Assembly: GCA_965198065.1 (NCBI GenBank)
Contig: CBDAON010000004.1
Location: 2,752,001 to 2,816,000, forward strand
Direction: 5' to 3'
Length of the DNA stretch: 64,000 nucleotides
DNA from: Longimicrobiales bacterium
Lineage (GTDB): Bacteria; Gemmatimonadota; Gemmatimonadetes; Longimicrobiales; Gaopeijiaceae
Below the pieces are notes generated by a model, which saw only the letters and a program-made list of their open reading frames with translations, had not been told where the DNA came from and made no database searches. Position numbers and translations under genes: made by a program. Below, one piece after another: positions 1 through 64,000 of this stretch (position 1 is its first letter; each line of letters begins with the position of its first letter).

Positions 1-21
1 CGGGGGCTCCACCGGGCGGCG

Positions 22-1502
22 ATGCCCGCGCTCTCCTCGGTGCCGATCTATCGGAAGGACGTTCGCGCCCTGATGAAGCCGATCCTCTGGCTCGTGCTCC
101 TCCAAGGCATCTACATGGTCGGGGTGGCGCTCCTCTACTGGTACAACGGCTGGCCCGAGGCGTACGCCGTCGCTTCAGAGACCCTGATCGTCACCGGCTG
201 GGCCTTCGGCCAGACGCTCGCGCTCATCGCCGCCGCACAGTTCTGGGCGGAAGAGCGGTCTGCGGGGACCGACGCCCTCCTCCTCCGGCTGCCAGCGGCC
301 CGGCGGCGGATCTACGTCGAGAAGGCGGCTGCCGGCCTCACCGTCCTCGCGATCTTCTGGCTTCTCACGGCGAGCGTCCACGTGGCCGCGACGCCGCTCG
401 GAGGTCTGTGGCCGTCCGAACAGAGCGAGCTGCTCAGGGGTGGGATGCTGGAGGCGATGTGGGACACCGGGCTCGGCTTCGGTCTCGGAGCCGGGGAAGG
501 CGGGCTGGTGTTCGGGATGGGCGTCGGAGAGATCCTGGCCGCAGTCTGCCTCTCCTCTTACCTGGTGGGTCTGCCCCTCTCGCTCCTCGCTCGCCGGCCC
601 GTGTTCGTAGTCCTGTCCGGCTACGCGATCTGGACGATCGGAGCCTTCGGCGTCTCGCCAGGGCGGACTTCGCCTCGTGGGACCTCGTGGCGCTGAGCCT
701 GGTCATGTACGCCCCGCTCGTCGCGATCCCGCTGGTCCTGGTTCTTCCGGGGCGGCGGTTCGGCCTCCTTCGAAAAACCCGGTGGCCGGCAGGCCGGCGT
801 CCCCTGCTGGGTCTCGTCTGGAAGGCGTTCGCGGAAAATGGGGCGCTCCACGCGCTGTCCCTGGTCTTCATCGTCACGGTGGCGCTCGCTACCGAGATGG
901 ACGCCTTCTTGACGCTGGCAGGGGGAACCATCCTGGTCACGGCGCTTGGAACGGCCGCCTACGACGCTTCCGAGAAGGAGGGGCTCCGCTCCGTGCTCTA
1001 CGACCACCCCGTGCCGCGCGAGCATCTCTTCTGGGCCAAGATCGGTGTGGGACTCGTCCCGGTGGTGGCAGTGTCCGTTGGAGTCTTCCTGCACTGGAGC
1101 CGCCAGGCGCCAGTGCCGCTCGCCACGGCGCTGGCGTTCGGGGTGTTCGCCTACGCGGTCTCCGTGCTGATTACGTTGGCGATCCAGCGCGAGAGCACTG
1201 CTCTGCTAGCAGCGGAATGCCTGGTCGCCGGCGCGGCCGCGACGCCCCTGATTCTCGCGGACCTGTTTCGACCGGCGAGCGGGCTACCGCCCGGGGACGA
1301 AACGAGCGCGCTCCTTCTGGTCGCCGCGCCCTCCTACGCGACCCTTGCCGCGGGCTGCCTCGCGGGCGCGTGGTGGGCGGCCACGAACCGAACGGTGCTC
1401 ACCGGATCGGCGCGCTACCGGCTGGCCTTTGCCGGTCGGCTGTTGGGCGCCCTCGCGGCCGTCGCGCTGCTCGTCGGAGCCGTCGGGTGGAGCCGGCTCT
1501 AG
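22..1502 (+). pseudogene. ABC-2 type permease-like membrane protein (two repeated permease units), split by an apparent frameshift near 650-690
   Basis: ORF 22-696 has EERSAGTDALLLRLP..IYVEK; ORF 408-1502 has EKEGLRSVLYDHPVPREHLFWAK. The hydrophobic reading switches frame around 670. Could be a sequencing error. Confidence 0.55.
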
Positions 1503-1511
1503 GCACCTAGC

Positions 1512-2477
1512 CTACGCGACCCGGTCGCGCGGCTCCCTCCCCCCGAAGTAGGCGTCAAGATTGTCGAGCGCCCTGAACCCCATGGCATCGCGCGTCTCGG
1601 CGGTCGCGCTCCCGATGTGCGGCATCAGGAACGTGTTGGGGAGCGCGACGAGCCTCTTGTCCACGTTGGGTTCATCGTTGTAGACGTCGAGGCCGGCAGC
1701 CCCGAGCTTCCCCGATTTCAACGCGTCGATGAGTGCGTCGTCGTCCACGATCGCGCCTCGGGCGGCGTTCACGAAGATCGCGCCGTCGGGGAGCAGCCCG
1801 AACCGCCGAGCATCCATCAGGCCGCGGGTCGAGGGCGTAGCGCTGCAATGAAGGGTCAGGAACTCGCACTGCGGCAACATGTCGTCGAGCGCCTCGTGGA
1901 AGACCGCTCCCTCCTCGCGCTCCGGGGGCAGCCGTCGGACGTCGTGGTAGTGGATCTCCATCGCGAAGCCCCGGGCCCGACGGGCCACCACCTGACCGAC
2001 CCGGCCCATGCCGATGACGCCCAGGCGCTTGCCCGTTACTTGGGTACCGACCATGAACGCCGGGCTCCAGTCCCTCCACCTGCCCTCTCGGACCAACCTT
2101 TCCCCCTCACTGGCGCGCCGCGCCGCGCCGAGCATCAGCATCATCGTCAGCTCGGCGGTGGCGTCCGAGAGCACGTCCGGCGTGTTCGTGACGACGATGC
2201 CCTTCTTCCTGGCGGCCTCCACGTCCACGTGGTCGAAGCCGACCGAGTAATTGGCGATGATCTCCACTGAGGGGGGGAGGCGCTCTAAGACGTCGGCCGA
2301 GAATCGCTCGGTATGGCACGGCAAGATCGCCTGCGCGCCCACCGCGTTCTCGATCAGCTCCTCCGGTGAATAGAGCCGATCGTCGGGGTTGAGCCGACAC
2401 TCGTAATCGCGCAGGAGGCGGTCTTCGATGGCAGGACGTAGCTTGCGCGTGACGAGCACTACGGGCCTTGGACTCAT
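1512..2477 (-). CDS. D-isomer specific 2-hydroxyacid dehydrogenase (glyoxylate/hydroxypyruvate reductase-like)
   Basis: Motifs GVIGMGRVG, VTNTPDVL, NAARG, LDVYNDEP, PHIGSAT. Confidence 0.9.
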   Translation of the reverse strand: MSPRPVVLVTRKLRPAIEDRLLRDYECRLNPDDRLYSPEELIENAVGAQAILPCHTERFSADVLERLPPSVEIIANYSVGFDHVDVEAARKKGIVVTNTPDVLSDATAELTMMLMLGAARRASEGERLVREGRWRDWSPAFMVGTQVTGKRLGVIGMGRVGQVVARRARGFAMEIHYHDVRRLPPEREEGAVFHEALDDMLPQCEFLTLHCSATPSTRGLMDARRFGLLPDGAIFVNAARGAIVDDDALIDALKSGKLGAAGLDVYNDEPNVDKRLVALPNTFLMPHIGSATAETRDAMGFRALDNLDAYFGGREPRDRVA

Positions 2478-2515
2478 TCACGTCCCTCCATGTCGGATCT
2501 CCGGGGTTTTGAATC

Positions 2516-3487
2516 ATGAAGATCTACAAGTTCATCAATCGTGTCCCCGGCGGGATGATGGTCGTTCCGCTGTTCCTCGGCATGGTCGTCAACACGTTCT
2601 TCCCAGACCTGCTCAGGATCGGCGGCTTCACCGAAGCGTTGACCGGCGTGGGCTACCCGACCGTCCTCGGCATGTATCTCTTCACCGTGGGCACCAAGAT
2701 GACCGTCCGGGCCGCTCCGAGGATGGTTCTCCGCGGCTTCGGTATTCTGACGGCCAAGGTGGGGACCGCGACCGCCTTCGCGCTCACCGTGGCGCACGTG
2801 TTCGACGGCAGCATCATCGGCCTGAGCACGTTGGCCGTGATGGTGGCGATGAGCGACACGAACGGGGGGATGTTCCTGGCCCTGACGGGCGCCATGGGCA
2901 GCAAGGAGGACTCCGGTACGTATGTCGTGCAGAGCATCGAGACCGGACCCTTCCTGACGATGCTGATCTTCGTGGGCACGGGCCTGGCGGACATTCCGTG
3001 GCTGACGATGGTCTCGGTGATTGCTCCAATTGCCGTGGGCTCGATCCTCGGCAACCTGGACGACGATCTGAGAAAGTTCTTCGGGTCTCACGAGCCGATC
3101 ATCATTCCGTTCATGGCCTTCACCCTGGGTCAGACGATCGACCTGCGATCGGTCGTGACCGCCGGCGCTCCAGGCATCGTCCTGGGCGTGACGGTTCTGG
3201 TCGTCACCGGCCTCGTGTGCATCACGGCCGACCGCTTGCTCGGCGGGAGCGGCATCGCGGGGGCGGCGGCCTCCAGCACGGCCGGTAACTCCGCGGTGGT
3301 TCCGCAGGCCGTCGCGCTGGCGGATGCGTCGTTTGTTCCCGTGGCGGCAGCCGCGACTGTCCAGGTGGCCGCTTCCGTGATCGTCACCGCGATCCTGACG
3401 CCGCTCCTGACCGCCTGGTGGTACCGGAAGGTGACCAGGGAGAAGGCCACCGAGGGGGAGGAAGCTCCGGCAGCGCCGCCCACCTGA
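2516..3487 (+). CDS. kdgT: 2-keto-3-deoxygluconate permease
   Basis: VPGGMMVVPLFLG N-terminus, SDTNGGMF, ETGPFLTM, SSTAGNS. Confidence 0.88.
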   Translation: MKIYKFINRVPGGMMVVPLFLGMVVNTFFPDLLRIGGFTEALTGVGYPTVLGMYLFTVGTKMTVRAAPRMVLRGFGILTAKVGTATAFALTVAHVFDGSIIGLSTLAVMVAMSDTNGGMFLALTGAMGSKEDSGTYVVQSIETGPFLTMLIFVGTGLADIPWLTMVSVIAPIAVGSILGNLDDDLRKFFGSHEPIIIPFMAFTLGQTIDLRSVVTAGAPGIVLGVTVLVVTGLVCITADRLLGGSGIAGAAASSTAGNSAVVPQAVALADASFVPVAAAATVQVAASVIVTAILTPLLTAWWYRKVTREKATEGEEAPAAPPT

Positions 3488-3735
3488 CGCCACGGAGCCG
3501 CCGCTCGGGTGCGCGATCAGCAAACCAAGACGGCGATCCCTTCGTCCTGCGCCAGCGGAAAGATCCTTTCTTCCGCCACCCGGTTGTCGATCGCAAGGTA
3601 CGAAGCCGCAACCGTCGGGGACACTGGCCCGCCGCGGGGATTAGGGAGACCTTACGCGCTGATGGTGACGTCCCATCGCGCGCCGGCCGTCGGTAGAGGC
3701 CGGGGGCGGGAGTGTTCCCTCGGCTAATTGCTGGA

Positions 3736-4782
3736 ATGAGCTCATCGTTGACCCGCCGGAGTTTCCTTCGCGCGTCCACCGGGGCCGCCGCGTGGGCGGC
3801 CCTGTCGTGCGGCCCGGCCGGTCCTCCGGGCCCGGGCACGCGTCCTACCGGCTACCATTACGACCCCATCTATCTCGAGCACGACCCCGGAGAGGGCCAC
3901 CCGGAGCGAGCGGAGAGACTTCTTGCGATAGACGACCGCCTTAGGGCGGCAGACTGGTACCCGTCCCTGGCCCTCCCTACCGGGCGATCGGCCGAAGTCT
4001 CCGAGCTGGAGCTCGTCCACGACCCCAGATACGTGGACCTGGCTAGGGCGGAGATCCTGGCAGGCGCCCCCCGGCTCTCGACCGGGGACACCAACGTGAG
4101 CCCCTTGAGCTACGAGGTGGCGCTCCGGGCGGTGGGCGGGGTGCTGGCCGCCGTGGACGCGGTCGTCGAGGGCCGCGTGAAGAACGTGTTCTGCGCCCTC
4201 CGCCCGCCGGGCCACCACGCCACGCAGGACCGCGGCATGGGCTTCTGCATCTTCAACCAGGTGGCCATCGCGGCCCGCTACGCCCAGGTGAGACACGGAA
4301 TGGGCCGGGTGCTCATCACGGACTGGGACGTTCACCACGGCAACGGCACGCAGGACATATTCTACGCCGACGGCAGCGTGTTCTACATGAGTACGCACCA
4401 GTTCCCCTTCTACCCTGGGACCGGCTCGACCGGCGAGACGGGGGAGGGCGCTGGAGCCGGTCTCACGATGAACCGGCCGTTTCCTGCCGGCGCGGGAGAC
4501 TCGGAGATCGTGGGCGCCTTCCGGGACGACCTCCTTCCGGCCGCGCGACGGTTCGCCCCGGACCTGACCCTCGTCTCGGCCGGGTTCGACTCACGAGTGG
4601 ACGACCTCCTGGGAGGGTTCCGGGTCACGGACGAGGGCTACCGAGAGATGACCCGAGTCATGCTGGAGATCGCGTCGGTCGCCGGGGAGGGGCGCCTCGT
4701 CTCCGTCCTCGAGGGGGGCTACAACCTGGAGGGACTGGCGTCGGGAGTCTTCGCCCACCTGGACGAGCTGGTCGGCGCCTGA
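3736..4782 (+). CDS. Histone deacetylase family (acetylpolyamine amidohydrolase-like) protein with a Tat/lipoprotein signal
   Basis: HPE, RPPGHHA, GFCIFN, DWDVHHGNGTQ, SAGFD, LEGGY; N-terminal TRRSFL...AALSC. Confidence 0.9.
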   Translation: MSSSLTRRSFLRASTGAAAWAALSCGPAGPPGPGTRPTGYHYDPIYLEHDPGEGHPERAERLLAIDDRLRAADWYPSLALPTGRSAEVSELELVHDPRYVDLARAEILAGAPRLSTGDTNVSPLSYEVALRAVGGVLAAVDAVVEGRVKNVFCALRPPGHHATQDRGMGFCIFNQVAIAARYAQVRHGMGRVLITDWDVHHGNGTQDIFYADGSVFYMSTHQFPFYPGTGSTGETGEGAGAGLTMNRPFPAGAGDSEIVGAFRDDLLPAARRFAPDLTLVSAGFDSRVDDLLGGFRVTDEGYREMTRVMLEIASVAGEGRLVSVLEGGYNLEGLASGVFAHLDELVGA

Positions 4783-4913
4783 GCGTTCGCGACGACCCGA
4801 CCTTTCGGGCGCCGCGGGGGAGGGCCTATCTTGGGCCCGGAGGCCGCGTATGAAACGCGCGGCCGACCATCATTCGACGTGTTTTCTGAACCGGAGCCCC
4901 GTGATCCGGGAGG

Positions 4914-6962
4914 ATGAGGATGCTTACTGATTGCCGTCACACGCCCGTCCGTTGGCTTTCCGCATGGTCGAGCCTAGCGCTTGCCCTGACTCTCGCGGCC
5001 GGACTCGCTCTGCCGGCCCATGCGCAGGACCGGGGGAATCCGTACGGAGAGTGGCGGTACTGGGGCGCCGACCAGGCCAGCACGAGGTACTCTCCGCTCA
5101 ACCAGGTGAACGCGAGCAACTTCGAGAACCTGGAGCTCGCCTGGCTCTGGCGAGGCGACAACTTCGGGACGCAGCCCGACTTCATCATGCGCTCCACGCC
5201 GACCTACGCCGACGGCATCGTCTACACGGTGGCCGGCCGACGCAGAACGGTCGCGGCCATCGACCCCGCCACGGGCGAGACGCTCTGGACGTACCGGGAG
5301 CCCAATACGCAGCGCTACGAGGATTCCCCCCGCCAGAACTACGGGCGCGGTGTGGCTTACGCGGAGGTGGACGGGAGGGCGGTGATCTACCTCGTCACGC
5401 CCGCGTTCTTCCTCCATGCGCTGGACGCCAAGACCGGTGTTCCCCTGGAGGGATTCGGCGGCCAGATCCCCATCGAGGGATTCCCCGAGACGGGCACCGT
5501 GGACATGCTCGCGACCCTGGGACATCCCTATGACGTGAATGCGGGAATCGACCCGGGGGTTGGCAGGATCACGACCTCCTCGCCGCCGATCGTCGTGAAC
5601 GGCGTCATTGTCGTCGGGAACTCGGCGCAGCCGGGGGGTGGGTACACGAGGCAGGAGAACGTGCCCGGGGACGTCCAGGCCTTCGACGCCCGGACCGGCG
5701 AGCACCTATGGACGTTCCATACCATCCCGCAGGAGGGCGAGTTCGGAAACGACACGTGGGAGAACGACGCCTGGGAGTGGAGCGGGAACGTGAACGTCTG
5801 GGCGCCGCTTTCCGCGGACGCCGAGCTCGGCCTGGTCTATCTTCCGACCGACGCCCCGACGAACGACTACTTCGGCGGCTTCCGGCCTGGCGCGAACCTC
5901 TTCGGGAACAGCCTCGTCGCCGTGGACATCCAGACCGGCGAGCGGCGGTGGCACTTCCAGATGATCCACCACGACATCTGGGACTGGGACCTCCCGGTTC
6001 CGGGGATCGTCGTGGACCTGACCGTGGACGGACAGGAGATTCCGGCGATCGTCCAGACGTCCAAGCAGTCGTTCGTCTACGCGTTCAACCGGGAGACCGG
6101 CGAGCCCATCTGGCCGATCGTCGAGCGGCCGGTGCCTCAGGGTAACGTGCCCAGCGAGTGGTACTCTCCCACACAGCCCTTCCCGACGCGACCGCTCGGC
6201 TACGAGCTCCAGGGCCTCACGGTGGACGACCTCATCGACTACACGCCCGAGCTGCGAGCCAGGGCGGTCGAGCAGGTGAGCGACGTGCTGCTGGGTCCGA
6301 TCTACACTCCCTCGGTGCTCGTGGGGAACGAAGAGGGGTGGCGGACCGCGGCCCAATGCCCGAGCGCCACCGGAGGCACGAACATCCCGGGAGGACCGGT
6401 CATGGATCCCGTGACGGGGATCCTGTACGTCCAGTCCAGGAAGGCCTGTGGGGCACGCACGGTCCAGGCGATGGGGGACCGTGACGACGGGAGCCCGGGA
6501 AACAACACGGGCGTAACCGTCCTCGAATTCATCTCGGGTGGCAGCGACGGCGGCCTCGGCTCCATCGACGGGCTCCCGATCGTCCAGCCGCCCTATGGCC
6601 GCATCACGGCCATCGACATGAACACCGGGGAGCACCTCTGGTGGATCCCGAACGGGGATACGCCCGAGAACATTGCGAACCATCCGTTGCTTCAGGGAAT
6701 CGAGGTTCCCAACACCGGTTATCTGGGCAATTCGACGGTTCTGGTCACGCAGAGCCTCCTCATATTCGCGGAAGGGAGAGGAGGGCGGTCGCTGTTGTAC
6801 GCAGCCGACAAGCAGACCGGCGAGCGGATCGGGACCGTCGAGATCCCGGCGCCGACCCAACAGGCGCTGATGACGTACCTGCACGACGGCGTGCAGTACA
6901 TCGTTCTGCCGATCGCGGGGAACGGCATTCCCGGCTCACTCGCGGCTCTGCGGTTGCCGTAG
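4914..6962 (+). CDS. Secreted PQQ-dependent dehydrogenase (quinoprotein glucose dehydrogenase-like)
   Basis: Signal peptide, TRYSPLNQVN, SSPPIV, HHDIWDWD, PTQPFP, Trp-docking repeats. Confidence 0.88.
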   Translation: MRMLTDCRHTPVRWLSAWSSLALALTLAAGLALPAHAQDRGNPYGEWRYWGADQASTRYSPLNQVNASNFENLELAWLWRGDNFGTQPDFIMRSTPTYADGIVYTVAGRRRTVAAIDPATGETLWTYREPNTQRYEDSPRQNYGRGVAYAEVDGRAVIYLVTPAFFLHALDAKTGVPLEGFGGQIPIEGFPETGTVDMLATLGHPYDVNAGIDPGVGRITTSSPPIVVNGVIVVGNSAQPGGGYTRQENVPGDVQAFDARTGEHLWTFHTIPQEGEFGNDTWENDAWEWSGNVNVWAPLSADAELGLVYLPTDAPTNDYFGGFRPGANLFGNSLVAVDIQTGERRWHFQMIHHDIWDWDLPVPGIVVDLTVDGQEIPAIVQTSKQSFVYAFNRETGEPIWPIVERPVPQGNVPSEWYSPTQPFPTRPLGYELQGLTVDDLIDYTPELRARAVEQVSDVLLGPIYTPSVLVGNEEGWRTAAQCPSATGGTNIPGGPVMDPVTGILYVQSRKACGARTVQAMGDRDDGSPGNNTGVTVLEFISGGSDGGLGSIDGLPIVQPPYGRITAIDMNTGEHLWWIPNGDTPENIANHPLLQGIEVPNTGYLGNSTVLVTQSLLIFAEGRGGRSLLYAADKQTGERIGTVEIPAPTQQALMTYLHDGVQYIVLPIAGNGIPGSLAALRLP

Positions 6963-6998
6963 CTGGCGACCCCTTCTTACCGCGTCCAAGGAGGACCG

Positions 6999-7787
6999 AT
7001 GTCACGCATGAGCTCGATGGGATCCCTCGGCCAAGGGCTCATCCTTCTGGCTTTTCTGGGATCCGTTCCCGCGGCCAATGCCCAAACGGTGGTCGAGTCC
7101 AGCATCGAAGCCCGGTTCCAGCTGGATGTTCAGGTTCCCGAGGCGGCGCTCATGGCCCACGTGCCACCTGGGTTTACAGTGAACGTGTCGGCCAGGGGCC
7201 CGGCGACGGACGCCAATCTGCGGGTCGTCTTCATCGACCGGACTACGATCAACGGTCCGGACGGCGCACCGGTCGGGAAGGGATCGAATCGTCTGGTCTA
7301 CCTGATCGCCCCAGTGACGGATCCCGATGGCAACAGAGCCCAGCTGGTCATCGGGGGACTGACCGAAGACCCCGCGGATGCACCGGGACCGTTCGGAGTC
7401 TACTTGCCGGCCACGACGCAAACCCGGCGGCAGACTGCGTCCACCGGGAGCGGGCCGATCGTCGAGGAGCAGGACTGGGTCTTCACCGCGCCGACCGGTG
7501 AGCACATCGAGATGCACATCGCGTTCGAGCGGGGTCCGCGAAATAGAGGCAGCAATCCGTCCGAGACGCGGTTCTACTCGGCGAGGGATCCCGGTACCTA
7601 CGAGATCTCCAGACAGCAGCAGATGCTCGACATCTTACGGAACGTGACGACAAATCCCCCGGACCGGGTGAGCGAGTTCTCCTTCCGCGCAGGGGGGGGC
7701 AGCTACGCCGCGCTGTTCGGCGGTGCCGAGAGGGTCCTGAGCTGGGACCACATCCGCTGGGTCGATCGAACGATCCTTCGGCCGTAG
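6999..7787 (+). CDS. Secreted hypothetical protein
   Basis: AGGAGG RBS, signal peptide ending ANA-Q, GC-biased codons. Confidence 0.75.
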   Translation: MSRMSSMGSLGQGLILLAFLGSVPAANAQTVVESSIEARFQLDVQVPEAALMAHVPPGFTVNVSARGPATDANLRVVFIDRTTINGPDGAPVGKGSNRLVYLIAPVTDPDGNRAQLVIGGLTEDPADAPGPFGVYLPATTQTRRQTASTGSGPIVEEQDWVFTAPTGEHIEMHIAFERGPRNRGSNPSETRFYSARDPGTYEISRQQQMLDILRNVTTNPPDRVSEFSFRAGGGSYAALFGGAERVLSWDHIRWVDRTILRP

Positions 7788-7843
7788 TGATCCCCCGGAG
7801 CTGAGCGCCCTGAGCGCGGGGACGCCGCGCTGGCGGAATCCCC

Positions 7844-7875
7844 ATGCTTTCGTATATGCTTATTCGTATATGCTT
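7844..7875. promoter_or_regulatory. AT-rich direct repeat TTCGTATATGCTT x2, a candidate operator
   Basis: Copies at 7849-7861 and 7863-7875, in the intergenic region before the DUF5916 gene. Confidence 0.45.
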
Positions 7876-7966
7876 TAGTTGTCCGTCGATTGTTACCGCG
7901 GTGGCGACGTTTCCCACGGGCTCCAGAAGGCGAAAGACCCCCTCTTACCGGGTCCAAGGAGGACCG

Positions 7967-10312
7967 ATGTCACGGATGAGCTCGACGGGATCCCTCGGCC
8001 GGGGGCTCATCCTTCTGGCGGCGCTCGCGACGCCCGTCGGGGTCTCGGGCCAGGCCAGTGTGCTGACGGAGGGAGGAGCCGTCGAGATCCTGGGTCCTCC
8101 CCCTCCGTCGCCACCGGAGACCGTCTCCCGCGACGGACAGGGTGGGGCCACTCTCAGGGCCGTCCGGGTCACGGAGCCGGTTCGGCTCGACGGCGTGTTG
8201 GACGAGGCCTTCTACCAGACGCTGCCCCCGGTCTCGGACTTCCTGCAGAGCGGGCCGGGCGAGGGGGATCCTGCGACCGAGCGCACGGAGGTGTGGATCG
8301 TCTTCGACGACGACAACGTTTACGTGTCCGCTCGGAACTGGGACTCCGCTCCGGAGAGCGAGTGGGTCGCGAACGAGATGCGGCGCGACACGAACCAGCT
8401 CCGGCAGAACGACACGTTCGGGGTCATGTTCGACACGTTCTACGACCGCCGAAACGGGGTCATGTTCTACACGAACCCCCTGGGAGCTCTAGCCGAGTTC
8501 GCGATCACGAACGAGGGCAATCCCAACACTGACTGGAATCCGATCTGGGACGTGCGCACGGGGCGCTTCGAGGGCGGTTGGACGGTCGAGATCGCGGTCC
8601 CGTTCAAGTCGCTCCGCTACCGGCCGGGCCGGGAGCAGGTCTGGGGGGTGCAGTTCAGGCGGGCCATTCGGAGGAAGAACGAGTGGACGTACCTGACCTA
8701 CCTTCCCCTTTCCGTGTCCGGAGGTGGGGCGGGGGGAGCCTTCCGGGTCTCGATGGCGGGCACTCTGGTGGGGATCGAGGCTCCGCCCGCCGGCCGCCTC
8801 GTCGAGATCAAGCCGTACGCGATCTCCGGTCTCGAAACGGATCTTGGCGCGGATCCCGTCGTCGAGAACGATCTGAGTGCGGACGCCGGCCTCGACGTGA
8901 AAGTCGGAATCACGGAGAACCTTACGGCCGATCTGACCTTCAACACCGACTTCGCCCAGGTGGAAGTGGACGAGCGACAGGTGAACCTGACGCGGTTCAG
9001 CCTCTCCTTCCCCGAGAAGCGCGAGTTCTTCCTCGAGGGACGGGGGATCTTCAACTTCGCCCCCGGCGTCTCCGGCGGGGGGGGAGGCGGAGGCAGAGGC
9101 GGAGGCGGAGGCCGTGACGGTGGGAACGCGCCGACGCTTTTCTACAGTCGGAGGATCGGCCTCCAGGACGGGCAGCCCATCCCGATCCTCGGCGGCGGGC
9201 GCGTGACCGGGAAGGTAGGCTCGTTCGACGTGGGGGCCCTGAGCATCCAGACCGACGATCACGGACCCGAGATCGAATCCACGAACTTCTCGGTCCTTCG
9301 TCTTCGCCGCGACATTCTCGCGCGAAGCAGCCTTGGGGTCCTTTTCGAGAACCGAAGCCGATCGGCGGTGTCGGACGGGTCCAACCAGGCGTACGGGCTG
9401 GATGCGAGCCTCGCGTTCTTCGACAACGTGAGCATCGTCACGTACTACGCCAGGACCCGGACCGAAGGGCTCGACGGGAACGACGAGAGTTACCGCGGGC
9501 GGTTCTCTTACGGGGGAGACGTTTGGGGTGCCGAGATTGACCACGTCGTGGTCGGTGACGACTTCAATCCCGAGGTCGGCTTCCTGCGCCGCGACGACTT
9601 CCGGGCCACATCGCTCTCGGGACGCTACAGCCCCCGGCCGGCCTCGATCGACTGGATCCGCCAGATCACCTTCCAGGCCAGCCTCGGGTACGTCGAGAGC
9701 GATCGCGCGGGGTTTGTGGAGACGCGCGACCGGAGCGGAACCTTCGACGTGCAGTTCGAGAGTAGCGACAGGTTCTCGGTAAGCGTCACCGAAAACTACG
9801 AGAATCTGATCCGGGACACGCGGATCTCGGGCGCGTCGATTCCGGCAGGCCGTTACTCGTTCACGGACTTCGACGCCGGCTACAGCTTCGGTCTCCAGCG
9901 CCCCTACTCGGGGAGGCTGAGCCTCCAGGCAGGATCCTTCTTCACCGGAGACCGTTTTTCCGTCGGATTTACTCAGGGTCGGGTCGAGGTTCTCCCCCAG
10001 CTCTCGGTCGAGCCGAGCCTCGAGTTCAACTGGATCGACGTGCCCGAAGGCCGCTTCGACCAGCACGTCGCCAGGGCGAGGGCCAGCTACAGCGTGAGCC
10101 CCCGGATGTACGTGAGCGGGCTTGTGCAGTACAGCACCGGAAGCGACAGCTTCAGCACCAACCTGAGGCTTCGGTGGGAGTGGGCCCCCGGGAGCGAGAT
10201 CTTCCTCGTGTACACGGAAGATCGGGACACCGACCCCGTGTTGGGAGACCGGTGGTCCGAGCTCTCGAATCGTGGGCTGGTGATCAAGGTGAATCGGCTG
10301 CTCCGTCTCTGA
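7967..10312 (+). CDS. CBM9-like/DUF5916 outer-membrane barrel protein
   Basis: LDGVLDE, DTFYDRRNG, NTDFAQVEVDE, FPEKREFFLEG, LFYSRRIG, C-terminal KVNRLLRL; RBS before ATG 7967. Confidence 0.85.
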   Translation: MSRMSSTGSLGRGLILLAALATPVGVSGQASVLTEGGAVEILGPPPPSPPETVSRDGQGGATLRAVRVTEPVRLDGVLDEAFYQTLPPVSDFLQSGPGEGDPATERTEVWIVFDDDNVYVSARNWDSAPESEWVANEMRRDTNQLRQNDTFGVMFDTFYDRRNGVMFYTNPLGALAEFAITNEGNPNTDWNPIWDVRTGRFEGGWTVEIAVPFKSLRYRPGREQVWGVQFRRAIRRKNEWTYLTYLPLSVSGGGAGGAFRVSMAGTLVGIEAPPAGRLVEIKPYAISGLETDLGADPVVENDLSADAGLDVKVGITENLTADLTFNTDFAQVEVDERQVNLTRFSLSFPEKREFFLEGRGIFNFAPGVSGGGGGGGRGGGGGRDGGNAPTLFYSRRIGLQDGQPIPILGGGRVTGKVGSFDVGALSIQTDDHGPEIESTNFSVLRLRRDILARSSLGVLFENRSRSAVSDGSNQAYGLDASLAFFDNVSIVTYYARTRTEGLDGNDESYRGRFSYGGDVWGAEIDHVVVGDDFNPEVGFLRRDDFRATSLSGRYSPRPASIDWIRQITFQASLGYVESDRAGFVETRDRSGTFDVQFESSDRFSVSVTENYENLIRDTRISGASIPAGRYSFTDFDAGYSFGLQRPYSGRLSLQAGSFFTGDRFSVGFTQGRVEVLPQLSVEPSLEFNWIDVPEGRFDQHVARARASYSVSPRMYVSGLVQYSTGSDSFSTNLRLRWEWAPGSEIFLVYTEDRDTDPVLGDRWSELSNRGLVIKVNRLLRL

Positions 10313-11178
10313 CGGATGGGGCTTCACGGTGGGGCTTCCGTCGGAGCCTCGGGGGCGAGTCCCGAGTCAACGTTCCACGTGAGCGAACTGTCTTAGGTAA
10401 CAGCTTGGAACGTCCCGTCACTCGCGGACGAAATGGAGTCGACATGGCACCTGGATATCGTGCGCTGAGATCGACGAGCGCCCCTCTGTCCCTTCTTCTG
10501 GTCGGTGCGGCCGGAGCGCTCATGGCGCCTCCAGCGCTCGCCCAGCAGCCGCCGATCACGGAGGCCGGCGGCATCCGCATATTGGGACCGCCGCCTCCCG
10601 TGGCTCCGGCGGTGGAAAGCCGGGACGAAGAGGGCCGGGTCACGATCCGGGCCGTCCGGGTTACCGAAATGAACACCGACGGTATCCTGGACGAGCCCTT
10701 CTATCAGGCGACGGCCTCCGTTTCCGGCTTTGTCCAGAGCGTGCCGATTTCCGGGGCTGAGCCGACCGAGCTGACGGAGGCCTGGATCAGCTTCGACGAC
10801 GATAACGTGTACATCTCGGCGCGAGTCTGGTATTCGGCACCCCGGAGCGAGTGGGTGGCGAACTCGATGCAGCGTGACGCCTCGTCCAACCGGCAGCAGG
10901 ACCAGTTCGGCGTCTTCCTCGACACCTTCTACGACCGGCGGAACTCGATCGGCATCTACCTGAACCCCACGGGCGGGTTCTCGGACCTGCAGGTCACGAA
11001 CGAGGGGAGTCCCAACTTCGACTGGAACCCCGTGACCGAAGTTCGGACCGCTCGATTCGACGGCGGATGGACGCTTGAGATCGCGATTCCCTTCAAGTCC
11101 ATTCGCTACAGGGCCGGCCGGGAGCAGGTCTGGGGAATCCGGTGATGGTATACTTGCGTAACCGGCTCTATGGTATTA

Positions 11179-11367
11179 TCATTGTTCTATGGAACCCGTA
11201 TCGTCTTGTACGATAACGCTTTCTGCCTCGTCTGACTGCTCAGACACCAGCGCGTCCACCTCCTTCATAACGCGCTTCCCGAATATCCGTTCCATCGCTT
11301 CGCGGCCCGGCAACTCGGCCGCGTTCTTAGGCAGCCTTCGCTTCCGCTTCTTCTTCGGCTTGGTCAC
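11179..11367 (-). CDS. Small basic hypothetical protein inside the IS
   Basis: 62 aa, KPKKKRKRR; start overlaps the stop of the upstream small ORF. Confidence 0.5.
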   Translation of the reverse strand: MTKPKKKRKRRLPKNAAELPGREAMERIFGKRVMKEVDALVSEQSDEAESVIVQDDTGSIEQ

Positions 11368-11531
11368 CCTTCGACCTCAACGATGTAGAGAATCTTGTCC
11401 ATGGGGACTGCCGCAACTTTGTGTTTGTCCTTGTAGAACACCGTGGACGAGGTGGTTTCCTTGAAGTCGTCGGCGTCGACGATCAGTTCTTTCTTTTCGC
11501 CATTGGCGAACACGATTCGGTAGGTAGACAT
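11364..11531 (-). CDS. 55-aa hypothetical protein (MSTYRIVFANGEKKEL...)
   Basis: Protein-like composition; its ATG overlaps the transposase start. Confidence 0.55.
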   Translation of the reverse strand: MSTYRIVFANGEKKELIVDADDFKETTSSTVFYKDKHKVAAVPMDKILYIVEVEG

Positions 11532-12414
11532 GGCTATGAACCTCGTGAAGTTGATCGACCGTTTCAGCACCGACGAGAAGTGCCGGGAATACTTGGAAGC
11601 CCTACGCTGGCCGGGCGGCGTGGCTTGCCTCCGGTGCGGCGACATGGACGTGACCGACCTCGAGAAGTACAACCGCTGGAAGTGCAAGGGCTGCGAGTAC
11701 CAGTTCACCGTGACAACCGGCACCATCATGCACGATTCCCACCTGCCCCTCCGCAAATGGTTTCTTGCCATCTACCTCATGTGCGAGAGCAAGAAGGGCA
11801 TGAGCGCCCATCAGCTCAAACGCACTCTCGGCGTTGCCTACAAGACCGCGTGGTATCTCTGCCACCGCATCCGCGAGGCGATGGGCAACGATCCGCTCAC
11901 CGGCCCCACCCTGGTCGGGGTCATCGAGGTGGACGAGACGATGGTCGGCGGCAAGCGCACGGGCAAGAACTGGCGCGACAACAAGCACTGGGTGGCTGGT
12001 GCCATCGAGCGCGGCGGCCGTGTGCGCGTCGAGCGCATCCCCGACGTGAGGCGCGACACCCTGCACGGCTTCATCCGACGCACCGTGAAGGATGGGGCAG
12101 AGGCGATCTATACGGACGACCTCAAGTCCTACATCGGGGTCGGGGACGAGGACACGCGCCACGAGACCGTCAACCACTCCGCCGAGGAATGGGTCATCGG
12201 GGACGTGCACACCAACTCGATTGAGGGAGTCTGGAGCCTGTTCAAGCGGTCGATCGTCGGGACGTTCCACAAGATGAGCGCCAAGCACATGGACCGCTAT
12301 CTCGAGGAACTCGAATGGCGCTACAACAACCGCAAGAACCCCCACATCTTCCCGGACACGCTCCGCCGGATCCTCAACACCGACCGCCTCCGGTACCGGG
12401 AGTTGATTGCGTAG
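11530..12414 (+). CDS. IS1595 family transposase
   Basis: Zn ribbon (CLRC..CKGC), EVDETMVGG, YTDD, HTNSIEGVWS, YLEELEWRYN. Confidence 0.95.
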   Translation: MAMNLVKLIDRFSTDEKCREYLEALRWPGGVACLRCGDMDVTDLEKYNRWKCKGCEYQFTVTTGTIMHDSHLPLRKWFLAIYLMCESKKGMSAHQLKRTLGVAYKTAWYLCHRIREAMGNDPLTGPTLVGVIEVDETMVGGKRTGKNWRDNKHWVAGAIERGGRVRVERIPDVRRDTLHGFIRRTVKDGAEAIYTDDLKSYIGVGDEDTRHETVNHSAEEWVIGDVHTNSIEGVWSLFKRSIVGTFHKMSAKHMDRYLEELEWRYNNRKNPHIFPDTLRRILNTDRLRYRELIA

Positions 12415-12485
12415 GCCCATTTTGCAGAGAAATTATCTACTTGCCGCACGGCCCCAGCACCCTGGTGGCCTGAGCGGCGCGGGCG

Positions 12486-12686
12486 TCAGGCAGGGGTGGA
12501 TTCGTTCTGGCCGTTGATGGCGTCTACCCGCCGCTCCAGGTTGCGAATGCGATAGTCAAGTCCGCGCACCATCCGGATGGTTTCTCTCAGGAGTGCGGCA
12601 CCCTCGAACACTAGATCTTCGAGGTCCGACAGTCGCTCGTCGATCTTGTCCAGCCGGGCAAGGATCCTGATCTCGCCTTCGCTCAT
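12486..12686 (-). CDS. Small coiled-coil passenger protein
   Basis: Heptad pattern LDKIDERLSDLE..LERRV; GGAG RBS. Confidence 0.55.
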   Translation of the reverse strand: MSEGEIRILARLDKIDERLSDLEDLVFEGAALLRETIRMVRGLDYRIRNLERRVDAINGQNESTPA

Positions 12687-12743
12687 CGTTCCGCTCCCTT
12701 TTCCAGCCGCCTGCGGGCTGGAAACCTCATGTGATGTCCTGCC

Positions 12744-13242
12744 TCACAAGAGCACCGAAATCCCCACGACCAGAGAGAAGATGGTTTGAGAGTCGAACAG
12801 CTCGGTTTCCCGCCAAGACGAATACTGTGTCAATAGGCGCAACGCCGAGTGCTCGGTCAGGGGAATCCTCCAGCCCACACCGCCGCCGGCACCGAACTGT
12901 GTGTCCGAGTACTCGACGGCACGGGCATCGACGGCACGTCCCCACCCGTCGTAAGCTAACTCGTAATACTCGCCTCTAACATGACTCATCCCGAAGCTGG
13001 CCAGCAAGAACGGACCTCCTTCGGTTCGATGGTTCTCCCGGAAGAAGACTATCAATCCGGGAGAAAACCCGAAGCTTTTCTGCATATCGCCGACCCTAAA
13101 AAATGTTTCTGCCTGGAGATGCAGCCTGGACGCGGTGCCGATGCCCAGCCTGAGAGTTCCCGCGGGGAAGTTGCAGGAAGCGCGAAAGAAGCCAGGGCCA
13201 AAAGAGCCAGTGAAATCCTTAGCATCGGACGATCTTCTATCA
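12744..13242 (-). pseudogene. Outer-membrane beta-barrel-like passenger protein, probably frameshifted after its signal peptide
   Basis: Amphipathic strands GAGGGVGWRI..FSLVVGISVLL; signal-like MLRISLALLALASFA lies in another frame. Confidence 0.45.
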
Positions 13243-13397
13243 TGGGATCGATCCTGCTCCTGTTTTGAGGTGATTCGCTTGGGCCCGATGGTGCCGGGCC
13301 ATTGCAAACCGTTCTCACCTTCTTTAGAACAGCAGCCTGTCAAGCGAACCCGATGCGGCGGCACGGCCCCTGCTTCGGCCTCGAACTGCCACGCCGC

Positions 13398-13745
13398 CTA
13401 AAGCTTCATCCGTACATCTTCTAAGAAATGGAACCAGGCCCTCAAGCTTGCATCGTCAGTCGTGCATTTCCCAGGGCTGTAGAATCCTGCTTTTTCTAAC
13501 CGTCCGATTAAGAGATTCGCACGATTTGCAGCCTCTCGCTTCATGAACGCGGGGTTGCCTGGTTTTTCTGGATTCAAGGTGTCTGGCTCACAGACCTTTG
13601 TGATTTTGCGAAACCCCTCTTCCACTGGTTTTCTCAACCGAAAACGATTGATTCTTCCCCTTCCCCATAGAATCAACATACCCACCCCAACCGCAACGGC
13701 ATGAGAGAAAGTCTCGCCAGCCAAGAAGTCTGTAAGCATCTCCAT
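13398..13745 (-). CDS. Hypothetical passenger protein with an N-terminal TM helix, lower GC
   Basis: 115-aa ORF; GGAGG lies just inside the IR. Confidence 0.6.
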   Translation of the reverse strand: MEMLTDFLAGETFSHAVAVGVGMLILWGRGRINRFRLRKPVEEGFRKITKVCEPDTLNPEKPGNPAFMKREAANRANLLIGRLEKAGFYSPGKCTTDDASLRAWFHFLEDVRMKL

Positions 13746-15578
13746 GCGCGCATTTTAAACGCACCTCCTCCGGTTACGCAAGTATACTATCACCGGGAAT
13801 CCAGATGCGCCGCTCGATCATGGCGCTGAATGAATGGGGACACATTACGCAGCTCCCCCTCTCCGTTGCCGGAAACGGTTCTCAGGGGATCTTCCGGGTG
13901 TCGATGTACGGCACGCTCGTGGGGATCGAGGCGCCGCCTCCCAGCCGGACCGTGGACGTGAAGCCCTACGCGATCACGGGTTCGATCACCGATCGGACCG
14001 TGGACCCCGCGGTCTCGAACGACGGCTACGCCGACGCGGGGCTCGACGTGAAGTACAGCATCACGGAGAACATGGTCGCCGACCTGACGTTCAATACGGA
14101 CTTCGCGCAGGTCGAGGTGGACGAGCAGCAGGTGAACCTGAGCCGGTTCTCGATCGTCTTCCCCGAAAAGCGGGAGTTCTTCCTCGAGAGCCGGGGCACG
14201 TTCGGCTTCGGGCGAGGGGCCAGCGGTGGCGGCGGCGGTGGTGGCGGTCGGGGCGGTGGAGGGGGAAGGGGAGGCGGATCGGCTCCCACGCTCTTCTACA
14301 GCCGCCAGATCGGGCTTGAGGGAGGGGAAGCCATCCCGATCCTCGCGGGGGGTCGCGTGACCGGGAAGGTCGGCTCGTTCGACGTCGGGGTGCTCAGCAT
14401 CCAGACGGACGACGTGCCCAGCGCGGAGGCCGAGTCCACGAACTTTTCTGTGCTTCGGATCCGCCGGGACGTCTTCTCCAGGAGTACCGTCGGCGTCCTC
14501 TTGGAGAACCGGTCGAGATCCGTGGTCGCCGAAGGTTCAAACCAGGCGTACGGAGTGGACGCCTCCTTCGGCTTCCTAGGAAACGCGAGCCTCGTGACCT
14601 GGTACGCGAAGACGGCAACGGAGACGCTCGACGGGAACGACCAGAGCTACCAGGCCAGGCTCCAGTACGGTGGGGACATGTGGGGAGGGTCGATCGGCCA
14701 AATGATGGTCGGGCACGACTTCAACCCCGAGATCGGAAACGCCCGAAGGAAGGACTTCCTAGAGAGTTCCTTCAACGCGCGCTTCAGCCCCCGACCCGGG
14801 TCCGTTTCCTGGATCCGTCAGCTCAGCTTTCAGGGGGACCTTTCGCTGACGGAGAACGAGCGGTCGGGCCTCCTGGAGAGTCGGAGTCGGGGGGCATCTT
14901 TCGGGATCAGTCTCGAGAACGGTGACAACTTCAACCTGAGCTTCACAGACAGCTACGAGTACCTCGCCGACGACGCGAGAATCTCGGGTGCCATCGTTCC
15001 GGTCGGGCAGTACGACTTTCGGGGCGTTCAGGGCGGCTACAGCTTTGGCCCTCAGCGCCGGGTCTCCGCGAGCGTCTCAGCGCGTACGGGAAGCTACTAC
15101 TCCGGCACGCTCACCTCGTTCGGGATCGGTAACGGACGCATTGAGATCCTCCCCGAGCTGACCCTCCAACCCAGCATCGCGTTCAACTGGATCGACTTGC
15201 CCGAGCTTCAGGAGACCGAAGGGGAGTTCAACCAGCACGTGGCCCGGGCAAGGGTAACCTACAGCTTCACGCCCCGGATGTTCACGAGCGCACTCGTCCA
15301 GTACAACTCGGGGAGCGATGCCTTCAGCGTGAACGCGCGCCTGCGCTGGGAATGGGCGCCCGGCAGCGAGCTCTTCATCGTCTATACGGAGGACCGTGAC
15401 ACGGATCCGGTCTTCCTGGACGGGCGGGATCGCTGGTCGGAGCTGTCCAACCGCGCTCTCGTCGTCAAGGTGAACCGTCTGTTCCGACTCTAGCGACCTG
15501 TAACTCCAGCGGGGCGATCTGACGACGACGGCCCGTCGTCATTCGGGTCGTCACGCGGGTCGCCCCCCGACCCGACCC

Positions 15579-17702
15579 TCAGCGCTCGGGAAGGGCGAAC
15601 ACGTAAAGCGCGTTCCCGCTATCCGGGTGCCGGATCTCTGGAGCCACGAGCCGCGGGACGTTCCGTGGGCTCGACCCTCCGAGCGCGGTCGTGACCGCGA
15701 TGTACTGCCTGCCGTCCACGCTGAAGCTGAGCGGGTGGCCCTGGACAGACGTGCCGAGTCGCACCTCCCAGAGGATCTCGCCGGTCCTCGCGTCGTGCGC
15801 CCGGAACCAGCGATCCCGATCCCCTACGAACGCGAGGTCGCCGGCGGTGGACAGGACGCCGGTGTGATACGAGGCGCGCTGCTCGTAGCTCCAGACCTCC
15901 TCCAGCGTCGTAACGTCGTAGGCGCCGAGCTTTCCGTTGTTTCCGTCGGAGCCGGGCATCTCGAAGAACAGCCGGGCCGAGGCCCCCCCCCCGGTCCCTT
16001 CGACCAGCTCGACCTCCCGAGCCTGGTTCTCTAGGCAGGTCTGGCTCAAGGGCGCGATCATCAACCCCGACGGTGGGTGGTAGCTCATCGAGTGCCAGTC
16101 CTTCCCGCCCGCGCTGCTCGGGCAGGCGGGGATCCACTCCCCGACCTGCGCGTTGATGACGTCGTCCCGGTACATGATCGCTCCGGTCTCCGGATCGATC
16201 GAGCTGAAGGCGTTCTGAAAGACCGTCTCCGTGTATCCGAGGAACTCGCCCGTGACGCGGTCGTTCTTCCACAGAATCCCGTGCTTTCCAATCGAGAAGA
16301 CGAGCCTTTGCCCGTCTCGGTCCACGAGGACCCGCTCGAAGACCTCGTCCAGGTCCAGCGCCTCACCGGGCACGTGCTGGTAGTGCCACCGGAGCTCGCC
16401 CGTATCCACGTCCAGCGCGATCGTGGAGCTGGTGTAGAGGGCGGCGTCGAAGATCGACATCTGCCGGCTCGCGGGCGACCATGGCTTGGCCTGCGCCGTG
16501 CCCCAGTAGGTGAGGCCCAGCTCGGGGTCGTAGCTTCCCGCGATCCAGGTCTCGCCCCCGGCCCGGAACAGGTTGTCCTGATCTCCCCATGTTTCCCCGC
16601 CGGGCTCCCCTGCGTGCGCGATCGTGTTGAAGCGCCAGAGGAGCTGGCCCGTGTTCGCGTCGTGGGCACTCACGAAGCAGCGCTCCTCTCTGTACCGGCC
16701 GCAGCCGCCCAGTCCCTGGATCACCTTGCCATCGGCAATGATCGGGCCGCTCGAGTTCGAGAACCCGTCCGCGATCTGCGTCTCCCAGACCAGCTCGCCC
16801 GTGCGAGCGTCCAGGGCGACGAGCCGGGCGTCCGTTGTGGCCTGGATGATCTTGTCGTCGTAGATGGCAATGTTGCGCATGTCCGACGTGGACTCGGGCC
16901 CCGAGGCGTGCTCCCAGAGAAAGTCACCGGTAGCCGCGTCCAGCGCCTGAATCCGGTTCCCGGTATTGATCAGGTAGATCACCCCGCGGTACGCGATGGG
17001 AGCGGGCTCGGAGCCGCCTTCGTACATGTTCCAGATCCACGCGAGCCGCAGGTCGGCCACGTTCTCGCGGTCGACTTGGTCGAGCGGGCTGTAGCTCGTC
17101 CCATAGGGGTCGCGCCGCATCATCGGCCAGTCCGCCGGATCCGGGTTCGCCAGCACCTGGTCGGTCGCCGGCACGAAGTTGTCGAAGGCGCTCGAGACGG
17201 CGGTCCCGGCCGGAACGGCGGGTGCCGGGCCGGCCTCGGCGATCGGGAAGATCCACCCTCGGATCTCTCCGCCGGGGTTCGCCTGGCTGTGCACCTGTAT
17301 GTAGAGGCCGGCGTCGCGGAGCGCGGCCACCTGCTCGCCCGTGAGATCGACCGCACCGCTGACGGAACCTTCCGTGGCCGGGGTCACCTGGAGCGGCTGC
17401 GCGACGGGCCCGTTCAAGCCCGGCGCGGCGAGGTGAAGGTGGGCGTTCGTGGCGGCAGCGCTGAGCCCGGCGTACGTGCCGGACACCGATAGGCGACTTC
17501 CCTGAAGCGTTGCCGTGAACTGGCCGATGCCTGTGATCGACTCCACCGTGCTGCCCGTCACCGGAAGAGGGGAAAGGCGCCCACGGTACTGCTCGGGCTG
17601 CTGCGCCGCTCGTCCCTCCGCCGGGGTGGCCGCGAGGGCCATCGCACCGGAGGCGATCAGGAGCGCCGCAAGCGTGATCCTTGGAAGCAGGTAGTTTCGC
17701 AT
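15579..17702 (-). CDS. CHRD domain fused to a PQQ-dependent alcohol-dehydrogenase-like propeller
   Basis: CHRD motifs ([24 protein letters not shown]), then [24 protein letters not shown]. Confidence 0.85.
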
Positions 17703-17964
17703 GACTGACCTCTCGCTCGAACGGAGCCGGGGCTCCCTGAAGGGGACTCTCGCCAGGAACTGCCTCTACCTCTCCAACCGCCCCGCCGCCGCTCGAGCGT
17801 CGGGAGCGACTCCACAGTACCGTCGGCGCGGGCGCCGGGGCAAGCGAGGGTTCCGCTCGTGAACGGGCTCGCCGGCGCGGCTGCCGCAGATCTGGTGCGA
17901 GTACTTTTCGCCGGGCTCGCCCCCGCCCATGTATGCCGCGCATGTAGCGTCGCGGCTTCTCCTA

Positions 17965-19914
17965 CTACGGGGCCGTCACGGGCGCCACGTCGAAGTCGAG
18001 GTTCCCGGTGATCCGCACGCCCTCGTTCCGGAACCCGTCCAGATAGAGCTGGATCCGCCGACGGGCTTCAGTGAGGTCCTCGGTATCCAGAGTCAGGTTC
18101 AGCAGGTCGATGTACCAAGGGGCCTTCAAGTCGTCCGACACGTAGGCCTGGACGATCTCCCGGGCGACCGGGAGAGTCGTGTCCTTCGATACGTCGTGCA
18201 CGTCTCGGTCTGTGGCCTGCCGGAGCTTCTCGTATTCCTCGGTGAGGAGCCTGAGGAAGAGCTCCATGGTCAGGGGGTCGCCGGCCCGCACACCCGTCTC
18301 CGGATCGTCGTCGCTCATCCTGGCGCCCTTGTGGAGCCACTCCCAGAGGATGCTCAGACGGATCTCGCCGGTCGCCATGTCCTCCATCAGGTAGAGCACG
18401 TCGTCGTTTCCGAAGGAGTCCGCCGGCTTCAAGGCCGCGGCCTGGAGCCCCTGTCCGAACGCGTTGCCGTACTGCATCCCGACACTGATGAGGTCGCGGG
18501 CGCCCCGCACCGTTCGGGGGGCCGGCTCCAGGGCGAGGAGGGTGTCCGCGTCCGCTTCCGTGTAGGTGAGGGCAGGGAACGGCCGACCCAGCTGATTCGG
18601 TTCTCCGGCCTCCTCCCACACCGGGCGCACGATGTGAACCATCTTCCAGTGCGCGACCCATTTTCCGCTCGCCCCTTCACGCTGCTCCCGCCTGGCGCCC
18701 CTGACTGCCCTCTTCATGCCGGCCTCGACGCCCGCGGGTGATCCCACGGGGATGTTCGGCTCCATCCCACCCTGCCAGAGCGTATGCCGTCCGGCCTGAT
18801 CGGGCGTGTTCACCGCCCGTCGGACCTGGTCCTCGTAGGCCCGCATGTACCCGTAGGTCATTGTGACGGCCTCGATGTTGGGATGTTGGAACTCCGGATC
18901 CCAGGCCATCGCGTCGGAGACGCTGTTGATGTAGTCCCACCGCCCGGTGTTGAACCCGACGAAGCGCGGGCCGAGGGCGGCGCGGATCTCCATTAGTTGG
19001 AAGCTCGCCTCCAGCTGCTCGACCAGGACGTAGGTCCGGATCGTGCCGGCCGGGAGCCCCAGGTGCGACTCCAGGGCGGACAGGATGTCGTTCCACAGCG
19101 CGGCCTCTTCTGCGGTCTGAATCTTCGGCAGATACAGGACGAGCGACCGTCCGGCCGTGGTGAGCGCGTCGTGATTGAGCACGACGAACAGGACCGCGTC
19201 GACGATCGAGGCGGAAAACCCCGTCCCGTCCCCGCACCGGACGTGGCGGTCGTCCAGGTGGAGCCCACGGGCGCGGAAGATCACCGTCGTGAAGTCGAGC
19301 TGCTCCTTCCACTCCGGGATGATCTTCCGACCAAAGAAAGCCTCCGACCACTGGTTCATCTCCCGAGCCACACCCGCAGCGGTGCTCAGGAAGACCGGGT
19401 CGCGAGAGATCGCGACGCAAAGGTTATGCTGGTTGTCGAGGGACGTCGTCGAGCGCTGGCCGAGGGCGTCCTCTCCATCGAACATCCAGCCGTCCGCACC
19501 CGAGAGGAGCGCGTAGGCCACGTTTCGGATGCTCCGCTCGACGGGTGCATTCGGCCTTGCGCCCGGGCCGGTACCCTGGATCCACTGCCGCTCGAGGTCG
19601 CGGGGAATCTCACCCCCCCGAAACCCACCGGCCCTGGCGTCTTCGACCCGGATGGTGGTGCGCGGGATCAGGGCCTCCGGATCCAGGAAGCCGATCCTCT
19701 CGCCCTCGAAGGCCCTCCGTGCCCGACGCCGGAGGCGGCCGGCCATGACTTCCCGCCGGTCATTCTCGAGCTCTGCCAGCGCGTTGAGAGCCGCCCTCGC
19801 CACGGGCGTAAAGACGTCTGAGTACCTCTCCTGGAGGCTCGCGCGAATCTCGAGAGCGGGGGCCGCTACGCGACGTGGCGGCAAGCGGGCACCCTCGTCC
19901 ACGGATCGAGCCAA
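17965..19914 (-). CDS. Malate synthase
   Basis: MFDGEDA, FRARGLHL, LYLPK, GFNTGRWDYINS, GKWVAH, LMEDMATGEI. Confidence 0.9.
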   Translation of the reverse strand: MARSVDEGARLPPRRVAAPALEIRASLQERYSDVFTPVARAALNALAELENDRREVMAGRLRRRARRAFEGERIGFLDPEALIPRTTIRVEDARAGGFRGGEIPRDLERQWIQGTGPGARPNAPVERSIRNVAYALLSGADGWMFDGEDALGQRSTTSLDNQHNLCVAISRDPVFLSTAAGVAREMNQWSEAFFGRKIIPEWKEQLDFTTVIFRARGLHLDDRHVRCGDGTGFSASIVDAVLFVVLNHDALTTAGRSLVLYLPKIQTAEEAALWNDILSALESHLGLPAGTIRTYVLVEQLEASFQLMEIRAALGPRFVGFNTGRWDYINSVSDAMAWDPEFQHPNIEAVTMTYGYMRAYEDQVRRAVNTPDQAGRHTLWQGGMEPNIPVGSPAGVEAGMKRAVRGARREQREGASGKWVAHWKMVHIVRPVWEEAGEPNQLGRPFPALTYTEADADTLLALEPAPRTVRGARDLISVGMQYGNAFGQGLQAAALKPADSFGNDDVLYLMEDMATGEIRLSILWEWLHKGARMSDDDPETGVRAGDPLTMELFLRLLTEEYEKLRQATDRDVHDVSKDTTLPVAREIVQAYVSDDLKAPWYIDLLNLTLDTEDLTEARRRIQLYLDGFRNEGVRITGNLDFDVAPVTAP

Positions 19915-20164
19915 CTCCCTCTCCTTAGGTACGCTCGCCTACCCTCACCCTCCCACAGGGCCGTCCTGGATCGGGCGTAACGTGGTGGCCCCGCCTCACC
20001 CCTGCAAGACAGGATCCTCGGACGAACGGAGCGATGGAGCCACGCGGATGGAGCGACGGACCCCGGGGTTGACGTGAGCGTCCCCACCCCTGCATACCTC
20101 CCTGTGGGGACGCTCGCTCGAACCCTTACAACATCCCAACTACATCCAACCTTCCGGTGCCACG

Positions 20165-20905
20165 ATGAAGACCCAGCGATCACGGTTCCCGTCGGCCCTC
20201 GGCTTTCTGTGCATGCTGACCTGGGCTCTGTCGTTACCCACGCACGCGGCGGGGCAGGGCGACGCAGCGGGGCAGGGCGACGCAATGCGGATCGGACTCA
20301 TCGGGGCCGGGAACATGGGCGGCCCCCTGGGTCTGCTTTTGGCCGAGGCCGGCCATCAGGTGGTGTGGGCGTCGCGAAACCCGGACGAGCTGATGGACCT
20401 CGTCCAGGCTGCCGCGCCTAGGGCGACCGCAGGGTACGCGGACGCCGCCGCATACTTCAGTGACGTGATCGTTCTGGCCGTGCCTCCGAGCGCGATTCCT
20501 CAGATCGGGGAGAACTATGGTCACCTCCTGCAGGGCAAGATCGTGATCGATCTGACGAACCCGCGCCTGGACCGGGATGGTCCCATATCGAACGAGTGGC
20601 TCGCAATGGGAACGGGTCTCGCCATGGCCCAGTACCTCCCCGGAGCGCGCCTCGTCAAGGCCTTCAACATCTTGGGGTCGGGGATGCTGGATGAGGCTCA
20701 CAGACCGGGCGAGCAGATCGGTGTCCTCATCGCGGGGGACGACCCCGAGGCCGTGTCGGTCGTGGAGCGCCTCGTCGGGGACGCGGGCTTCGACCCCGTG
20801 ATCGTCGGCGCGCTCGAGCGGGCGAGTGAGTTCGACCGGGGGACCCCGGTGTGGTTGAGCGGCATGACGGCCCGAGAGCTTCGTTCGGCGCTGAACCTGC
20901 CGTGA
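20165..20905 (+). CDS. F420-dependent NADP oxidoreductase family protein with a signal peptide
   Basis: GLIGAGNMG, DLTNP, LVKAFN, AGDD. Confidence 0.8.
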   Translation: MKTQRSRFPSALGFLCMLTWALSLPTHAAGQGDAAGQGDAMRIGLIGAGNMGGPLGLLLAEAGHQVVWASRNPDELMDLVQAAAPRATAGYADAAAYFSDVIVLAVPPSAIPQIGENYGHLLQGKIVIDLTNPRLDRDGPISNEWLAMGTGLAMAQYLPGARLVKAFNILGSGMLDEAHRPGEQIGVLIAGDDPEAVSVVERLVGDAGFDPVIVGALERASEFDRGTPVWLSGMTARELRSALNLP

Positions 20906-21582
20906 GTGCCCCCCGAGGGCTCGTGCTCGCCCTTCTGGTGGTTGGAGCGCTTCCGTCGCAGCGACTCGAGGCCGTTCAGGGGCTCTCCGCCTCAATGGGT
21001 TGGGAGGCGACGATCCGCGAGTTCGAGGGGGCGGACCGGCAGAGCTGGCCGGCACCGGGGGCGGTGGTCTTCGTGGGGAGCTCGTCGATCGTACGGTGGA
21101 CGACGCTGGCCGAGGACTTTCCGTCCATCCGGACCCTGAATCGCGGGTTCGGGGGATCCGTTCTAAGGGACGTCATCCAGTATGTGGATCGCATCATCCT
21201 TCCCTACCGACCGAGCCACGTCGTCGTCCATTCGGGAGACGAAGAGCTGTCCCGTGGGATGACCGGGGATCAGATCTTCGCGGCCTATCAGGACCTGGTT
21301 ACGATGATCCACCTCGACCACCCCCAGGCACGGATCACCTGGATCGCCATGAAGCCGAGTCCCGCCCTCTGGCCACATGCGGACGTGATGCGCGCCGTGA
21401 ACGACCGCGCGAGGGACTTCGCGCGGGGCGACCTCCGGCTCCAGTACGTGGACGTCTTCACCCCGATGCTGACGGCCGGCGGGACTCCGAGGGAGGAGCT
21501 CTTCGCAGAGGACAATCTCCACCTGAACGCCCAGGGTTACGCGTTGTGGAGCGAGATCCTGAGCCGGTACGTGGAGCGCTGA
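20902..21582 (+). CDS. SGNH/GDSL hydrolase
   Basis: VFVGSSSI, NRGFGGS, DNLHLN. Confidence 0.85.
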   Translation: MSAPRGLVLALLVVGALPSQRLEAVQGLSASMGWEATIREFEGADRQSWPAPGAVVFVGSSSIVRWTTLAEDFPSIRTLNRGFGGSVLRDVIQYVDRIILPYRPSHVVVHSGDEELSRGMTGDQIFAAYQDLVTMIHLDHPQARITWIAMKPSPALWPHADVMRAVNDRARDFARGDLRLQYVDVFTPMLTAGGTPREELFAEDNLHLNAQGYALWSEILSRYVER

Positions 21583-21634
21583 GGCCTTCGCGGATCGGCG
21601 ACCGGGGGGGGGCGGCAACGCCGCGCCGTAGGTT

Positions 21635-24103
21635 CTACGGGCTCTGGAACGGGTTCGACACCGGATCAGCTGGCTCGATCACGCGCACGGTCCGGCCCCG
21701 TCCGTCCACGACCGTCACGGGCACTCGGAGGACGTCGTCCCCGAGGGGGGTGACCCCCTCGAGACCACCCTCGTACGCTCCGGCGACTGGCAGGGTGTAC
21801 GGATCGGCGGCTTCCTCGTTCACGGAGTACCCGAGATCGGCGAGGGAAGCGGCGGTGACCCGGCTCAGCGGGAGCACGGACGAGGTGATGAACCCGATCA
21901 TGAGTTCCTCAACGAAGACCGAGCCGCGCCAGTGGCTGTCCCGCGTCCCCGTTCCTCCCAGGGCGTTCTCGACCGGAACCTTTTGACCGAGGGTGTAGAT
22001 CGATCCTCCCACCACGTCGAAGGCGGCGATGGCTCGCACGCCGTTGAAGTGGGTGTCCGCGCCCGGCTCCTGGGTGGACGGGTTCTGGAGCAGCCCGAGG
22101 GCGCGCCATCTCGTCCCGAACCCCAGGGCGTGCGCCATCTCGTGGAGCACGACGACGTCCAATCGACCGCTCGCGATCAGATTGTCCAGGTCCGACTCGT
22201 CCAAGCGAACGCTTGCCAGCACCGGAAGCCCACTGCCGTCCCGGTTGAAGCAGGGGCCCGCCTGCGCCAACGCACCCCCCGGGCCGTCGATGTTCTGCAC
22301 GATTCCGAAGATGTAGACGTCGTCGAACGTCGCCGTCATGGCCTCGGGGTTTCCGCAGCCGGAATTCGCGGGCACGGTCAGCGTCACGTCGGGCAGCTTT
22401 TCGGTGATGATCTGTGCCCACCGCGCGGCCGCATCGGCGAAAGCAATCTCCAGCTCCGCGCTCATTCCTCCCACGAGCTCGAACCCGATATGGAATCCCC
22501 CACCCGGTGCGGGGGAGGCCGTCGCCGTGAACGCGACCGACGCCTCCGCGGCCGTGGCGGTGACGCGCTGCTGGCCCGTGGTGCCGCCAAGCGTCCAGGT
22601 CGTCTCGGCGAGACCGTCGGCCTGGCCGGTCGCGCTGGCTGGAGCGACCGTTCCCGATCCCGGGTCCGGGGTGAATTGCACGGGAACGCCCGGAACGGGG
22701 TTTCCGAACGAGTCCGTGACCCTGACTGCCAGGAGAACCGAAAGGGCTTCCCCCGGCGGGCCCGTCTGGCCATCCCCCGAGACCCTCTGGAGAGCTTCGG
22801 CCGGCCCCGGGAGCCCGGTCGCGACGAAGACGACGGAAACACCGCCGAAGGCGGACGCCCTGACGGTGTTCTGACCGGCCACCGTGCCCAGGATCCACGC
22901 TGCCAGCCCCACGAAGCCGGACGCGTCGGTGGTTGCCGACAGCTCCGGGGCGGACCCTTCCGGCTGGGCCCCGGGGGGCCCCTGGACCGACCCGTTCCCC
23001 GATTCGACGGTGAACGTGACCGGGGCGCCGGCAATCGGGACGCCCCCCTCATCTAGCAGGCGGATCACCGGTGGATCCGGGGCCGGCTGCCCCACCGTGC
23101 CCGTCTGATCGGCGGGGGCCTCCGCCCTGAGCTCCCCGGGCACGGGGAAGGCCGTGGCCGAGAACTCCAGGGGGGGGAGCCCCGAAGCGGATGCCCTCAG
23201 AGTCTGCACTCCGAGCAGCTCGCCGAGCGTCCACAAGGCGGACGCCCGTCCGTCCTCCCCGGTCTCGCCGGACGCGGCGCTCGCGCTCCCTCCTCCGGTC
23301 GTCACCTCGAAGCTCACGGGCGTGCCCTGAACCGGGTTGCCAAAGCGATCGAGCAGACGGACCACGATCTCGTCCGGAAGGGTGCCCCCCCGCACGAACG
23401 CCTGACCGTCTCCCGAATCCTTGACGAGCGAGGTCGGCGCTCCGGCGCGAGCCAGCGCGTGGATCTCGGTCGAGAGATGCGCGGCTCCCACCACGCTGAC
23501 CAGGAACACCTGCGGAGTGAGCGCGACCTGACCGAGCCTCCACTCGGTCTCGGCGATTCCTCCGGGGTCCGTCGAGGCCGGCGAGGGACTGACGGTTCCC
23601 CCTCCCGAGAGAACCGTGAACGAGATCTCCGCGCCCTCCACCGGCTGGCCCAGGCGGTCCTCGAGCCGAAAGCGCAGCTCGAGCGGAAGCAGCTCTCCCG
23701 CCACGCCCTCCTGATCGTCTCCCGCGAGCACCTCAAGCTTCGCCGGAAGCTGAAACACGGACACGGCGACCGTTCGTGCCGCGGATCCGGCCGCCGCCAC
23801 CACGGACGTATTCCCCTCGCCGGTCGAGGTGACCACCCCGGCCGATGTGACCTGCGCGACCATAGGGTCCAGGGAGCTCCACGACACGTCCAGGTCCGTC
23901 ATCGGGCTGCCGTTCTGGTCCAGGACCTCGACCTCGAGCGCTTTCGAATCCTGGAGGGCGTCGAAGGGGAGGGCCGCGGGCGTGACGACGATCGTCGTGG
24001 GCTCCCGTCGGGGCTCGGATCCGAGATCGCACCCCGCGAAGACCAGTAGGGAGAGGACGGTCGCGGGAAGGGGTCCGAACGATGGACGACGGTGCCGGCT
24101 CAT
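21635..24103 (-). CDS. Lipoprotein with Ig-like (Big) repeats and a leishmanolysin-like M8 Zn peptidase domain
   Basis: Lipobox FAGC, SGDGQ repeats, HEMAHALGFG, SHW, ELM. Confidence 0.85.
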   Translation of the reverse strand: MSRHRRPSFGPLPATVLSLLVFAGCDLGSEPRREPTTIVVTPAALPFDALQDSKALEVEVLDQNGSPMTDLDVSWSSLDPMVAQVTSAGVVTSTGEGNTSVVAAAGSAARTVAVSVFQLPAKLEVLAGDDQEGVAGELLPLELRFRLEDRLGQPVEGAEISFTVLSGGGTVSPSPASTDPGGIAETEWRLGQVALTPQVFLVSVVGAAHLSTEIHALARAGAPTSLVKDSGDGQAFVRGGTLPDEIVVRLLDRFGNPVQGTPVSFEVTTGGGSASAASGETGEDGRASALWTLGELLGVQTLRASASGLPPLEFSATAFPVPGELRAEAPADQTGTVGQPAPDPPVIRLLDEGGVPIAGAPVTFTVESGNGSVQGPPGAQPEGSAPELSATTDASGFVGLAAWILGTVAGQNTVRASAFGGVSVVFVATGLPGPAEALQRVSGDGQTGPPGEALSVLLAVRVTDSFGNPVPGVPVQFTPDPGSGTVAPASATGQADGLAETTWTLGGTTGQQRVTATAAEASVAFTATASPAPGGGFHIGFELVGGMSAELEIAFADAAARWAQIITEKLPDVTLTVPANSGCGNPEAMTATFDDVYIFGIVQNIDGPGGALAQAGPCFNRDGSGLPVLASVRLDESDLDNLIASGRLDVVVLHEMAHALGFGTRWRALGLLQNPSTQEPGADTHFNGVRAIAAFDVVGGSIYTLGQKVPVENALGGTGTRDSHWRGSVFVEELMIGFITSSVLPLSRVTAASLADLGYSVNEEAADPYTLPVAGAYEGGLEGVTPLGDDVLRVPVTVVDGRGRTVRVIEPADPVSNPFQSP

Positions 24104-24127
24104 GGGCGTACGATCCTGGAGGGTCCA

Positions 24128-24167
24128 CAAAAAGGGGATGCCCGGGGGTCGACCCCCGGGCACCCCC
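24128..24167 (-). terminator. Intrinsic terminator after the PAL-like operon
   Basis: GGGG-TGCCCGGGGGTCGACCCCCGGGCA-CCCC hairpin followed by a U5 tract on the minus strand. Confidence 0.75.
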
Positions 24168-24193
24168 GTAGCCCGTCGGTTCGACGGTAGCGC

Positions 24194-25399
24194 CTACATT
24201 CCGGCAGCCATGGGCCAGGTGGAGCCCTGGTCCCTGGGCACCCTCTGAACCCCCATGTACACGAACTTGTGGAGTCGACGGCCCTCGTACGTCTCGGTGA
24301 CGTAAACGTTCCCCTGGGAGTCCGCCGTCATGCTGTGCGCGGCCTGGAACATCCCCACGTAGCGCCCACCCGTTCCGAAGGTCCCCACCTCCTCCATGCT
24401 CGCCCGGCGGACGATGTGGATGCGGGAGTTCTCCCCGTCCGCCACGTACAGCCAGGTTTGCTCGGCGTCTGGTGAGAAGGCGACGTCCCACACGGGCCCG
24501 TCGCTCACCGTCTTGGGGTTGAAGTACTGCTCCGTCACGTATGTCCCGTCGAGTCGAAAGACCTGGACCCGAGCGTTTCCACGGTCGCAGACGTACACGA
24601 ACCCGTCGTTCGACGGGTCGGCGCAGTGCACGGGCCCCTGGAATCCGCGCTCCCTCGCCACCGACGCGTCGTAGCCCATGGCAGGGTTCCTAGGCATCGA
24701 ATACTCGAAGTCGTCGTTCGGAGGCTCGCCGTATGCGCCCCAATACCGCTTGATCTGTCCCGAGTCGATGTCCACCACGGCCACGCGCCGATTGCCGTAG
24801 CCATCGGCGAAGTACGCCTCGTTCGCATCGAGGTCGAACTCCACGTCGGCGACCTGGCCGAAGTGGTCCATCGCGTGGCTGTCCGAGGCTTGTCCGGGAA
24901 TGCCGTAGGTCCGGATGTAGCTGCCGTCGTTCGTGAACACCACCACGTGCGAGTCACCGCCTCCGTTCCCGCCGATCCAGACGTTCCCCTCGTCGTCCAC
25001 CTCGAGCCCGTGGTTCGAGGAGGGCCACACATACTCGTTCGTCGGAGAGGGACCTCCCCACGCCTGCACCACGTTCCCCTCGCGATCGAACTGGATCACG
25101 GGCGGGGCGGAGGTGCAGCACTCCGCGATCGGCGGATCCAGGTCCGCCCCCGCCTCGGGCCCGGTGACGCCTCGATGCACGATATAGATGTTGTCGTTTG
25201 CGTCCGCGTCCACGCCGATCACCGTTCCCATGACCCAACCGCTCGGCATGGGCTTCGGCCAGAACGGGTCGACCTGGAACGCCGGAGCGTCGATCATCTG
25301 TTGGCTGACCACCGCCTCGAGCGCCACCTGTCCGATGCCCAGGAGCGCCACCGCGGCTACGAGAGCTCCACCGAAGATCATCCTGCGACGGCTGCTCAT
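24194..25399 (-). CDS. Peptidyl-alpha-hydroxyglycine alpha-amidating lyase (PAL)-like NHL propeller, catalytic residues intact
   Basis: SNHGL, ADGYGN, PVHC, CDRGNARVQ, AAHSM. Confidence 0.8.
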   Translation of the reverse strand: MSSRRRMIFGGALVAAVALLGIGQVALEAVVSQQMIDAPAFQVDPFWPKPMPSGWVMGTVIGVDADANDNIYIVHRGVTGPEAGADLDPPIAECCTSAPPVIQFDREGNVVQAWGGPSPTNEYVWPSSNHGLEVDDEGNVWIGGNGGGDSHVVVFTNDGSYIRTYGIPGQASDSHAMDHFGQVADVEFDLDANEAYFADGYGNRRVAVVDIDSGQIKRYWGAYGEPPNDDFEYSMPRNPAMGYDASVARERGFQGPVHCADPSNDGFVYVCDRGNARVQVFRLDGTYVTEQYFNPKTVSDGPVWDVAFSPDAEQTWLYVADGENSRIHIVRRASMEEVGTFGTGGRYVGMFQAAHSMTADSQGNVYVTETYEGRRLHKFVYMGVQRVPRDQGSTWPMAAGM

Positions 25400-25436
25400 A
25401 TCGATTCTCCGTGTTGGGGATCTCACTCGGCTCGGC

Positions 25437-26657
25437 TCACAACTCGCCGGCGGGCCACACCGGACCCTGATGCTGGGCCGTGACGGCCCCCATGCCCCGG
25501 TTCAGGAACAGCTGGATCCTGCGGCCCTGACCGTCCTCAGCGGTATAGACGTTGCCCGCGGCGTCCACCGCGACGCCACCCAGCTCACGGAAATGGCTGG
25601 GGTAGCGACCGCCGACGCCGAAGCTGGTCCGGACCTCGAGGGATTCCCGGTTCACGATGTCGACCCGCTGGTTCATTCCGTCGGCCACGTACATGAACCG
25701 CTCGTCCGGCGAGAACGCGATATCCGTCACCGATCCGTCTCCGAGCGTCTGCGGAGCGATCACCACCTCGTTTACGTAGGTGCCGTCCGTCTCGAAGAGC
25801 TGGATGCGGTTGTTGCCCTGGTCGCACACGTATACGAGGTCGTCCGCCACCGCGACGCAACTCACGGAGCGGAACTGCTGGGCCGGTGGCGCCGCAGGGT
25901 CGTACGGAGGAAGCACATCGTCGCTCGGCGCGTTTCCATAGGCGCCCCAGACCGCCGTGATCTGGCCCGACTCGACGTCCACGACGGCGACCCGGTTGTT
26001 TCCGAATCCGTCGGCGACGTAGACGACGTCTCCGTCGAAGGCGAAGTCGTTCGCCCCGGCGAAAGCCGACATGCTCGAGTTCATCCTCGTGGCCCCGCCC
26101 GCCTGGCCGTACGTTTCCAGGTGCTGGCCCGTCCGCGAGAACTTGAGGACGAAGCCGTCGAACTGTGGAGTGGGGGGTGGGCCCGCCGGAGCGCCGCCGC
26201 CGCGACCGCCGCGACCACCACCCGCCACCGGAACTGGACCGCCGCCGATCCAGACATTGCCGTCGGGATCGATCGCGATGCCGCGGGGGCTCGCGGGCCA
26301 TGGATAGCCGTTGTCGGGTCCGCCCCAGGAGCGCACCAGGCTCCCATCGGGAGCGAACTCCAGCACGGCCTGCGAGTACCGGCAGCAGTTGCTGGTGCTC
26401 CTCTCGACGTTCAGGTCGGCGGAGCCACCGAAAGCGGCCTGATCGTAGCGCGTGACAATGAGGATGTTCCCGTCGGGCGCCACCGTCAGCCCCGACACCG
26501 GCCCGAGAATGTTCGGATACTCGAGCGGCATAGGCCAGAACGGGTTCACTTCCAAGATCGGGACCTGCCCGTCGTCGGCACCGGCACATGCGACGCTCGA
26601 AACCACGAGGAGCGCTGCGGCTGCGCGGCCCACGATCCGACTGCGCCTCCCCTGCAT
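25437..26657 (-). CDS. PAL-like NHL propeller paralogue lacking the catalytic residues (lipoprotein-like signal)
   Basis: SPRGI, ADGFGN, SVSC, CDQGNNRIQ, ELGGV at the equivalent positions. Confidence 0.78.
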   Translation of the reverse strand: MQGRRSRIVGRAAAALLVVSSVACAGADDGQVPILEVNPFWPMPLEYPNILGPVSGLTVAPDGNILIVTRYDQAAFGGSADLNVERSTSNCCRYSQAVLEFAPDGSLVRSWGGPDNGYPWPASPRGIAIDPDGNVWIGGGPVPVAGGGRGGRGGGAPAGPPPTPQFDGFVLKFSRTGQHLETYGQAGGATRMNSSMSAFAGANDFAFDGDVVYVADGFGNNRVAVVDVESGQITAVWGAYGNAPSDDVLPPYDPAAPPAQQFRSVSCVAVADDLVYVCDQGNNRIQLFETDGTYVNEVVIAPQTLGDGSVTDIAFSPDERFMYVADGMNQRVDIVNRESLEVRTSFGVGGRYPSHFRELGGVAVDAAGNVYTAEDGQGRRIQLFLNRGMGAVTAQHQGPVWPAGEL

Positions 26658-26905
26658 GGACGTTCTCCTTGTGCGCGTGTGAATCCAGCCCATGTCGGAA
26701 TCTGGTCGATGAGGCCGAACTCCGCACCGATCATAGTATGCTTGACCCTGAACGCCGTCCAGAGTCGACCGGCGGCGTGGAGGGGTCCGCGAGCCGGGCG
26801 GAGGCGGGCTCGCGCTTGACCGTTCTTTCCCCACGCAGCTAGTCATTGCGGCGCCCAGGGGGAAGGTGTCAGACTGGCCTCACGCACGACGCGAAGGGGG
26901 TCGGA

Positions 26906-27384
26906 ATGAAGCGACAGGCGATCGTCGGGGGCCTGCTGGGCGCCGCCTGTCTTCTGGGGGCCGAGGGCCTCGAGGCCCAGGATCCCCGGATGAACTTCTT
27001 TGTCATGCCGGTGGGGTCGCAGGTCAACGGGCCACCGGTCCGGGTGAGCGACAACCACTGCCAGACGGAAGCGTACGCGATCGGGTTCGGTAGCGACCTG
27101 AGATGGCGCGCGTACATGACCGGGCGCGCGGAGGACGGGGAAGGAAATCAGGTGGCTCGGGACCGCATCGGATCGGGCCCATGGTACAACTACTATGGAG
27201 CGATGATTGCCGAGAACCTCGCCCAGCTACACAGCGACGAGAGCAACCTCGACCCATCGACTGCGATCACCCTTACCGGTGACTTCGTTCCTCGGGAGCT
27301 GCTCACGGTGCCCGCGGGCTCCGCGCTAATGGGCGAACCTTCTCCGGAGAAGGCGCCTCCTTCTGCTTCGGGGTGCCCGGCTGA
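26906..27384 (+). CDS. Secreted endostatin/C-type-lectin-fold-like protein, apparent 1-nt frameshift near 27328
   Basis: MNFFV, DNHCQ, WRAYM, ARDRIGSGPWYN; the shifted frame ends in FCFGVPG*. Confidence 0.6.
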
Positions 27385-27456
27385 TCATACCCTTGATCAT
27401 CAGGCCCGCTGGCCCTCGGGGCCCGCCGGTGGCGGTGTCCGGGCCTGACGAAACCC

Positions 27457-27486
27457 TTGTCCCGTAGGCTTCGTCGGTCCTATAAT
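27457..27486 (+). promoter_or_regulatory. sigma70-type promoter of monooxygenase copy 1
   Basis: TTGTCC-N18-TATAAT. Confidence 0.55.
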
Positions 27487-27536
27487 GTTACAAGCTCCGG
27501 TAGTCTGTTCACCGATCGCTCGGAGGAGGCGAAACC

Positions 27537-28883
27537 ATGGAAGGCGCGCGGCTGCATCGATGGACGCTCGTGCTTACGATCGCGGCGACCGCGGCGCTTG
27601 GAGAGGCCCTCTCCGCGCAGATGACCGACGGGCAGGTCACGTTTGCGGAGGACGTCGCCTCCATCATCCAGGAGAACTGCCAGATCTGCCACCAGCCGGG
27701 TGGGATTGGGCCGATGGCGCTCAGGAGCTATGAGGAGATCCGTCCGTGGGCTCCGATGATCCGCGAGAGGGTCGCCAGCCACACGATGCCTCCCTACGCG
27801 TATGACAGGGACGTAGGCATCCAGGATCTGCAGCAGGACTGGCGGCTTTCCGAGGAAGAGATCCAGACGATCGTGGCCTGGGTCGATCAGGGTGCGGCGC
27901 TAGGCGATCCGGCGAACCTGCCTCCGCCGATCCAGCTTGCGAGCGCGGATGATTGGAGGATGGCCGCCGAGTTCGGACCTCCGGACATCGTGGTCGGCAC
28001 GCCGGGGATCGAGGTGCCGGCGGCCGGGAACGACATGTGGTATTCGCCGATCATGCCGACGGACCTCGCGGAGGAGCGCTGCATCAAGGCGCTGCAGGTG
28101 AAGCCCGGGGCCGGCAACGCGAAGTCGGTCGTCCACCACGCGAACTCGAGCTTCCAGCTCCTGCAGGAGGACGGCACGTACGAGAGCGCGGGTCGCTCGA
28201 CAGAGTACGCGATGGGCAAGTTCGGTGAGATCCTGCCTGAGGGCACGTGCCGGACGATTCCCGCGGAGGCGTGGGTCTCCTGGTCCATCCACCTCTTCCC
28301 CGGTGGGGTCGGAGGAGGCGCGACGGGCGAGGCGATCGACGGCAACATCGTCGAGCTCGGCATCTGGCTGCACCCCGCAGATTACGAGTGGGAGCACAAG
28401 CAGACTCTGTCGCTCTACGGGGGCCGCGAGGGGGAGTTGGTCATGCCTCCGCACGGTACGGCCATGACGCTCGGGTATCACTCGTTCGACACCCCGGTGC
28501 GGATCGACCAGTTCCAGCCCCACGGGCACCTGAGGCTGCTCCACGCGTCGCTCGAGGTCTTCTATCCGGAGACCGGGGAGACCGAAGTGATCAGCATGAT
28601 CACGAACTGGAGCGCCACGTGGCATCACAGCCACATTTATGGCGACGACTCGGCCCCGCTCGTTCCGGCGGGCGCGATTCTGATCGTCAAGCAGTGGTAC
28701 GACAACACGGTCAATCACCCGAACAACCCCGACCCGGATCAGTGGGTCGCGGGCGGGAGCCGGACGGCCGACGAGATGTCGCACGCGTGGATCGGGATCA
28801 CGCACCTGGACGAGGAGGGCTACGAGAGACTTCTCGCCGAGCGTGAGGGACGCCAGGACACGGTCGCGCAGGCCGGGAACTGA
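27537..28883 (+). CDS. Haem-c-fused copper type II (PHM/DBH-like) monooxygenase, copy 1
   Basis: Signal peptide, CQICH, VVHHAN, SIHLF, QPHGH, DEMSH. Confidence 0.8.
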   Translation: MEGARLHRWTLVLTIAATAALGEALSAQMTDGQVTFAEDVASIIQENCQICHQPGGIGPMALRSYEEIRPWAPMIRERVASHTMPPYAYDRDVGIQDLQQDWRLSEEEIQTIVAWVDQGAALGDPANLPPPIQLASADDWRMAAEFGPPDIVVGTPGIEVPAAGNDMWYSPIMPTDLAEERCIKALQVKPGAGNAKSVVHHANSSFQLLQEDGTYESAGRSTEYAMGKFGEILPEGTCRTIPAEAWVSWSIHLFPGGVGGGATGEAIDGNIVELGIWLHPADYEWEHKQTLSLYGGREGELVMPPHGTAMTLGYHSFDTPVRIDQFQPHGHLRLLHASLEVFYPETGETEVISMITNWSATWHHSHIYGDDSAPLVPAGAILIVKQWYDNTVNHPNNPDPDQWVAGGSRTADEMSHAWIGITHLDEEGYERLLAEREGRQDTVAQAGN

Positions 28884-29025
28884 TCGACGGAAGGCACAGC
28901 AGTTGCCGAGAAGTCTGGAGTCATACGATGGGGATCGAAGGAGTCGCCTGAGCTGCCTCGGGTCCTTCGGTCCCCGTCGTTCTGTGTCAGCGTGCGTTAA
29001 GTGCGCGCCGGATAAGGAGTTCCTC

Positions 29026-29982
29026 ATGACCCGGTTTCGTTCCACCCGCGGCGTGACGATGGTCGCGCTTCTCCTCTGTGCTGGCTCCGCAGTAGCGGAG
29101 GCCGCGGAGGCCCAGGCAATGCCCCTTCGGCCCAATCCGCTGAATGGATACGTGATCGCGCCGTTCATGGAGGGGTGGTACGACAACGGCGACGGGACGT
29201 ACACGATCTCGTTCGGCTACCTCAATCGGAACGAAGACGTTGTCGAGATTCCTGTTGGCGAGAACAACTTCATCGAGCCGGCGCAGTTCGACGGGATGCA
29301 GCCGACGGTGTTCGATACCGGACATCCGCGGGGGATCTTTACCGTGACGCTTCCGGCGGGCATGGCCGAGACGGACGTGTGGTGGACGATCCGTTACCCG
29401 GACGGCGAGGAGGCGCGTGTGCCGGGGCGTATCGGCTCCGGGGCGTATCAGCTGGACTACTTTCCGCGGCCCCACGGCACGGTGGCCCCGGTCATCTGGT
29501 TCGAGGAGGGTGGTGAGACCGGACAGTGGCCGGCCGGGGTCGCGTCGAGCAGTGTGGAGACGACGAGCGTAGGGGAGCTTCTCACCCTCACGGTGAGCGG
29601 GGAGGACGTGTCCGAACGCGATCCGGAGGACACACGCGTCGAGGAGGGGCCCATCGCGCTCACGTTTACATGGGCCAAGCACCAGGGTCCCCCGGGCGAG
29701 GTCGAATGGGTACGGCACCCCTCGACTCCAATACCCGAGCCCGATCCCCCCGACGGCAGGGCGGGCGGACCCGGTGGTGGAGACGACGACGAGCCCCCCC
29801 CTCCCGAAGTTATCACGCTCGAGGAGGGGAGTGGCACGGTGCTGGTCCAGGCTCGTTTCAGCTCGCCCGGCGTGTACTTGCTTAGGGTCCGGGCGGACCA
29901 GTTCGGTTCGGCCACCGACAGCGGCGCCGGAGGGCAGTGCTGCTGGACGAATGGCTATGTAACGGTCTCCGTGACCCCCTAG
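29026..29982 (+). CDS. Secreted hypothetical protein with a C-terminal QCCWTNGY motif, copy 1
   Basis: RBS, signal peptide, paralogous to 34978-35955. Confidence 0.8.
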   Translation: MTRFRSTRGVTMVALLLCAGSAVAEAAEAQAMPLRPNPLNGYVIAPFMEGWYDNGDGTYTISFGYLNRNEDVVEIPVGENNFIEPAQFDGMQPTVFDTGHPRGIFTVTLPAGMAETDVWWTIRYPDGEEARVPGRIGSGAYQLDYFPRPHGTVAPVIWFEEGGETGQWPAGVASSSVETTSVGELLTLTVSGEDVSERDPEDTRVEEGPIALTFTWAKHQGPPGEVEWVRHPSTPIPEPDPPDGRAGGPGGGDDDEPPPPEVITLEEGSGTVLVQARFSSPGVYLLRVRADQFGSATDSGAGGQCCWTNGYVTVSVTP

Positions 29983-30022
29983 GGGGGGCCGCCCGGCTCG
30001 AAAGCTTGGTAAGTACAAAGTG

Positions 30023-30051
30023 TTGTGCACCAGCGCGGGCCAGCTTATAAT
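30023..30051 (+). promoter_or_regulatory. sigma70-type promoter of copy 2
   Basis: TTGTGC-N17-TATAAT, conserved with copy 3. Confidence 0.6.
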
Positions 30052-30174
30052 GATGCATTATGCAGCGTTCCGTCGACCGATCGATTTCGAATCGGCTGCC
30101 GGAGGGCGGTGGTGTAGTGTAAAATACGCTTACGTGGTTTAGTGTTTCACCCTTCGCTTCGGAGGAGGCGCAAC

Positions 30175-31530
30175 ATGGAAGGCACGCGGCTGCATCGATG
30201 GACGCTCGTGCTTACGATCGCGGCGACGGCGGTGCTCGGAGAGGCCCTCTCCGCGCAGATGACCGACGGGCAGGTCACGTTTGCGGAGGATGTCGCCACC
30301 ATCATCCAAGAGAACTGTCAGATCTGCCACCAGCCGGGTGGGATCGGGCCGATGGCGCTCAGGAGCTATGAGGAGGTCCGTCCGTGGGCTCCGATGATCC
30401 GCGAGAGGGTCGCCAGCCACGAGATGCCTCCCTACGCCTATGACAGGGACATCGGCATCCAGGATCTGCAGCAGGACTGGCGGCTTTCCGAAGAAGAGAT
30501 CGCGACGATCGTGGCCTGGGTCGATCAGGGCGCGGCGCTAGGCGATCCGGCGAACCTGCCTCCGCCGATCCAGCTTGCGAGCGCGGATGAGTGGAGGATG
30601 GCCGCCGAGTTCGGACCTCCGGACATCGTGGTCGGCACGCCGGGGATTATCGAGGTGCCGACGGCCGGGAACGACATGTGGTATTCGCCGATCATGCCGA
30701 CGGACCTCGCGGAGGAGCGCTGCATCAAGGCGCTGCAGGTGAAGCCCGGGGTCGGCAACGCGAAGTCGGTCGTCCACCACGCCAACTCGACGTTCCAGCT
30801 CCTGCTGGAGGACGGCACGTACGAGCGGGCGGGTCGCTCGACAGAGTACGCGATGGGCAAGTTCGGTGAGATCCTTCCTGAGGGCACGTGCCGGACGATT
30901 CCCGCGGAGGCGTGGGTCTCCTGGTCCATCCACCTCTTCCCCGGTGGGGTCGGGGGAGGCGCGACGGGCGAGGCGATCGAGGGCAACATCGTCGAGCTCG
31001 GCATCTGGCTACACCCCGCGGATTACGAGTGGGAGTACAAGCAAGATCTGAACTCTTACTCAGCACAGAGGAGCGGTGGGGAGCTGGTCATGCCTCCGCA
31101 CGGCACGGCCATGACGACCGGGTATCACTCGTTCGACCACCCGGTGCGGATCGACCAGTTCCAGCCCCACGGGCACCTGAGGCTGCTCCACGCGTCGCTC
31201 GAGGTCTTCTATCCGGAGACCAGGCGGACCGAAGTGATCAGCATGGTCACGAACTGGAGCGCCACGTGGCATCACAGCCACATTTATGGCGACGACTCGG
31301 CCCCGCTCGTTCCGGCGGGCGCGGTTCTGATCGTCAAGCAGTGGTATGACAACACGGTCAATCACCCGAACAACCCCGACCCGGATCAGTGGGTCGCCGG
31401 GGGTAGCCGGACGGCCGACGAGATGTCGCACGCGTGGATCGGGCTTACCCACCTGGACGAGGAGGGCTACGAGAGACTTCTCGCCGAGCGTGAGGGACGC
31501 CAGGACACGGTCGCGCAGGCCGGGAACTAG
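30175..31530 (+). CDS. Haem-c-fused copper type II monooxygenase, copy 2
   Basis: Same motifs as copy 1; GGAGGAGG RBS. Confidence 0.8.
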   Translation: MEGTRLHRWTLVLTIAATAVLGEALSAQMTDGQVTFAEDVATIIQENCQICHQPGGIGPMALRSYEEVRPWAPMIRERVASHEMPPYAYDRDIGIQDLQQDWRLSEEEIATIVAWVDQGAALGDPANLPPPIQLASADEWRMAAEFGPPDIVVGTPGIIEVPTAGNDMWYSPIMPTDLAEERCIKALQVKPGVGNAKSVVHHANSTFQLLLEDGTYERAGRSTEYAMGKFGEILPEGTCRTIPAEAWVSWSIHLFPGGVGGGATGEAIEGNIVELGIWLHPADYEWEYKQDLNSYSAQRSGGELVMPPHGTAMTTGYHSFDHPVRIDQFQPHGHLRLLHASLEVFYPETRRTEVISMVTNWSATWHHSHIYGDDSAPLVPAGAVLIVKQWYDNTVNHPNNPDPDQWVAGGSRTADEMSHAWIGLTHLDEEGYERLLAEREGRQDTVAQAGN

Positions 31531-31665
31531 AGGCGCGCGACGAAGGTCGTTCTTCTCCGTCGTCGAAGTCTCGGGATGGGGATCGAGGGAGCTCTCCCTC
31601 GGTCCCCATCCTGCTTTTGCGCCACTCTTGCGTGTCCTGCCCAGCAGCTTGGTAAATACCAACTG

Positions 31666-31694
31666 TTGCGTAGTAACGCGGGCCAGCCTATACT
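31666..31694 (+). promoter_or_regulatory. sigma70-type promoter of copy 3
   Basis: TTGCGT-N17-TATACT. Confidence 0.6.
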
Positions 31695-31824
31695 GATGCA
31701 TTGTGCAGTCGTCCGTTGATCGATCGCGTCTCGGATCGGTCGGCCGGATGGCGGTGGTGTAGTTTACAATACGGTTACGTGGTGGTTTAGTGTTTTTACC
31801 CCTCGCTTCGGAGGAGGCGAAACC

Positions 31825-33177
31825 ATGGAAGGCACGCGTTTGCATCGATGGACGCTGGCGCTTGCGATCGTGGCGACCGCGGTGCTCGGAGAGGCCCTCT
31901 CCGCGCAGATGACCGACGGGCAGGTCACGTTTGCGGAGGACGTCGCCTCCATCATCCAGGAGAACTGTCAGATCTGCCACCAGCCGGGTGGGATTGGGCC
32001 GATGGCGCTCAGGAGCTATGAGGAGATCCGTCCGTGGGCTCCGATGATCCGTGAGAGGGTCGCCCGCCACGAGATGCCTCCCTACGCGTATGACAGGGAC
32101 GTGGGCATCCAGGATCTGCAGCAGGACTGGCGGCTTTCCGAGGAAGATATCGCGACGATCGTGGCCTGGGTCGATCAGGGCGCGGCGCTGGGCGATCCGG
32201 CGAACCTGCCTCCGCCGATCCAGCTTGCGAGCGCGGATGATTGGAGGATGGCCGCCGAGTTCGGACCTCCGGACATCGTGGTCGGCACGCCGGGGATCGA
32301 GGTGCCAGCGGCCGGGAACGACATGTGGTATCGGCCGCAGATGGAGACGAACCTCGCGGAGGAGCGCTGCATCAAGGCGCTGCAGGTGAAGCCCGGGGTC
32401 GGCAACGCGAAGTCGGTCGTCCACCACGCCAATTCGTCGTTCCAGCTCCTGCAGGAGGATGGCACGTTCGAGAGCGCGGGTCGCTCGACCGAGTACGCGA
32501 TGGGCAAGTTTGGTGAGATCCTGCCTGAGGGCACGTGCCGGACGATTCCCGCGGAGGCGTGGGTCTCCTGGGACATCCACCTCTTCCCCGGTGGGGTCGG
32601 AGGAGGCGCGACGGGCGAGGCGATCGAGGGCAACGTCGTCGAGCTCGGCATCTGGCTGCACCCCGCGGATTACGAGTGGGAGTATAGGCAGACTCTGTCC
32701 TCCTATGGGGACAACGGACCTTCAGGAGAGCTGGTCATGCCTCCCCACGGCACGGCCATGACGATCGGGTATCACTCGTTCGACCACCCGGTGCGGATCG
32801 ACCAGTTCCAGCCCCACGGGCACCTGCGGCTGCTGCACGCGTCGCTCGAGGTCTTCTATCCGGAGACCGGGGACACCGAAGTGATCAGCATGGTCACGAA
32901 CTGGAGCGCCACGTGGCATCACAGCCACATTTATGGCGAGGACTCGGCCCCGCTCATTCCGGCGGGCTCGGTTCTGATCGTCAAGCAGTGGTACGACAAC
33001 ACGGTCAATCACCCGAACAACCCCGACCCGGATCAGTGGGTCGCCGGGGGTAGCCGCACGGCCGACGAGATGTCGCACGCGTGGATCGGGATCACGCACC
33101 TGGACGAGGAGGGCTACGAGAGACTTCTCGCCGAGCGTGAGGGACGCCAGGACACGGTCGCGCAGGCCGGGAACTGA
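31825..33177 (+). CDS. Haem-c-fused copper type II monooxygenase, copy 3
   Basis: Same motifs as copy 1. Confidence 0.8.
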   Translation: MEGTRLHRWTLALAIVATAVLGEALSAQMTDGQVTFAEDVASIIQENCQICHQPGGIGPMALRSYEEIRPWAPMIRERVARHEMPPYAYDRDVGIQDLQQDWRLSEEDIATIVAWVDQGAALGDPANLPPPIQLASADDWRMAAEFGPPDIVVGTPGIEVPAAGNDMWYRPQMETNLAEERCIKALQVKPGVGNAKSVVHHANSSFQLLQEDGTFESAGRSTEYAMGKFGEILPEGTCRTIPAEAWVSWDIHLFPGGVGGGATGEAIEGNVVELGIWLHPADYEWEYRQTLSSYGDNGPSGELVMPPHGTAMTIGYHSFDHPVRIDQFQPHGHLRLLHASLEVFYPETGDTEVISMVTNWSATWHHSHIYGEDSAPLIPAGSVLIVKQWYDNTVNHPNNPDPDQWVAGGSRTADEMSHAWIGITHLDEEGYERLLAEREGRQDTVAQAGN

Positions 33178-33400
33178 TCGACCGGAGGTCGTAGCGTAGT
33201 TGCTGGTAGTTGATAGAAGTCGGGAGTTGCACGATGGGGACCGGAGGAATCGCTTGAGTTGACTCGGGTGGTTCGTCGGTCCCCATCCGTTCTTTTTCGG
33301 GTGCGCACAGGGGCCAGACCCTGCTCGAGGGGGTCCAGAAGGCGCGTTCCGGGCTGCCATGGGGCTCGGATCGCGCCTTCCGTTCACGCGCACGTGACTC

Positions 33401-33430
33401 TTGTGGCCTGGGCGGTGTCGAGCCTATAAT
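33401..33430 (+). promoter_or_regulatory. sigma70-type promoter of copy 4
   Basis: TTGTGG-N18-TATAAT; the leader resembles that of copy 1. Confidence 0.55.
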
Positions 33431-33480
33431 GCTACCATTCGTGGCAGTCTGTTCTGCATTCGGTTCGAGGAGGTGCAGCC

Positions 33481-34848
33481 ATGGGGGGGACGCAAGTGCA
33501 TCGGTGGGCGCTAAGGTGCCTCGGAGCGGGCACTCTGGCCGGCGCGGGGACGATCTTGCTCGGAGGGAACCTCTCCGCGCAGATGACCGGCGGGCAGGTC
33601 ACGTTTGCGGAGGACGTCGCCACCATCATCCAGGAGAACTGTCAGATCTGCCACCAGCCGGGTGGGATCGGGCCGATGGCGCTCAGGAGCTATGAGGAAA
33701 TCCGGCCGTGGGCTCCGATGATCCGTGAGAGGGTCGCCAGCCACCAGATGCCTCCCTACGCGTATGACAGGGACATTGGCATCCAGGATCTGCAGCAGGA
33801 CTGGCGGCTTTCCGAGGAAGAGATCGCGACGATCGTGGCCTGGGTCGATCAGGGCGCGGCGCTGGGCGATCCGGCGAACCTGCCTCCGCCGATCCAGCTT
33901 GCGAGCGCGGATGAGTGGAGGATGGCTGCCGAGTTCGGACCTCCGGACATCGTGGTCGGCACGCCGGGGATTATCGAGGTGCCGACGGCCGGGAACGACA
34001 TGTGGTATTCGCCGCGGATGCCGACGAACCTCGCGGAGGAGCACTGCATCAAGGCGCTGCAGGTAAAACCGGCGACCGGCAACGCGAAGTCGGTCGTCCA
34101 TCACGCGAACTCGAGCTTCATGCTCCTGCAGGAGGACGGCACGTTCGAGCGAGCGGGTCAATCGACAGAGTACGCGATGGGCAAGTTCGGTGAGATCCTT
34201 CCTGAGGGCACGTGCCGGAAGATACCCGCGGAGGCGTGGGTCTCCTGGTCCATACACCTCTTCCCCGGTGGGGTCGGGGGGGCCGCGACGGGCGAGGCGA
34301 TCGAGGGCAACATCGTCGAGCTCGGCATCTGGCTGCACCCCGAGGATTACGAGTGGGAGTACAGGCAGACTCTGTCGCTCTACGGGCGCAACCAGGGGGA
34401 GTTGGTCATGCCTCCTCACGGCACGGCCATGACGACCGGGTTTCACTCATTCGACCACCCGGTGCGGATCGACCAGTACCAGCCCCACGGGCACCTGCGG
34501 CTGCTGCACGCGTCGCTCGAGATCTTCTATCCGGAGACCGGGGACACCGAAGTGATCAGCATGATCTCGAACTGGAGCGCCACGTGGCATCACAGCCACA
34601 TTTATGGCGAGGACTCGGCCCCGCTCGTTCCGGCGGGCGCGATTCTGATCGTCAAGCAGTGGTACGACAACACGGTCAATCACCCGAACAACCCCGACCC
34701 GGATCAGTGGGTCGCCGGGGGTAGCCGCACGGCCGACGAGATGTCGCACGCGTGGATCGGGCTTACCCACCTGGACGAGGAGGGCTACGAGAGACTTCTC
34801 GCCGAGCGTGAGGGGCGCCAGGACACGGTCGCGCAAGCGGGGAACTGA
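33481..34848 (+). CDS. Haem-c-fused copper type II monooxygenase, copy 4 (different signal peptide)
   Basis: Same motifs as copy 1. Confidence 0.8.
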   Translation: MGGTQVHRWALRCLGAGTLAGAGTILLGGNLSAQMTGGQVTFAEDVATIIQENCQICHQPGGIGPMALRSYEEIRPWAPMIRERVASHQMPPYAYDRDIGIQDLQQDWRLSEEEIATIVAWVDQGAALGDPANLPPPIQLASADEWRMAAEFGPPDIVVGTPGIIEVPTAGNDMWYSPRMPTNLAEEHCIKALQVKPATGNAKSVVHHANSSFMLLQEDGTFERAGQSTEYAMGKFGEILPEGTCRKIPAEAWVSWSIHLFPGGVGGAATGEAIEGNIVELGIWLHPEDYEWEYRQTLSLYGRNQGELVMPPHGTAMTTGFHSFDHPVRIDQYQPHGHLRLLHASLEIFYPETGDTEVISMISNWSATWHHSHIYGEDSAPLVPAGAILIVKQWYDNTVNHPNNPDPDQWVAGGSRTADEMSHAWIGLTHLDEEGYERLLAEREGRQDTVAQAGN

Positions 34849-34977
34849 CTCACAGGGAGTTGTCTCTTTTGGGGTTGGAGTTGCACTATGGGGGCCGAAG
34901 GAGTCGCCTGAGCTGCCTCGGGCCCTTCGGTCCCCGTGTTGTTTGTTAGCCTGCGCTGCACGCGCAAAGGAGTCTCC

Positions 34978-35955
34978 ATGAAGCGGTCTCGCACAACCCG
35001 TGGCGTGGTGGCGGTTACGCTCCTCCTCTGCGCCGGCTCGGCGCTGGAAGAGGCCCTGGAAGCCCAAGCCATGCCTCTCCGACCCAATCCGCCGAGCGGG
35101 TACCCGATCGCCCCGTTCTTGGAGGGGTGGTACGACAACGGCGACGGGACGTACACGTTCTCCTTCGGCTATCTCAATCGGAACGAGGACGTTATCGAGA
35201 TCCCCATCGGCGAGGACAACTTCATCGAGCCGGCGCAGTTCAACGGGATGCAGCCGACGGTGTTCGACACCGGACATCCCCGGGGGGTCTGGACTGTGAC
35301 GCTTCCGGCGGACATGGCCGGAACGGACGTGTGGTGGACGATCCGGACCCCCGACGGCCTGGAGGCGCGGGTGCCAGGGCGGCACACTGCCGCCGCGTAC
35401 CAGCTGGACAAATATCCGCGGCCGCACGGCACGGTGGCCCCGCTCGTTTCGTTCGAGGAGGGTGGTGACACCGGTCAGTATCCGTCCGGGATCGTGTGGG
35501 ACGGCACGCAGCAGGCGAGGGTCGGGGAGCTCCTGACGCTCTCGGTGAATGTGCAGGACATATCCGTTCGCGATCCGAACGACCCCCGCGCCCCGGATGA
35601 GCCGCCATCGATCACGGCGACGTGGTCCAAGCATCAGGGTCCGCCGGGCGAGATCGAATGGGTCCGACACCCGTCGACTCCGGAGCCCGAGCCACCGGAG
35701 GACGACGGGCGCGCGGGAGGCGCCGGCGGTCGTGGGGGGGGAGGTGGGTTTGGACGCGGTGGCGGTCCTCCGCCTCCAGAGCGTATCGAGGTCGACGGGC
35801 CCGGCGGTACGGCGCTCGTACAGGCTCGCTTTCCCGCGCCCGGCGAGTACCTGCTCAGGGTCCAGGCGGACCAGTTCAGCTCGGCCCGGGACAGCAGCGG
35901 GGGTGACCAGTGCTGCTGGACGAACGGGTACGTGAGGGTCGTCGCGACCCCGTAG
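34978..35955 (+). CDS. Secreted QCCWTNGY protein, copy 2
   Basis: Paralogue of 29026-29982. Confidence 0.8.
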   Translation: MKRSRTTRGVVAVTLLLCAGSALEEALEAQAMPLRPNPPSGYPIAPFLEGWYDNGDGTYTFSFGYLNRNEDVIEIPIGEDNFIEPAQFNGMQPTVFDTGHPRGVWTVTLPADMAGTDVWWTIRTPDGLEARVPGRHTAAAYQLDKYPRPHGTVAPLVSFEEGGDTGQYPSGIVWDGTQQARVGELLTLSVNVQDISVRDPNDPRAPDEPPSITATWSKHQGPPGEIEWVRHPSTPEPEPPEDDGRAGGAGGRGGGGGFGRGGGPPPPERIEVDGPGGTALVQARFPAPGEYLLRVQADQFSSARDSSGGDQCCWTNGYVRVVATP

Positions 35956-36036
35956 GCGCGCCCACGGGGATGGACGCGGGAAGTAAGTGAGTGTGTGAGC
36001 AAGTTGTCCAGTCCTAACGTCTCAGGGAGGAAAACC

Positions 36037-38106
36037 ATGGTTCCGGACCGCGCCGTATGGCGAAGCCTCGGTCCCCTCGCCTGTATGGTCGCGGCGTGGC
36101 TCGTGCTACCGCTCGGGCCCGTCGAGGGGTCGGCGCAGGATCGAGGGTCTCCGTTTGGAGAGTGGCGTTACCAGAGCGGGGAAGCGTGGGGGACGCGCTA
36201 CTCGCCACTGACGCAAATCAACGCGTCGAACTTCGAGAACCTAGAGATCGCCTGGCTGTTCCGTGGAGACAACTTCGGGCCGAACATCTCGACGCAATCG
36301 CGCTCGACGCCCGTGTACGTGGACGGGAAGCTGTACACGGTGGTGGGATACCGGCGGCAGGTGGTGTCACTGGATCCGGGGAACGGGGAGATTCTGTGGA
36401 CGTTCCGGGAGCCGGACACGGAGCGGTTCCACCGCTCGATGCGGGCGAACTACGGCAAGGGTGTAGCGTACGGAGAGCTCGATGGCCGCGGGGTCATCTA
36501 CATCACGACGCCGGCGTTCTTCCTATGGGCGCTGGATGCCGAGACCGGGCAGCCGCTGGAGAACTGGGGGACGCCGGTGCCGCTACCGGGGTGGCCTCAG
36601 ACGGGCGTGGTGGACCTGCTCCCGGACCTGATTGCGGACTGGGGTCCATGGCAGAATTGGGGCGAGCCCTACGACCCGGACTACGGGATCCCGCGTGAGC
36701 TGGGCTACATCACGAACTCCTCACCGCCGATCGTGGTGAACGGGGTGGTGGTGGTCGGAAACTCGGCGGAGCAGGGCTACAACCAGACTCGGATCGAGAA
36801 CGTGCCGGGCGACATCCTGGGCTACGACTCGGGCACGGGGGAGTACATGTGGAAGTTCCACATGATTCCCAGGCCCGGGGAGTTCGGGCACGACACGTGG
36901 GAGAACGATGCCTGGGAGTGGACGGGTGACGTCTCTTCTTGGTCGCCCATGGCGGCCGACAACGAGCGGGGGATCGCGTACTTCGCGACGAACCCGCCGA
37001 CGATCGACTACTTTGGTGGATTCCGGCCGGGGGCGAACCTGTTCGGCACGAGCATCATGGCGCTGAACGTGCAGACGGGCGAACGGGTGTGGCACTTCCA
37101 GACGGTGCACAACGACCAGTGGAACTACGACATGCCGAACGTCCCGATCCTGGCGAACCTGAACGTGCCAGGGCAAGGGGAGATCCCGGCGTTGATCCAG
37201 ACGTCTAAGCAGGGGTTCATCTACACGTTCAACCGCGAGACCGGTGAGCCGGTGTGGCCGATCGAGGAGCGGCCGGTCCAGCAGACCGAGGTACCGGGCA
37301 ACTGGACGTCGCCTACGCAGCCGTATCCGACGAGGCCGGAGCCGTTCGAGGAAGTGACGATGGGAGGGCTCACGAACAACCCGGACCGGATCATCGACTT
37401 CACGCCCGAGCTGAGGGCGGAGGCGATGGCGATCCTGGAGAACTACCGGGTCGGCGGGCCGTACATGCCGCGCCTGTACGTAGGGCATGACGCGGGGGTG
37501 GAGGCCAACATCCGCTGCTCCGGCGGGCTCAACATCGGACATCCCGCGGTCTTCGACCCGACGACGAACACGCTGTACGCGTCGCACGGACCGGGATGTG
37601 GTGGAGGGTTCGTCATGCCGGGAATCGAGGCGGACGTGGCGGACGATCCGGGCACGACCGGGACCACGATCTCGGAGTGGGTGGCGGGACCCGGCGGCGG
37701 GCTGCCGCAGGTGCAGGGGCTTCCGATATGGAAGCCGCCCTACAACCGGCTCTCCGCGTACAACATGAACACCGGGGATCGCATGTGGTGGATCCCGATC
37801 GGTGAAGTGTCCGAGCAGATCCGGGACAACCCGGTCCTCCAGGGCGTGGACACCTCGCAGTTTGGAGGCGGGGGCAGCGCGGTCATGATGGTCATGGGCG
37901 ACCTGCTGCTCACGACGGGGTTCAGCGAGCCCGTGCTCCAGGCCCACGACAAGCGCACGGGTGAGGTGGTCGGCAGGGTCGACATTCCCGTCGAGGGTTC
38001 GTACGGGATGATGACGTACATGTACGACGGCGCGCAGTACGTGGTCGTGCAGATCGGGGGGTCGGAGTACCCGAGTTCCCTGGTGACGCTCAGGCTGGAC
38101 AACTAA
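36037..38106 (+). CDS. Secreted PQQ-dependent dehydrogenase-like protein (paralogue of 4914-6962)
   Basis: TRYSPLTQIN, NSSPPIV, HNDQWNYD, PTQPYP. Confidence 0.85.
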   Translation: MVPDRAVWRSLGPLACMVAAWLVLPLGPVEGSAQDRGSPFGEWRYQSGEAWGTRYSPLTQINASNFENLEIAWLFRGDNFGPNISTQSRSTPVYVDGKLYTVVGYRRQVVSLDPGNGEILWTFREPDTERFHRSMRANYGKGVAYGELDGRGVIYITTPAFFLWALDAETGQPLENWGTPVPLPGWPQTGVVDLLPDLIADWGPWQNWGEPYDPDYGIPRELGYITNSSPPIVVNGVVVVGNSAEQGYNQTRIENVPGDILGYDSGTGEYMWKFHMIPRPGEFGHDTWENDAWEWTGDVSSWSPMAADNERGIAYFATNPPTIDYFGGFRPGANLFGTSIMALNVQTGERVWHFQTVHNDQWNYDMPNVPILANLNVPGQGEIPALIQTSKQGFIYTFNRETGEPVWPIEERPVQQTEVPGNWTSPTQPYPTRPEPFEEVTMGGLTNNPDRIIDFTPELRAEAMAILENYRVGGPYMPRLYVGHDAGVEANIRCSGGLNIGHPAVFDPTTNTLYASHGPGCGGGFVMPGIEADVADDPGTTGTTISEWVAGPGGGLPQVQGLPIWKPPYNRLSAYNMNTGDRMWWIPIGEVSEQIRDNPVLQGVDTSQFGGGGSAVMMVMGDLLLTTGFSEPVLQAHDKRTGEVVGRVDIPVEGSYGMMTYMYDGAQYVVVQIGGSEYPSSLVTLRLDN

Positions 38107-38135
38107 CGAGCCAGCGGGGCCAAGAGCGCAGTGGG

Positions 38136-38175
38136 GAAGCCCCCCGGGGACGGAAGTCCTCGGGGGGCTTCTTCG
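38136..38175 (+). terminator. Terminator closing the monooxygenase/PQQ cluster
   Basis: GAAGCCCCCCG..CGGGGGGCTTC hairpin followed by TTCGT. Confidence 0.7.
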
Positions 38176-38304
38176 TGTGTCCCGAGCTATGCGACGGGCT
38201 CGGTTGGCCCGATCGAGCATGGCAGCGCGGATCGAGGATGGCTGTTCCTAGCACGCGTATGCGGGTGCGTGCCGCGCCCCGCCCTTCCAAGTGGGTAGGG
38301 AACC

Positions 38305-39000
38305 ATGGAGACAAGACGGTTCCTCGTCACTGGCGGCAGCCGGGGGATCGGCGCCGCCCTCGTCGAGCAGGCCCGGAACGCCGGGCACCAAGTGGTCTTT
38401 ACAGGCCGCGACCAAGAGCGGATCGAGAAGGTCGCCTCCGAGACTGGGGCCGTCGGGATCCGCGCAGACGTGGCGGTCGCCGAGGACAATGCCCGGACGG
38501 TTGCCGAGTGCGTGGAGCGCATGGGAGGCATCGACGTTCTGGTGAACAACGCGGGGTACGCCTACCGGGCCGAGATCGGGGATCTGGACCTGGACGCCAT
38601 GCGAAGGATGTTCGATGTGAACGTCTTCGGCCTGGTCGACATCACGGACCGCGTCGTGCCGCTCATGAAGGAACGGGGGGAGGGCGATATCGTGAACATC
38701 GCCTCGACGTCCGGAATGAAGGGTGGGCCAGGGGGTACGTCCTACGGCGCGAGCAAATGGGCTCTGCGGGGCATCACCCAGTCCTGGCAGGCCGAGCTGC
38801 GACCGCAGGGCATCCGCGCGATCTGCGTATGCCCTTCGGAAGTGCAGACGGATTTCGACGGGAAGACCGGTCGGAACAATCCCAACAAGCTCTTCGCCCG
38901 GGACATCGCCGCCACCATCATGGCCGCCGTGGACATGCCCCGCCGTGCCCTGTGGCCGGAGCTCGCCGTGTTCGCCGCAAATCCCTGGAAGGAGGGGTGA
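38305..39000 (+). CDS. SDR family oxidoreductase
   Basis: TGGSRGIG, NNAG, YGASK. Confidence 0.92.
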   Translation: METRRFLVTGGSRGIGAALVEQARNAGHQVVFTGRDQERIEKVASETGAVGIRADVAVAEDNARTVAECVERMGGIDVLVNNAGYAYRAEIGDLDLDAMRRMFDVNVFGLVDITDRVVPLMKERGEGDIVNIASTSGMKGGPGGTSYGASKWALRGITQSWQAELRPQGIRAICVCPSEVQTDFDGKTGRNNPNKLFARDIAATIMAAVDMPRRALWPELAVFAANPWKEG

Positions 39001-39249
39001 GGGCCGGCTCGGCCGGCGGCATGAAGTGTCGCATTCCTGACGCCGGGCCCGGCGCGCGTATGCCCGGGTCGGGGCCGGTCCGGGGACGAGGCGGTAGCCC
39101 GCGTTCTTTATTGACCTGTGGGGTTCGGCGCCGCTAAGTTTCAGCTACTTACCCCCGCTTGGCGGGGCCCCGGAACGATCGGCCTGAGTTGGCGGTAGTT
39201 CAGCTGATCGCGCTCCGCGCTGGGGGTTGAAATCAGGAGGTTTGCTGCC

Positions 39250-39978
39250 GTGAGCACTGTCCGTGTTACCCGGTTCGTATTTAGCCTGGGGATGCTCGCT
39301 CTGGCAGTCGTGCCGGCTCTCGGCATGGCGCAAGAGTCGGTAGAGCCGGTGCGACTTCTCGGTGCCGTGTCGGATGAGCGGACCGAGTTCCCCATCTCAA
39401 ACGCCGTGGTGTCGATCGTCGGCACCTCCATTCAGACCCGGACGGCTGCGGATGGCTGGTTCACTCTTCCGGACGCGCCTGTCGGGCCCATTACAGTGCG
39501 GGTTCAGGCTCAGGGTTACCCGGTCATGGTGGAGGACATCGAGGTTCCCGTCGATCAGATCCTCTTGGTCCACTTCATGGTTCCCGGGATCGATGCGGTT
39601 CTCGAGGGCCTTCTCGTGTTGGGAACGCCTCAGGGGGGCCGGGACGTGAGTGACCACGCGCCCGCGACTGCGCTGGACCTGCTGGCGGAGGAGATCCCCG
39701 GGATCCGCTTCCGTCACGGTGACGTCGGGAGGACCGACTACCAGATCCTTCTCCGCGGAGCGAGCAGCTTCATGGCGAACGGCGAGCCCTGGGTGTTCGT
39801 GGACGGGGTTCGGCTGTCGGGTGAGCTGGGGGATGCCTTCCAGCTCCTGAACGAGATTCCGGCGGCCGAGGTGAGCGACATCCAGGTTCTCAGAGGTCCG
39901 GCGGCCGCCTTCATAGAAGGGTCCGCGAACGGGGCCATTCTGGTGGAGACGCGGAGGGGTCGGGCTACCGATCGTTGA
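39250..39978 (+). CDS. Carboxypeptidase-regulatory-like domain plus TonB-receptor plug domain, no barrel
   Basis: LRGASS..PWVFVDG..IQVLRGPAAA..ANGAILVETRRG. Confidence 0.75.
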   Translation: MSTVRVTRFVFSLGMLALAVVPALGMAQESVEPVRLLGAVSDERTEFPISNAVVSIVGTSIQTRTAADGWFTLPDAPVGPITVRVQAQGYPVMVEDIEVPVDQILLVHFMVPGIDAVLEGLLVLGTPQGGRDVSDHAPATALDLLAEEIPGIRFRHGDVGRTDYQILLRGASSFMANGEPWVFVDGVRLSGELGDAFQLLNEIPAAEVSDIQVLRGPAAAFIEGSANGAILVETRRGRATDR

Positions 39979-40018
39979 ACGTCATCCGACGTCCCCGCTG
40001 GATCGGACTACGCTCCCG

Positions 40019-41374
40019 CTAGATCGGAGCGCTTCCCTGAGGTGACCCGGCCCCGAGGGGTAGAGCCAGCGTAGCGACACAACCGGACCGGTCGGGTCGG
40101 TTGGCCAGCGACAGGGATCCCCCGTGAGCCTCGGCAATGTCCCGGCTCAGCACGAGGCCGATCCCGGACCCGCCCCGCTTCGTGGTGAAGAACGGCACGA
40201 ACAGGTTCTCGGTGGAGGCCAGCCCGGGACCCTCGTCTTGGATCCGCACCACGAGTTGGTCTCGCTTCACTGACCAGCGGACCTCGACCCCCTCCCTGCG
40301 GTCGCCAGTCGCCTCCACCGCGTTGCGGGTCAAGTTGATCAGCAGCTGATTGAGTTGGTCCTGGTCGGCCTCGAGTGATACGTCCGGCCCGGCCACCACG
40401 CGCACGGGGAGTCGGGGTTCGAGCCGGGCCACTCCGGTGACCCACTCCCGTACGTCCAGCTCCTGCTTCTGCGGGGGCGGGAGCCGAGCCCAACGCGCGT
40501 ACGAGGTCATGAACCGGCCCAGGGAGTCCGAACGGGCCGAGATGACCCCTAGCCCGTCTCGCAGGTCCGCGTCCCGGTCCACGGGCGGAGGGTCGCGCCC
40601 GAGCAGATCCTGGAGGCTTCCCGAAATGGATCGGATCGGCGCCAGGGAGTTGTTGATCTCGTGGCTCAGGACCCGCACGAGCCGGCGCCATGCCTCCCGC
40701 TCCTCCTGTCTGAGCGCGCGGCTCACGTCCGCGATCACGAGGAGCCGGTGGGGGCGCCCCTCCTGGCGAAACGTTCCCCTACGCACGTCGAAGCGTCCCT
40801 CGGCCAAGGGGCCGACCTGATCCACCGTGGTGGGGCCGTCCAGCTCCAGCAGCTCCCGGATGCCGGCCTCTCCCGCGGTGAGGCCCTCGAGCTCCTCCAT
40901 CGGCTGGCCGAGGAGCTCGGCACCCCAGCGGTTCACGAAGCGGATCCGGTCCCCGTCGTCCACAGCAAGGATGGCTACGTCCACCTCGGCTAGAACGGCC
41001 CGGAGGAGCGCCCCGGCCTCCACTCCCCCGAGGCGGCTCTCGGCGAGCCCCTCCGCGAACGCGTTCAACTCCGAAAATGCGAGCCCTGCCGGGTCCTCGG
41101 GCACGCCTCCGCGGATGCGAGTGGAATAATCCCCGACCCGGAGGGCGCCCAGGGCGTTCGCGAGGGTCTCGAGCGGCCGCCGGTAGAGCGCGGCCGCCGC
41201 CGAGGCCAGCGCCACGCACGTCCAGACCAGAACGGCCGATCCGAGCCACCGCGCGAGATCGGGCAGGTCCACCCGCCACAGGAGGACGATCGCGACCGCG
41301 GTGGCCGGAAGGCCGGCCGCGAGGCAGAGGATGAAGATTCCGAGGTCGGAGCGGAGCCTCCGCCACACACTCAT
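40019..41374 (-). CDS. Sensor histidine kinase (HAMP/PAS/HisKA/HATPase)
   Basis: SHEINNSL, NLTRNA, DEGPG, FFTTK..GSGIGL. Confidence 0.92.
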   Translation of the reverse strand: MSVWRRLRSDLGIFILCLAAGLPATAVAIVLLWRVDLPDLARWLGSAVLVWTCVALASAAAALYRRPLETLANALGALRVGDYSTRIRGGVPEDPAGLAFSELNAFAEGLAESRLGGVEAGALLRAVLAEVDVAILAVDDGDRIRFVNRWGAELLGQPMEELEGLTAGEAGIRELLELDGPTTVDQVGPLAEGRFDVRRGTFRQEGRPHRLLVIADVSRALRQEEREAWRRLVRVLSHEINNSLAPIRSISGSLQDLLGRDPPPVDRDADLRDGLGVISARSDSLGRFMTSYARWARLPPPQKQELDVREWVTGVARLEPRLPVRVVAGPDVSLEADQDQLNQLLINLTRNAVEATGDRREGVEVRWSVKRDQLVVRIQDEGPGLASTENLFVPFFTTKRGGSGIGLVLSRDIAEAHGGSLSLANRPDRSGCVATLALPLGAGSPQGSAPI

Positions 41375-42756
41375 TGGAGCCCGTACTTCTCCAGTCGCCG
41401 ATAGAGCGCGCTCCGCGAGAGCCCGAGGGCCTCCGCGGCGCGGCTCACGTTGCCTTCGTGCCGCTCGAGCGCTTTCCGGATCAGGTGCCGCTCGACCGCC
41501 TCCAGCGTCAGCTCCTCGAGCGACCGGGTCTCGAACTCCCGCGTGTCCCGGTGGAGGTTCAGGTCCAGGGACTGAATGGCGCGCTCACGGGCGAGCAGCA
41601 CGGCCCGCTCCACCGTGTGCTCGAGCTCCCGAACGTTCCCGGGCCACGAGTACTGGACCAGGGAGCGCATGGCCTCGGGGTCGAAGCCGACCAGGTCGCG
41701 ATGGTAACGGGCCGCGTGCGTGCGGAGGAAGCGCTCGGCCAGCACCGGAATGTCCTTCCGTCGCTCGCGGAGTGGGGGGACCCGGACCTCGACGGTGTTC
41801 AGCCGGTAGAGCAGGTCTTCCCGGAAGCCTCCGCGCCGCGCGACCTCGTGGAGGTCCGCGTTCGTGGCCGACACGATGCGAACGTCGGAGTGACGGGTCA
41901 CGCTCGATCCGACGCGCTGGAACTCGCCCGTCTGGAGGACGCGAAGGAGCTTGGCCTGAAGCGACGCCGGCATCGTGCCCACCTCGTCCAGGAAGAGCGT
42001 TCCCCCGTCCGCTACCTCGAAGTAACTGGCACGATCCGACTTCGCGTCCGTGAACGCTCCTTTCACGTGCCCGAATAGCTCGCTCTCGACGATGCCTTCC
42101 GCTAGCCCCCCCGCGTGAACCGGAACCCACGGGCCCGACGCCCGATCCGACCACGAGTGTAGATGGCGTGCGAGCACTTCCTTGCCCGTTCCGTGCTCCC
42201 CCGTGATGAGCACGCTGGCGTTCGAGTGGGCCACTCGCTCGAGGATCGCGACGACTTCCGTCACCGATCGGGACTCCGCCACGAGCGGAGGCGGCCCCCC
42301 CTCCTTGCGGAGTTGCTGGTTTTCGGACTCGAGAGCAGCCGAGTGGCGAAGCATCCTGCCCAGCTCGACCTGGGCCCGGAGGGTGGCGAGGATTCGAGGG
42401 TTCTCCCACGGCTTCTCGACGTAGTCACGAGCGCCGCGGCGCATGGCTTCGACTGCCCCGTCCACGCTCCCCCACGCCGTCATCACGACCACCGGCAGGG
42501 TCGGATAAACCGCTCGGATCCGGGCAAGGAGATCGAGCCCCTCCTCTCCCGAGGTCGTGTCCCGCGCGTAGTTCAGGTCGAGGAGGGCAACGTCGTAGGA
42601 CCGTTCGCTGAGGAGGCGCGCCACCTCCTCGGGCGAGTTCGCGGTGTCCACCTCGTAGGCCTCGGCCTTGAGGAGGAGACGGAGGGCCTTGAGGACGTCC
42701 GGCTGATCGTCCGCGATGAGGACGCGGGGGGGCTCGTCGACGAGATCGTGGCTTAC
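41371..42756 (-). CDS. sigma54-dependent response regulator (NtrC-like); start codon uncertain or lost
   Basis: VLIADDQPD receiver sequence in frame upstream of GTG 42651; GEHGTGKE, GAFTDA, HTH; no in-frame ATG/GTG before the receiver. Confidence 0.85.
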   Translation of the reverse strand, partial: VSHDLVDEPPRVLIADDQPDVLKALRLLLKAEAYEVDTANSPEEVARLLSERSYDVALLDLNYARDTTSGEEGLDLLARIRAVYPTLPVVVMTAWGSVDGAVEAMRRGARDYVEKPWENPRILATLRAQVELGRMLRHSAALESENQQLRKEGGPPPLVAESRSVTEVVAILERVAHSNASVLITGEHGTGKEVLARHLHSWSDRASGPWVPVHAGGLAEGIVESELFGHVKGAFTDAKSDRASYFEVADGGTLFLDEVGTMPASLQAKLLRVLQTGEFQRVGSSVTRHSDVRIVSATNADLHEVARRGGFREDLLYRLNTVEVRVPPLRERRKDIPVLAERFLRTHAARYHRDLVGFDPEAMRSLVQYSWPGNVRELEHTVERAVLLARERAIQSLDLNLHRDTREFETRSLEELTLEAVERHLIRKALERHEGNVSRAAEALGLSRSALYRRLEKYGLQ

Positions 42757-42774
42757 CCCGTCAAACTGGCGCGC

Positions 42775-44183
42775 TCAGCGGAGTTCGGCGAGCCATAGCA
42801 CGACGCCCGTCGCACGCTCGATCTGGGCGATCGCGCGGAGGGGAGCGTGGCGGGCCGCGGCCTCCTGGCGGGCCGCGTCCGCGTAGAGGTGCTCCGCGTT
42901 CAGGAGCTCGGCCAGCGGCGCGAGGCCGAGCCGGTAGCGCTCTTCCGCCTGCGCCAGCTGCCTCTCCGCGAGCGAGATGCTGACGCCAATCCGGCCCAAG
43001 AGAACCCTGGCCCTCTCGAGTCGATCTAGCCCGGCGACGAGCTCCTGCTCGAGCTCCGCCCGGGCCGCCTCGCGCTCCGCGTCGGCTGCCACCTCGGTCG
43101 CCTCGGCCCGGAGACGCTCCCCGAGCACTCCGCCCGGCTGCTGGAGGGCCGACCACGAGAGCGTGAGCCGGAGCGAGCTCCCCGAGTTCCGGGGATCGAA
43201 AGTGAAGGCGTCGCGCGATCCGCCGTATTCGGATCGTCCCCAGCCATAGCCGAGCGAGACGGACGGGAGGAGGCTCAGTCGGAGCCCCCGAGCGTCCCAG
43301 CGGGCAAGCCGCTCGTTCGGCTTCTACCTGCTCGAGCACGGGGCTTCCCTCGAGCGCGCGAGCCCGGAGGGCATCGTAGTCTTCGGGGATGTCGAGCGGC
43401 GGCGGCTCGAGGAGCGTGACGCCGGGGTCGGGAGGGAGCCCGACGACCTCTAAGAGCGTCATGCGCGCCACCCTCGCGGCTCCCTCCGCCTCGAGCAGGG
43501 CGAGCTCAGCGTCGCTCAGGGCGAGCTGCGCCTGGAGGAGCTCCACCTCGGGCGCGGCCCCGATGTCGAAGCGCGCCTGAGCCGTGCGCTCGAGCTCGGT
43601 GGCCCGTACCACCTCGTGCCGCTGGACGTCGGTGAGCGCCTCTGCCTCCAGGGCATCCAGGTAGGCCACGACGACATCTGCCGTGACCTGGACCCGGGCC
43701 GCGCCGAGCCCCGACTCGGCGGCGCGGTCGCGTGCGCGGGACGCCCCGAGCGCGGCTACCGGCTGCCCTCCGTCGAAGAGGGTCCAGGTCGCGCCCACCG
43801 TGAGCTGGGTCCCGTACGTCTGGCGCCGATCCACGAGCGAATCGGGAAGCTCCACGATGCCCCCGGTGATCGGATCGGTCGCCGTGCGCTGAAAGGCTCG
43901 GGTGCCATTGAGCTCGGTCGACACCGAGACCGAGGGAAGGAGCCGCCCGAGGCTGTCCCACCTGCCCCCGTGCGCCTGGAGCCGGGCCGCCTGGGCCTGC
44001 CTGAGCGCCGGGCTCGCCTGGAGGGCCAGCGTCAGCGCCTCCTCCAGGGAGAGCGTGTCGGAGGCCTGGGCCACCGCGCGCGGAACCTGCGCGGCGACGG
44101 GCGCTGCGGGCCCGAGCCCGCTCGCCCAGGGAACCGCGAGGAGGGCGGCGAGGACTGCTCTTCCGGCATCAACACCCAGTCAT
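42775..44183 (-). pseudogene. TolC family outer-membrane efflux protein, disrupted
   Basis: LSLEEALTLAL..SP, LLPSVSV; stop at codon 5 after ATG 44183; frameshift near 43310. Confidence 0.75.
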
Positions 44184-44318
44184 AGTCTGCCGATGTCCGT
44201 AGGGATCTAGTAAGTGCTATAAACAGTTATATCCTAAACGGTTATGACTGTTCTACAGCGCCCTGAGCCACCCGTAGCGTCCCTTGATATCCGCTTGCAT
44301 CCCCTATATTATTGGGGG

Positions 44319-45057
44319 ATGAATAGTGTCAAGCACTCGGCCAACCCGCCGCGAAAAACCAAGCCCAAGGGCCGCCATCCCGACAAGGCGTTGTCGGCCG
44401 CCTTCGTGCGCACGGCCCCGCCCGGCAGACATTGCGACGGCAATGGCTTGTACCTCTACGTGCAGCCTACGGGAACGCGGAGTTGGATTCAGCGGCTCGC
44501 GATCCGGGGCCGCAATCGCGAGCTCGGACTGGGCAGCGTGGCGCTGATTTCGCTGGCCGAGGCCCGCGAGCAGGCGCTGGCCAACCGCAAGCTCGCGCGC
44601 TCGGGCGGCGACCCGCTCGCCGAGAAACGCCGCACGCAGGGCGTGCCAAGCTTCGCGGAATCCGCCGTGAGGGTGATGGAACAGAAGCGGGCCGGTTGGC
44701 GCAGTCCGGGTCATAGCCGCGAGTGGATTTCGAGCCTCAGGCGCTACGCCTTCCCGCGCATCGGCGAGATGGCGGTCTCGGAGGTGACGAGCGCCGACGT
44801 GCTGGAGATCCTCACACCCATCTGGCACGTGAAGGCGCCCACGGCCCGGCACGTGCACCAGCGTATCCGCACGGTGCTGGAATGGGCCGTGGCGATGGAG
44901 TTCAGGACCGACAACCCATGCGACCGAATCGGGCCGATCCTCGGAGCGCAGAACGACGTGGTGACACACATGCGGGCCTTGCCGCATCGCGACGTGGCGT
45001 CGGCGATCGAGACGGTGTGGGGGTCGGGGGCGCAGCCGGTCGTCAAGCTCGCGTTTG
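44319..45057 (+). pseudogene. P4-type tyrosine integrase (arm-binding and core-binding domains only), fused in frame to Ig-like repeats
   Basis: DGNGLYLYV, ELGLGS..SLAEAR, GDPLAE; the catalytic R-H-R-Y domain is absent. Confidence 0.85.
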
Positions 45058-45075
45058 ACGAGACGACGCCGGCGG

Positions 45076-45720
45076 CGGAGCTGACGGCGGAGTTCCGGGA
45101 CATGCCGGAGACGCACGACGGGGAGAGCGCGTTCACGTTCCGGGTGGCGTTCAGCGAGGACATCGGGATCAGCTTCCGCGCGCTGCGCGAGGACGCGTTC
45201 ACGGTGACCGGCGGGCGCGTCACGGGCGGAGGGCGCGTGGATGACAGACGGGACCTGTTCGAGATGACGGTCGAGCCCGACGGCGACGGCGCCGTGACGA
45301 TCGAGCTGGCGGCGGGCCGCGAGTGCGCGACGTCCGGTGCGATCTGCACCAAGGGCGAGAACCGGCGGCAGTTGACCAACAGCCCGTCGGTGACGGTGGC
45401 GGGTCCGGCGGGCGGCTCGGGGCCGCCGGAGCTGACGGCGTCGTTCGAGGGCATGCCGGCCAAACACCGTGGCGAGGGCGGGTTCCACTTTCGCGTGGCG
45501 TTCAGCGAGGACATCGGGATCAGTTTCCGGGCGCTGCGCGAGGATGCGTTCACGGTGACCGGCGGGCGGGTCACGGGCGGCTCGCGCGTGGACGGCCGGC
45601 GCGACCTGTTCAAGATGACGGTGAGGCCGGACTCGGACGGGGACGTGACGATCACGCTTCCGGCGGGGCGCGAGTGCGCGACGTCCGGTGCGATCTGCAC
45701 GAAGGGGGAGAACCGGCGGC
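45076..45720 (+). repeat. Two ~110-aa Ig-like repeats from a surface protein
   Basis: ELTAxF..FRVAFSEDIGISFRALREDAFTVTGGRVTG..CATSGAICTKGENRR occurs twice. Confidence 0.8.
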
Positions 45721-45838
45721 GGCGGCCGCGGCGTTGTGGGGGGACGGAGATCCCGGCAAGGACCGGCTCGACGCCCTCGACAGTTTGGGCAACGAGAACG
45801 GAAGGTATGACCTCGGCGACATGCTCGCCTGGGCCGCC

Positions 45839-45941
45839 CGCTGCCGCGGGGGCGAAGCATCCGGGCCAGCCGCCGGCTCCGGACCGCCCTCCCCTCCCCC
45901 CGCGCTGCCGCGGGGGCGAAGCATCCGGGCCAGCCGCCGGC
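45839..45941 (+). repeat. 39-bp perfect direct repeat
   Basis: CGCTGCCGCGGGGGCGAAGCATCCGGGCCAGCCGCCGGC at 45839 and 45903. Confidence 0.9.
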
Positions 45942-46006
45942 GAAAGGGCGCGCGCGGTCCTGCCCGCCACCGCCGAACGGTTCCCGACCCACCCGCCACC
46001 GGTTCC

Positions 46007-46453
46007 GTGACCCGGCGGTCCGGGTGGTTGCGGACGGCGCTGCTGGCCTCGGTAATCTCGGTCTGGGGCTGCGGGGACGGCATCGTCGACCCGCGGAATG
46101 ACGCACCCCGGTATGACGTAGCCAACGCGTCGGTCGTGGATCCCGGCCCCCTGCACGTTCGGTTGACGGCCCCGCCGCAGGCTCGCGACATCGGAGCCAT
46201 GCTCGTCGTCGAGGGTCCGGCCATCGACTCGCTTCAGGCGCCGGGTCTGGAGATGTTCGAGACGGACGAATCGTCCTCGACACGACGTGAGGTCGTCATC
46301 GCCGGAGCGCTGCCGCCAGACGGGCCCGTGCTGCGGGTCTGGGTGCCCCACCGGGGCGACCACGCCCGGTACCGCGTGAGGCTGCTGCAGGTGGCGGCCG
46401 AGGACTTCGCGCTCAGGGACCTGAGCGTGTACGGGAGCGTGATCTCCCGCTGA
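46007..46453 (+). CDS. Lipoprotein-like C-terminal module of the cargo surface protein
   Basis: LLASVISVWGC followed by a globular beta-rich region. Confidence 0.5.
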   Translation: MTRRSGWLRTALLASVISVWGCGDGIVDPRNDAPRYDVANASVVDPGPLHVRLTAPPQARDIGAMLVVEGPAIDSLQAPGLEMFETDESSSTRREVVIAGALPPDGPVLRVWVPHRGDHARYRVRLLQVAAEDFALRDLSVYGSVISR

Positions 46454-46656
46454 GCGCCGGGCGCGGCGCCCGCCTTCGAGGCGTGGGGCCGCGCCCGCTC
46501 AATGCGGCGAGATCAAGATCCAGGGTGACCCTCCCCGCGACCCGCCGGCCCTCGACTCACTTGGAAGCACCCTCCGAGGCGGCATCTGGCCGTGCTCGGC
46601 CAGCCTCGGCCGTGGATGAGCGGGTCCTCGTGGGCCGGATCTCGACCCCAACTGCC

Positions 46657-46923
46657 ATGGAGACGCTGACGAGGCACTTCGAATCGCGAGTGGGTGCATC
46701 CCTCGAGCGCACGGGCGTGAAGACGTCGACGTTCGACCTGCGGGCGGTGGGCTATCTCAACCCGGTGCGTCAGCTCCGTCCTGGCCGATCCCCGAGACTG
46801 GCGATGGCCTGTCAGGTCCCCGTGTTCATCGAAGCCTGCCGCCGGGCCCATGTGGCCCCTGTTCCCTCCCGGGGCAACGCGCCCCGGAATTCTTCACCGA
46901 ACAGAACGGAGGCAGACCGATGA
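46657..46923 (+). CDS. Small phage-type HTH-like protein (possibly degenerate)
   Basis: Translationally coupled to alpA; GRSPRL motif. Confidence 0.4.
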   Translation: METLTRHFESRVGASLERTGVKTSTFDLRAVGYLNPVRQLRPGRSPRLAMACQVPVFIEACRRAHVAPVPSRGNAPRNSSPNRTEADR

Positions 46924-47147
46924 CGAGAGCAATGGAACAGAGCATGGACGCGCCCGCGCGCGTCCTGAGGTTACCGCGAGTGCAGACCCGCACGGGGCTG
47001 GCGCGGAGCACGATCTACGTGCGGGTGGCCGACGGGAGCTTTCCCCAACCGATCCGGTTAGGCGCGCGCGCCGTCGGCTGGATCGAGTCCGAAGTGGATG
47101 CGTGGATCCGAGAACAGATCGCCGCGAGCCGCAGCAGTGCCGAGTGA
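46920..47147 (+). CDS. alpA: AlpA family regulator/excisionase
   Basis: LRLPRVQTRTGLARSTIY..FPQPIRLGARAVGWIESEV. Confidence 0.92.
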   Translation: MTRAMEQSMDAPARVLRLPRVQTRTGLARSTIYVRVADGSFPQPIRLGARAVGWIESEVDAWIREQIAASRSSAE

Positions 47148-47386
47148 TCTGAGACGATAACTATCTGAATCGTTCGCAATCAGAGAGGACAGGGGCCATC
47201 GACAAACTGCCCTCCCGCAAGGTTCGCTCCTTCGCCGCCTCCGGGAACCTCCGCTACGGTCCACTGGATTCCCGTTCAGAAAGAGGGGTGTAATAAGGGG
47301 ATCGGAGTGGGTTAGGTAGTCTTAAGTATATTATCGATAATAAGTTATAACGGATTCGGCGTGGACCCGGCCGATCGGGCAGCGAG

Positions 47387-48095
47387 TCACGTCGCCTCCG
47401 CCGCGCCGACGGTCCGACTCTCCAGTGCCCGGTCCCCGACGATACACCCGTCCAGGAGTTCCAAGATGCGCCGTCCGTAGCTCGCGTTCTCGTCCGAGTG
47501 GGTGACCTGGACGATCGTGACGCCCTCCCGATTCAGGTCGCCCAAAAGCTCCATGACCATGGTGCCCTGCCGGGAATGGAGGCTTCCGGTGGGCTCGTCC
47601 GCGAGGATCACCCGCGGCTCCGAGATCACGGCCCTGGCCACGGCGACTAGTTGCTGCTGGCCCCCGGAGAGCTGGGGCGGAAAGAGGGCCTTCTTCGCCA
47701 CGATGCCGAAGCGGTCCAAGGCGTCGGCCACGCGAGCCTGGCGCTCACTTCGCGGGACGTCCCGGTAGCTCAGCGGTAGTTCCAAGTTCTCCGCCACCGT
47801 GAGGTCGTCCAGCAGGTGGTACTGCTGGAACACGAACCCTACCGTGCGGGCCCCGAGTGCGCTCCGATCCTTGGGCTTGAGCTGGTCCACGCGGTGGCCC
47901 GAGAGCGTGTACCGCCCCGTCCACTCGCCGTCCAGAAGCCCTAGAATGGTTCAGGAGCGTGGTATTCCCGGCTCCGGAGGGTCCCATGACGCTCAGGAAC
48001 TCCCCCTCGCTCACCTCGAGGTCGATGTCCCGGAGGATGTCCAGCTCGCCGGCCTTGGAGCGAACGGTCTTCCGAACGGCCTCGAGCCGGATCAT
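47387..48095 (-). pseudogene. ABC ATP-binding protein (MacB/LolD-like), frameshifted
   Basis: Walker A GPSGAGNT (K lost) in one frame; LSGGQ and ADEPTG in another. Confidence 0.8.
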
Positions 48096-48208
48096 GCGGC
48101 CTCCCCGGACCCCGCCAGGAGCCGTGCCCGGAGCGCGATGGCCGTGAATTCCGGACGCCGGGGCCGGCCGCGGAAGGCGAAGCGGAGATCCTGGAGGAAG
48201 GAGATCAT
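48092..48208 (-). pseudogene. 38-codon remnant of an ABC (MacB/ADOP-type) permease
   Basis: MISFLQDLRFAFRGRPRRPEFTAIAL resembles the N-terminus of such permeases. Confidence 0.6.
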
Positions 48209-48212
48209 CGCG

Positions 48213-48974
48213 TCATCCCTGCACCTCGAATCCGTGCCCTGAGAGCTCCGCCGCCACCGCGGCCCGCTGGGGACCCGAGATGTCCTCGACGATGCGCCCG
48301 TCGAAGAGGTGGACGGAGCGCTCCGAATGTTCCTCGTAGCGCGGGTCGTGGGTCACCATGCAGATGGTGGCGCCGCCGTCGTGGAGCTCCTTCAGGAGGT
48401 CCATGACCGCGGCGCCGTTCGCCGAGTCGAGGTTTCCGGTCGGCTCGTCCGCGAGAAGGACGGACGGCTCCCCGGCGATCGCGCGAGCAACCGCGACCCT
48501 CTGCTGCTGGCCGCCCGAGAGCTGCGCGGGATAGTGGCGGTTGCGGTGGGACATCTGGACTCGCTCGAGGGCTTCGTCCACGCGCTGCCTCCGCTCCGAC
48601 CCCGACATCCCCCGGTACGTGAGCGGAAGCTCGACGTTCTCATGGACCGTCAGATCCCCGATCAGGTTGAATGCTTGGAAGATGAACCCGATCTCCCGGT
48701 TCCGGATGACGGCTTGCTGCCCTCGCGTGAGCTTCGCGACGGGGCTGTCCTTCAGCAGATACTCCCCTGCGGACGGGGTGTCGAGGAGACCTAGGATCGA
48801 GAGAAGGGTCGTCTTCCCGCACCCGGAGGGCCCCGCGATGGAGAGGAACTCCCCCGCGTGCACCTTCAGGTGAATGCCTGCGAGGGCATGGGTCTCCACG
48901 TCCTCCGTGTAGAAGACCTTGCTCACGTCCGTGAGCTGGATCAGGGACTCGTGGGCCGAACCGGGCTCGACCAT
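48213..48974 (-). CDS. ABC ATP-binding protein
   Basis: GPSGCGKT, LSGGQQQ, ADEPTG. Confidence 0.92.
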   Translation of the reverse strand: MVEPGSAHESLIQLTDVSKVFYTEDVETHALAGIHLKVHAGEFLSIAGPSGCGKTTLLSILGLLDTPSAGEYLLKDSPVAKLTRGQQAVIRNREIGFIFQAFNLIGDLTVHENVELPLTYRGMSGSERRQRVDEALERVQMSHRNRHYPAQLSGGQQQRVAVARAIAGEPSVLLADEPTGNLDSANGAAVMDLLKELHDGGATICMVTHDPRYEEHSERSVHLFDGRIVEDISGPQRAAVAAELSGHGFEVQG

Positions 48975-49022
48975 GGGGTTTCCTCTCCTCTCATGCCCTC
49001 GGTCGCTCGAGGGGTGCGGGGC

Positions 49023-50081
49023 TCAGCGGATCCTTACGCGATCTACGTCAGACCAACGGGACATATCGGACACGATGATGCGGTCGCCGGCCACGAGGCC
49101 GTCCACGACCTCGATCGTATTCAGGGAGGCCCGTCCGAACCGGGCGGGCACCGCCGTGGCGGTCTCCCCGTCGGGCGCGAGCCTCCAGACTCGGGACTGG
49201 CTCTCCGGTTGGACGTATCCGGGGCGTGCGACGTGTAAGACGTTCTCCAGCCGGTCCACCTCGATCGTCCCGTCCACGCTCAGATCCGGGCGCGCGCCCG
49301 TGGGGAGCGCCCCCTCGATCAAGACCTCGACGGCCACCGCTCCGGCTTGCACCGACGGCTCTATCCGAATCACCCGCCCCTCCGAAACTCCGACTCGCAT
49401 GTCGATCACGGCCCCCTGACCTACGACAACGTCACGTACCTGGGTTTCAGGAACGCGAAGGAGGGCGTTCAGCCGGCCCGGCTCGACGACCCGGGTGAGC
49501 GTCGTCCCGGGCATCACCCATTGGCCGATCTGGAGGGCGAGTTCCTGGACCACTCCAGTGGAGCCTGCCCGCACCCGCATCGACTCGAAGCGCTCCTCCT
49601 GGAACTCGACGATGGACCTGAGACGCTCGGCCTGGCTCTCCTGCACCTGGAGGCGAGCGTCGATCGAGCCGTCGAGCACCTCTAGCTGCTCCTCGGCTAC
49701 CCGTAGCCGCTCAGCGGTCTCGGCGGCCTGGTCTTCCGCGAGGGCAAGGTCCATGCGCGCGATCAGGTTCCTCGACGCCAGCTCCCGGCTCGCCTCAGCC
49801 TGACGCTCGGCCTCGCGCCACGCGACACGAGCGGCCGCAACCGCGCCCTCCTGGGCGAGCCGCTGGGTGTTCAGGCTGGACTGGAGGTTCGCGAGCTCGG
49901 CCTCCGCCTGGGCGAGTTGGCGGTAGGCGTCCAGGCGCTGAAGCTCGACGTCCGGGTTCGCGAGCTCAATCAGGACCGTCTCCGGCTTTACCTGGTCTCC
50001 CGGCTGGACGTGGATGGCCTCCACGCGCCCGCCCGCCACGGCCGCGATAAAGCGGACGCGCTCGGGGATGAGCGTTCCGGG
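49023..50081 (-). pseudogene. HlyD/efflux periplasmic adaptor subunit, 5' end removed at the IS256
   Basis: Lipoyl-like GGRVEAIHVQPGDQV and coiled coil; the frame runs into the IS end. Confidence 0.8.
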
Positions 50082-51516
50082 GAGTGAGTCCCATCTTTAG
50101 TTGAAATTGAAGCGGCCTCCAACCTCAGGTAACGTGGGTGTGCGACCACACCACGGGATCACAAGAGAGGAAGGAGGGCCACCGATGGGAAGGATGCCAA
50201 GGCTCGTCGAGCGGGGGCAAGAAGGACCGGCGGCTCGGGGAACCGAGGGAGGTGAGTTGGGAGGAGATCGAGGCGCTGGAGCTGGACCCTCGGGTGGAGC
50301 TGATCCGGCAGCTGATTCCGCTGGGACTGGCGGAGGTGGGCCGGATGCTCGAGGAGGAAGTGGAGCAACTGGCGGGGCAACGTCACGCCAGGAAGACCGA
50401 GGACGATCGACATTGCCGGCATGGGCATAACCCAGGGTCGGTGCGGTTGGGCGGCCAGCGGCATCCGGTGCGAGTACCGCGGGTGCGAGGCCCGGCCGGA
50501 GAGTCGAGGCTGGCGGCGTATGAGCAGCTGCATGGCTCGCCCGGCGAGATGGACGAGGGGCTGTTTCGGAAGGTGCTGCTCGGGATCTCGTGCCGGGACT
50601 ACGAGGCAGCGGTCGAGGCGGTGCCTGGAGCCATCGGGCTGTCGAAGTCGACGGTCTCGCGGGAGTTCAAGAAGGCCACGGCCGCGAAGCTGAAGGAGTT
50701 TCAGGAGCGGGACCTCTCGGGTTACGACGTGGGGTGGCACTCGTCCTGGACGGCAAGAGCTTTGCCGAGGACGAGATGGTCGTCGCGCTCGGGGTGACGA
50801 CCAAGGGGGACAAGGTCTTCCTCGGGTTCGTCCAGACCGACACGGAGAACGCCGTGGTGATCCGATCCTTCCTTCGGAGTCTGAAGGACCGAGGTCTCGA
50901 CCTGTCGGCCGGAGCGCTCGTGGTGATCGATGGAGCCCGCGGTCTCCGGAGCGGCGTCCTGGCGGTCTTCAAGGGACAGGTGCTCATCCAGCGGTGCCAG
51001 TGGCACAAGCGGAAGAACGTGATCTCGTATCTGCCGAGAGCGGAGCAGAAGGGCTGGCGCCAGCGTCTGCAGCGCGCCTACCAGCGGCCCACGTACGAAG
51101 AGGCCGTCAAGGACCTCAAGGCCCTGCGCCAGGAGCTCGCGGGGGTGAACCAGTCCGCGGCGGCCAGTCTCGATGAGGGGTTCGAGGAGACCCTCACCCT
51201 CCACCGGTTGGGAGTCTTCCCCCTGGTCGGCCAGTCGCTCAAGACCACCAACGTGCTCGAGTCCGTGAACGCCCTGGCCGAGCAGAGGTGCGGACGCGTG
51301 GACCACTGGAAGAACTCGAGCCAGAAGCACCGATGGCTCGCGACCACGCTCCTGGAGATCTAGTCACGGCTCCGGAGGTTGCTCGGGTACCGACACCTCC
51401 CGCTCCTCAGGGCCGCGATCCAGAAGGACCTCGGGATCACCCTTCCCGAGAGCCGTTCACATGCTGTCGCCTGAGACGGAGGCCGCTCCAGTTTCAACTA
51501 ACTTTGGGATTGACTC
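50082..51516 (+). mobile_element. IS256-family element, copy 1 (defective transposase, no TSD)
   Basis: ~39-bp imperfect IRs GAGTGAGTCCC../..GGGATTGACTC; VLDG, VIDG, QRCQWHK, TTNVLES. Confidence 0.9.
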
Positions 51517-51701
51517 CCACAGAAACCTAGAGGGGTACAGTCCAGCTAGCAGGCTTGGTTTTCGTATCTGGCTGTGGCAAACCGCCGACTGAGTAGAGCA
51601 CGCCGCAAACGAAGCTCAGGTGAGCTCCTGATGGCCCAAAGGGTCGGCAGCGACAGCTGAGCTGGTGTGAGGGGCGTATTCCCCGGTTCTTGGGAGTTCG
51701 G

Positions 51702-51892
51702 ACTGTGCCGTAATTGTGCCGTAACTCTGGGGTACTGAGGTGTACGGATGGCACAAGAGCAGGGAGGGAACTCTAAGAACGTGGCCCGATCGTGCCGTTT
51801 AATACCTTTAGTTGCACGATAAGCAACCGCGGGATAAGGACTTAAAATCCCCCGGGGGCAACCCCTTCTGGGTTCGAATCCCAGCCCCGGCA
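51702..51892 (+). repeat. att site 1: TGTGCCGTAA arm repeats plus 3' part of tRNA-Leu(TAA) (51838-51892)
   Basis: GGACTTAAAATCC anticodon arm, long variable arm, GGTTCGAATCC T-arm; 5' half absent. Confidence 0.85.
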
Positions 51893-52060
51893 CTCCAATA
51901 ACCACAAGCCGAAGAACGCCTCGCTCCAAGTGGCGAACCTGACTCAGGGGGAGGAGTCCAGATACGCTTGCTAGGTAGCTCCGACGGTTGCCGCATTCGG
52001 TCATCGCGGGTACTACGGATCGCGCGCAACTTGATCCGTTGGTCACGCCGAGGGTAACGA

Positions 52061-52789
52061 GTGACTTCCCTTGTGGTTGGCGCGACTGGTGCGACCGGTC
52101 GGCTGCTCGTGCAGCAACTCCTCGAACGGGGTGAACACGTCAAGGCCATCGTCAGGACACGGGGGAGGCTACCAGAAGAGGTACTGAGGAGCGACGGGCT
52201 GGAAGTGACCCAGGCGAGTCTCTTAGACCTCAGCGACCGTGAGCTGGCTGACCACGTGCGAGGGTGTCAGGCGGTGGCCTCCTGTCTGGGCCACAACATG
52301 AGCTTCAAGGGCATCTATGGGCAGCCCCGTCGACTCGTCACCGACGCGACACGCCGCCTGTGCGATGCGATCAAGCCCCTCCGGCCCGCGACGCCAACGC
52401 GGTTCGTACTGATGAACACTGCTGGCAACAGCAACCGTGACCTGGACGAGCCGATTTCTTTCGCCCAGAAGTGTCAGATCGCCCTCCTACGCCTGTTGCT
52501 GCCACCCCACGTGGATAACGAACAGGCGGCAGACTACTTGCGGGTCGAAATCGGCCAGCAGGCTTTGGCTATCGAATGGGCAGCAGTCCGTCCCGACACG
52601 CTTGTCGACATGGATGAGGTGACGCCTTACGACGTGCATCCGTCACCCACCCGAAGCGCGATCTTTAACGCCGGGGAGACGAGTCGGATCAACGTGGCCC
52701 ACTTCATGGCCGAGCTCATCACTGATGATGAGACGTGGTCAAGCTGGAGTGGAAGGATGCCTGTGATCTACAACGTGGGCGCCTCGTGA
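52061..52789 (+). CDS. NAD(P)-binding atypical SDR
   Basis: VGATGATG, AVRP. Confidence 0.85.
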   Translation: MTSLVVGATGATGRLLVQQLLERGEHVKAIVRTRGRLPEEVLRSDGLEVTQASLLDLSDRELADHVRGCQAVASCLGHNMSFKGIYGQPRRLVTDATRRLCDAIKPLRPATPTRFVLMNTAGNSNRDLDEPISFAQKCQIALLRLLLPPHVDNEQAADYLRVEIGQQALAIEWAAVRPDTLVDMDEVTPYDVHPSPTRSAIFNAGETSRINVAHFMAELITDDETWSSWSGRMPVIYNVGAS

Positions 52790-52835
52790 TCCGTTAGAAG
52801 GCCGTTGCCATCGATGCCACGCAGGGAGGTAGCAG

Positions 52836-53183
52836 GTGCAAGGAGAAGTCCTCTATTCCGATAGGCTTGTTGAGATCTCCACCGATGCCATCGTCTTGAG
52901 GAACTACTACATCCCGTTCGGCGGTTCGAAACGAATCCCTATCGATAGCATCGAGAGCATTCAGGTCAAGGAACCCACGTTGTTAACTGGGAGATGGCGA
53001 CTGCACGGCTCGGGTGATTTCCGGGTGTGGTTTCCACTGGACCTAGCGAGGCCGAAAAGGGACAAGGTGTTTGTTGTCACGATAACAAAGAAGAAGATGC
53101 GTGCCGGATTCACGGTGGAGAACTCAGAAACCGTTCTCAGAATTCTAAGGGAGAAAGGCTTGGTTACGCAGCGAACCGCTTAG
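52836..53183 (+). CDS. Hypothetical protein (PH-like), lower GC
   Basis: GGAGG RBS, 115-aa ORF. Confidence 0.65.
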   Translation: MQGEVLYSDRLVEISTDAIVLRNYYIPFGGSKRIPIDSIESIQVKEPTLLTGRWRLHGSGDFRVWFPLDLARPKRDKVFVVTITKKKMRAGFTVENSETVLRILREKGLVTQRTA

Positions 53184-53308
53184 CAAGCGCCTGAACCGCC
53201 GGCTGTTAGAGCGCGTCCGGCAACCTTAGGGGTACGGTCTTTCGAGTGGCCGCACAGATCGCACAGCAGGTTCGCAACCCTTTCGCGATGTGACGGAGGG
53301 GGAGGGCT

Positions 53309-54661
<1,353 letters not shown>

Positions 54662-54851
54662 GAGTTGCCGTGAACATGATCGCCGAGAGTCGTCGCATGG
54701 AGCCGTCAGTCCGGCTGAAGTCGCGTCCTCGTCGCGGTCTACATCCGAAAAAAGTAGCTCAGCTTCAGGATTAATCCTTGCCTGTGTTTCTCTCTTGGAT
54801 CCGTCCGGCTACGCCAACCGCTACCTCTTGCTCATACAGCATTGAGGTACC

Positions 54852-54966
54852 TGGAATGGCCTCGAAAAAGTGGACACCTAGGTCACGCGGCCTGACGTAG
54901 CCGCTCCTCATAGGCGATCGGACTCAGATACCCGAGGGTCGAGTGCCGTCGCTCCCGATGGTACCA
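54852..54966 (-). mobile_element. IS3-family remnant (orfB C-terminus and right IR)
   Basis: WYHRERRHSTLGYLSPIAYE* followed by GTGTCCACTTTTTCGAGGCCATTCCA. Confidence 0.75.
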
Positions 54967-55007
54967 AACACAGAACCCCCCGAAAGCATCCGGAACGGTA
55001 CGCCTAA

Positions 55008-55200
55008 ACTGTGCCATAATCGTGCCGTAACTCTCGGGTACTGAGTGGTAAGGATGGCACAAGGGCAGGGAAGGGACCCCGGGGATCTTGGCTCAACCGT
55101 ACCATCTAGTACACGTCAGTACCACATCGTTACCATGGGGTTTACGGACTTAAAATCCCCCGGGGGCAACCCCTTCTGGGTTCGAATCCCAGCCCCGGCA
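55008..55200 (+). repeat. att site 2: arm repeats plus tRNA-Leu(TAA) 3' fragment (55146-55200)
   Basis: Fragment identical to site 1. Confidence 0.85.
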
Positions 55201-55265
55201 CTTCGATAAGACCTATGTCCGCCCAACCCCGCTCGCTGGCGGGGTGGGAGTCACGCGGCTAGTGC

Positions 55266-56264
55266 TCAGCGGGGCCCGTTGATCAGCCTGTCGAGCCTGC
55301 GTACTTCCGCTTCCGCGCCCAGCCCCTTGAACCGGACCCGGCTTCGGCGTGCCTCGACCACGGCATCGTCCCGGCGATCGGACTCGAGCAGAAGACGCGC
55401 GAGATCGCGCCCGGCCTGCGCGGCGAGCAGAGGCCGACCCAACTGGTCGGCGCGGGCGATCACTTCCCTGAGCAAAGGCATTGCCTCCTCTCGCTCACCC
55501 TGGGCGGCCAGCGCATTCGCGAGTACGCGGGTACCTTCCGCGATGCCCACAACGTCCTCGAGCTTGCGATGTGCCTCGAGGGCCCGCTCGACTTCCCGCT
55601 GGGCAAGAGCGGGGTCCCCTGCCAGGAGCCGCACCTCCGCCCTCCCCATGCGCGTCTGCGCGGCCAGAGCCAGGTCGCCCGCTGCGCCCGCCTCGGCCAC
55701 TGCCCGGTCTGCGGTCTCGAGGGCCTGCACGAGATTGCCCTGCTCGCGATAGGTGATAGTGAGGTTGTGGAGCACCTGCGCGATCCCCACCCTGTAACCG
55801 GACTGCTGGAATGCAGCCAGCGCCATGGTATAAGAGCCCACGGCGCGACCGTACTCCCCCGTCAGGTTGGCGATGATTCCGAGATTGTTGGAGCAGCGCC
55901 CCACCGTTGCATGATCCAGCTGGCGTTCGGCCTCCAGGAGTGAGTGGCGGAAGCACGTGGTCGCTTCCTCGATTCTCCCGGCATCGAGCGCGATCGTACC
56001 GGATACATTGAGGGCCCGAGCCTCGATCGCCCGATCGTGCCGCTTCCGGGACCCACTGAGCGCGGTTGTTACCCAGCGCACCCCGGTGGCATGGGAGCCA
56101 CTGCGGGCGTGGGCTATGCCAAAGAGCAGTGCCAGCGTGGGTGACGCCTCAATCTCCTCCGCAGGCATCGCACTCAGATACTCCAGCGCTGCAGCATGCC
56201 GCCCCTCTCGAGCCAGTTGCTGCGCGGTGTTGATCTTAAGGACGATCGCCGCGTTCGCGTCCAT
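55266..56264 (-). CDS. Tetratricopeptide repeat protein
   Basis: Repeated A..LNNLG/HNL helical units. Confidence 0.8.
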   Translation of the reverse strand: MDANAAIVLKINTAQQLAREGRHAAALEYLSAMPAEEIEASPTLALLFGIAHARSGSHATGVRWVTTALSGSRKRHDRAIEARALNVSGTIALDAGRIEEATTCFRHSLLEAERQLDHATVGRCSNNLGIIANLTGEYGRAVGSYTMALAAFQQSGYRVGIAQVLHNLTITYREQGNLVQALETADRAVAEAGAAGDLALAAQTRMGRAEVRLLAGDPALAQREVERALEAHRKLEDVVGIAEGTRVLANALAAQGEREEAMPLLREVIARADQLGRPLLAAQAGRDLARLLLESDRRDDAVVEARRSRVRFKGLGAEAEVRRLDRLINGPR

Positions 56265-56278
56265 CGGGACTTCCCGAC

Positions 56279-58444
56279 CTACCAGCGGCCAAAGGAGAAC
56301 CACGAGATCGCATAACCAGAGAAGCCGAAGACCGGAGCCTGGAAGACCTGTCCGGCCACATCGTGCACGGCGCTCACCGATGTCCAGAGCGTCTCGGGCG
56401 CGTCCTGATGCCATAGGCCGAGCAACTCCTGCTCAACGTAGGCGTCCGAACCGTCGACCGCGCCGTCCCCGGTGAGGTCGGAATCGGCGCCCGCGTACCA
56501 CAGCTCGAGCCGGGCCGGGGTGTTGCGGTCGAAGGTGAGACCGCTGGGAGCAAACCGCACCTGGATCGTCTCCGCATCCACGGTGAGGGTGATCAGCACT
56601 GGGTCACCGGGGGCCACCGCCGTGCCATCGGGAAGCCGGTCCAGTGCTTCCGCGGGCACCGATAGTCTCAGGAACGGCGCTAGCGCTCCCCCCTCCGCAT
56701 ACTCGATGTCCAGGTGGCGGTCCTCGCCCTTGACGGGAGTGAGTCCCATCTTTAGTTGAAATTGAAGCGGCCTCCAACCTCAGGTAACGTGGGTGTGCGA
56801 CCACACCACGGGATCACAAGAGAGGAAGGAGGGCCACCGATGGGAAGGATGCCAAGGCTCGTCGAGCGGGGGCAAGAAGGACCGGCGGCTCGGGGAACCG
56901 AGGGAGGTGAGTTGGGAGGAGATCGAGGCGCTGGAGCTGGACCCTCGGGTGGAGCTGATCCGGCAGCTGATTCCGCTGGGACTGGCGGAGGTGGGCCGGA
57001 TGCTCGAGGAGGAAGTGGAGCAACTGGCGGGGCAACGTCACGCCAGGAAGACCGAGGACGATCGACATTGCCGGCATGGGCATAACCCAGGGTCGGTGCG
57101 GTTGGGCGGCCAGCGGCATCCGGTGCGAGTACCGCGGGTGCGAGGCCCGGCCGGAGAGTCGAGGCTGGCGGCGTATGAGCAGCTGCATGGCTCGCCCGGC
57201 GAGATGGACGAGGGGCTGTTTCGGAAGGTGCTGCTCGGGATCTCGTGCCGGGACTACGAGGCAGCGGTCGAGGCGGTGCCTGGAGCCATCGGGCTGTCGA
57301 AGTCGACGGTCTCGCGGGAGTTCAAGAAGGCCACGGCCGCGAAGCTGAAGGAGTTTCAGGAGCGGGACCTCTCGGGTTACGACGTGGGGTGGCACTCGTC
57401 CTGGACGGCAAGAGCTTTGCCGAGGACGAGATGGTCGTCGCGCTCGGGGTGACGACCAAGGGGGACAAGGTCTTCCTCGGGTTCGTCCAGACCGACACGG
57501 AGAACGCCGTGGTGATCCGATCCTTCCTTCGGAGTCTGAAGGACCGAGGTCTCGACCTGTCGGCCGGAGCGCTCGTGGTGATCGATGGAGCCCGCGGTCT
57601 CCGGAGCGGCGTCCTGGCGGTCTTCAAGGGACAGGTGCTCATCCAGCGGTGCCAGTGGCACAAGCGGAAGAACGTGATCTCGTATCTGCCGAGAGCGGAG
57701 CAGAAGGGCTGGCGCCAGCGTCTGCAGCGCGCCTACCAGCGGCCCACGTACGAAGAGGCCGTCAAGGACCTCAAGGCCCTGCGCCAGGAGCTCGCGGGGG
57801 TGAACCAGTCCGCGGCGGCCAGTCTCGATGAGGGGTTCGAGGAGACCCTCACCCTCCACCGGTTGGGAGTCTTCCCCCTGGTCGGCCAGTCGCTCAAGAC
57901 CACCAACGTGCTCGAGTCCGTGAACGCCCTGGCCGAGCAGAGGTGCGGACGCGTGGACCACTGGAAGAACTCGAGCCAGAAGCACCGATGGCTCGCGACC
58001 ACGCTCCTGGAGATCTAGTCACGGCTCCGGAGGTTGCTCGGGTACCGACACCTCCCGCTCCTCAGGGCCGCGATCCAGAAGGACCTCGGGATCACCCTTC
58101 CCGAGAGCCGTTCACATGCTGTCGCCTGAGACGGAGGCCGCTCCAGTTTCAACTAACTTTGGGATTGACTCCTTGACGGCCCAGAAGCTCACCGTGAAGT
58201 CCCCGGCGTCCTCCTCGGCCGCGCTCCGGAGCGCCCGTGGTCCACCTGCCTCGACCCACTCGCTCGGGTGCGCAACGAAGAGGCGAGCCTGCTCCCTCTT
58301 CTCCCAGCGCAGCATGTTAAGCGCGCGCTCTGGGCCCGCCTGCACTTCCGTTTCGTCCCGCTCCGAAGATGGCCCGGTAGCGTCGGCACAACTGGCGACG
58401 GCCGCGGTCGCCGCCAGCACGAGAACCAGCAGCTGTCTAGACAT
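56279..58444 (-). pseudogene. Lipoprotein with a ZU5-like C-terminus (..GFSGYAISW), split by IS256 copy 2
   Basis: Lipobox VASC; removing the IS restores FWAVK-GEDRHL. Confidence 0.8.
56737..58171 (+). mobile_element. IS256-family element, copy 2 (identical, defective)
   Basis: 8-bp TSD CTTGACGG at 56729-56736 and 58172-58179; translations identical to copy 1. Confidence 0.93.
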
Positions 58445-58555
58445 GGCAGCCTCTCTCGGAGTTCTGCAGCCGTTTCACAGGAACCCGTCAGAGCCGCGCC
58501 GCCCCGGCACCGAGATCTCGGTGCCGGATTCCGCCACTCTGGACCCTCCGAGCGT

Positions 58556-58572
58556 TGCATGGATCATGCCCG
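58556..58572 (-). promoter_or_regulatory. sigma54 -24/-12 promoter for the lipoprotein-TPR operon
   Basis: GG-CATGATCCAT-GCA on the minus strand. Confidence 0.55.
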
Positions 58573-58721
58573 ACAGCGCTGGGCCGGAAGCCCAATTCCG
58601 CCGGCCTGCTCCGCACGATCCGCCTGAAAAGAACCTGGATCATTTTGAACCATGCCGACACGATCCGTACCTGTCACGCCGATCGGTCGTGGACACGCCG
58701 GTCGGCACCCTGAGGCGTATG

Positions 58722-60110
58722 TCAGGTCGGTCGGGTCCGCAGGTCGAGCAAGCGCCGGAGGCGGCGGCGGGAGATGCCCAGACGCCGGGCTGCCTCGCTG
58801 CGGTTGCCGCTGCAGAGCTCGATCATCGCGTGGGCTGCCCCGGTGGTGATGTCCTCGAGGGTCGCTGGAAACGGCAGCGGACTGCCTACCTCGGGGTGGG
58901 GGGGGGACTGGGGAAGGAGCTCCAGCAGATTCAGCGTGCCGGCCTCCGATAGGAGCAGGCTCCGCTCGAGCGCGTTCTTGAGTTCCCGCACGTTTCCCGG
59001 CCACGCGTGGCGCTTGAGCTCGCGGCGTACCTCGACCGTCAAGGGAGGAGCCGGGAGGTCGTGCTGGCTCGCGAGGCGTTCCATGAGCGCCAAAGCGATT
59101 TGCACGACGTCGTCGCCGCGCTCGCGCAGAGGCGGCAGCACCAACGTGATCACGCTGAGGCGGTAGAAGAGATCCTGCCGGAATCGGCCCGACCCGGCCG
59201 CCTCCTCGAGGTTCTCGTTCGTGGCCGCCAGGATCCTGACATTCACCTGGTGCGACTTCGTGCCTCCGACCCGGCGAATCTCCTTGTCCTCCAGCACGCG
59301 CAGGAGCTTCGCCTGAAGATCCAGCGGCAGCGCTCCGACCTCATCCAGGAACAAAGTTCCGCCGTCGGCCACCTGGAAGAGCCCGGGCTTTGCTGCATGT
59401 GCGTCGGTGAATGCTCCCCGCTCATGGCCAAAGAGCTCGAATTCGATCAGCTGGGCGGGGAGGGCCGAGCAGTTGATCGGCACGAACGGCGCGCGCCGTC
59501 TGGAGCCTCCGAAGTGGATGGCGCGTGCAAACAGCTCCTTGCCCGTGCCCGTCTCCCCGACGATCAAACCGGTGGCGTCGGCATGAGGCAGGAGTCGCCC
59601 CGCCCGGGTGAGCACCGCGCGGATCGCGGTACTGTCGCCGACGATCTCGGAGAACGCCTCTGGCCGCGGGACGGCCTCGGATGCCTCCCGGCTCCGGGTC
59701 GAGCGGTGCCGTTCCACGGCGGACCACAACGTGTTCCGCAGCACCTCGACGTCGTCCGGGACGGCGAAGTAGTCTGTGGCCCCGTGGCCCACTACGCGCG
59801 CGGCGATGCGCCGCCCCGGGTCCGCTCCGACCACGTACACGGGGACCTCGATCGGCCTGGCCGAGCCTTCCAGCCACTCGGCGGCCTCACGCTCCGCCCC
59901 GCCTGCCGAGACCAGCACGGCGGCGACGTCCGGGGCAACCGCTCCGAGGGGCTCCGGCGGCAGGGCGACCACCTCGGCCTCCAGGTCCCTCGCCAGGACC
60001 TGCCAGAAGTCGTGGAACGATTCGGACAATTGAACCACCATCACTTTCGGTGGATCCACTCGAATGCTCCCGGTCCGGGCGGGCACCGTCGCAAGTCCCG
60101 ATGCCTCCAT
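58722..60110 (-). CDS. sigma54 enhancer-binding protein with a degenerate receiver-like domain
   Basis: GETGTGKE, GAFTDA, WPGNVREL, HTH; start approximate. Confidence 0.88.
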   Translation of the reverse strand: MEASGLATVPARTGSIRVDPPKVMVVQLSESFHDFWQVLARDLEAEVVALPPEPLGAVAPDVAAVLVSAGGAEREAAEWLEGSARPIEVPVYVVGADPGRRIAARVVGHGATDYFAVPDDVEVLRNTLWSAVERHRSTRSREASEAVPRPEAFSEIVGDSTAIRAVLTRAGRLLPHADATGLIVGETGTGKELFARAIHFGGSRRRAPFVPINCSALPAQLIEFELFGHERGAFTDAHAAKPGLFQVADGGTLFLDEVGALPLDLQAKLLRVLEDKEIRRVGGTKSHQVNVRILAATNENLEEAAGSGRFRQDLFYRLSVITLVLPPLRERGDDVVQIALALMERLASQHDLPAPPLTVEVRRELKRHAWPGNVRELKNALERSLLLSEAGTLNLLELLPQSPPHPEVGSPLPFPATLEDITTGAAHAMIELCSGNRSEAARRLGISRRRLRRLLDLRTRPT

Positions 60111-60227
60111 AGGCCACCGCGCTTGGTACCAATTGAACCATGTACCCCAAAGCGTACCATAGCAACCTCCGTGGATGCCGATCCGTAACCATCTCTCCGA
60201 CACGCGTTTCGGTCCCCCAGGTGCGGA

Positions 60228-60243
60228 CGGCCCTCGCCTTGCA
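60228..60243 (+). promoter_or_regulatory. sigma54 promoter for the HD-GYP gene
   Basis: CGG-CCCTCGCCTT-GCA. Confidence 0.55.
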
Positions 60244-60339
60244 CCAAAGAATGCGGGAAGCGCTTGGCGAAGGCTGGGTAAGTGAGCCCGCACGAGGCGA
60301 CGGGAAGCAACGATGAAGGCTGGAAACGCGGCAACACTC

Positions 60340-61083
60340 ATGGTAGACGAGGGTCACGGACCCCGCACCCCCGACCGTCGGAGGGTCGGGGACGGGTTGG
60401 ATCGTTTTGATCCAGACGAGCAGGGCCCGGGCGCGCTACGTGCCATGACCCTCGCGCTGCGGGCGAAGGACGCGTACACGCATGCGCACTCCCGCCGAGT
60501 GGGCATTCGCGCTGTCGCCATCGCCCGCGAGCTCAACCTCGGCAAAGACCTCCAGCGCGAGATCCGCCTGGCCGGGGAGCTTCACGACATGGGGAAGATC
60601 GGAGTGCCCGGCGAGCTGTTGCGGCGGCCGGGCAAGCTGACGCCGGACGAGCACCGTCGCGTCCTGACCCACACACTCATCGGAGAGCGGATGTTGGCTC
60701 CGCTGATGAGCAGCCACCCCGTCGTGCTGAGCGTCGTGCGCTCGCACCACGAGCGCGTGGACGGCCGGGGGTTCCCCGACGGGCTCGCGGGCGCTGCGAT
60801 CCCGCTGCCCGCTCGCATCGTCGCGGTGGCGGATGCGTTCGATGCAATGACGAGCGGGCGCTCCTACCGGCCGGCCGTCTCGCGCGGGGCAGCTCTCACC
60901 GAGCTCATGGCCCACGCCGGCACGCAGTTCTACAGCACGTGCGTGCGCGCCCTCGCAAGGGCCCTCGCCCGGGAGCGTCGCGTCCGGTCACGTGGGCCGC
61001 GCGAGCGCCGCCGTACCGCAGGGTCGAAGCTCCGTTCCCGCCGAAACACTCTCAGAGCCATTGACCCCTGCACTGTGCCGTAA
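60340..61083 (+). CDS. HD-GYP domain phosphodiesterase
   Basis: HSRRV, LHDMGKIG, HHERVDGRGFP, VADAFDAMTS. Confidence 0.88.
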   Translation: MVDEGHGPRTPDRRRVGDGLDRFDPDEQGPGALRAMTLALRAKDAYTHAHSRRVGIRAVAIARELNLGKDLQREIRLAGELHDMGKIGVPGELLRRPGKLTPDEHRRVLTHTLIGERMLAPLMSSHPVVLSVVRSHHERVDGRGFPDGLAGAAIPLPARIVAVADAFDAMTSGRSYRPAVSRGAALTELMAHAGTQFYSTCVRALARALARERRVRSRGPRERRRTAGSKLRSRRNTLRAIDPCTVP

Positions 61084-61264
61084 TTGTGCCGTAACTCTCG
61101 GGAACAGGGTGGTAAGGATGGCACAAGGGCAGGGAAGTGGATCCCGAGATTATGGCTCAACCGTATCATCTAGTACACGTCAGTACCACATTATCACCAT
61201 GGCGTTTACGGACTTAAAATCCTCCGGGGGCAACCCCTTCTCGGTTCGAATCCCAGCCCCTGCA
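61072..61264 (+). repeat. att site 3: arm repeats plus degenerate tRNA-Leu(TAA) 3' fragment (61210-61264)
   Basis: Three substitutions relative to sites 1 and 2. Confidence 0.82.
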
Positions 61265-61483
61265 CTTCAGTAACCACAACAACTTACGCGATTTGGAGGG
61301 GGAGCTGTCTGGGCAACGCCACACCTGATAACACGGCAGGTTACGGCTCCGCCGCCCGGCGGGCGCCCCCGTGCCGACTCTCGATAGGAGAATTCCATGA
61401 AGAAGCTACTGCTCGTCCCATGCGCGTTGATCTTGCTGCCAGCGACACCCAGTGGTCGGATCGGGTGTCCTGGTGCCGGCCAG

Positions 61484-62917
61484 TCAAGCGGCGCAGCACG
61501 AAAGCTTCGCGACGTCCTTTTCGAAGGTCTGCGCGGTCAGTTTGATGCCCTCTCCTAGCGTCAGGTAGGGATGCAGCGTGTCCGTCAGGTCTTCGATGGT
61601 GAGACCGAACTTGATTGCGAGCGTGGGCTCCATGATGTACTCCCCCGCCTCTACGGTGAGGATGTGAGCACCCAGAATCTTCCGGGTCCGCGCGTCGGCG
61701 ATCAGCTTGATGAAGCCTCGGGTGTCATGTGAAGCGAGCGACCGCGACACGTGTTCGAGCGGCAGCTTCGATGTGATGACTTCGTGCCCGGCTGCGCTGG
61801 CCTGTTCCGCCGTCATACCGACGGTGGCGACTGCCGGGACGGTAAACGTCACCTGGGGCACCACCGAACCGCCGACCGACTTGCTGTTCCCCGATAGCGC
61901 GTTCTCAGCTGCGAAAGAAGCACCTGTGCCGCTACGTATACGTGCATGGGCCCGCCGGTGACATCCCCGGCGGCGTAGATGTTCGGATTGCTTGTCTGCA
62001 GAAACTCGTCGACTAGGATCTCGCCTCCGGCTACTAGCTCGACGCCGGCCTCCTCGAGGCCGATACCACTCGTGTTTGGATTCCGACCGGCAGCCAGGAG
62101 GATTGCCTCGGCCGTCACTGATTGCTCGTTGCCATCTCTCACGAAGGACACCGTGCGACCAAGCGGGCCGCTCTCCACCCGAACCGGCCGGGCGCCCAGC
62201 TCAACACGTAGCCCCTCGGACCGCAGATGGATCGCGAGCTCGGCGCCGAGGTCGGCATCCTGATTCGAAAGTAGGGTCGAGCGAGCAAGGACCGTCACCT
62301 CGACACCGAGTCGCGACATCGCCTGCGCGAGTTCGAGACCCACGGAGCCGGCCCCGATCACGACTAGCGACTCCGGGAGGGCGTCTAGCTCCATCAGTGT
62401 GGTGCTATCGAGGTATTCGGCGTCATCCAAACCCGCAATCTCTAGGTGCCTGGTTGACGCGCCGGTGGTAATGATGAGGCGGGGGGTAGTGACCGTCGTG
62501 CCGGTCTTCGAGGCGTACGGCGCCACTCGGCAGGGGGGTCCCTCGTTGATCGAAGAAAGTGATGCTGGGATACCACGGAAGCACATCGATGTACTTCGCC
62601 TGCCGAAGGCTCTCGACCAGTTCATCCTTCTGGGCCCGCACCGCGTTCCAATCAGCCGGCTCTCGCGAGGTCGCGATGCCTTCGAACGGATGAAACTCAC
62701 GTGTGTGCTGCGCTTCGGCCGCGCGGATGAGTGCTTTCGACGGGATGCAGCCCACGTTGATGCAGGTTCCACCGATCGTTCCCGCGTTGATGAGCGCTAC
62801 GCTAGCACCCATCTCGGCAGCACGGATGGCCGCTGCGAAGCCGGCGGATCCACCCCCGAGGACGGCAAGATCGAACTGCGTGCTATCCTTGCTCGTGGAC
62901 GGCGTTGTCATCGTCAT
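61484..62917 (-). pseudogene. merA: Mercuric reductase, frameshifted into three pieces
   Basis: GGTCINVGCIPSK, AAGDV, HPYLT, C-terminal LSCCAA. Confidence 0.88.
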
Positions 62918-62984
62918 CGGCAGCTTGTCCCCCTCCTTTCCCGTCAGCCATAAGCGGGACTAGGGATCCTCCATCTTTGCCTAC

Positions 62985-63016
62985 ATTGTAAACCCTGGAC
63001 CATGGTACGGGGTCAA
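62985..63016 (-). promoter_or_regulatory. MerR-type promoter/operator
   Basis: TTGACC-N20-TACAAT with the dyad ACCCCGTACCATGGTCCAGGGT. Confidence 0.75.
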
Positions 63017-63140
63017 GGGCAACCTTCCTGACGACGTCGACCGGGGCCCTTCCCACCTCCCGCTCTGGCGGCTCTCAGACGAGGACCACCAGGTGTAGAA
63101 CTTTCGCTCCCGCCAATGATCCGGCACTACCTCGGACTCC

Positions 63141-64000
63141 TGACCTGACCCGCTGAAACGAGACCAGGTGCAATGTTAGGATCGACCTGGTCCGAAGCTT
63201 TTCAGCGAGGAGGTCAGGATGGGAAGGAAGCGACACACTCCGGAGCAGATCATCACTGCAGTGCGGGAGGCAGAGGTCGGTCTGGCCGGCGGCAAATCCG
63301 TGAAGCTGATCAGGGGGGAGCTCGGCATCACCGAGCAGACGTACTACCGGTGGAGGCGGGAGTACGGCGGGATGAAGGTGAGCCAGGCACGGCGCCTGAA
63401 GGAGCTCGAGCGCGAGAACGGGCGCCTGAAGCGAGCAGTGGCGGACTTGACACTGGACAAGCTGATCGTGGAGGAAGCGGCCAAGGGAAACTTCTGAGCC
63501 CCGAGCGCCGACGACGTTGTGTGGTGCGTGTACGTCAGCAGCTCGGGGCGTCGGAGAGGAGAGCGTGCCGGGTGCTCGGGCAGCCACGCACGACCCAGCG
63601 CGGGGCGAGGAGAGTGGCGAGTGACGAGGGGGCGCTCCGAGGTGATATCGTGCGACTCGCGAGTCGATTCGGCCGCTACGGCTAGCGACGCGTCACGGAC
63701 ACGCTCCGCATCGAGGGCTGGGGGGTGAAGCACAAGCGGGTGGAGCGGATCTGGAGGCAGGAGGGGCTGAAGGTCCCGGAGCGGCAGCCGAAGCGAGGTC
63801 GGCTGTGGCTCAACGACGGATCGTGCATCCGGCTGAGGCCGCTGTATCGGGGCCACGTCTGGTCGTACGACTTCGTGGCCTCGAGGACGCACGACGGGCG
63901 TGCGCTGAAGCTGCTGACAGTGCTGGACGAGCACACGAGGGAGTGCCTGGCGATCGTGGTGGCTCGCAAGATCCGCTCGCACGACGTGCTCGAGGTGCTG
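63141..64000 (+). mobile_element. IS3-family element (orfA 63219-63497; orfB with internal TAG at 63683), running off the window
   Basis: TG-start IR, YYRWRREYGG, AAGGGAAAC frameshift site, WSYDFV. Confidence 0.88.

Follow-up and report, generated by a model that had tools for sequence, protein, structure and literature searches.

Peptidylglycine alpha-hydroxylating monooxygenase (PHM) and dopamine beta-hydroxylase (DBH) are regarded as eukaryotic enzymes (PMC8812541). In PHM, Arg240, Tyr318 and Asn316 bind the C-terminal glycine of the substrate, and both the way in which electrons cross the 11 Å inter-copper gap of PHM and DBH and the nature of the non-reductant role of ascorbate are still debated (PMC12164859). 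Methylguanidine demethylation by MdgH/MdgL is a bacterial example of hydroxylation followed by cleavage through a lyase of its own, a logic that the locus described here would share; there the hydroxylase is a 2-oxoglutarate/Fe dioxygenase and the lyase has no sequence homology to the amidating lyase PAL (PMC12508155). No account of a haem-fused PHM/DBH-like enzyme from bacteria turned up in our search of the literature outside subscription papers and bioRxiv supplements.

Here we analyze a window of 64,000 nucleotides from a Longimicrobiales bacterium (contig CBDAON010000004.1, positions 2,752,001 to 2,816,000). A first-pass annotation had read part of it as a complete hydroxylate-then-cleave pathway. 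That reading stands for a PHM/DBH fold with its copper sites, a His/Met cytochrome c and one PAL-like enzyme, but not for amidation, a fixed locus, a lyase pair or re-reduction by a PQQ enzyme. We conclude that the locus encodes a real, uncharacterized and widespread variant of the PHM/DBH-like enzymes.

Results

Every part that had been claimed at 24194..38106 was found in its place, and the terminators claimed for both ends are strong hairpins. The features are as follows.

24134..24167, minus strand: terminator-like hairpin 3' of NHL1 (15-pair stem plus T run)
24194..25399, minus strand: NHL1, PAL-like NHL propeller of six blades that retains every residue of the PAL signature
25437..26657, minus strand: NHL2, degenerate PAL paralogue (lipoprotein-like signal judged by eye)
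26906..27448, plus strand: lectin-like secreted protein
27537..28883, plus strand: M1, in which a signal peptide (judged by eye) precedes a class I cytochrome c and a modeled PHM/DBH-fold dicopper core
28927..28980, plus strand: hairpin in the M1-U1 gap
29026..29982, plus strand: U1, secreted likely partner, two Ig-like beta sandwiches (the model is of U2), conserved C-terminal CCW
30175..31530, plus strand: M2, 93% identical to M1
31572-31613: hairpin 3' of M2
31825..33177, plus strand: M3, 93% identical to M1
about 33232-33290: hairpin 3' of M3
33481..34848, plus strand: M4, 88% identical to M1
about 34890-34938: hairpin 3' of M4
34978..35955, plus strand: U2, second copy of the likely partner, 68% identical to U1
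36037..38106, plus strand: PQQ-dehydrogenase-like propeller of the glucose/quinate type (below NCBIfam cut-offs)
about 38133-38174, plus strand: terminator-like hairpin 3' of the PQQ-like gene

A hairpin lies 3' and a TATAAT-like hexamer 5' of every M copy, which suggests that the M array is made up of several transcription units and is not a single operon. A sigma-70 scan gave 1 site against 1.6 expected, and the promoters are therefore leads only. Contigs of 150-1175 bases from RNA runs (small shares) match parts of M, NHL1 and U1 at 90-99% identity, matches that by themselves show neither transcription nor its level nor habitat. The lectin-like gene is present as annotated and is frameshifted relative to a close orthologue in genome G194, whose C terminus matches another frame ending near 27384; the frameshift may mark a pseudogene or an assembly error. 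Relatives of its product have a weak DUF1554 match, and the gene occurs in 12 of the 14 genomes that have both M and U.

The four M proteins are paralogues with 88-93% identity, and each carries the motifs that had been claimed for them, in the form of CQICH, MPP (axial Met), VHHA, IHLF and QPHGH...DEMSHAW. Among 68 diverse homologues, C48, C51, H52, M84, H200, H252, H329 and H331 are invariant (68/68) and H201 and M414 are kept in 67; with such near-complete invariance of the haem and copper ligands, these are not chance motifs. In place of DOMON, the N terminus carries a helical cytochrome c with the features of class I: a CxxCH near the N terminus, a distal axial Met and a PF00034 match at the cut-off. 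The copper core went undetected in M1 sequence searches of Pfam, NCBIfam and the PDB and with a profile of close homologues; it emerged only from a diverse profile and from the fold. Pfam PF01082/PF03712 do not match M1-M4, and relatives match PF03712 at or near the cut-off. In the profile alignment, the HH pair, the H, the HxH and the M coincide with H107/H108, H172, H242/H244 and M314 of PHM without any offset.

We modeled one M paralogue (pLDDT 78), and its best structural match was PHM 1sdw (Z 16.7, rmsd 3.9, 248 residues), followed by DBH 4zel (Z 13.9), with the next unrelated fold at Z 7.5. DBH was the top Foldseek match (E 1e-11) and the top profile match. The comparison with rat PHM bore out the predicted fold, two tandem jelly-roll domains with both copper sites at PHM-equivalent positions, and by this model M1-M4 are two-copper proteins of the PHM/DBH fold that contain a cytochrome c of their own. 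With rat PHMcc (1sdw, 1opm, 1phm) they share the double jelly-roll core, a CuH His3 site, a CuM His2Met site and secretion (signal by eye), but M is about 14% identical to it and has the N-terminal cytochrome c, the partner U and no PAL fusion. With DBH/TBH they share the core and a Gln two positions ahead of the first CuM His; they differ in having the cytochrome c instead of DOMON, no dimerization domain (448 aa) and other pocket residues.

The substrate pocket differs from that of PHM. Tyr79 is replaced by Trp and Gln170 by Ser/Asp, and the carboxylate clamp Arg240/Tyr318/Asn316 has become Gln327, Trp418 and His416 in all four M proteins. Because the clamp is lost, peptide amidation by M1-M4, part of the original proposal, is not supported. 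The combination Q327/R409/H416/W418 occurs in 160 of the 161 members of the window's cluster, and the Arg409 clade (support 0.95) takes in all intact U-linked sequences of the tree; the R409-bearing loop has low confidence in the model. Variation among M proteins is concentrated in the substrate cleft, not at the metal sites. Across seven close paralogues, pN reaches 0.26 in residues 286-300, which align with PHM L206-M208, against 0.04 overall, but pS is likewise high there (0.32), so that the hot spot is no proof of selection.

A separate, redoxin-fused subfamily in genomes of the Pseudohongiella family keeps Arg240 and Tyr318, not Asn316, and often flanks PAL. A tally that put 28 of 29 Arg240/Tyr318 sequences close to PAL was set aside as biased, most of them having been drawn from PAL-centered loci. 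Another 20 loci, chosen outside known PAL loci, contained 10 intact Arg240/Tyr318 copies and no close PAL, so the subfamily is often, not always, PAL linked. Judged by these residues, it is a better candidate than the window enzymes for bacterial amidation.

Arg533, one of the active-site residues of rat PAL, binds the glycine carboxylate. NHL1 matches the PAL profile over 227 positions (E 5e-16), and its signature R76/H130/Y201/H258/R273/H355 corresponds to R533/H585/Y654/H690/R706/H786 of rat PAL; R533, H585, Y654 and R706 align directly, H690 is one column off and H786 is placed by motif only. These data support NHL1 as an intact PAL-like enzyme that is predicted to cleave. NHL2 has R,R,F,S,Q,G in these positions, five of the six PAL residues being lost, and is predicted to be catalytically dead. 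The two NHL propellers do diverge from the remaining genes, both lying on the minus strand, but the PAL residues are kept in NHL1 only, and the working lyase pair that had been proposed is not supported. Dead and live PAL pairs recur in other loci, and the signature RHYHRH is found in 84/98 and 95/111 aligned hits.

Unlike PAL as part of PAM, the NHL1 type is a stand-alone gene, frequently with a dead paralogue and usually paired with a HupE/UreJ gene. The latter (18/20, 35/40 and 49/80 loci) marks a conserved module of its own, without U. Neighbors of PAL loci include amide or amine catabolic genes: amidohydrolase (9/40), penicillin amidase (7/40), CstA (31/40), creatininase (3/20) and a DAO-family oxidase (4/20). 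Genome G194, in which there are 32 M genes, also carries the lectin/dead-PAL/PAL module, and the 60 kb surrounding the module contain neither M nor U. The window locus is a composite in which the lectin-like/dead-PAL/live-PAL module is joined to a monooxygenase-partner array.

U1 and U2, first described as unknown secreted paralogues, have no Pfam or NCBIfam match. The U2 model consists of two Ig-like beta sandwiches; a structure search gave a best Z of 9.9 over 109 residues and otherwise generic Ig-like folds, with no clear match, a result that proves neither novelty nor absence. U adjoins M in 57 of 77 M-centered loci. Of 120 genomes, 14 have U, and these are precisely the 14 that have the linked M clade, the two always being adjacent. 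U is likely a bound partner of M.

The expected co-occurrence of M and PAL-like genes holds at the level of genomes but not of close linkage. In the phylum sample, PAL-like genes occur in 15/20 M-positive and 8/100 M-negative genomes (kin not independent). In the G121 family, again with non-independent kin, PAL is in 34/38 M-positive and 2/23 M-negative genomes at E<=1e-150, a threshold chosen after the scores were seen, and in 36/38 and 15/23 at E 1e-50. Close PAL (<=10 kb) accompanies M in 1 of 77 M-centered loci, so that a conserved single locus is not supported; M is in 0/20 PAL-centered loci of the host phylum and 9/80 metagenome PAL loci (6 of Pseudohongiella-family layout), and PAL lies within 9 kb of 5/178 window-type sequences. 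Other subfamilies in the G121 family show M-PAL linkage in 33/40 loci; most of this goes back to a single ancestral locus, as birA and CstA are conserved there to the same extent (31/40 each). Runs of M, U and PAL on one strand are seen at loci L098, L100 and L241. The two half-enzymes that animals and green algae combine in bifunctional PAM have bacterial relatives that co-occur and are sometimes adjacent; they differ from PAM in that hydroxylase-lyase fusion was never seen in the loci examined, haem would replace ascorbate and the window hydroxylase lacks the glycine clamp. With 10-32 M genes in single genomes, chance neighborhood is likely, and the co-occurrence could come from a shared lifestyle, given that the lectin-like and PQQ-like genes also accompany M+U in 12 and 8 of the 14 genomes.

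PQQ-dependent dehydrogenases use a catalytic Asp in a WD motif. In the window protein, WNYD stands in place of the WDY of type II alcohol dehydrogenase, which puts Asn at the position of the catalytic Asp, and close relatives above 700 bits share WN. Its PF01011 propeller is common to the PQQ glucose/quinate dehydrogenases (TIGR03074, 249 bits, below cut-off) and acido-empty-quinoprotein group A (TIGR04528, 177 bits, below cut-off), but unlike those proteins it has this Asn and no membrane anchor. Neither pqqC nor pqqB was found in the host genome G000 (87.6% complete), where PQQ scavenging is possible, and 5 other genomes likewise yielded no pqqC; the same search passes the cut-off in 5 published Gammaproteobacteria (positive control). 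The PQQ dehydrogenase annotation therefore keeps its propeller but not its catalytic Asp, and with pqqC not found, re-reduction of the haem by this enzyme is not supported. PQQ-like genes are present in 8 of the 14 M+U genomes.

Discussion

Oxidative N-dealkylation of another substrate is our best reading of the locus. We give about even odds to the full version, in which M1-M4 are exported monooxygenases with haem in place of ascorbate and U as bound partner, acting on an N-containing nutrient other than a peptide with a terminal glycine, and the product is split by a PAL-like lyase, NHL1 or one encoded elsewhere; the window would then be a local joining of two modules in one periplasmic catabolic toolkit with no fixed operon. 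M would be exported by Sec and have its haem attached (PF01578 genes are present), and electrons would pass one by one from a periplasmic donor to the His/Met haem, CuH and CuM. CuM would activate O2, and a C-H bond adjacent to the nitrogen of an amide or amine, or else a benzylic carbon, would be hydroxylated. The carbinolamide or hemiaminal would be cleaved by the Zn-dependent PAL-like enzyme or fall apart, giving an aldehyde and an amide or amine to be taken up. As the recent tandem M copies diverged at the cleft strand 286-300, their substrate range has likely widened. The role of ascorbate in PHM goes beyond reduction (PMC12164859), and haem may not fully substitute for it.

The window could instead hold a unit dedicated to PAM-like chemistry: M1-M4 would hydroxylate peptidyl-glycine or N-acylglycine, glyoxylate would be freed by NHL1, the PQQ-like enzyme would re-reduce the haem and Arg409 would replace Arg240 as carboxylate anchor. 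All the parts are adjacent, the Arg533 equivalent is kept in NHL1, Arg409 is invariant in its clade, the three M-U-PAL runs recall the window and, at L004, L009, L107 and L252, M is directly adjoined by a close PQQ-like gene. We nevertheless consider it unlikely, with all three clamp residues replaced, a layout that is not conserved, a PQQ-like protein without the catalytic Asp, and no pqqC found in G000 or the 5 other genomes. Somewhat more plausible, though still doubtful, is that M and U suffice by themselves as a DBH-like hydroxylase acting on aryl-alkylamines or other carbon skeletons, with the PAL-like genes as unrelated members of the same lifestyle package. The Gln at the Arg240 position, as in DBH, the DBH-led match lists, the HupE/UreJ module of PAL without U and PAL without M in 8/100 genomes fit this view; M, however, is nearly always with PAL in the genome (13/14; 36/38), the M-U-PAL runs are repeated and the DBH Glu following the HH pair is Asn in M1. 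That M proteins are copper-handling or oxidase/electron-sink proteins on a PHM fold, not monooxygenases, is the least probable of these: pseudo-enzyme copies without the CuM histidines (21/48 in one cluster) and the very high copy number in G194 would suit such a role, but the His3 and His2Met geometry is exactly kept and it is the cleft that varies.

Returning to N-dealkylation, a wider proposal can be put forward tentatively. Bacteria may run an ascorbate-free, haem-fed periplasmic PHM/PAL chemistry, in which dozens of pocket-diversified monooxygenases per genome would act on N-linked carbons of dissolved organic nitrogen with a shared PAL-like lyase; the redoxin-fused Arg240/Tyr318 subfamily would be a true peptidylglycine/N-acylglycine hydroxylase from which animal PAM likely arose, and the Arg409 clade with its linked U would be a two-subunit version for a new substrate class. 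The residue signatures point to one subfamily for amidation tests and another for new chemistry. A single-chain bacterial enzyme with a haem reporter, likely expressible in Escherichia coli, would make the electron-transfer question directly testable, and a haem-fused enzyme could give an ascorbate-free catalyst. Since the M family is so large, with 10,695 clusters at 50% identity, and is labeled in databases solely "cytochrome c domain-containing protein," its catabolic role, if real, would be an unrecognized route of organic nitrogen turnover.

Fold and arrangement of the monooxygenase genes

All ten genes that the first-pass annotation assigned to a periplasmic monooxygenase-lyase system were located in the window, and each product has a signal-like N terminus, judged by eye. 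Two encode NHL propellers resembling the amidating lyase PAL:

24194-25399, minus strand: NHL1, NHL propeller
25437-26657, minus strand: NHL2, NHL propeller

The plus strand carries, in order, a lectin-like gene, M1, U1, M2, M3, M4, U2, and a PQQ-dehydrogenase-like gene, M1 to M4 being the paralogous cytochrome c-dicopper genes and U1 and U2 their putative secreted partners. Strong hairpins stand at both ends, as had been claimed, yet each M copy also has a hairpin behind it and a TATAAT-like hexamer in front, which makes the array resemble a series of duplicated units. The lectin-like gene (26906-27448) is a short variant whose C terminus lies in another frame relative to its ortholog in genome G194, and it is either a pseudogene or an assembly error.

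Pfam returned a weak cytochrome c match on M1 to M4 and nothing else. AlphaFold modeled M1 (mean pLDDT 78) as a helical domain at the N terminus followed by two beta sandwiches, and Foldseek placed human DBH and rat PHM on top (E 1e-11 to 1e-8). A wide structural search gave PHM 1sdw at Z 16.7 (rmsd 3.9, 248 residues) and DBH at Z 13.9, with the next fold only at Z 7.5; the N-terminal domain matched the monoheme protein PccH (Z 6.7). A sequence profile of 68 diverse homologs reached DBH (E 1.5e-10) and PHM (E 1e-7), aligning H200/H201/H252 with PHM H107/H108/H172 and H329/H331/M414 with H242/H244/M314. Across the 68 sequences, the copper ligands, CxxCH, and M84 show no or almost no variation. 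Modeled fold and profile alignment thus agree with the earlier assignment of these motifs as PHM/DBH copper ligands, and by fold and ligands M1 to M4 belong to this superfamily while being neither PHM proper nor DBH. The family comprises 10,695 representatives (50% identity, E up to 0.001), some with redoxin or EF-hand domains, and the nonsubscription literature searched held no description of a heme-fused bacterial family of this kind.

The host genome (3.05 Mb, 87.6% complete) has 13 matches to a broad M profile, eight at least 79% identical to M1, together with five U genes and six close NHL1-type genes. A stop or frameshift breaks a distant M paralog (C4:301904-303569), which lies beside a U gene and an intact copy, into two ORFs. 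Transposase-like genes, recognized from translations, lie at 11530-12414, 50138-51363, and 56793-58018 (two apparently identical copies), and similar elements border other M copies of this genome, which suggests that single M genes are mobile. The closest named relatives are Gemmatimonadota (Longimicrobiales) and Pseudohongiella-type Gammaproteobacteria assemblies, and the host phylum is assigned on this basis. Very large expansions occur in genomes G194 (32 matches), G204 (16), and G131 (at least 15).

Substrate pocket and subfamilies

In PHM, Arg240, with Tyr318 and Asn316, holds the C-terminal carboxylate of the substrate (PMC12164859). The same profile alignment places Gln327, Trp418, and His416 of M1 at these positions, and these residues plus Arg409 are fixed in 160 of the 161 members of the window's cluster. 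The pocket argues against peptidylglycine as the substrate of M1 to M4. Among seven close host paralogs, amino acid changes cluster at residues 286-300, 203-222, and 161-180; at 286-300, pN is 0.26 versus 0.04 overall, with pS likewise raised (0.32), and the nearest-neighbor paralog switches along the gene. M1 residues 289-294 align with the PHM 203-208 strand, which we take to line the side-chain pocket. We infer that the pocket may have diversified, with gene conversion elsewhere in the gene.

A tree of 121 prokaryotic representatives, drawn from 356 aligned sequences after removal of any with less than 75% coverage, contained an Arg409-marked clade (support 0.95) that includes every intact U-linked sequence in the tree. 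Pseudohongiella-family genomes supply a second clade (support 0.98), whose members carry a redoxin domain at the N terminus and keep the Tyr79, Arg240, and Tyr318 equivalents, most of them with that of Gln170 as well. This redoxin, cytochrome c, and PHM-fold subfamily (L116:6052-7782 and about 25 similar genes, L102-L155 and L307-L317) often adjoins HupE/UreJ, PAL, and CstA genes, and it is the strongest candidate for a genuine peptidylglycine hydroxylase in bacteria. No Arg240/Tyr318-type member was found among the 13 host matches or seen among 30 host-phylum loci. Some subfamily copies lack both CuM histidines (R-x-R-M-N; L011:5230-6948 and 20 similar, also L313, L316, and L318-L324) and retain Arg240, Tyr318, CuH, and the heme motif. 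Often divergent from U-M arrays, they are conserved pseudoenzymes that possibly act as substrate sensors or electron carriers.

U is the fixed companion of M

U adjoins M in 57 of 77 M-centered loci and is its one fixed companion. Full-length close M genes occur in 14 of 120 other phylum genomes, and U occurs in exactly those 14, adjacent every time. U was modeled (pLDDT 86) as two Ig-like sandwiches, for which structure search gave no clear match; a CCW at the C terminus is conserved, as are two His and several Arg. Its Atlas relatives are all hypothetical proteins, most commonly from Acidobacteriota.

PAL-like and PQQ-like genes

We take the PAL residue set to be six: a substrate Arg, three Zn histidines, and a catalytic Tyr and Arg. 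NHL1 matches rat PAL directly at R533, H585, Y654, and R706, with the H690 equivalent one column off and that of H786 assigned by motif. The full signature survives in 84 of 98 aligned hits of one set and in 95 of 111 of a second. At these positions NHL2 has R,R,F,S,Q,G; it is predicted to be catalytically dead, which leaves the proposed amidating-lyase pair unsupported. Degenerate copies are also present at 14 of the 80 metagenome PAL loci, three of these 14 being cut off at contig ends, and at L081, L086, and L296, making the dead-plus-live pair a recurring design in which the dead copy is perhaps a heterodimer partner or binding subunit. Bacterial PAL activity is described for Exiguobacterium (PMC9155641).

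In a second NHL class, possibly another metal lyase or lactonase, His replaces the catalytic Tyr (signature R,H,H,H,R,E or gap); one of the members listed here lies directly 3' of an Arg240-type monooxygenase:

G000:C4 (host contig): 2671838, 405665, 695394, 2601900, 2366045, 534804
L309: 10042-10950

The most constant neighbor of PAL-like genes (L078-L097, L116-L155) encodes a HupE/UreJ_2 membrane protein whose N-terminal domain is periplasmic, found in 18/20, 35/40, and 49/80 loci; it may supply metal to these enzymes. The host copy (C4:1472974) is unlinked to them. Directly downstream of NHL1 (21635-24163, minus strand), an Ig-repeat lipoprotein-like gene carries a leishmanolysin-like M8 metallopeptidase domain, and this secreted peptidase could supply peptides.

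Re-reduction of the heme by the PQQ enzyme was the weakest part of the earlier proposal. The protein scores below both cutoffs (TIGR03074, 249 bits; TIGR04528, 177 bits) and reads DQWNY in place of the DAWDY of type II alcohol dehydrogenase. In the loci examined, WN is present in all five relatives scoring above 700 bits, and lower-scoring relatives whose motif was read keep WD. Neither pqqC nor pqqB was found in the 87.6% complete host genome, nor pqqC in five other genomes; five published Gammaproteobacteria matched above cutoff in the control search. A connection of some sort is possible, since close relatives lie immediately beside M in L004, L009, L107, and L252. Two further PQQ-dehydrogenase-like genes lie at 4914-6962 (plus strand; 52% identical to that of the array) and 15579-17702 (minus strand).

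Linkage of hydroxylase and lyase

The expected co-occurrence of monooxygenase and PAL genes was borne out in genome content but mostly not in position. A close PAL is present in 1 of 77 M-centered loci, and 20 PAL-centered phylum loci had no M or U (18 had a divergent HupE/UreJ gene, 10 a PQQ-like gene, and 7 a lectin-like gene). G194 has the closest NHL1 ortholog found (68%) in the same lectin/dead-PAL/PAL module, with no M or U in the surrounding 60 kb despite its 32 M matches. The window thus joins two modules, and by position hydroxylase and lyase are mostly not one system. Runs of M, U, and PAL on one strand are found in L098, L100, and L241; those of L100 and L241 contain the window's enzyme type. 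Ten intact Arg240/Tyr318 copies sit in loci without PAL. Genome content shows a strong link: PAL-like genes are present in 15/20 M-positive versus 8/100 M-negative phylum genomes and, in the family of genome G121, in 34/38 versus 2/23 at E up to 1e-150 (36/38 versus 15/23 at 1e-50). In that family, redoxin-fused M genes lie in 33 of 40 PAL loci and birA and CstA are equally conserved (31/40), so this linkage is largely one event. Lectin-like and PQQ-like genes are distributed among genomes much as M and PAL are, and these data therefore cannot separate a shared lifestyle from a shared pathway.

A DBH-like hydroxylase independent of PAL would fit the separate loci and the Gln that DBH and M1 have in common at the Arg240 position; given the genome-content link, we think it somewhat unlikely. 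A dedicated amidation unit with Arg409 in place of Arg240 would suit the M-U-PAL runs and the fixed Arg409, and the remaining pocket residues make it more doubtful still. Least probable is a PHM fold reused for a nonmonooxygenase role, a reading for which the CuM-less copies offer a precedent and against which the conserved copper ligands speak.

The window contributes an array of four M copies that diverge at the cleft, residue signatures that set U-linked Arg409 enzymes apart from PHM-like Arg240/Tyr318 ones, a predicted dead PAL copy, and a quinoprotein Asn. The best reading, which we hold with about as much belief as doubt, is that exported, heme-fed monooxygenases, with their partner U, would act on a nutrient other than peptidylglycine, hydroxylating an N-linked or benzylic carbon in it, and that PAL-like lyases would then cleave the hydroxylated products.
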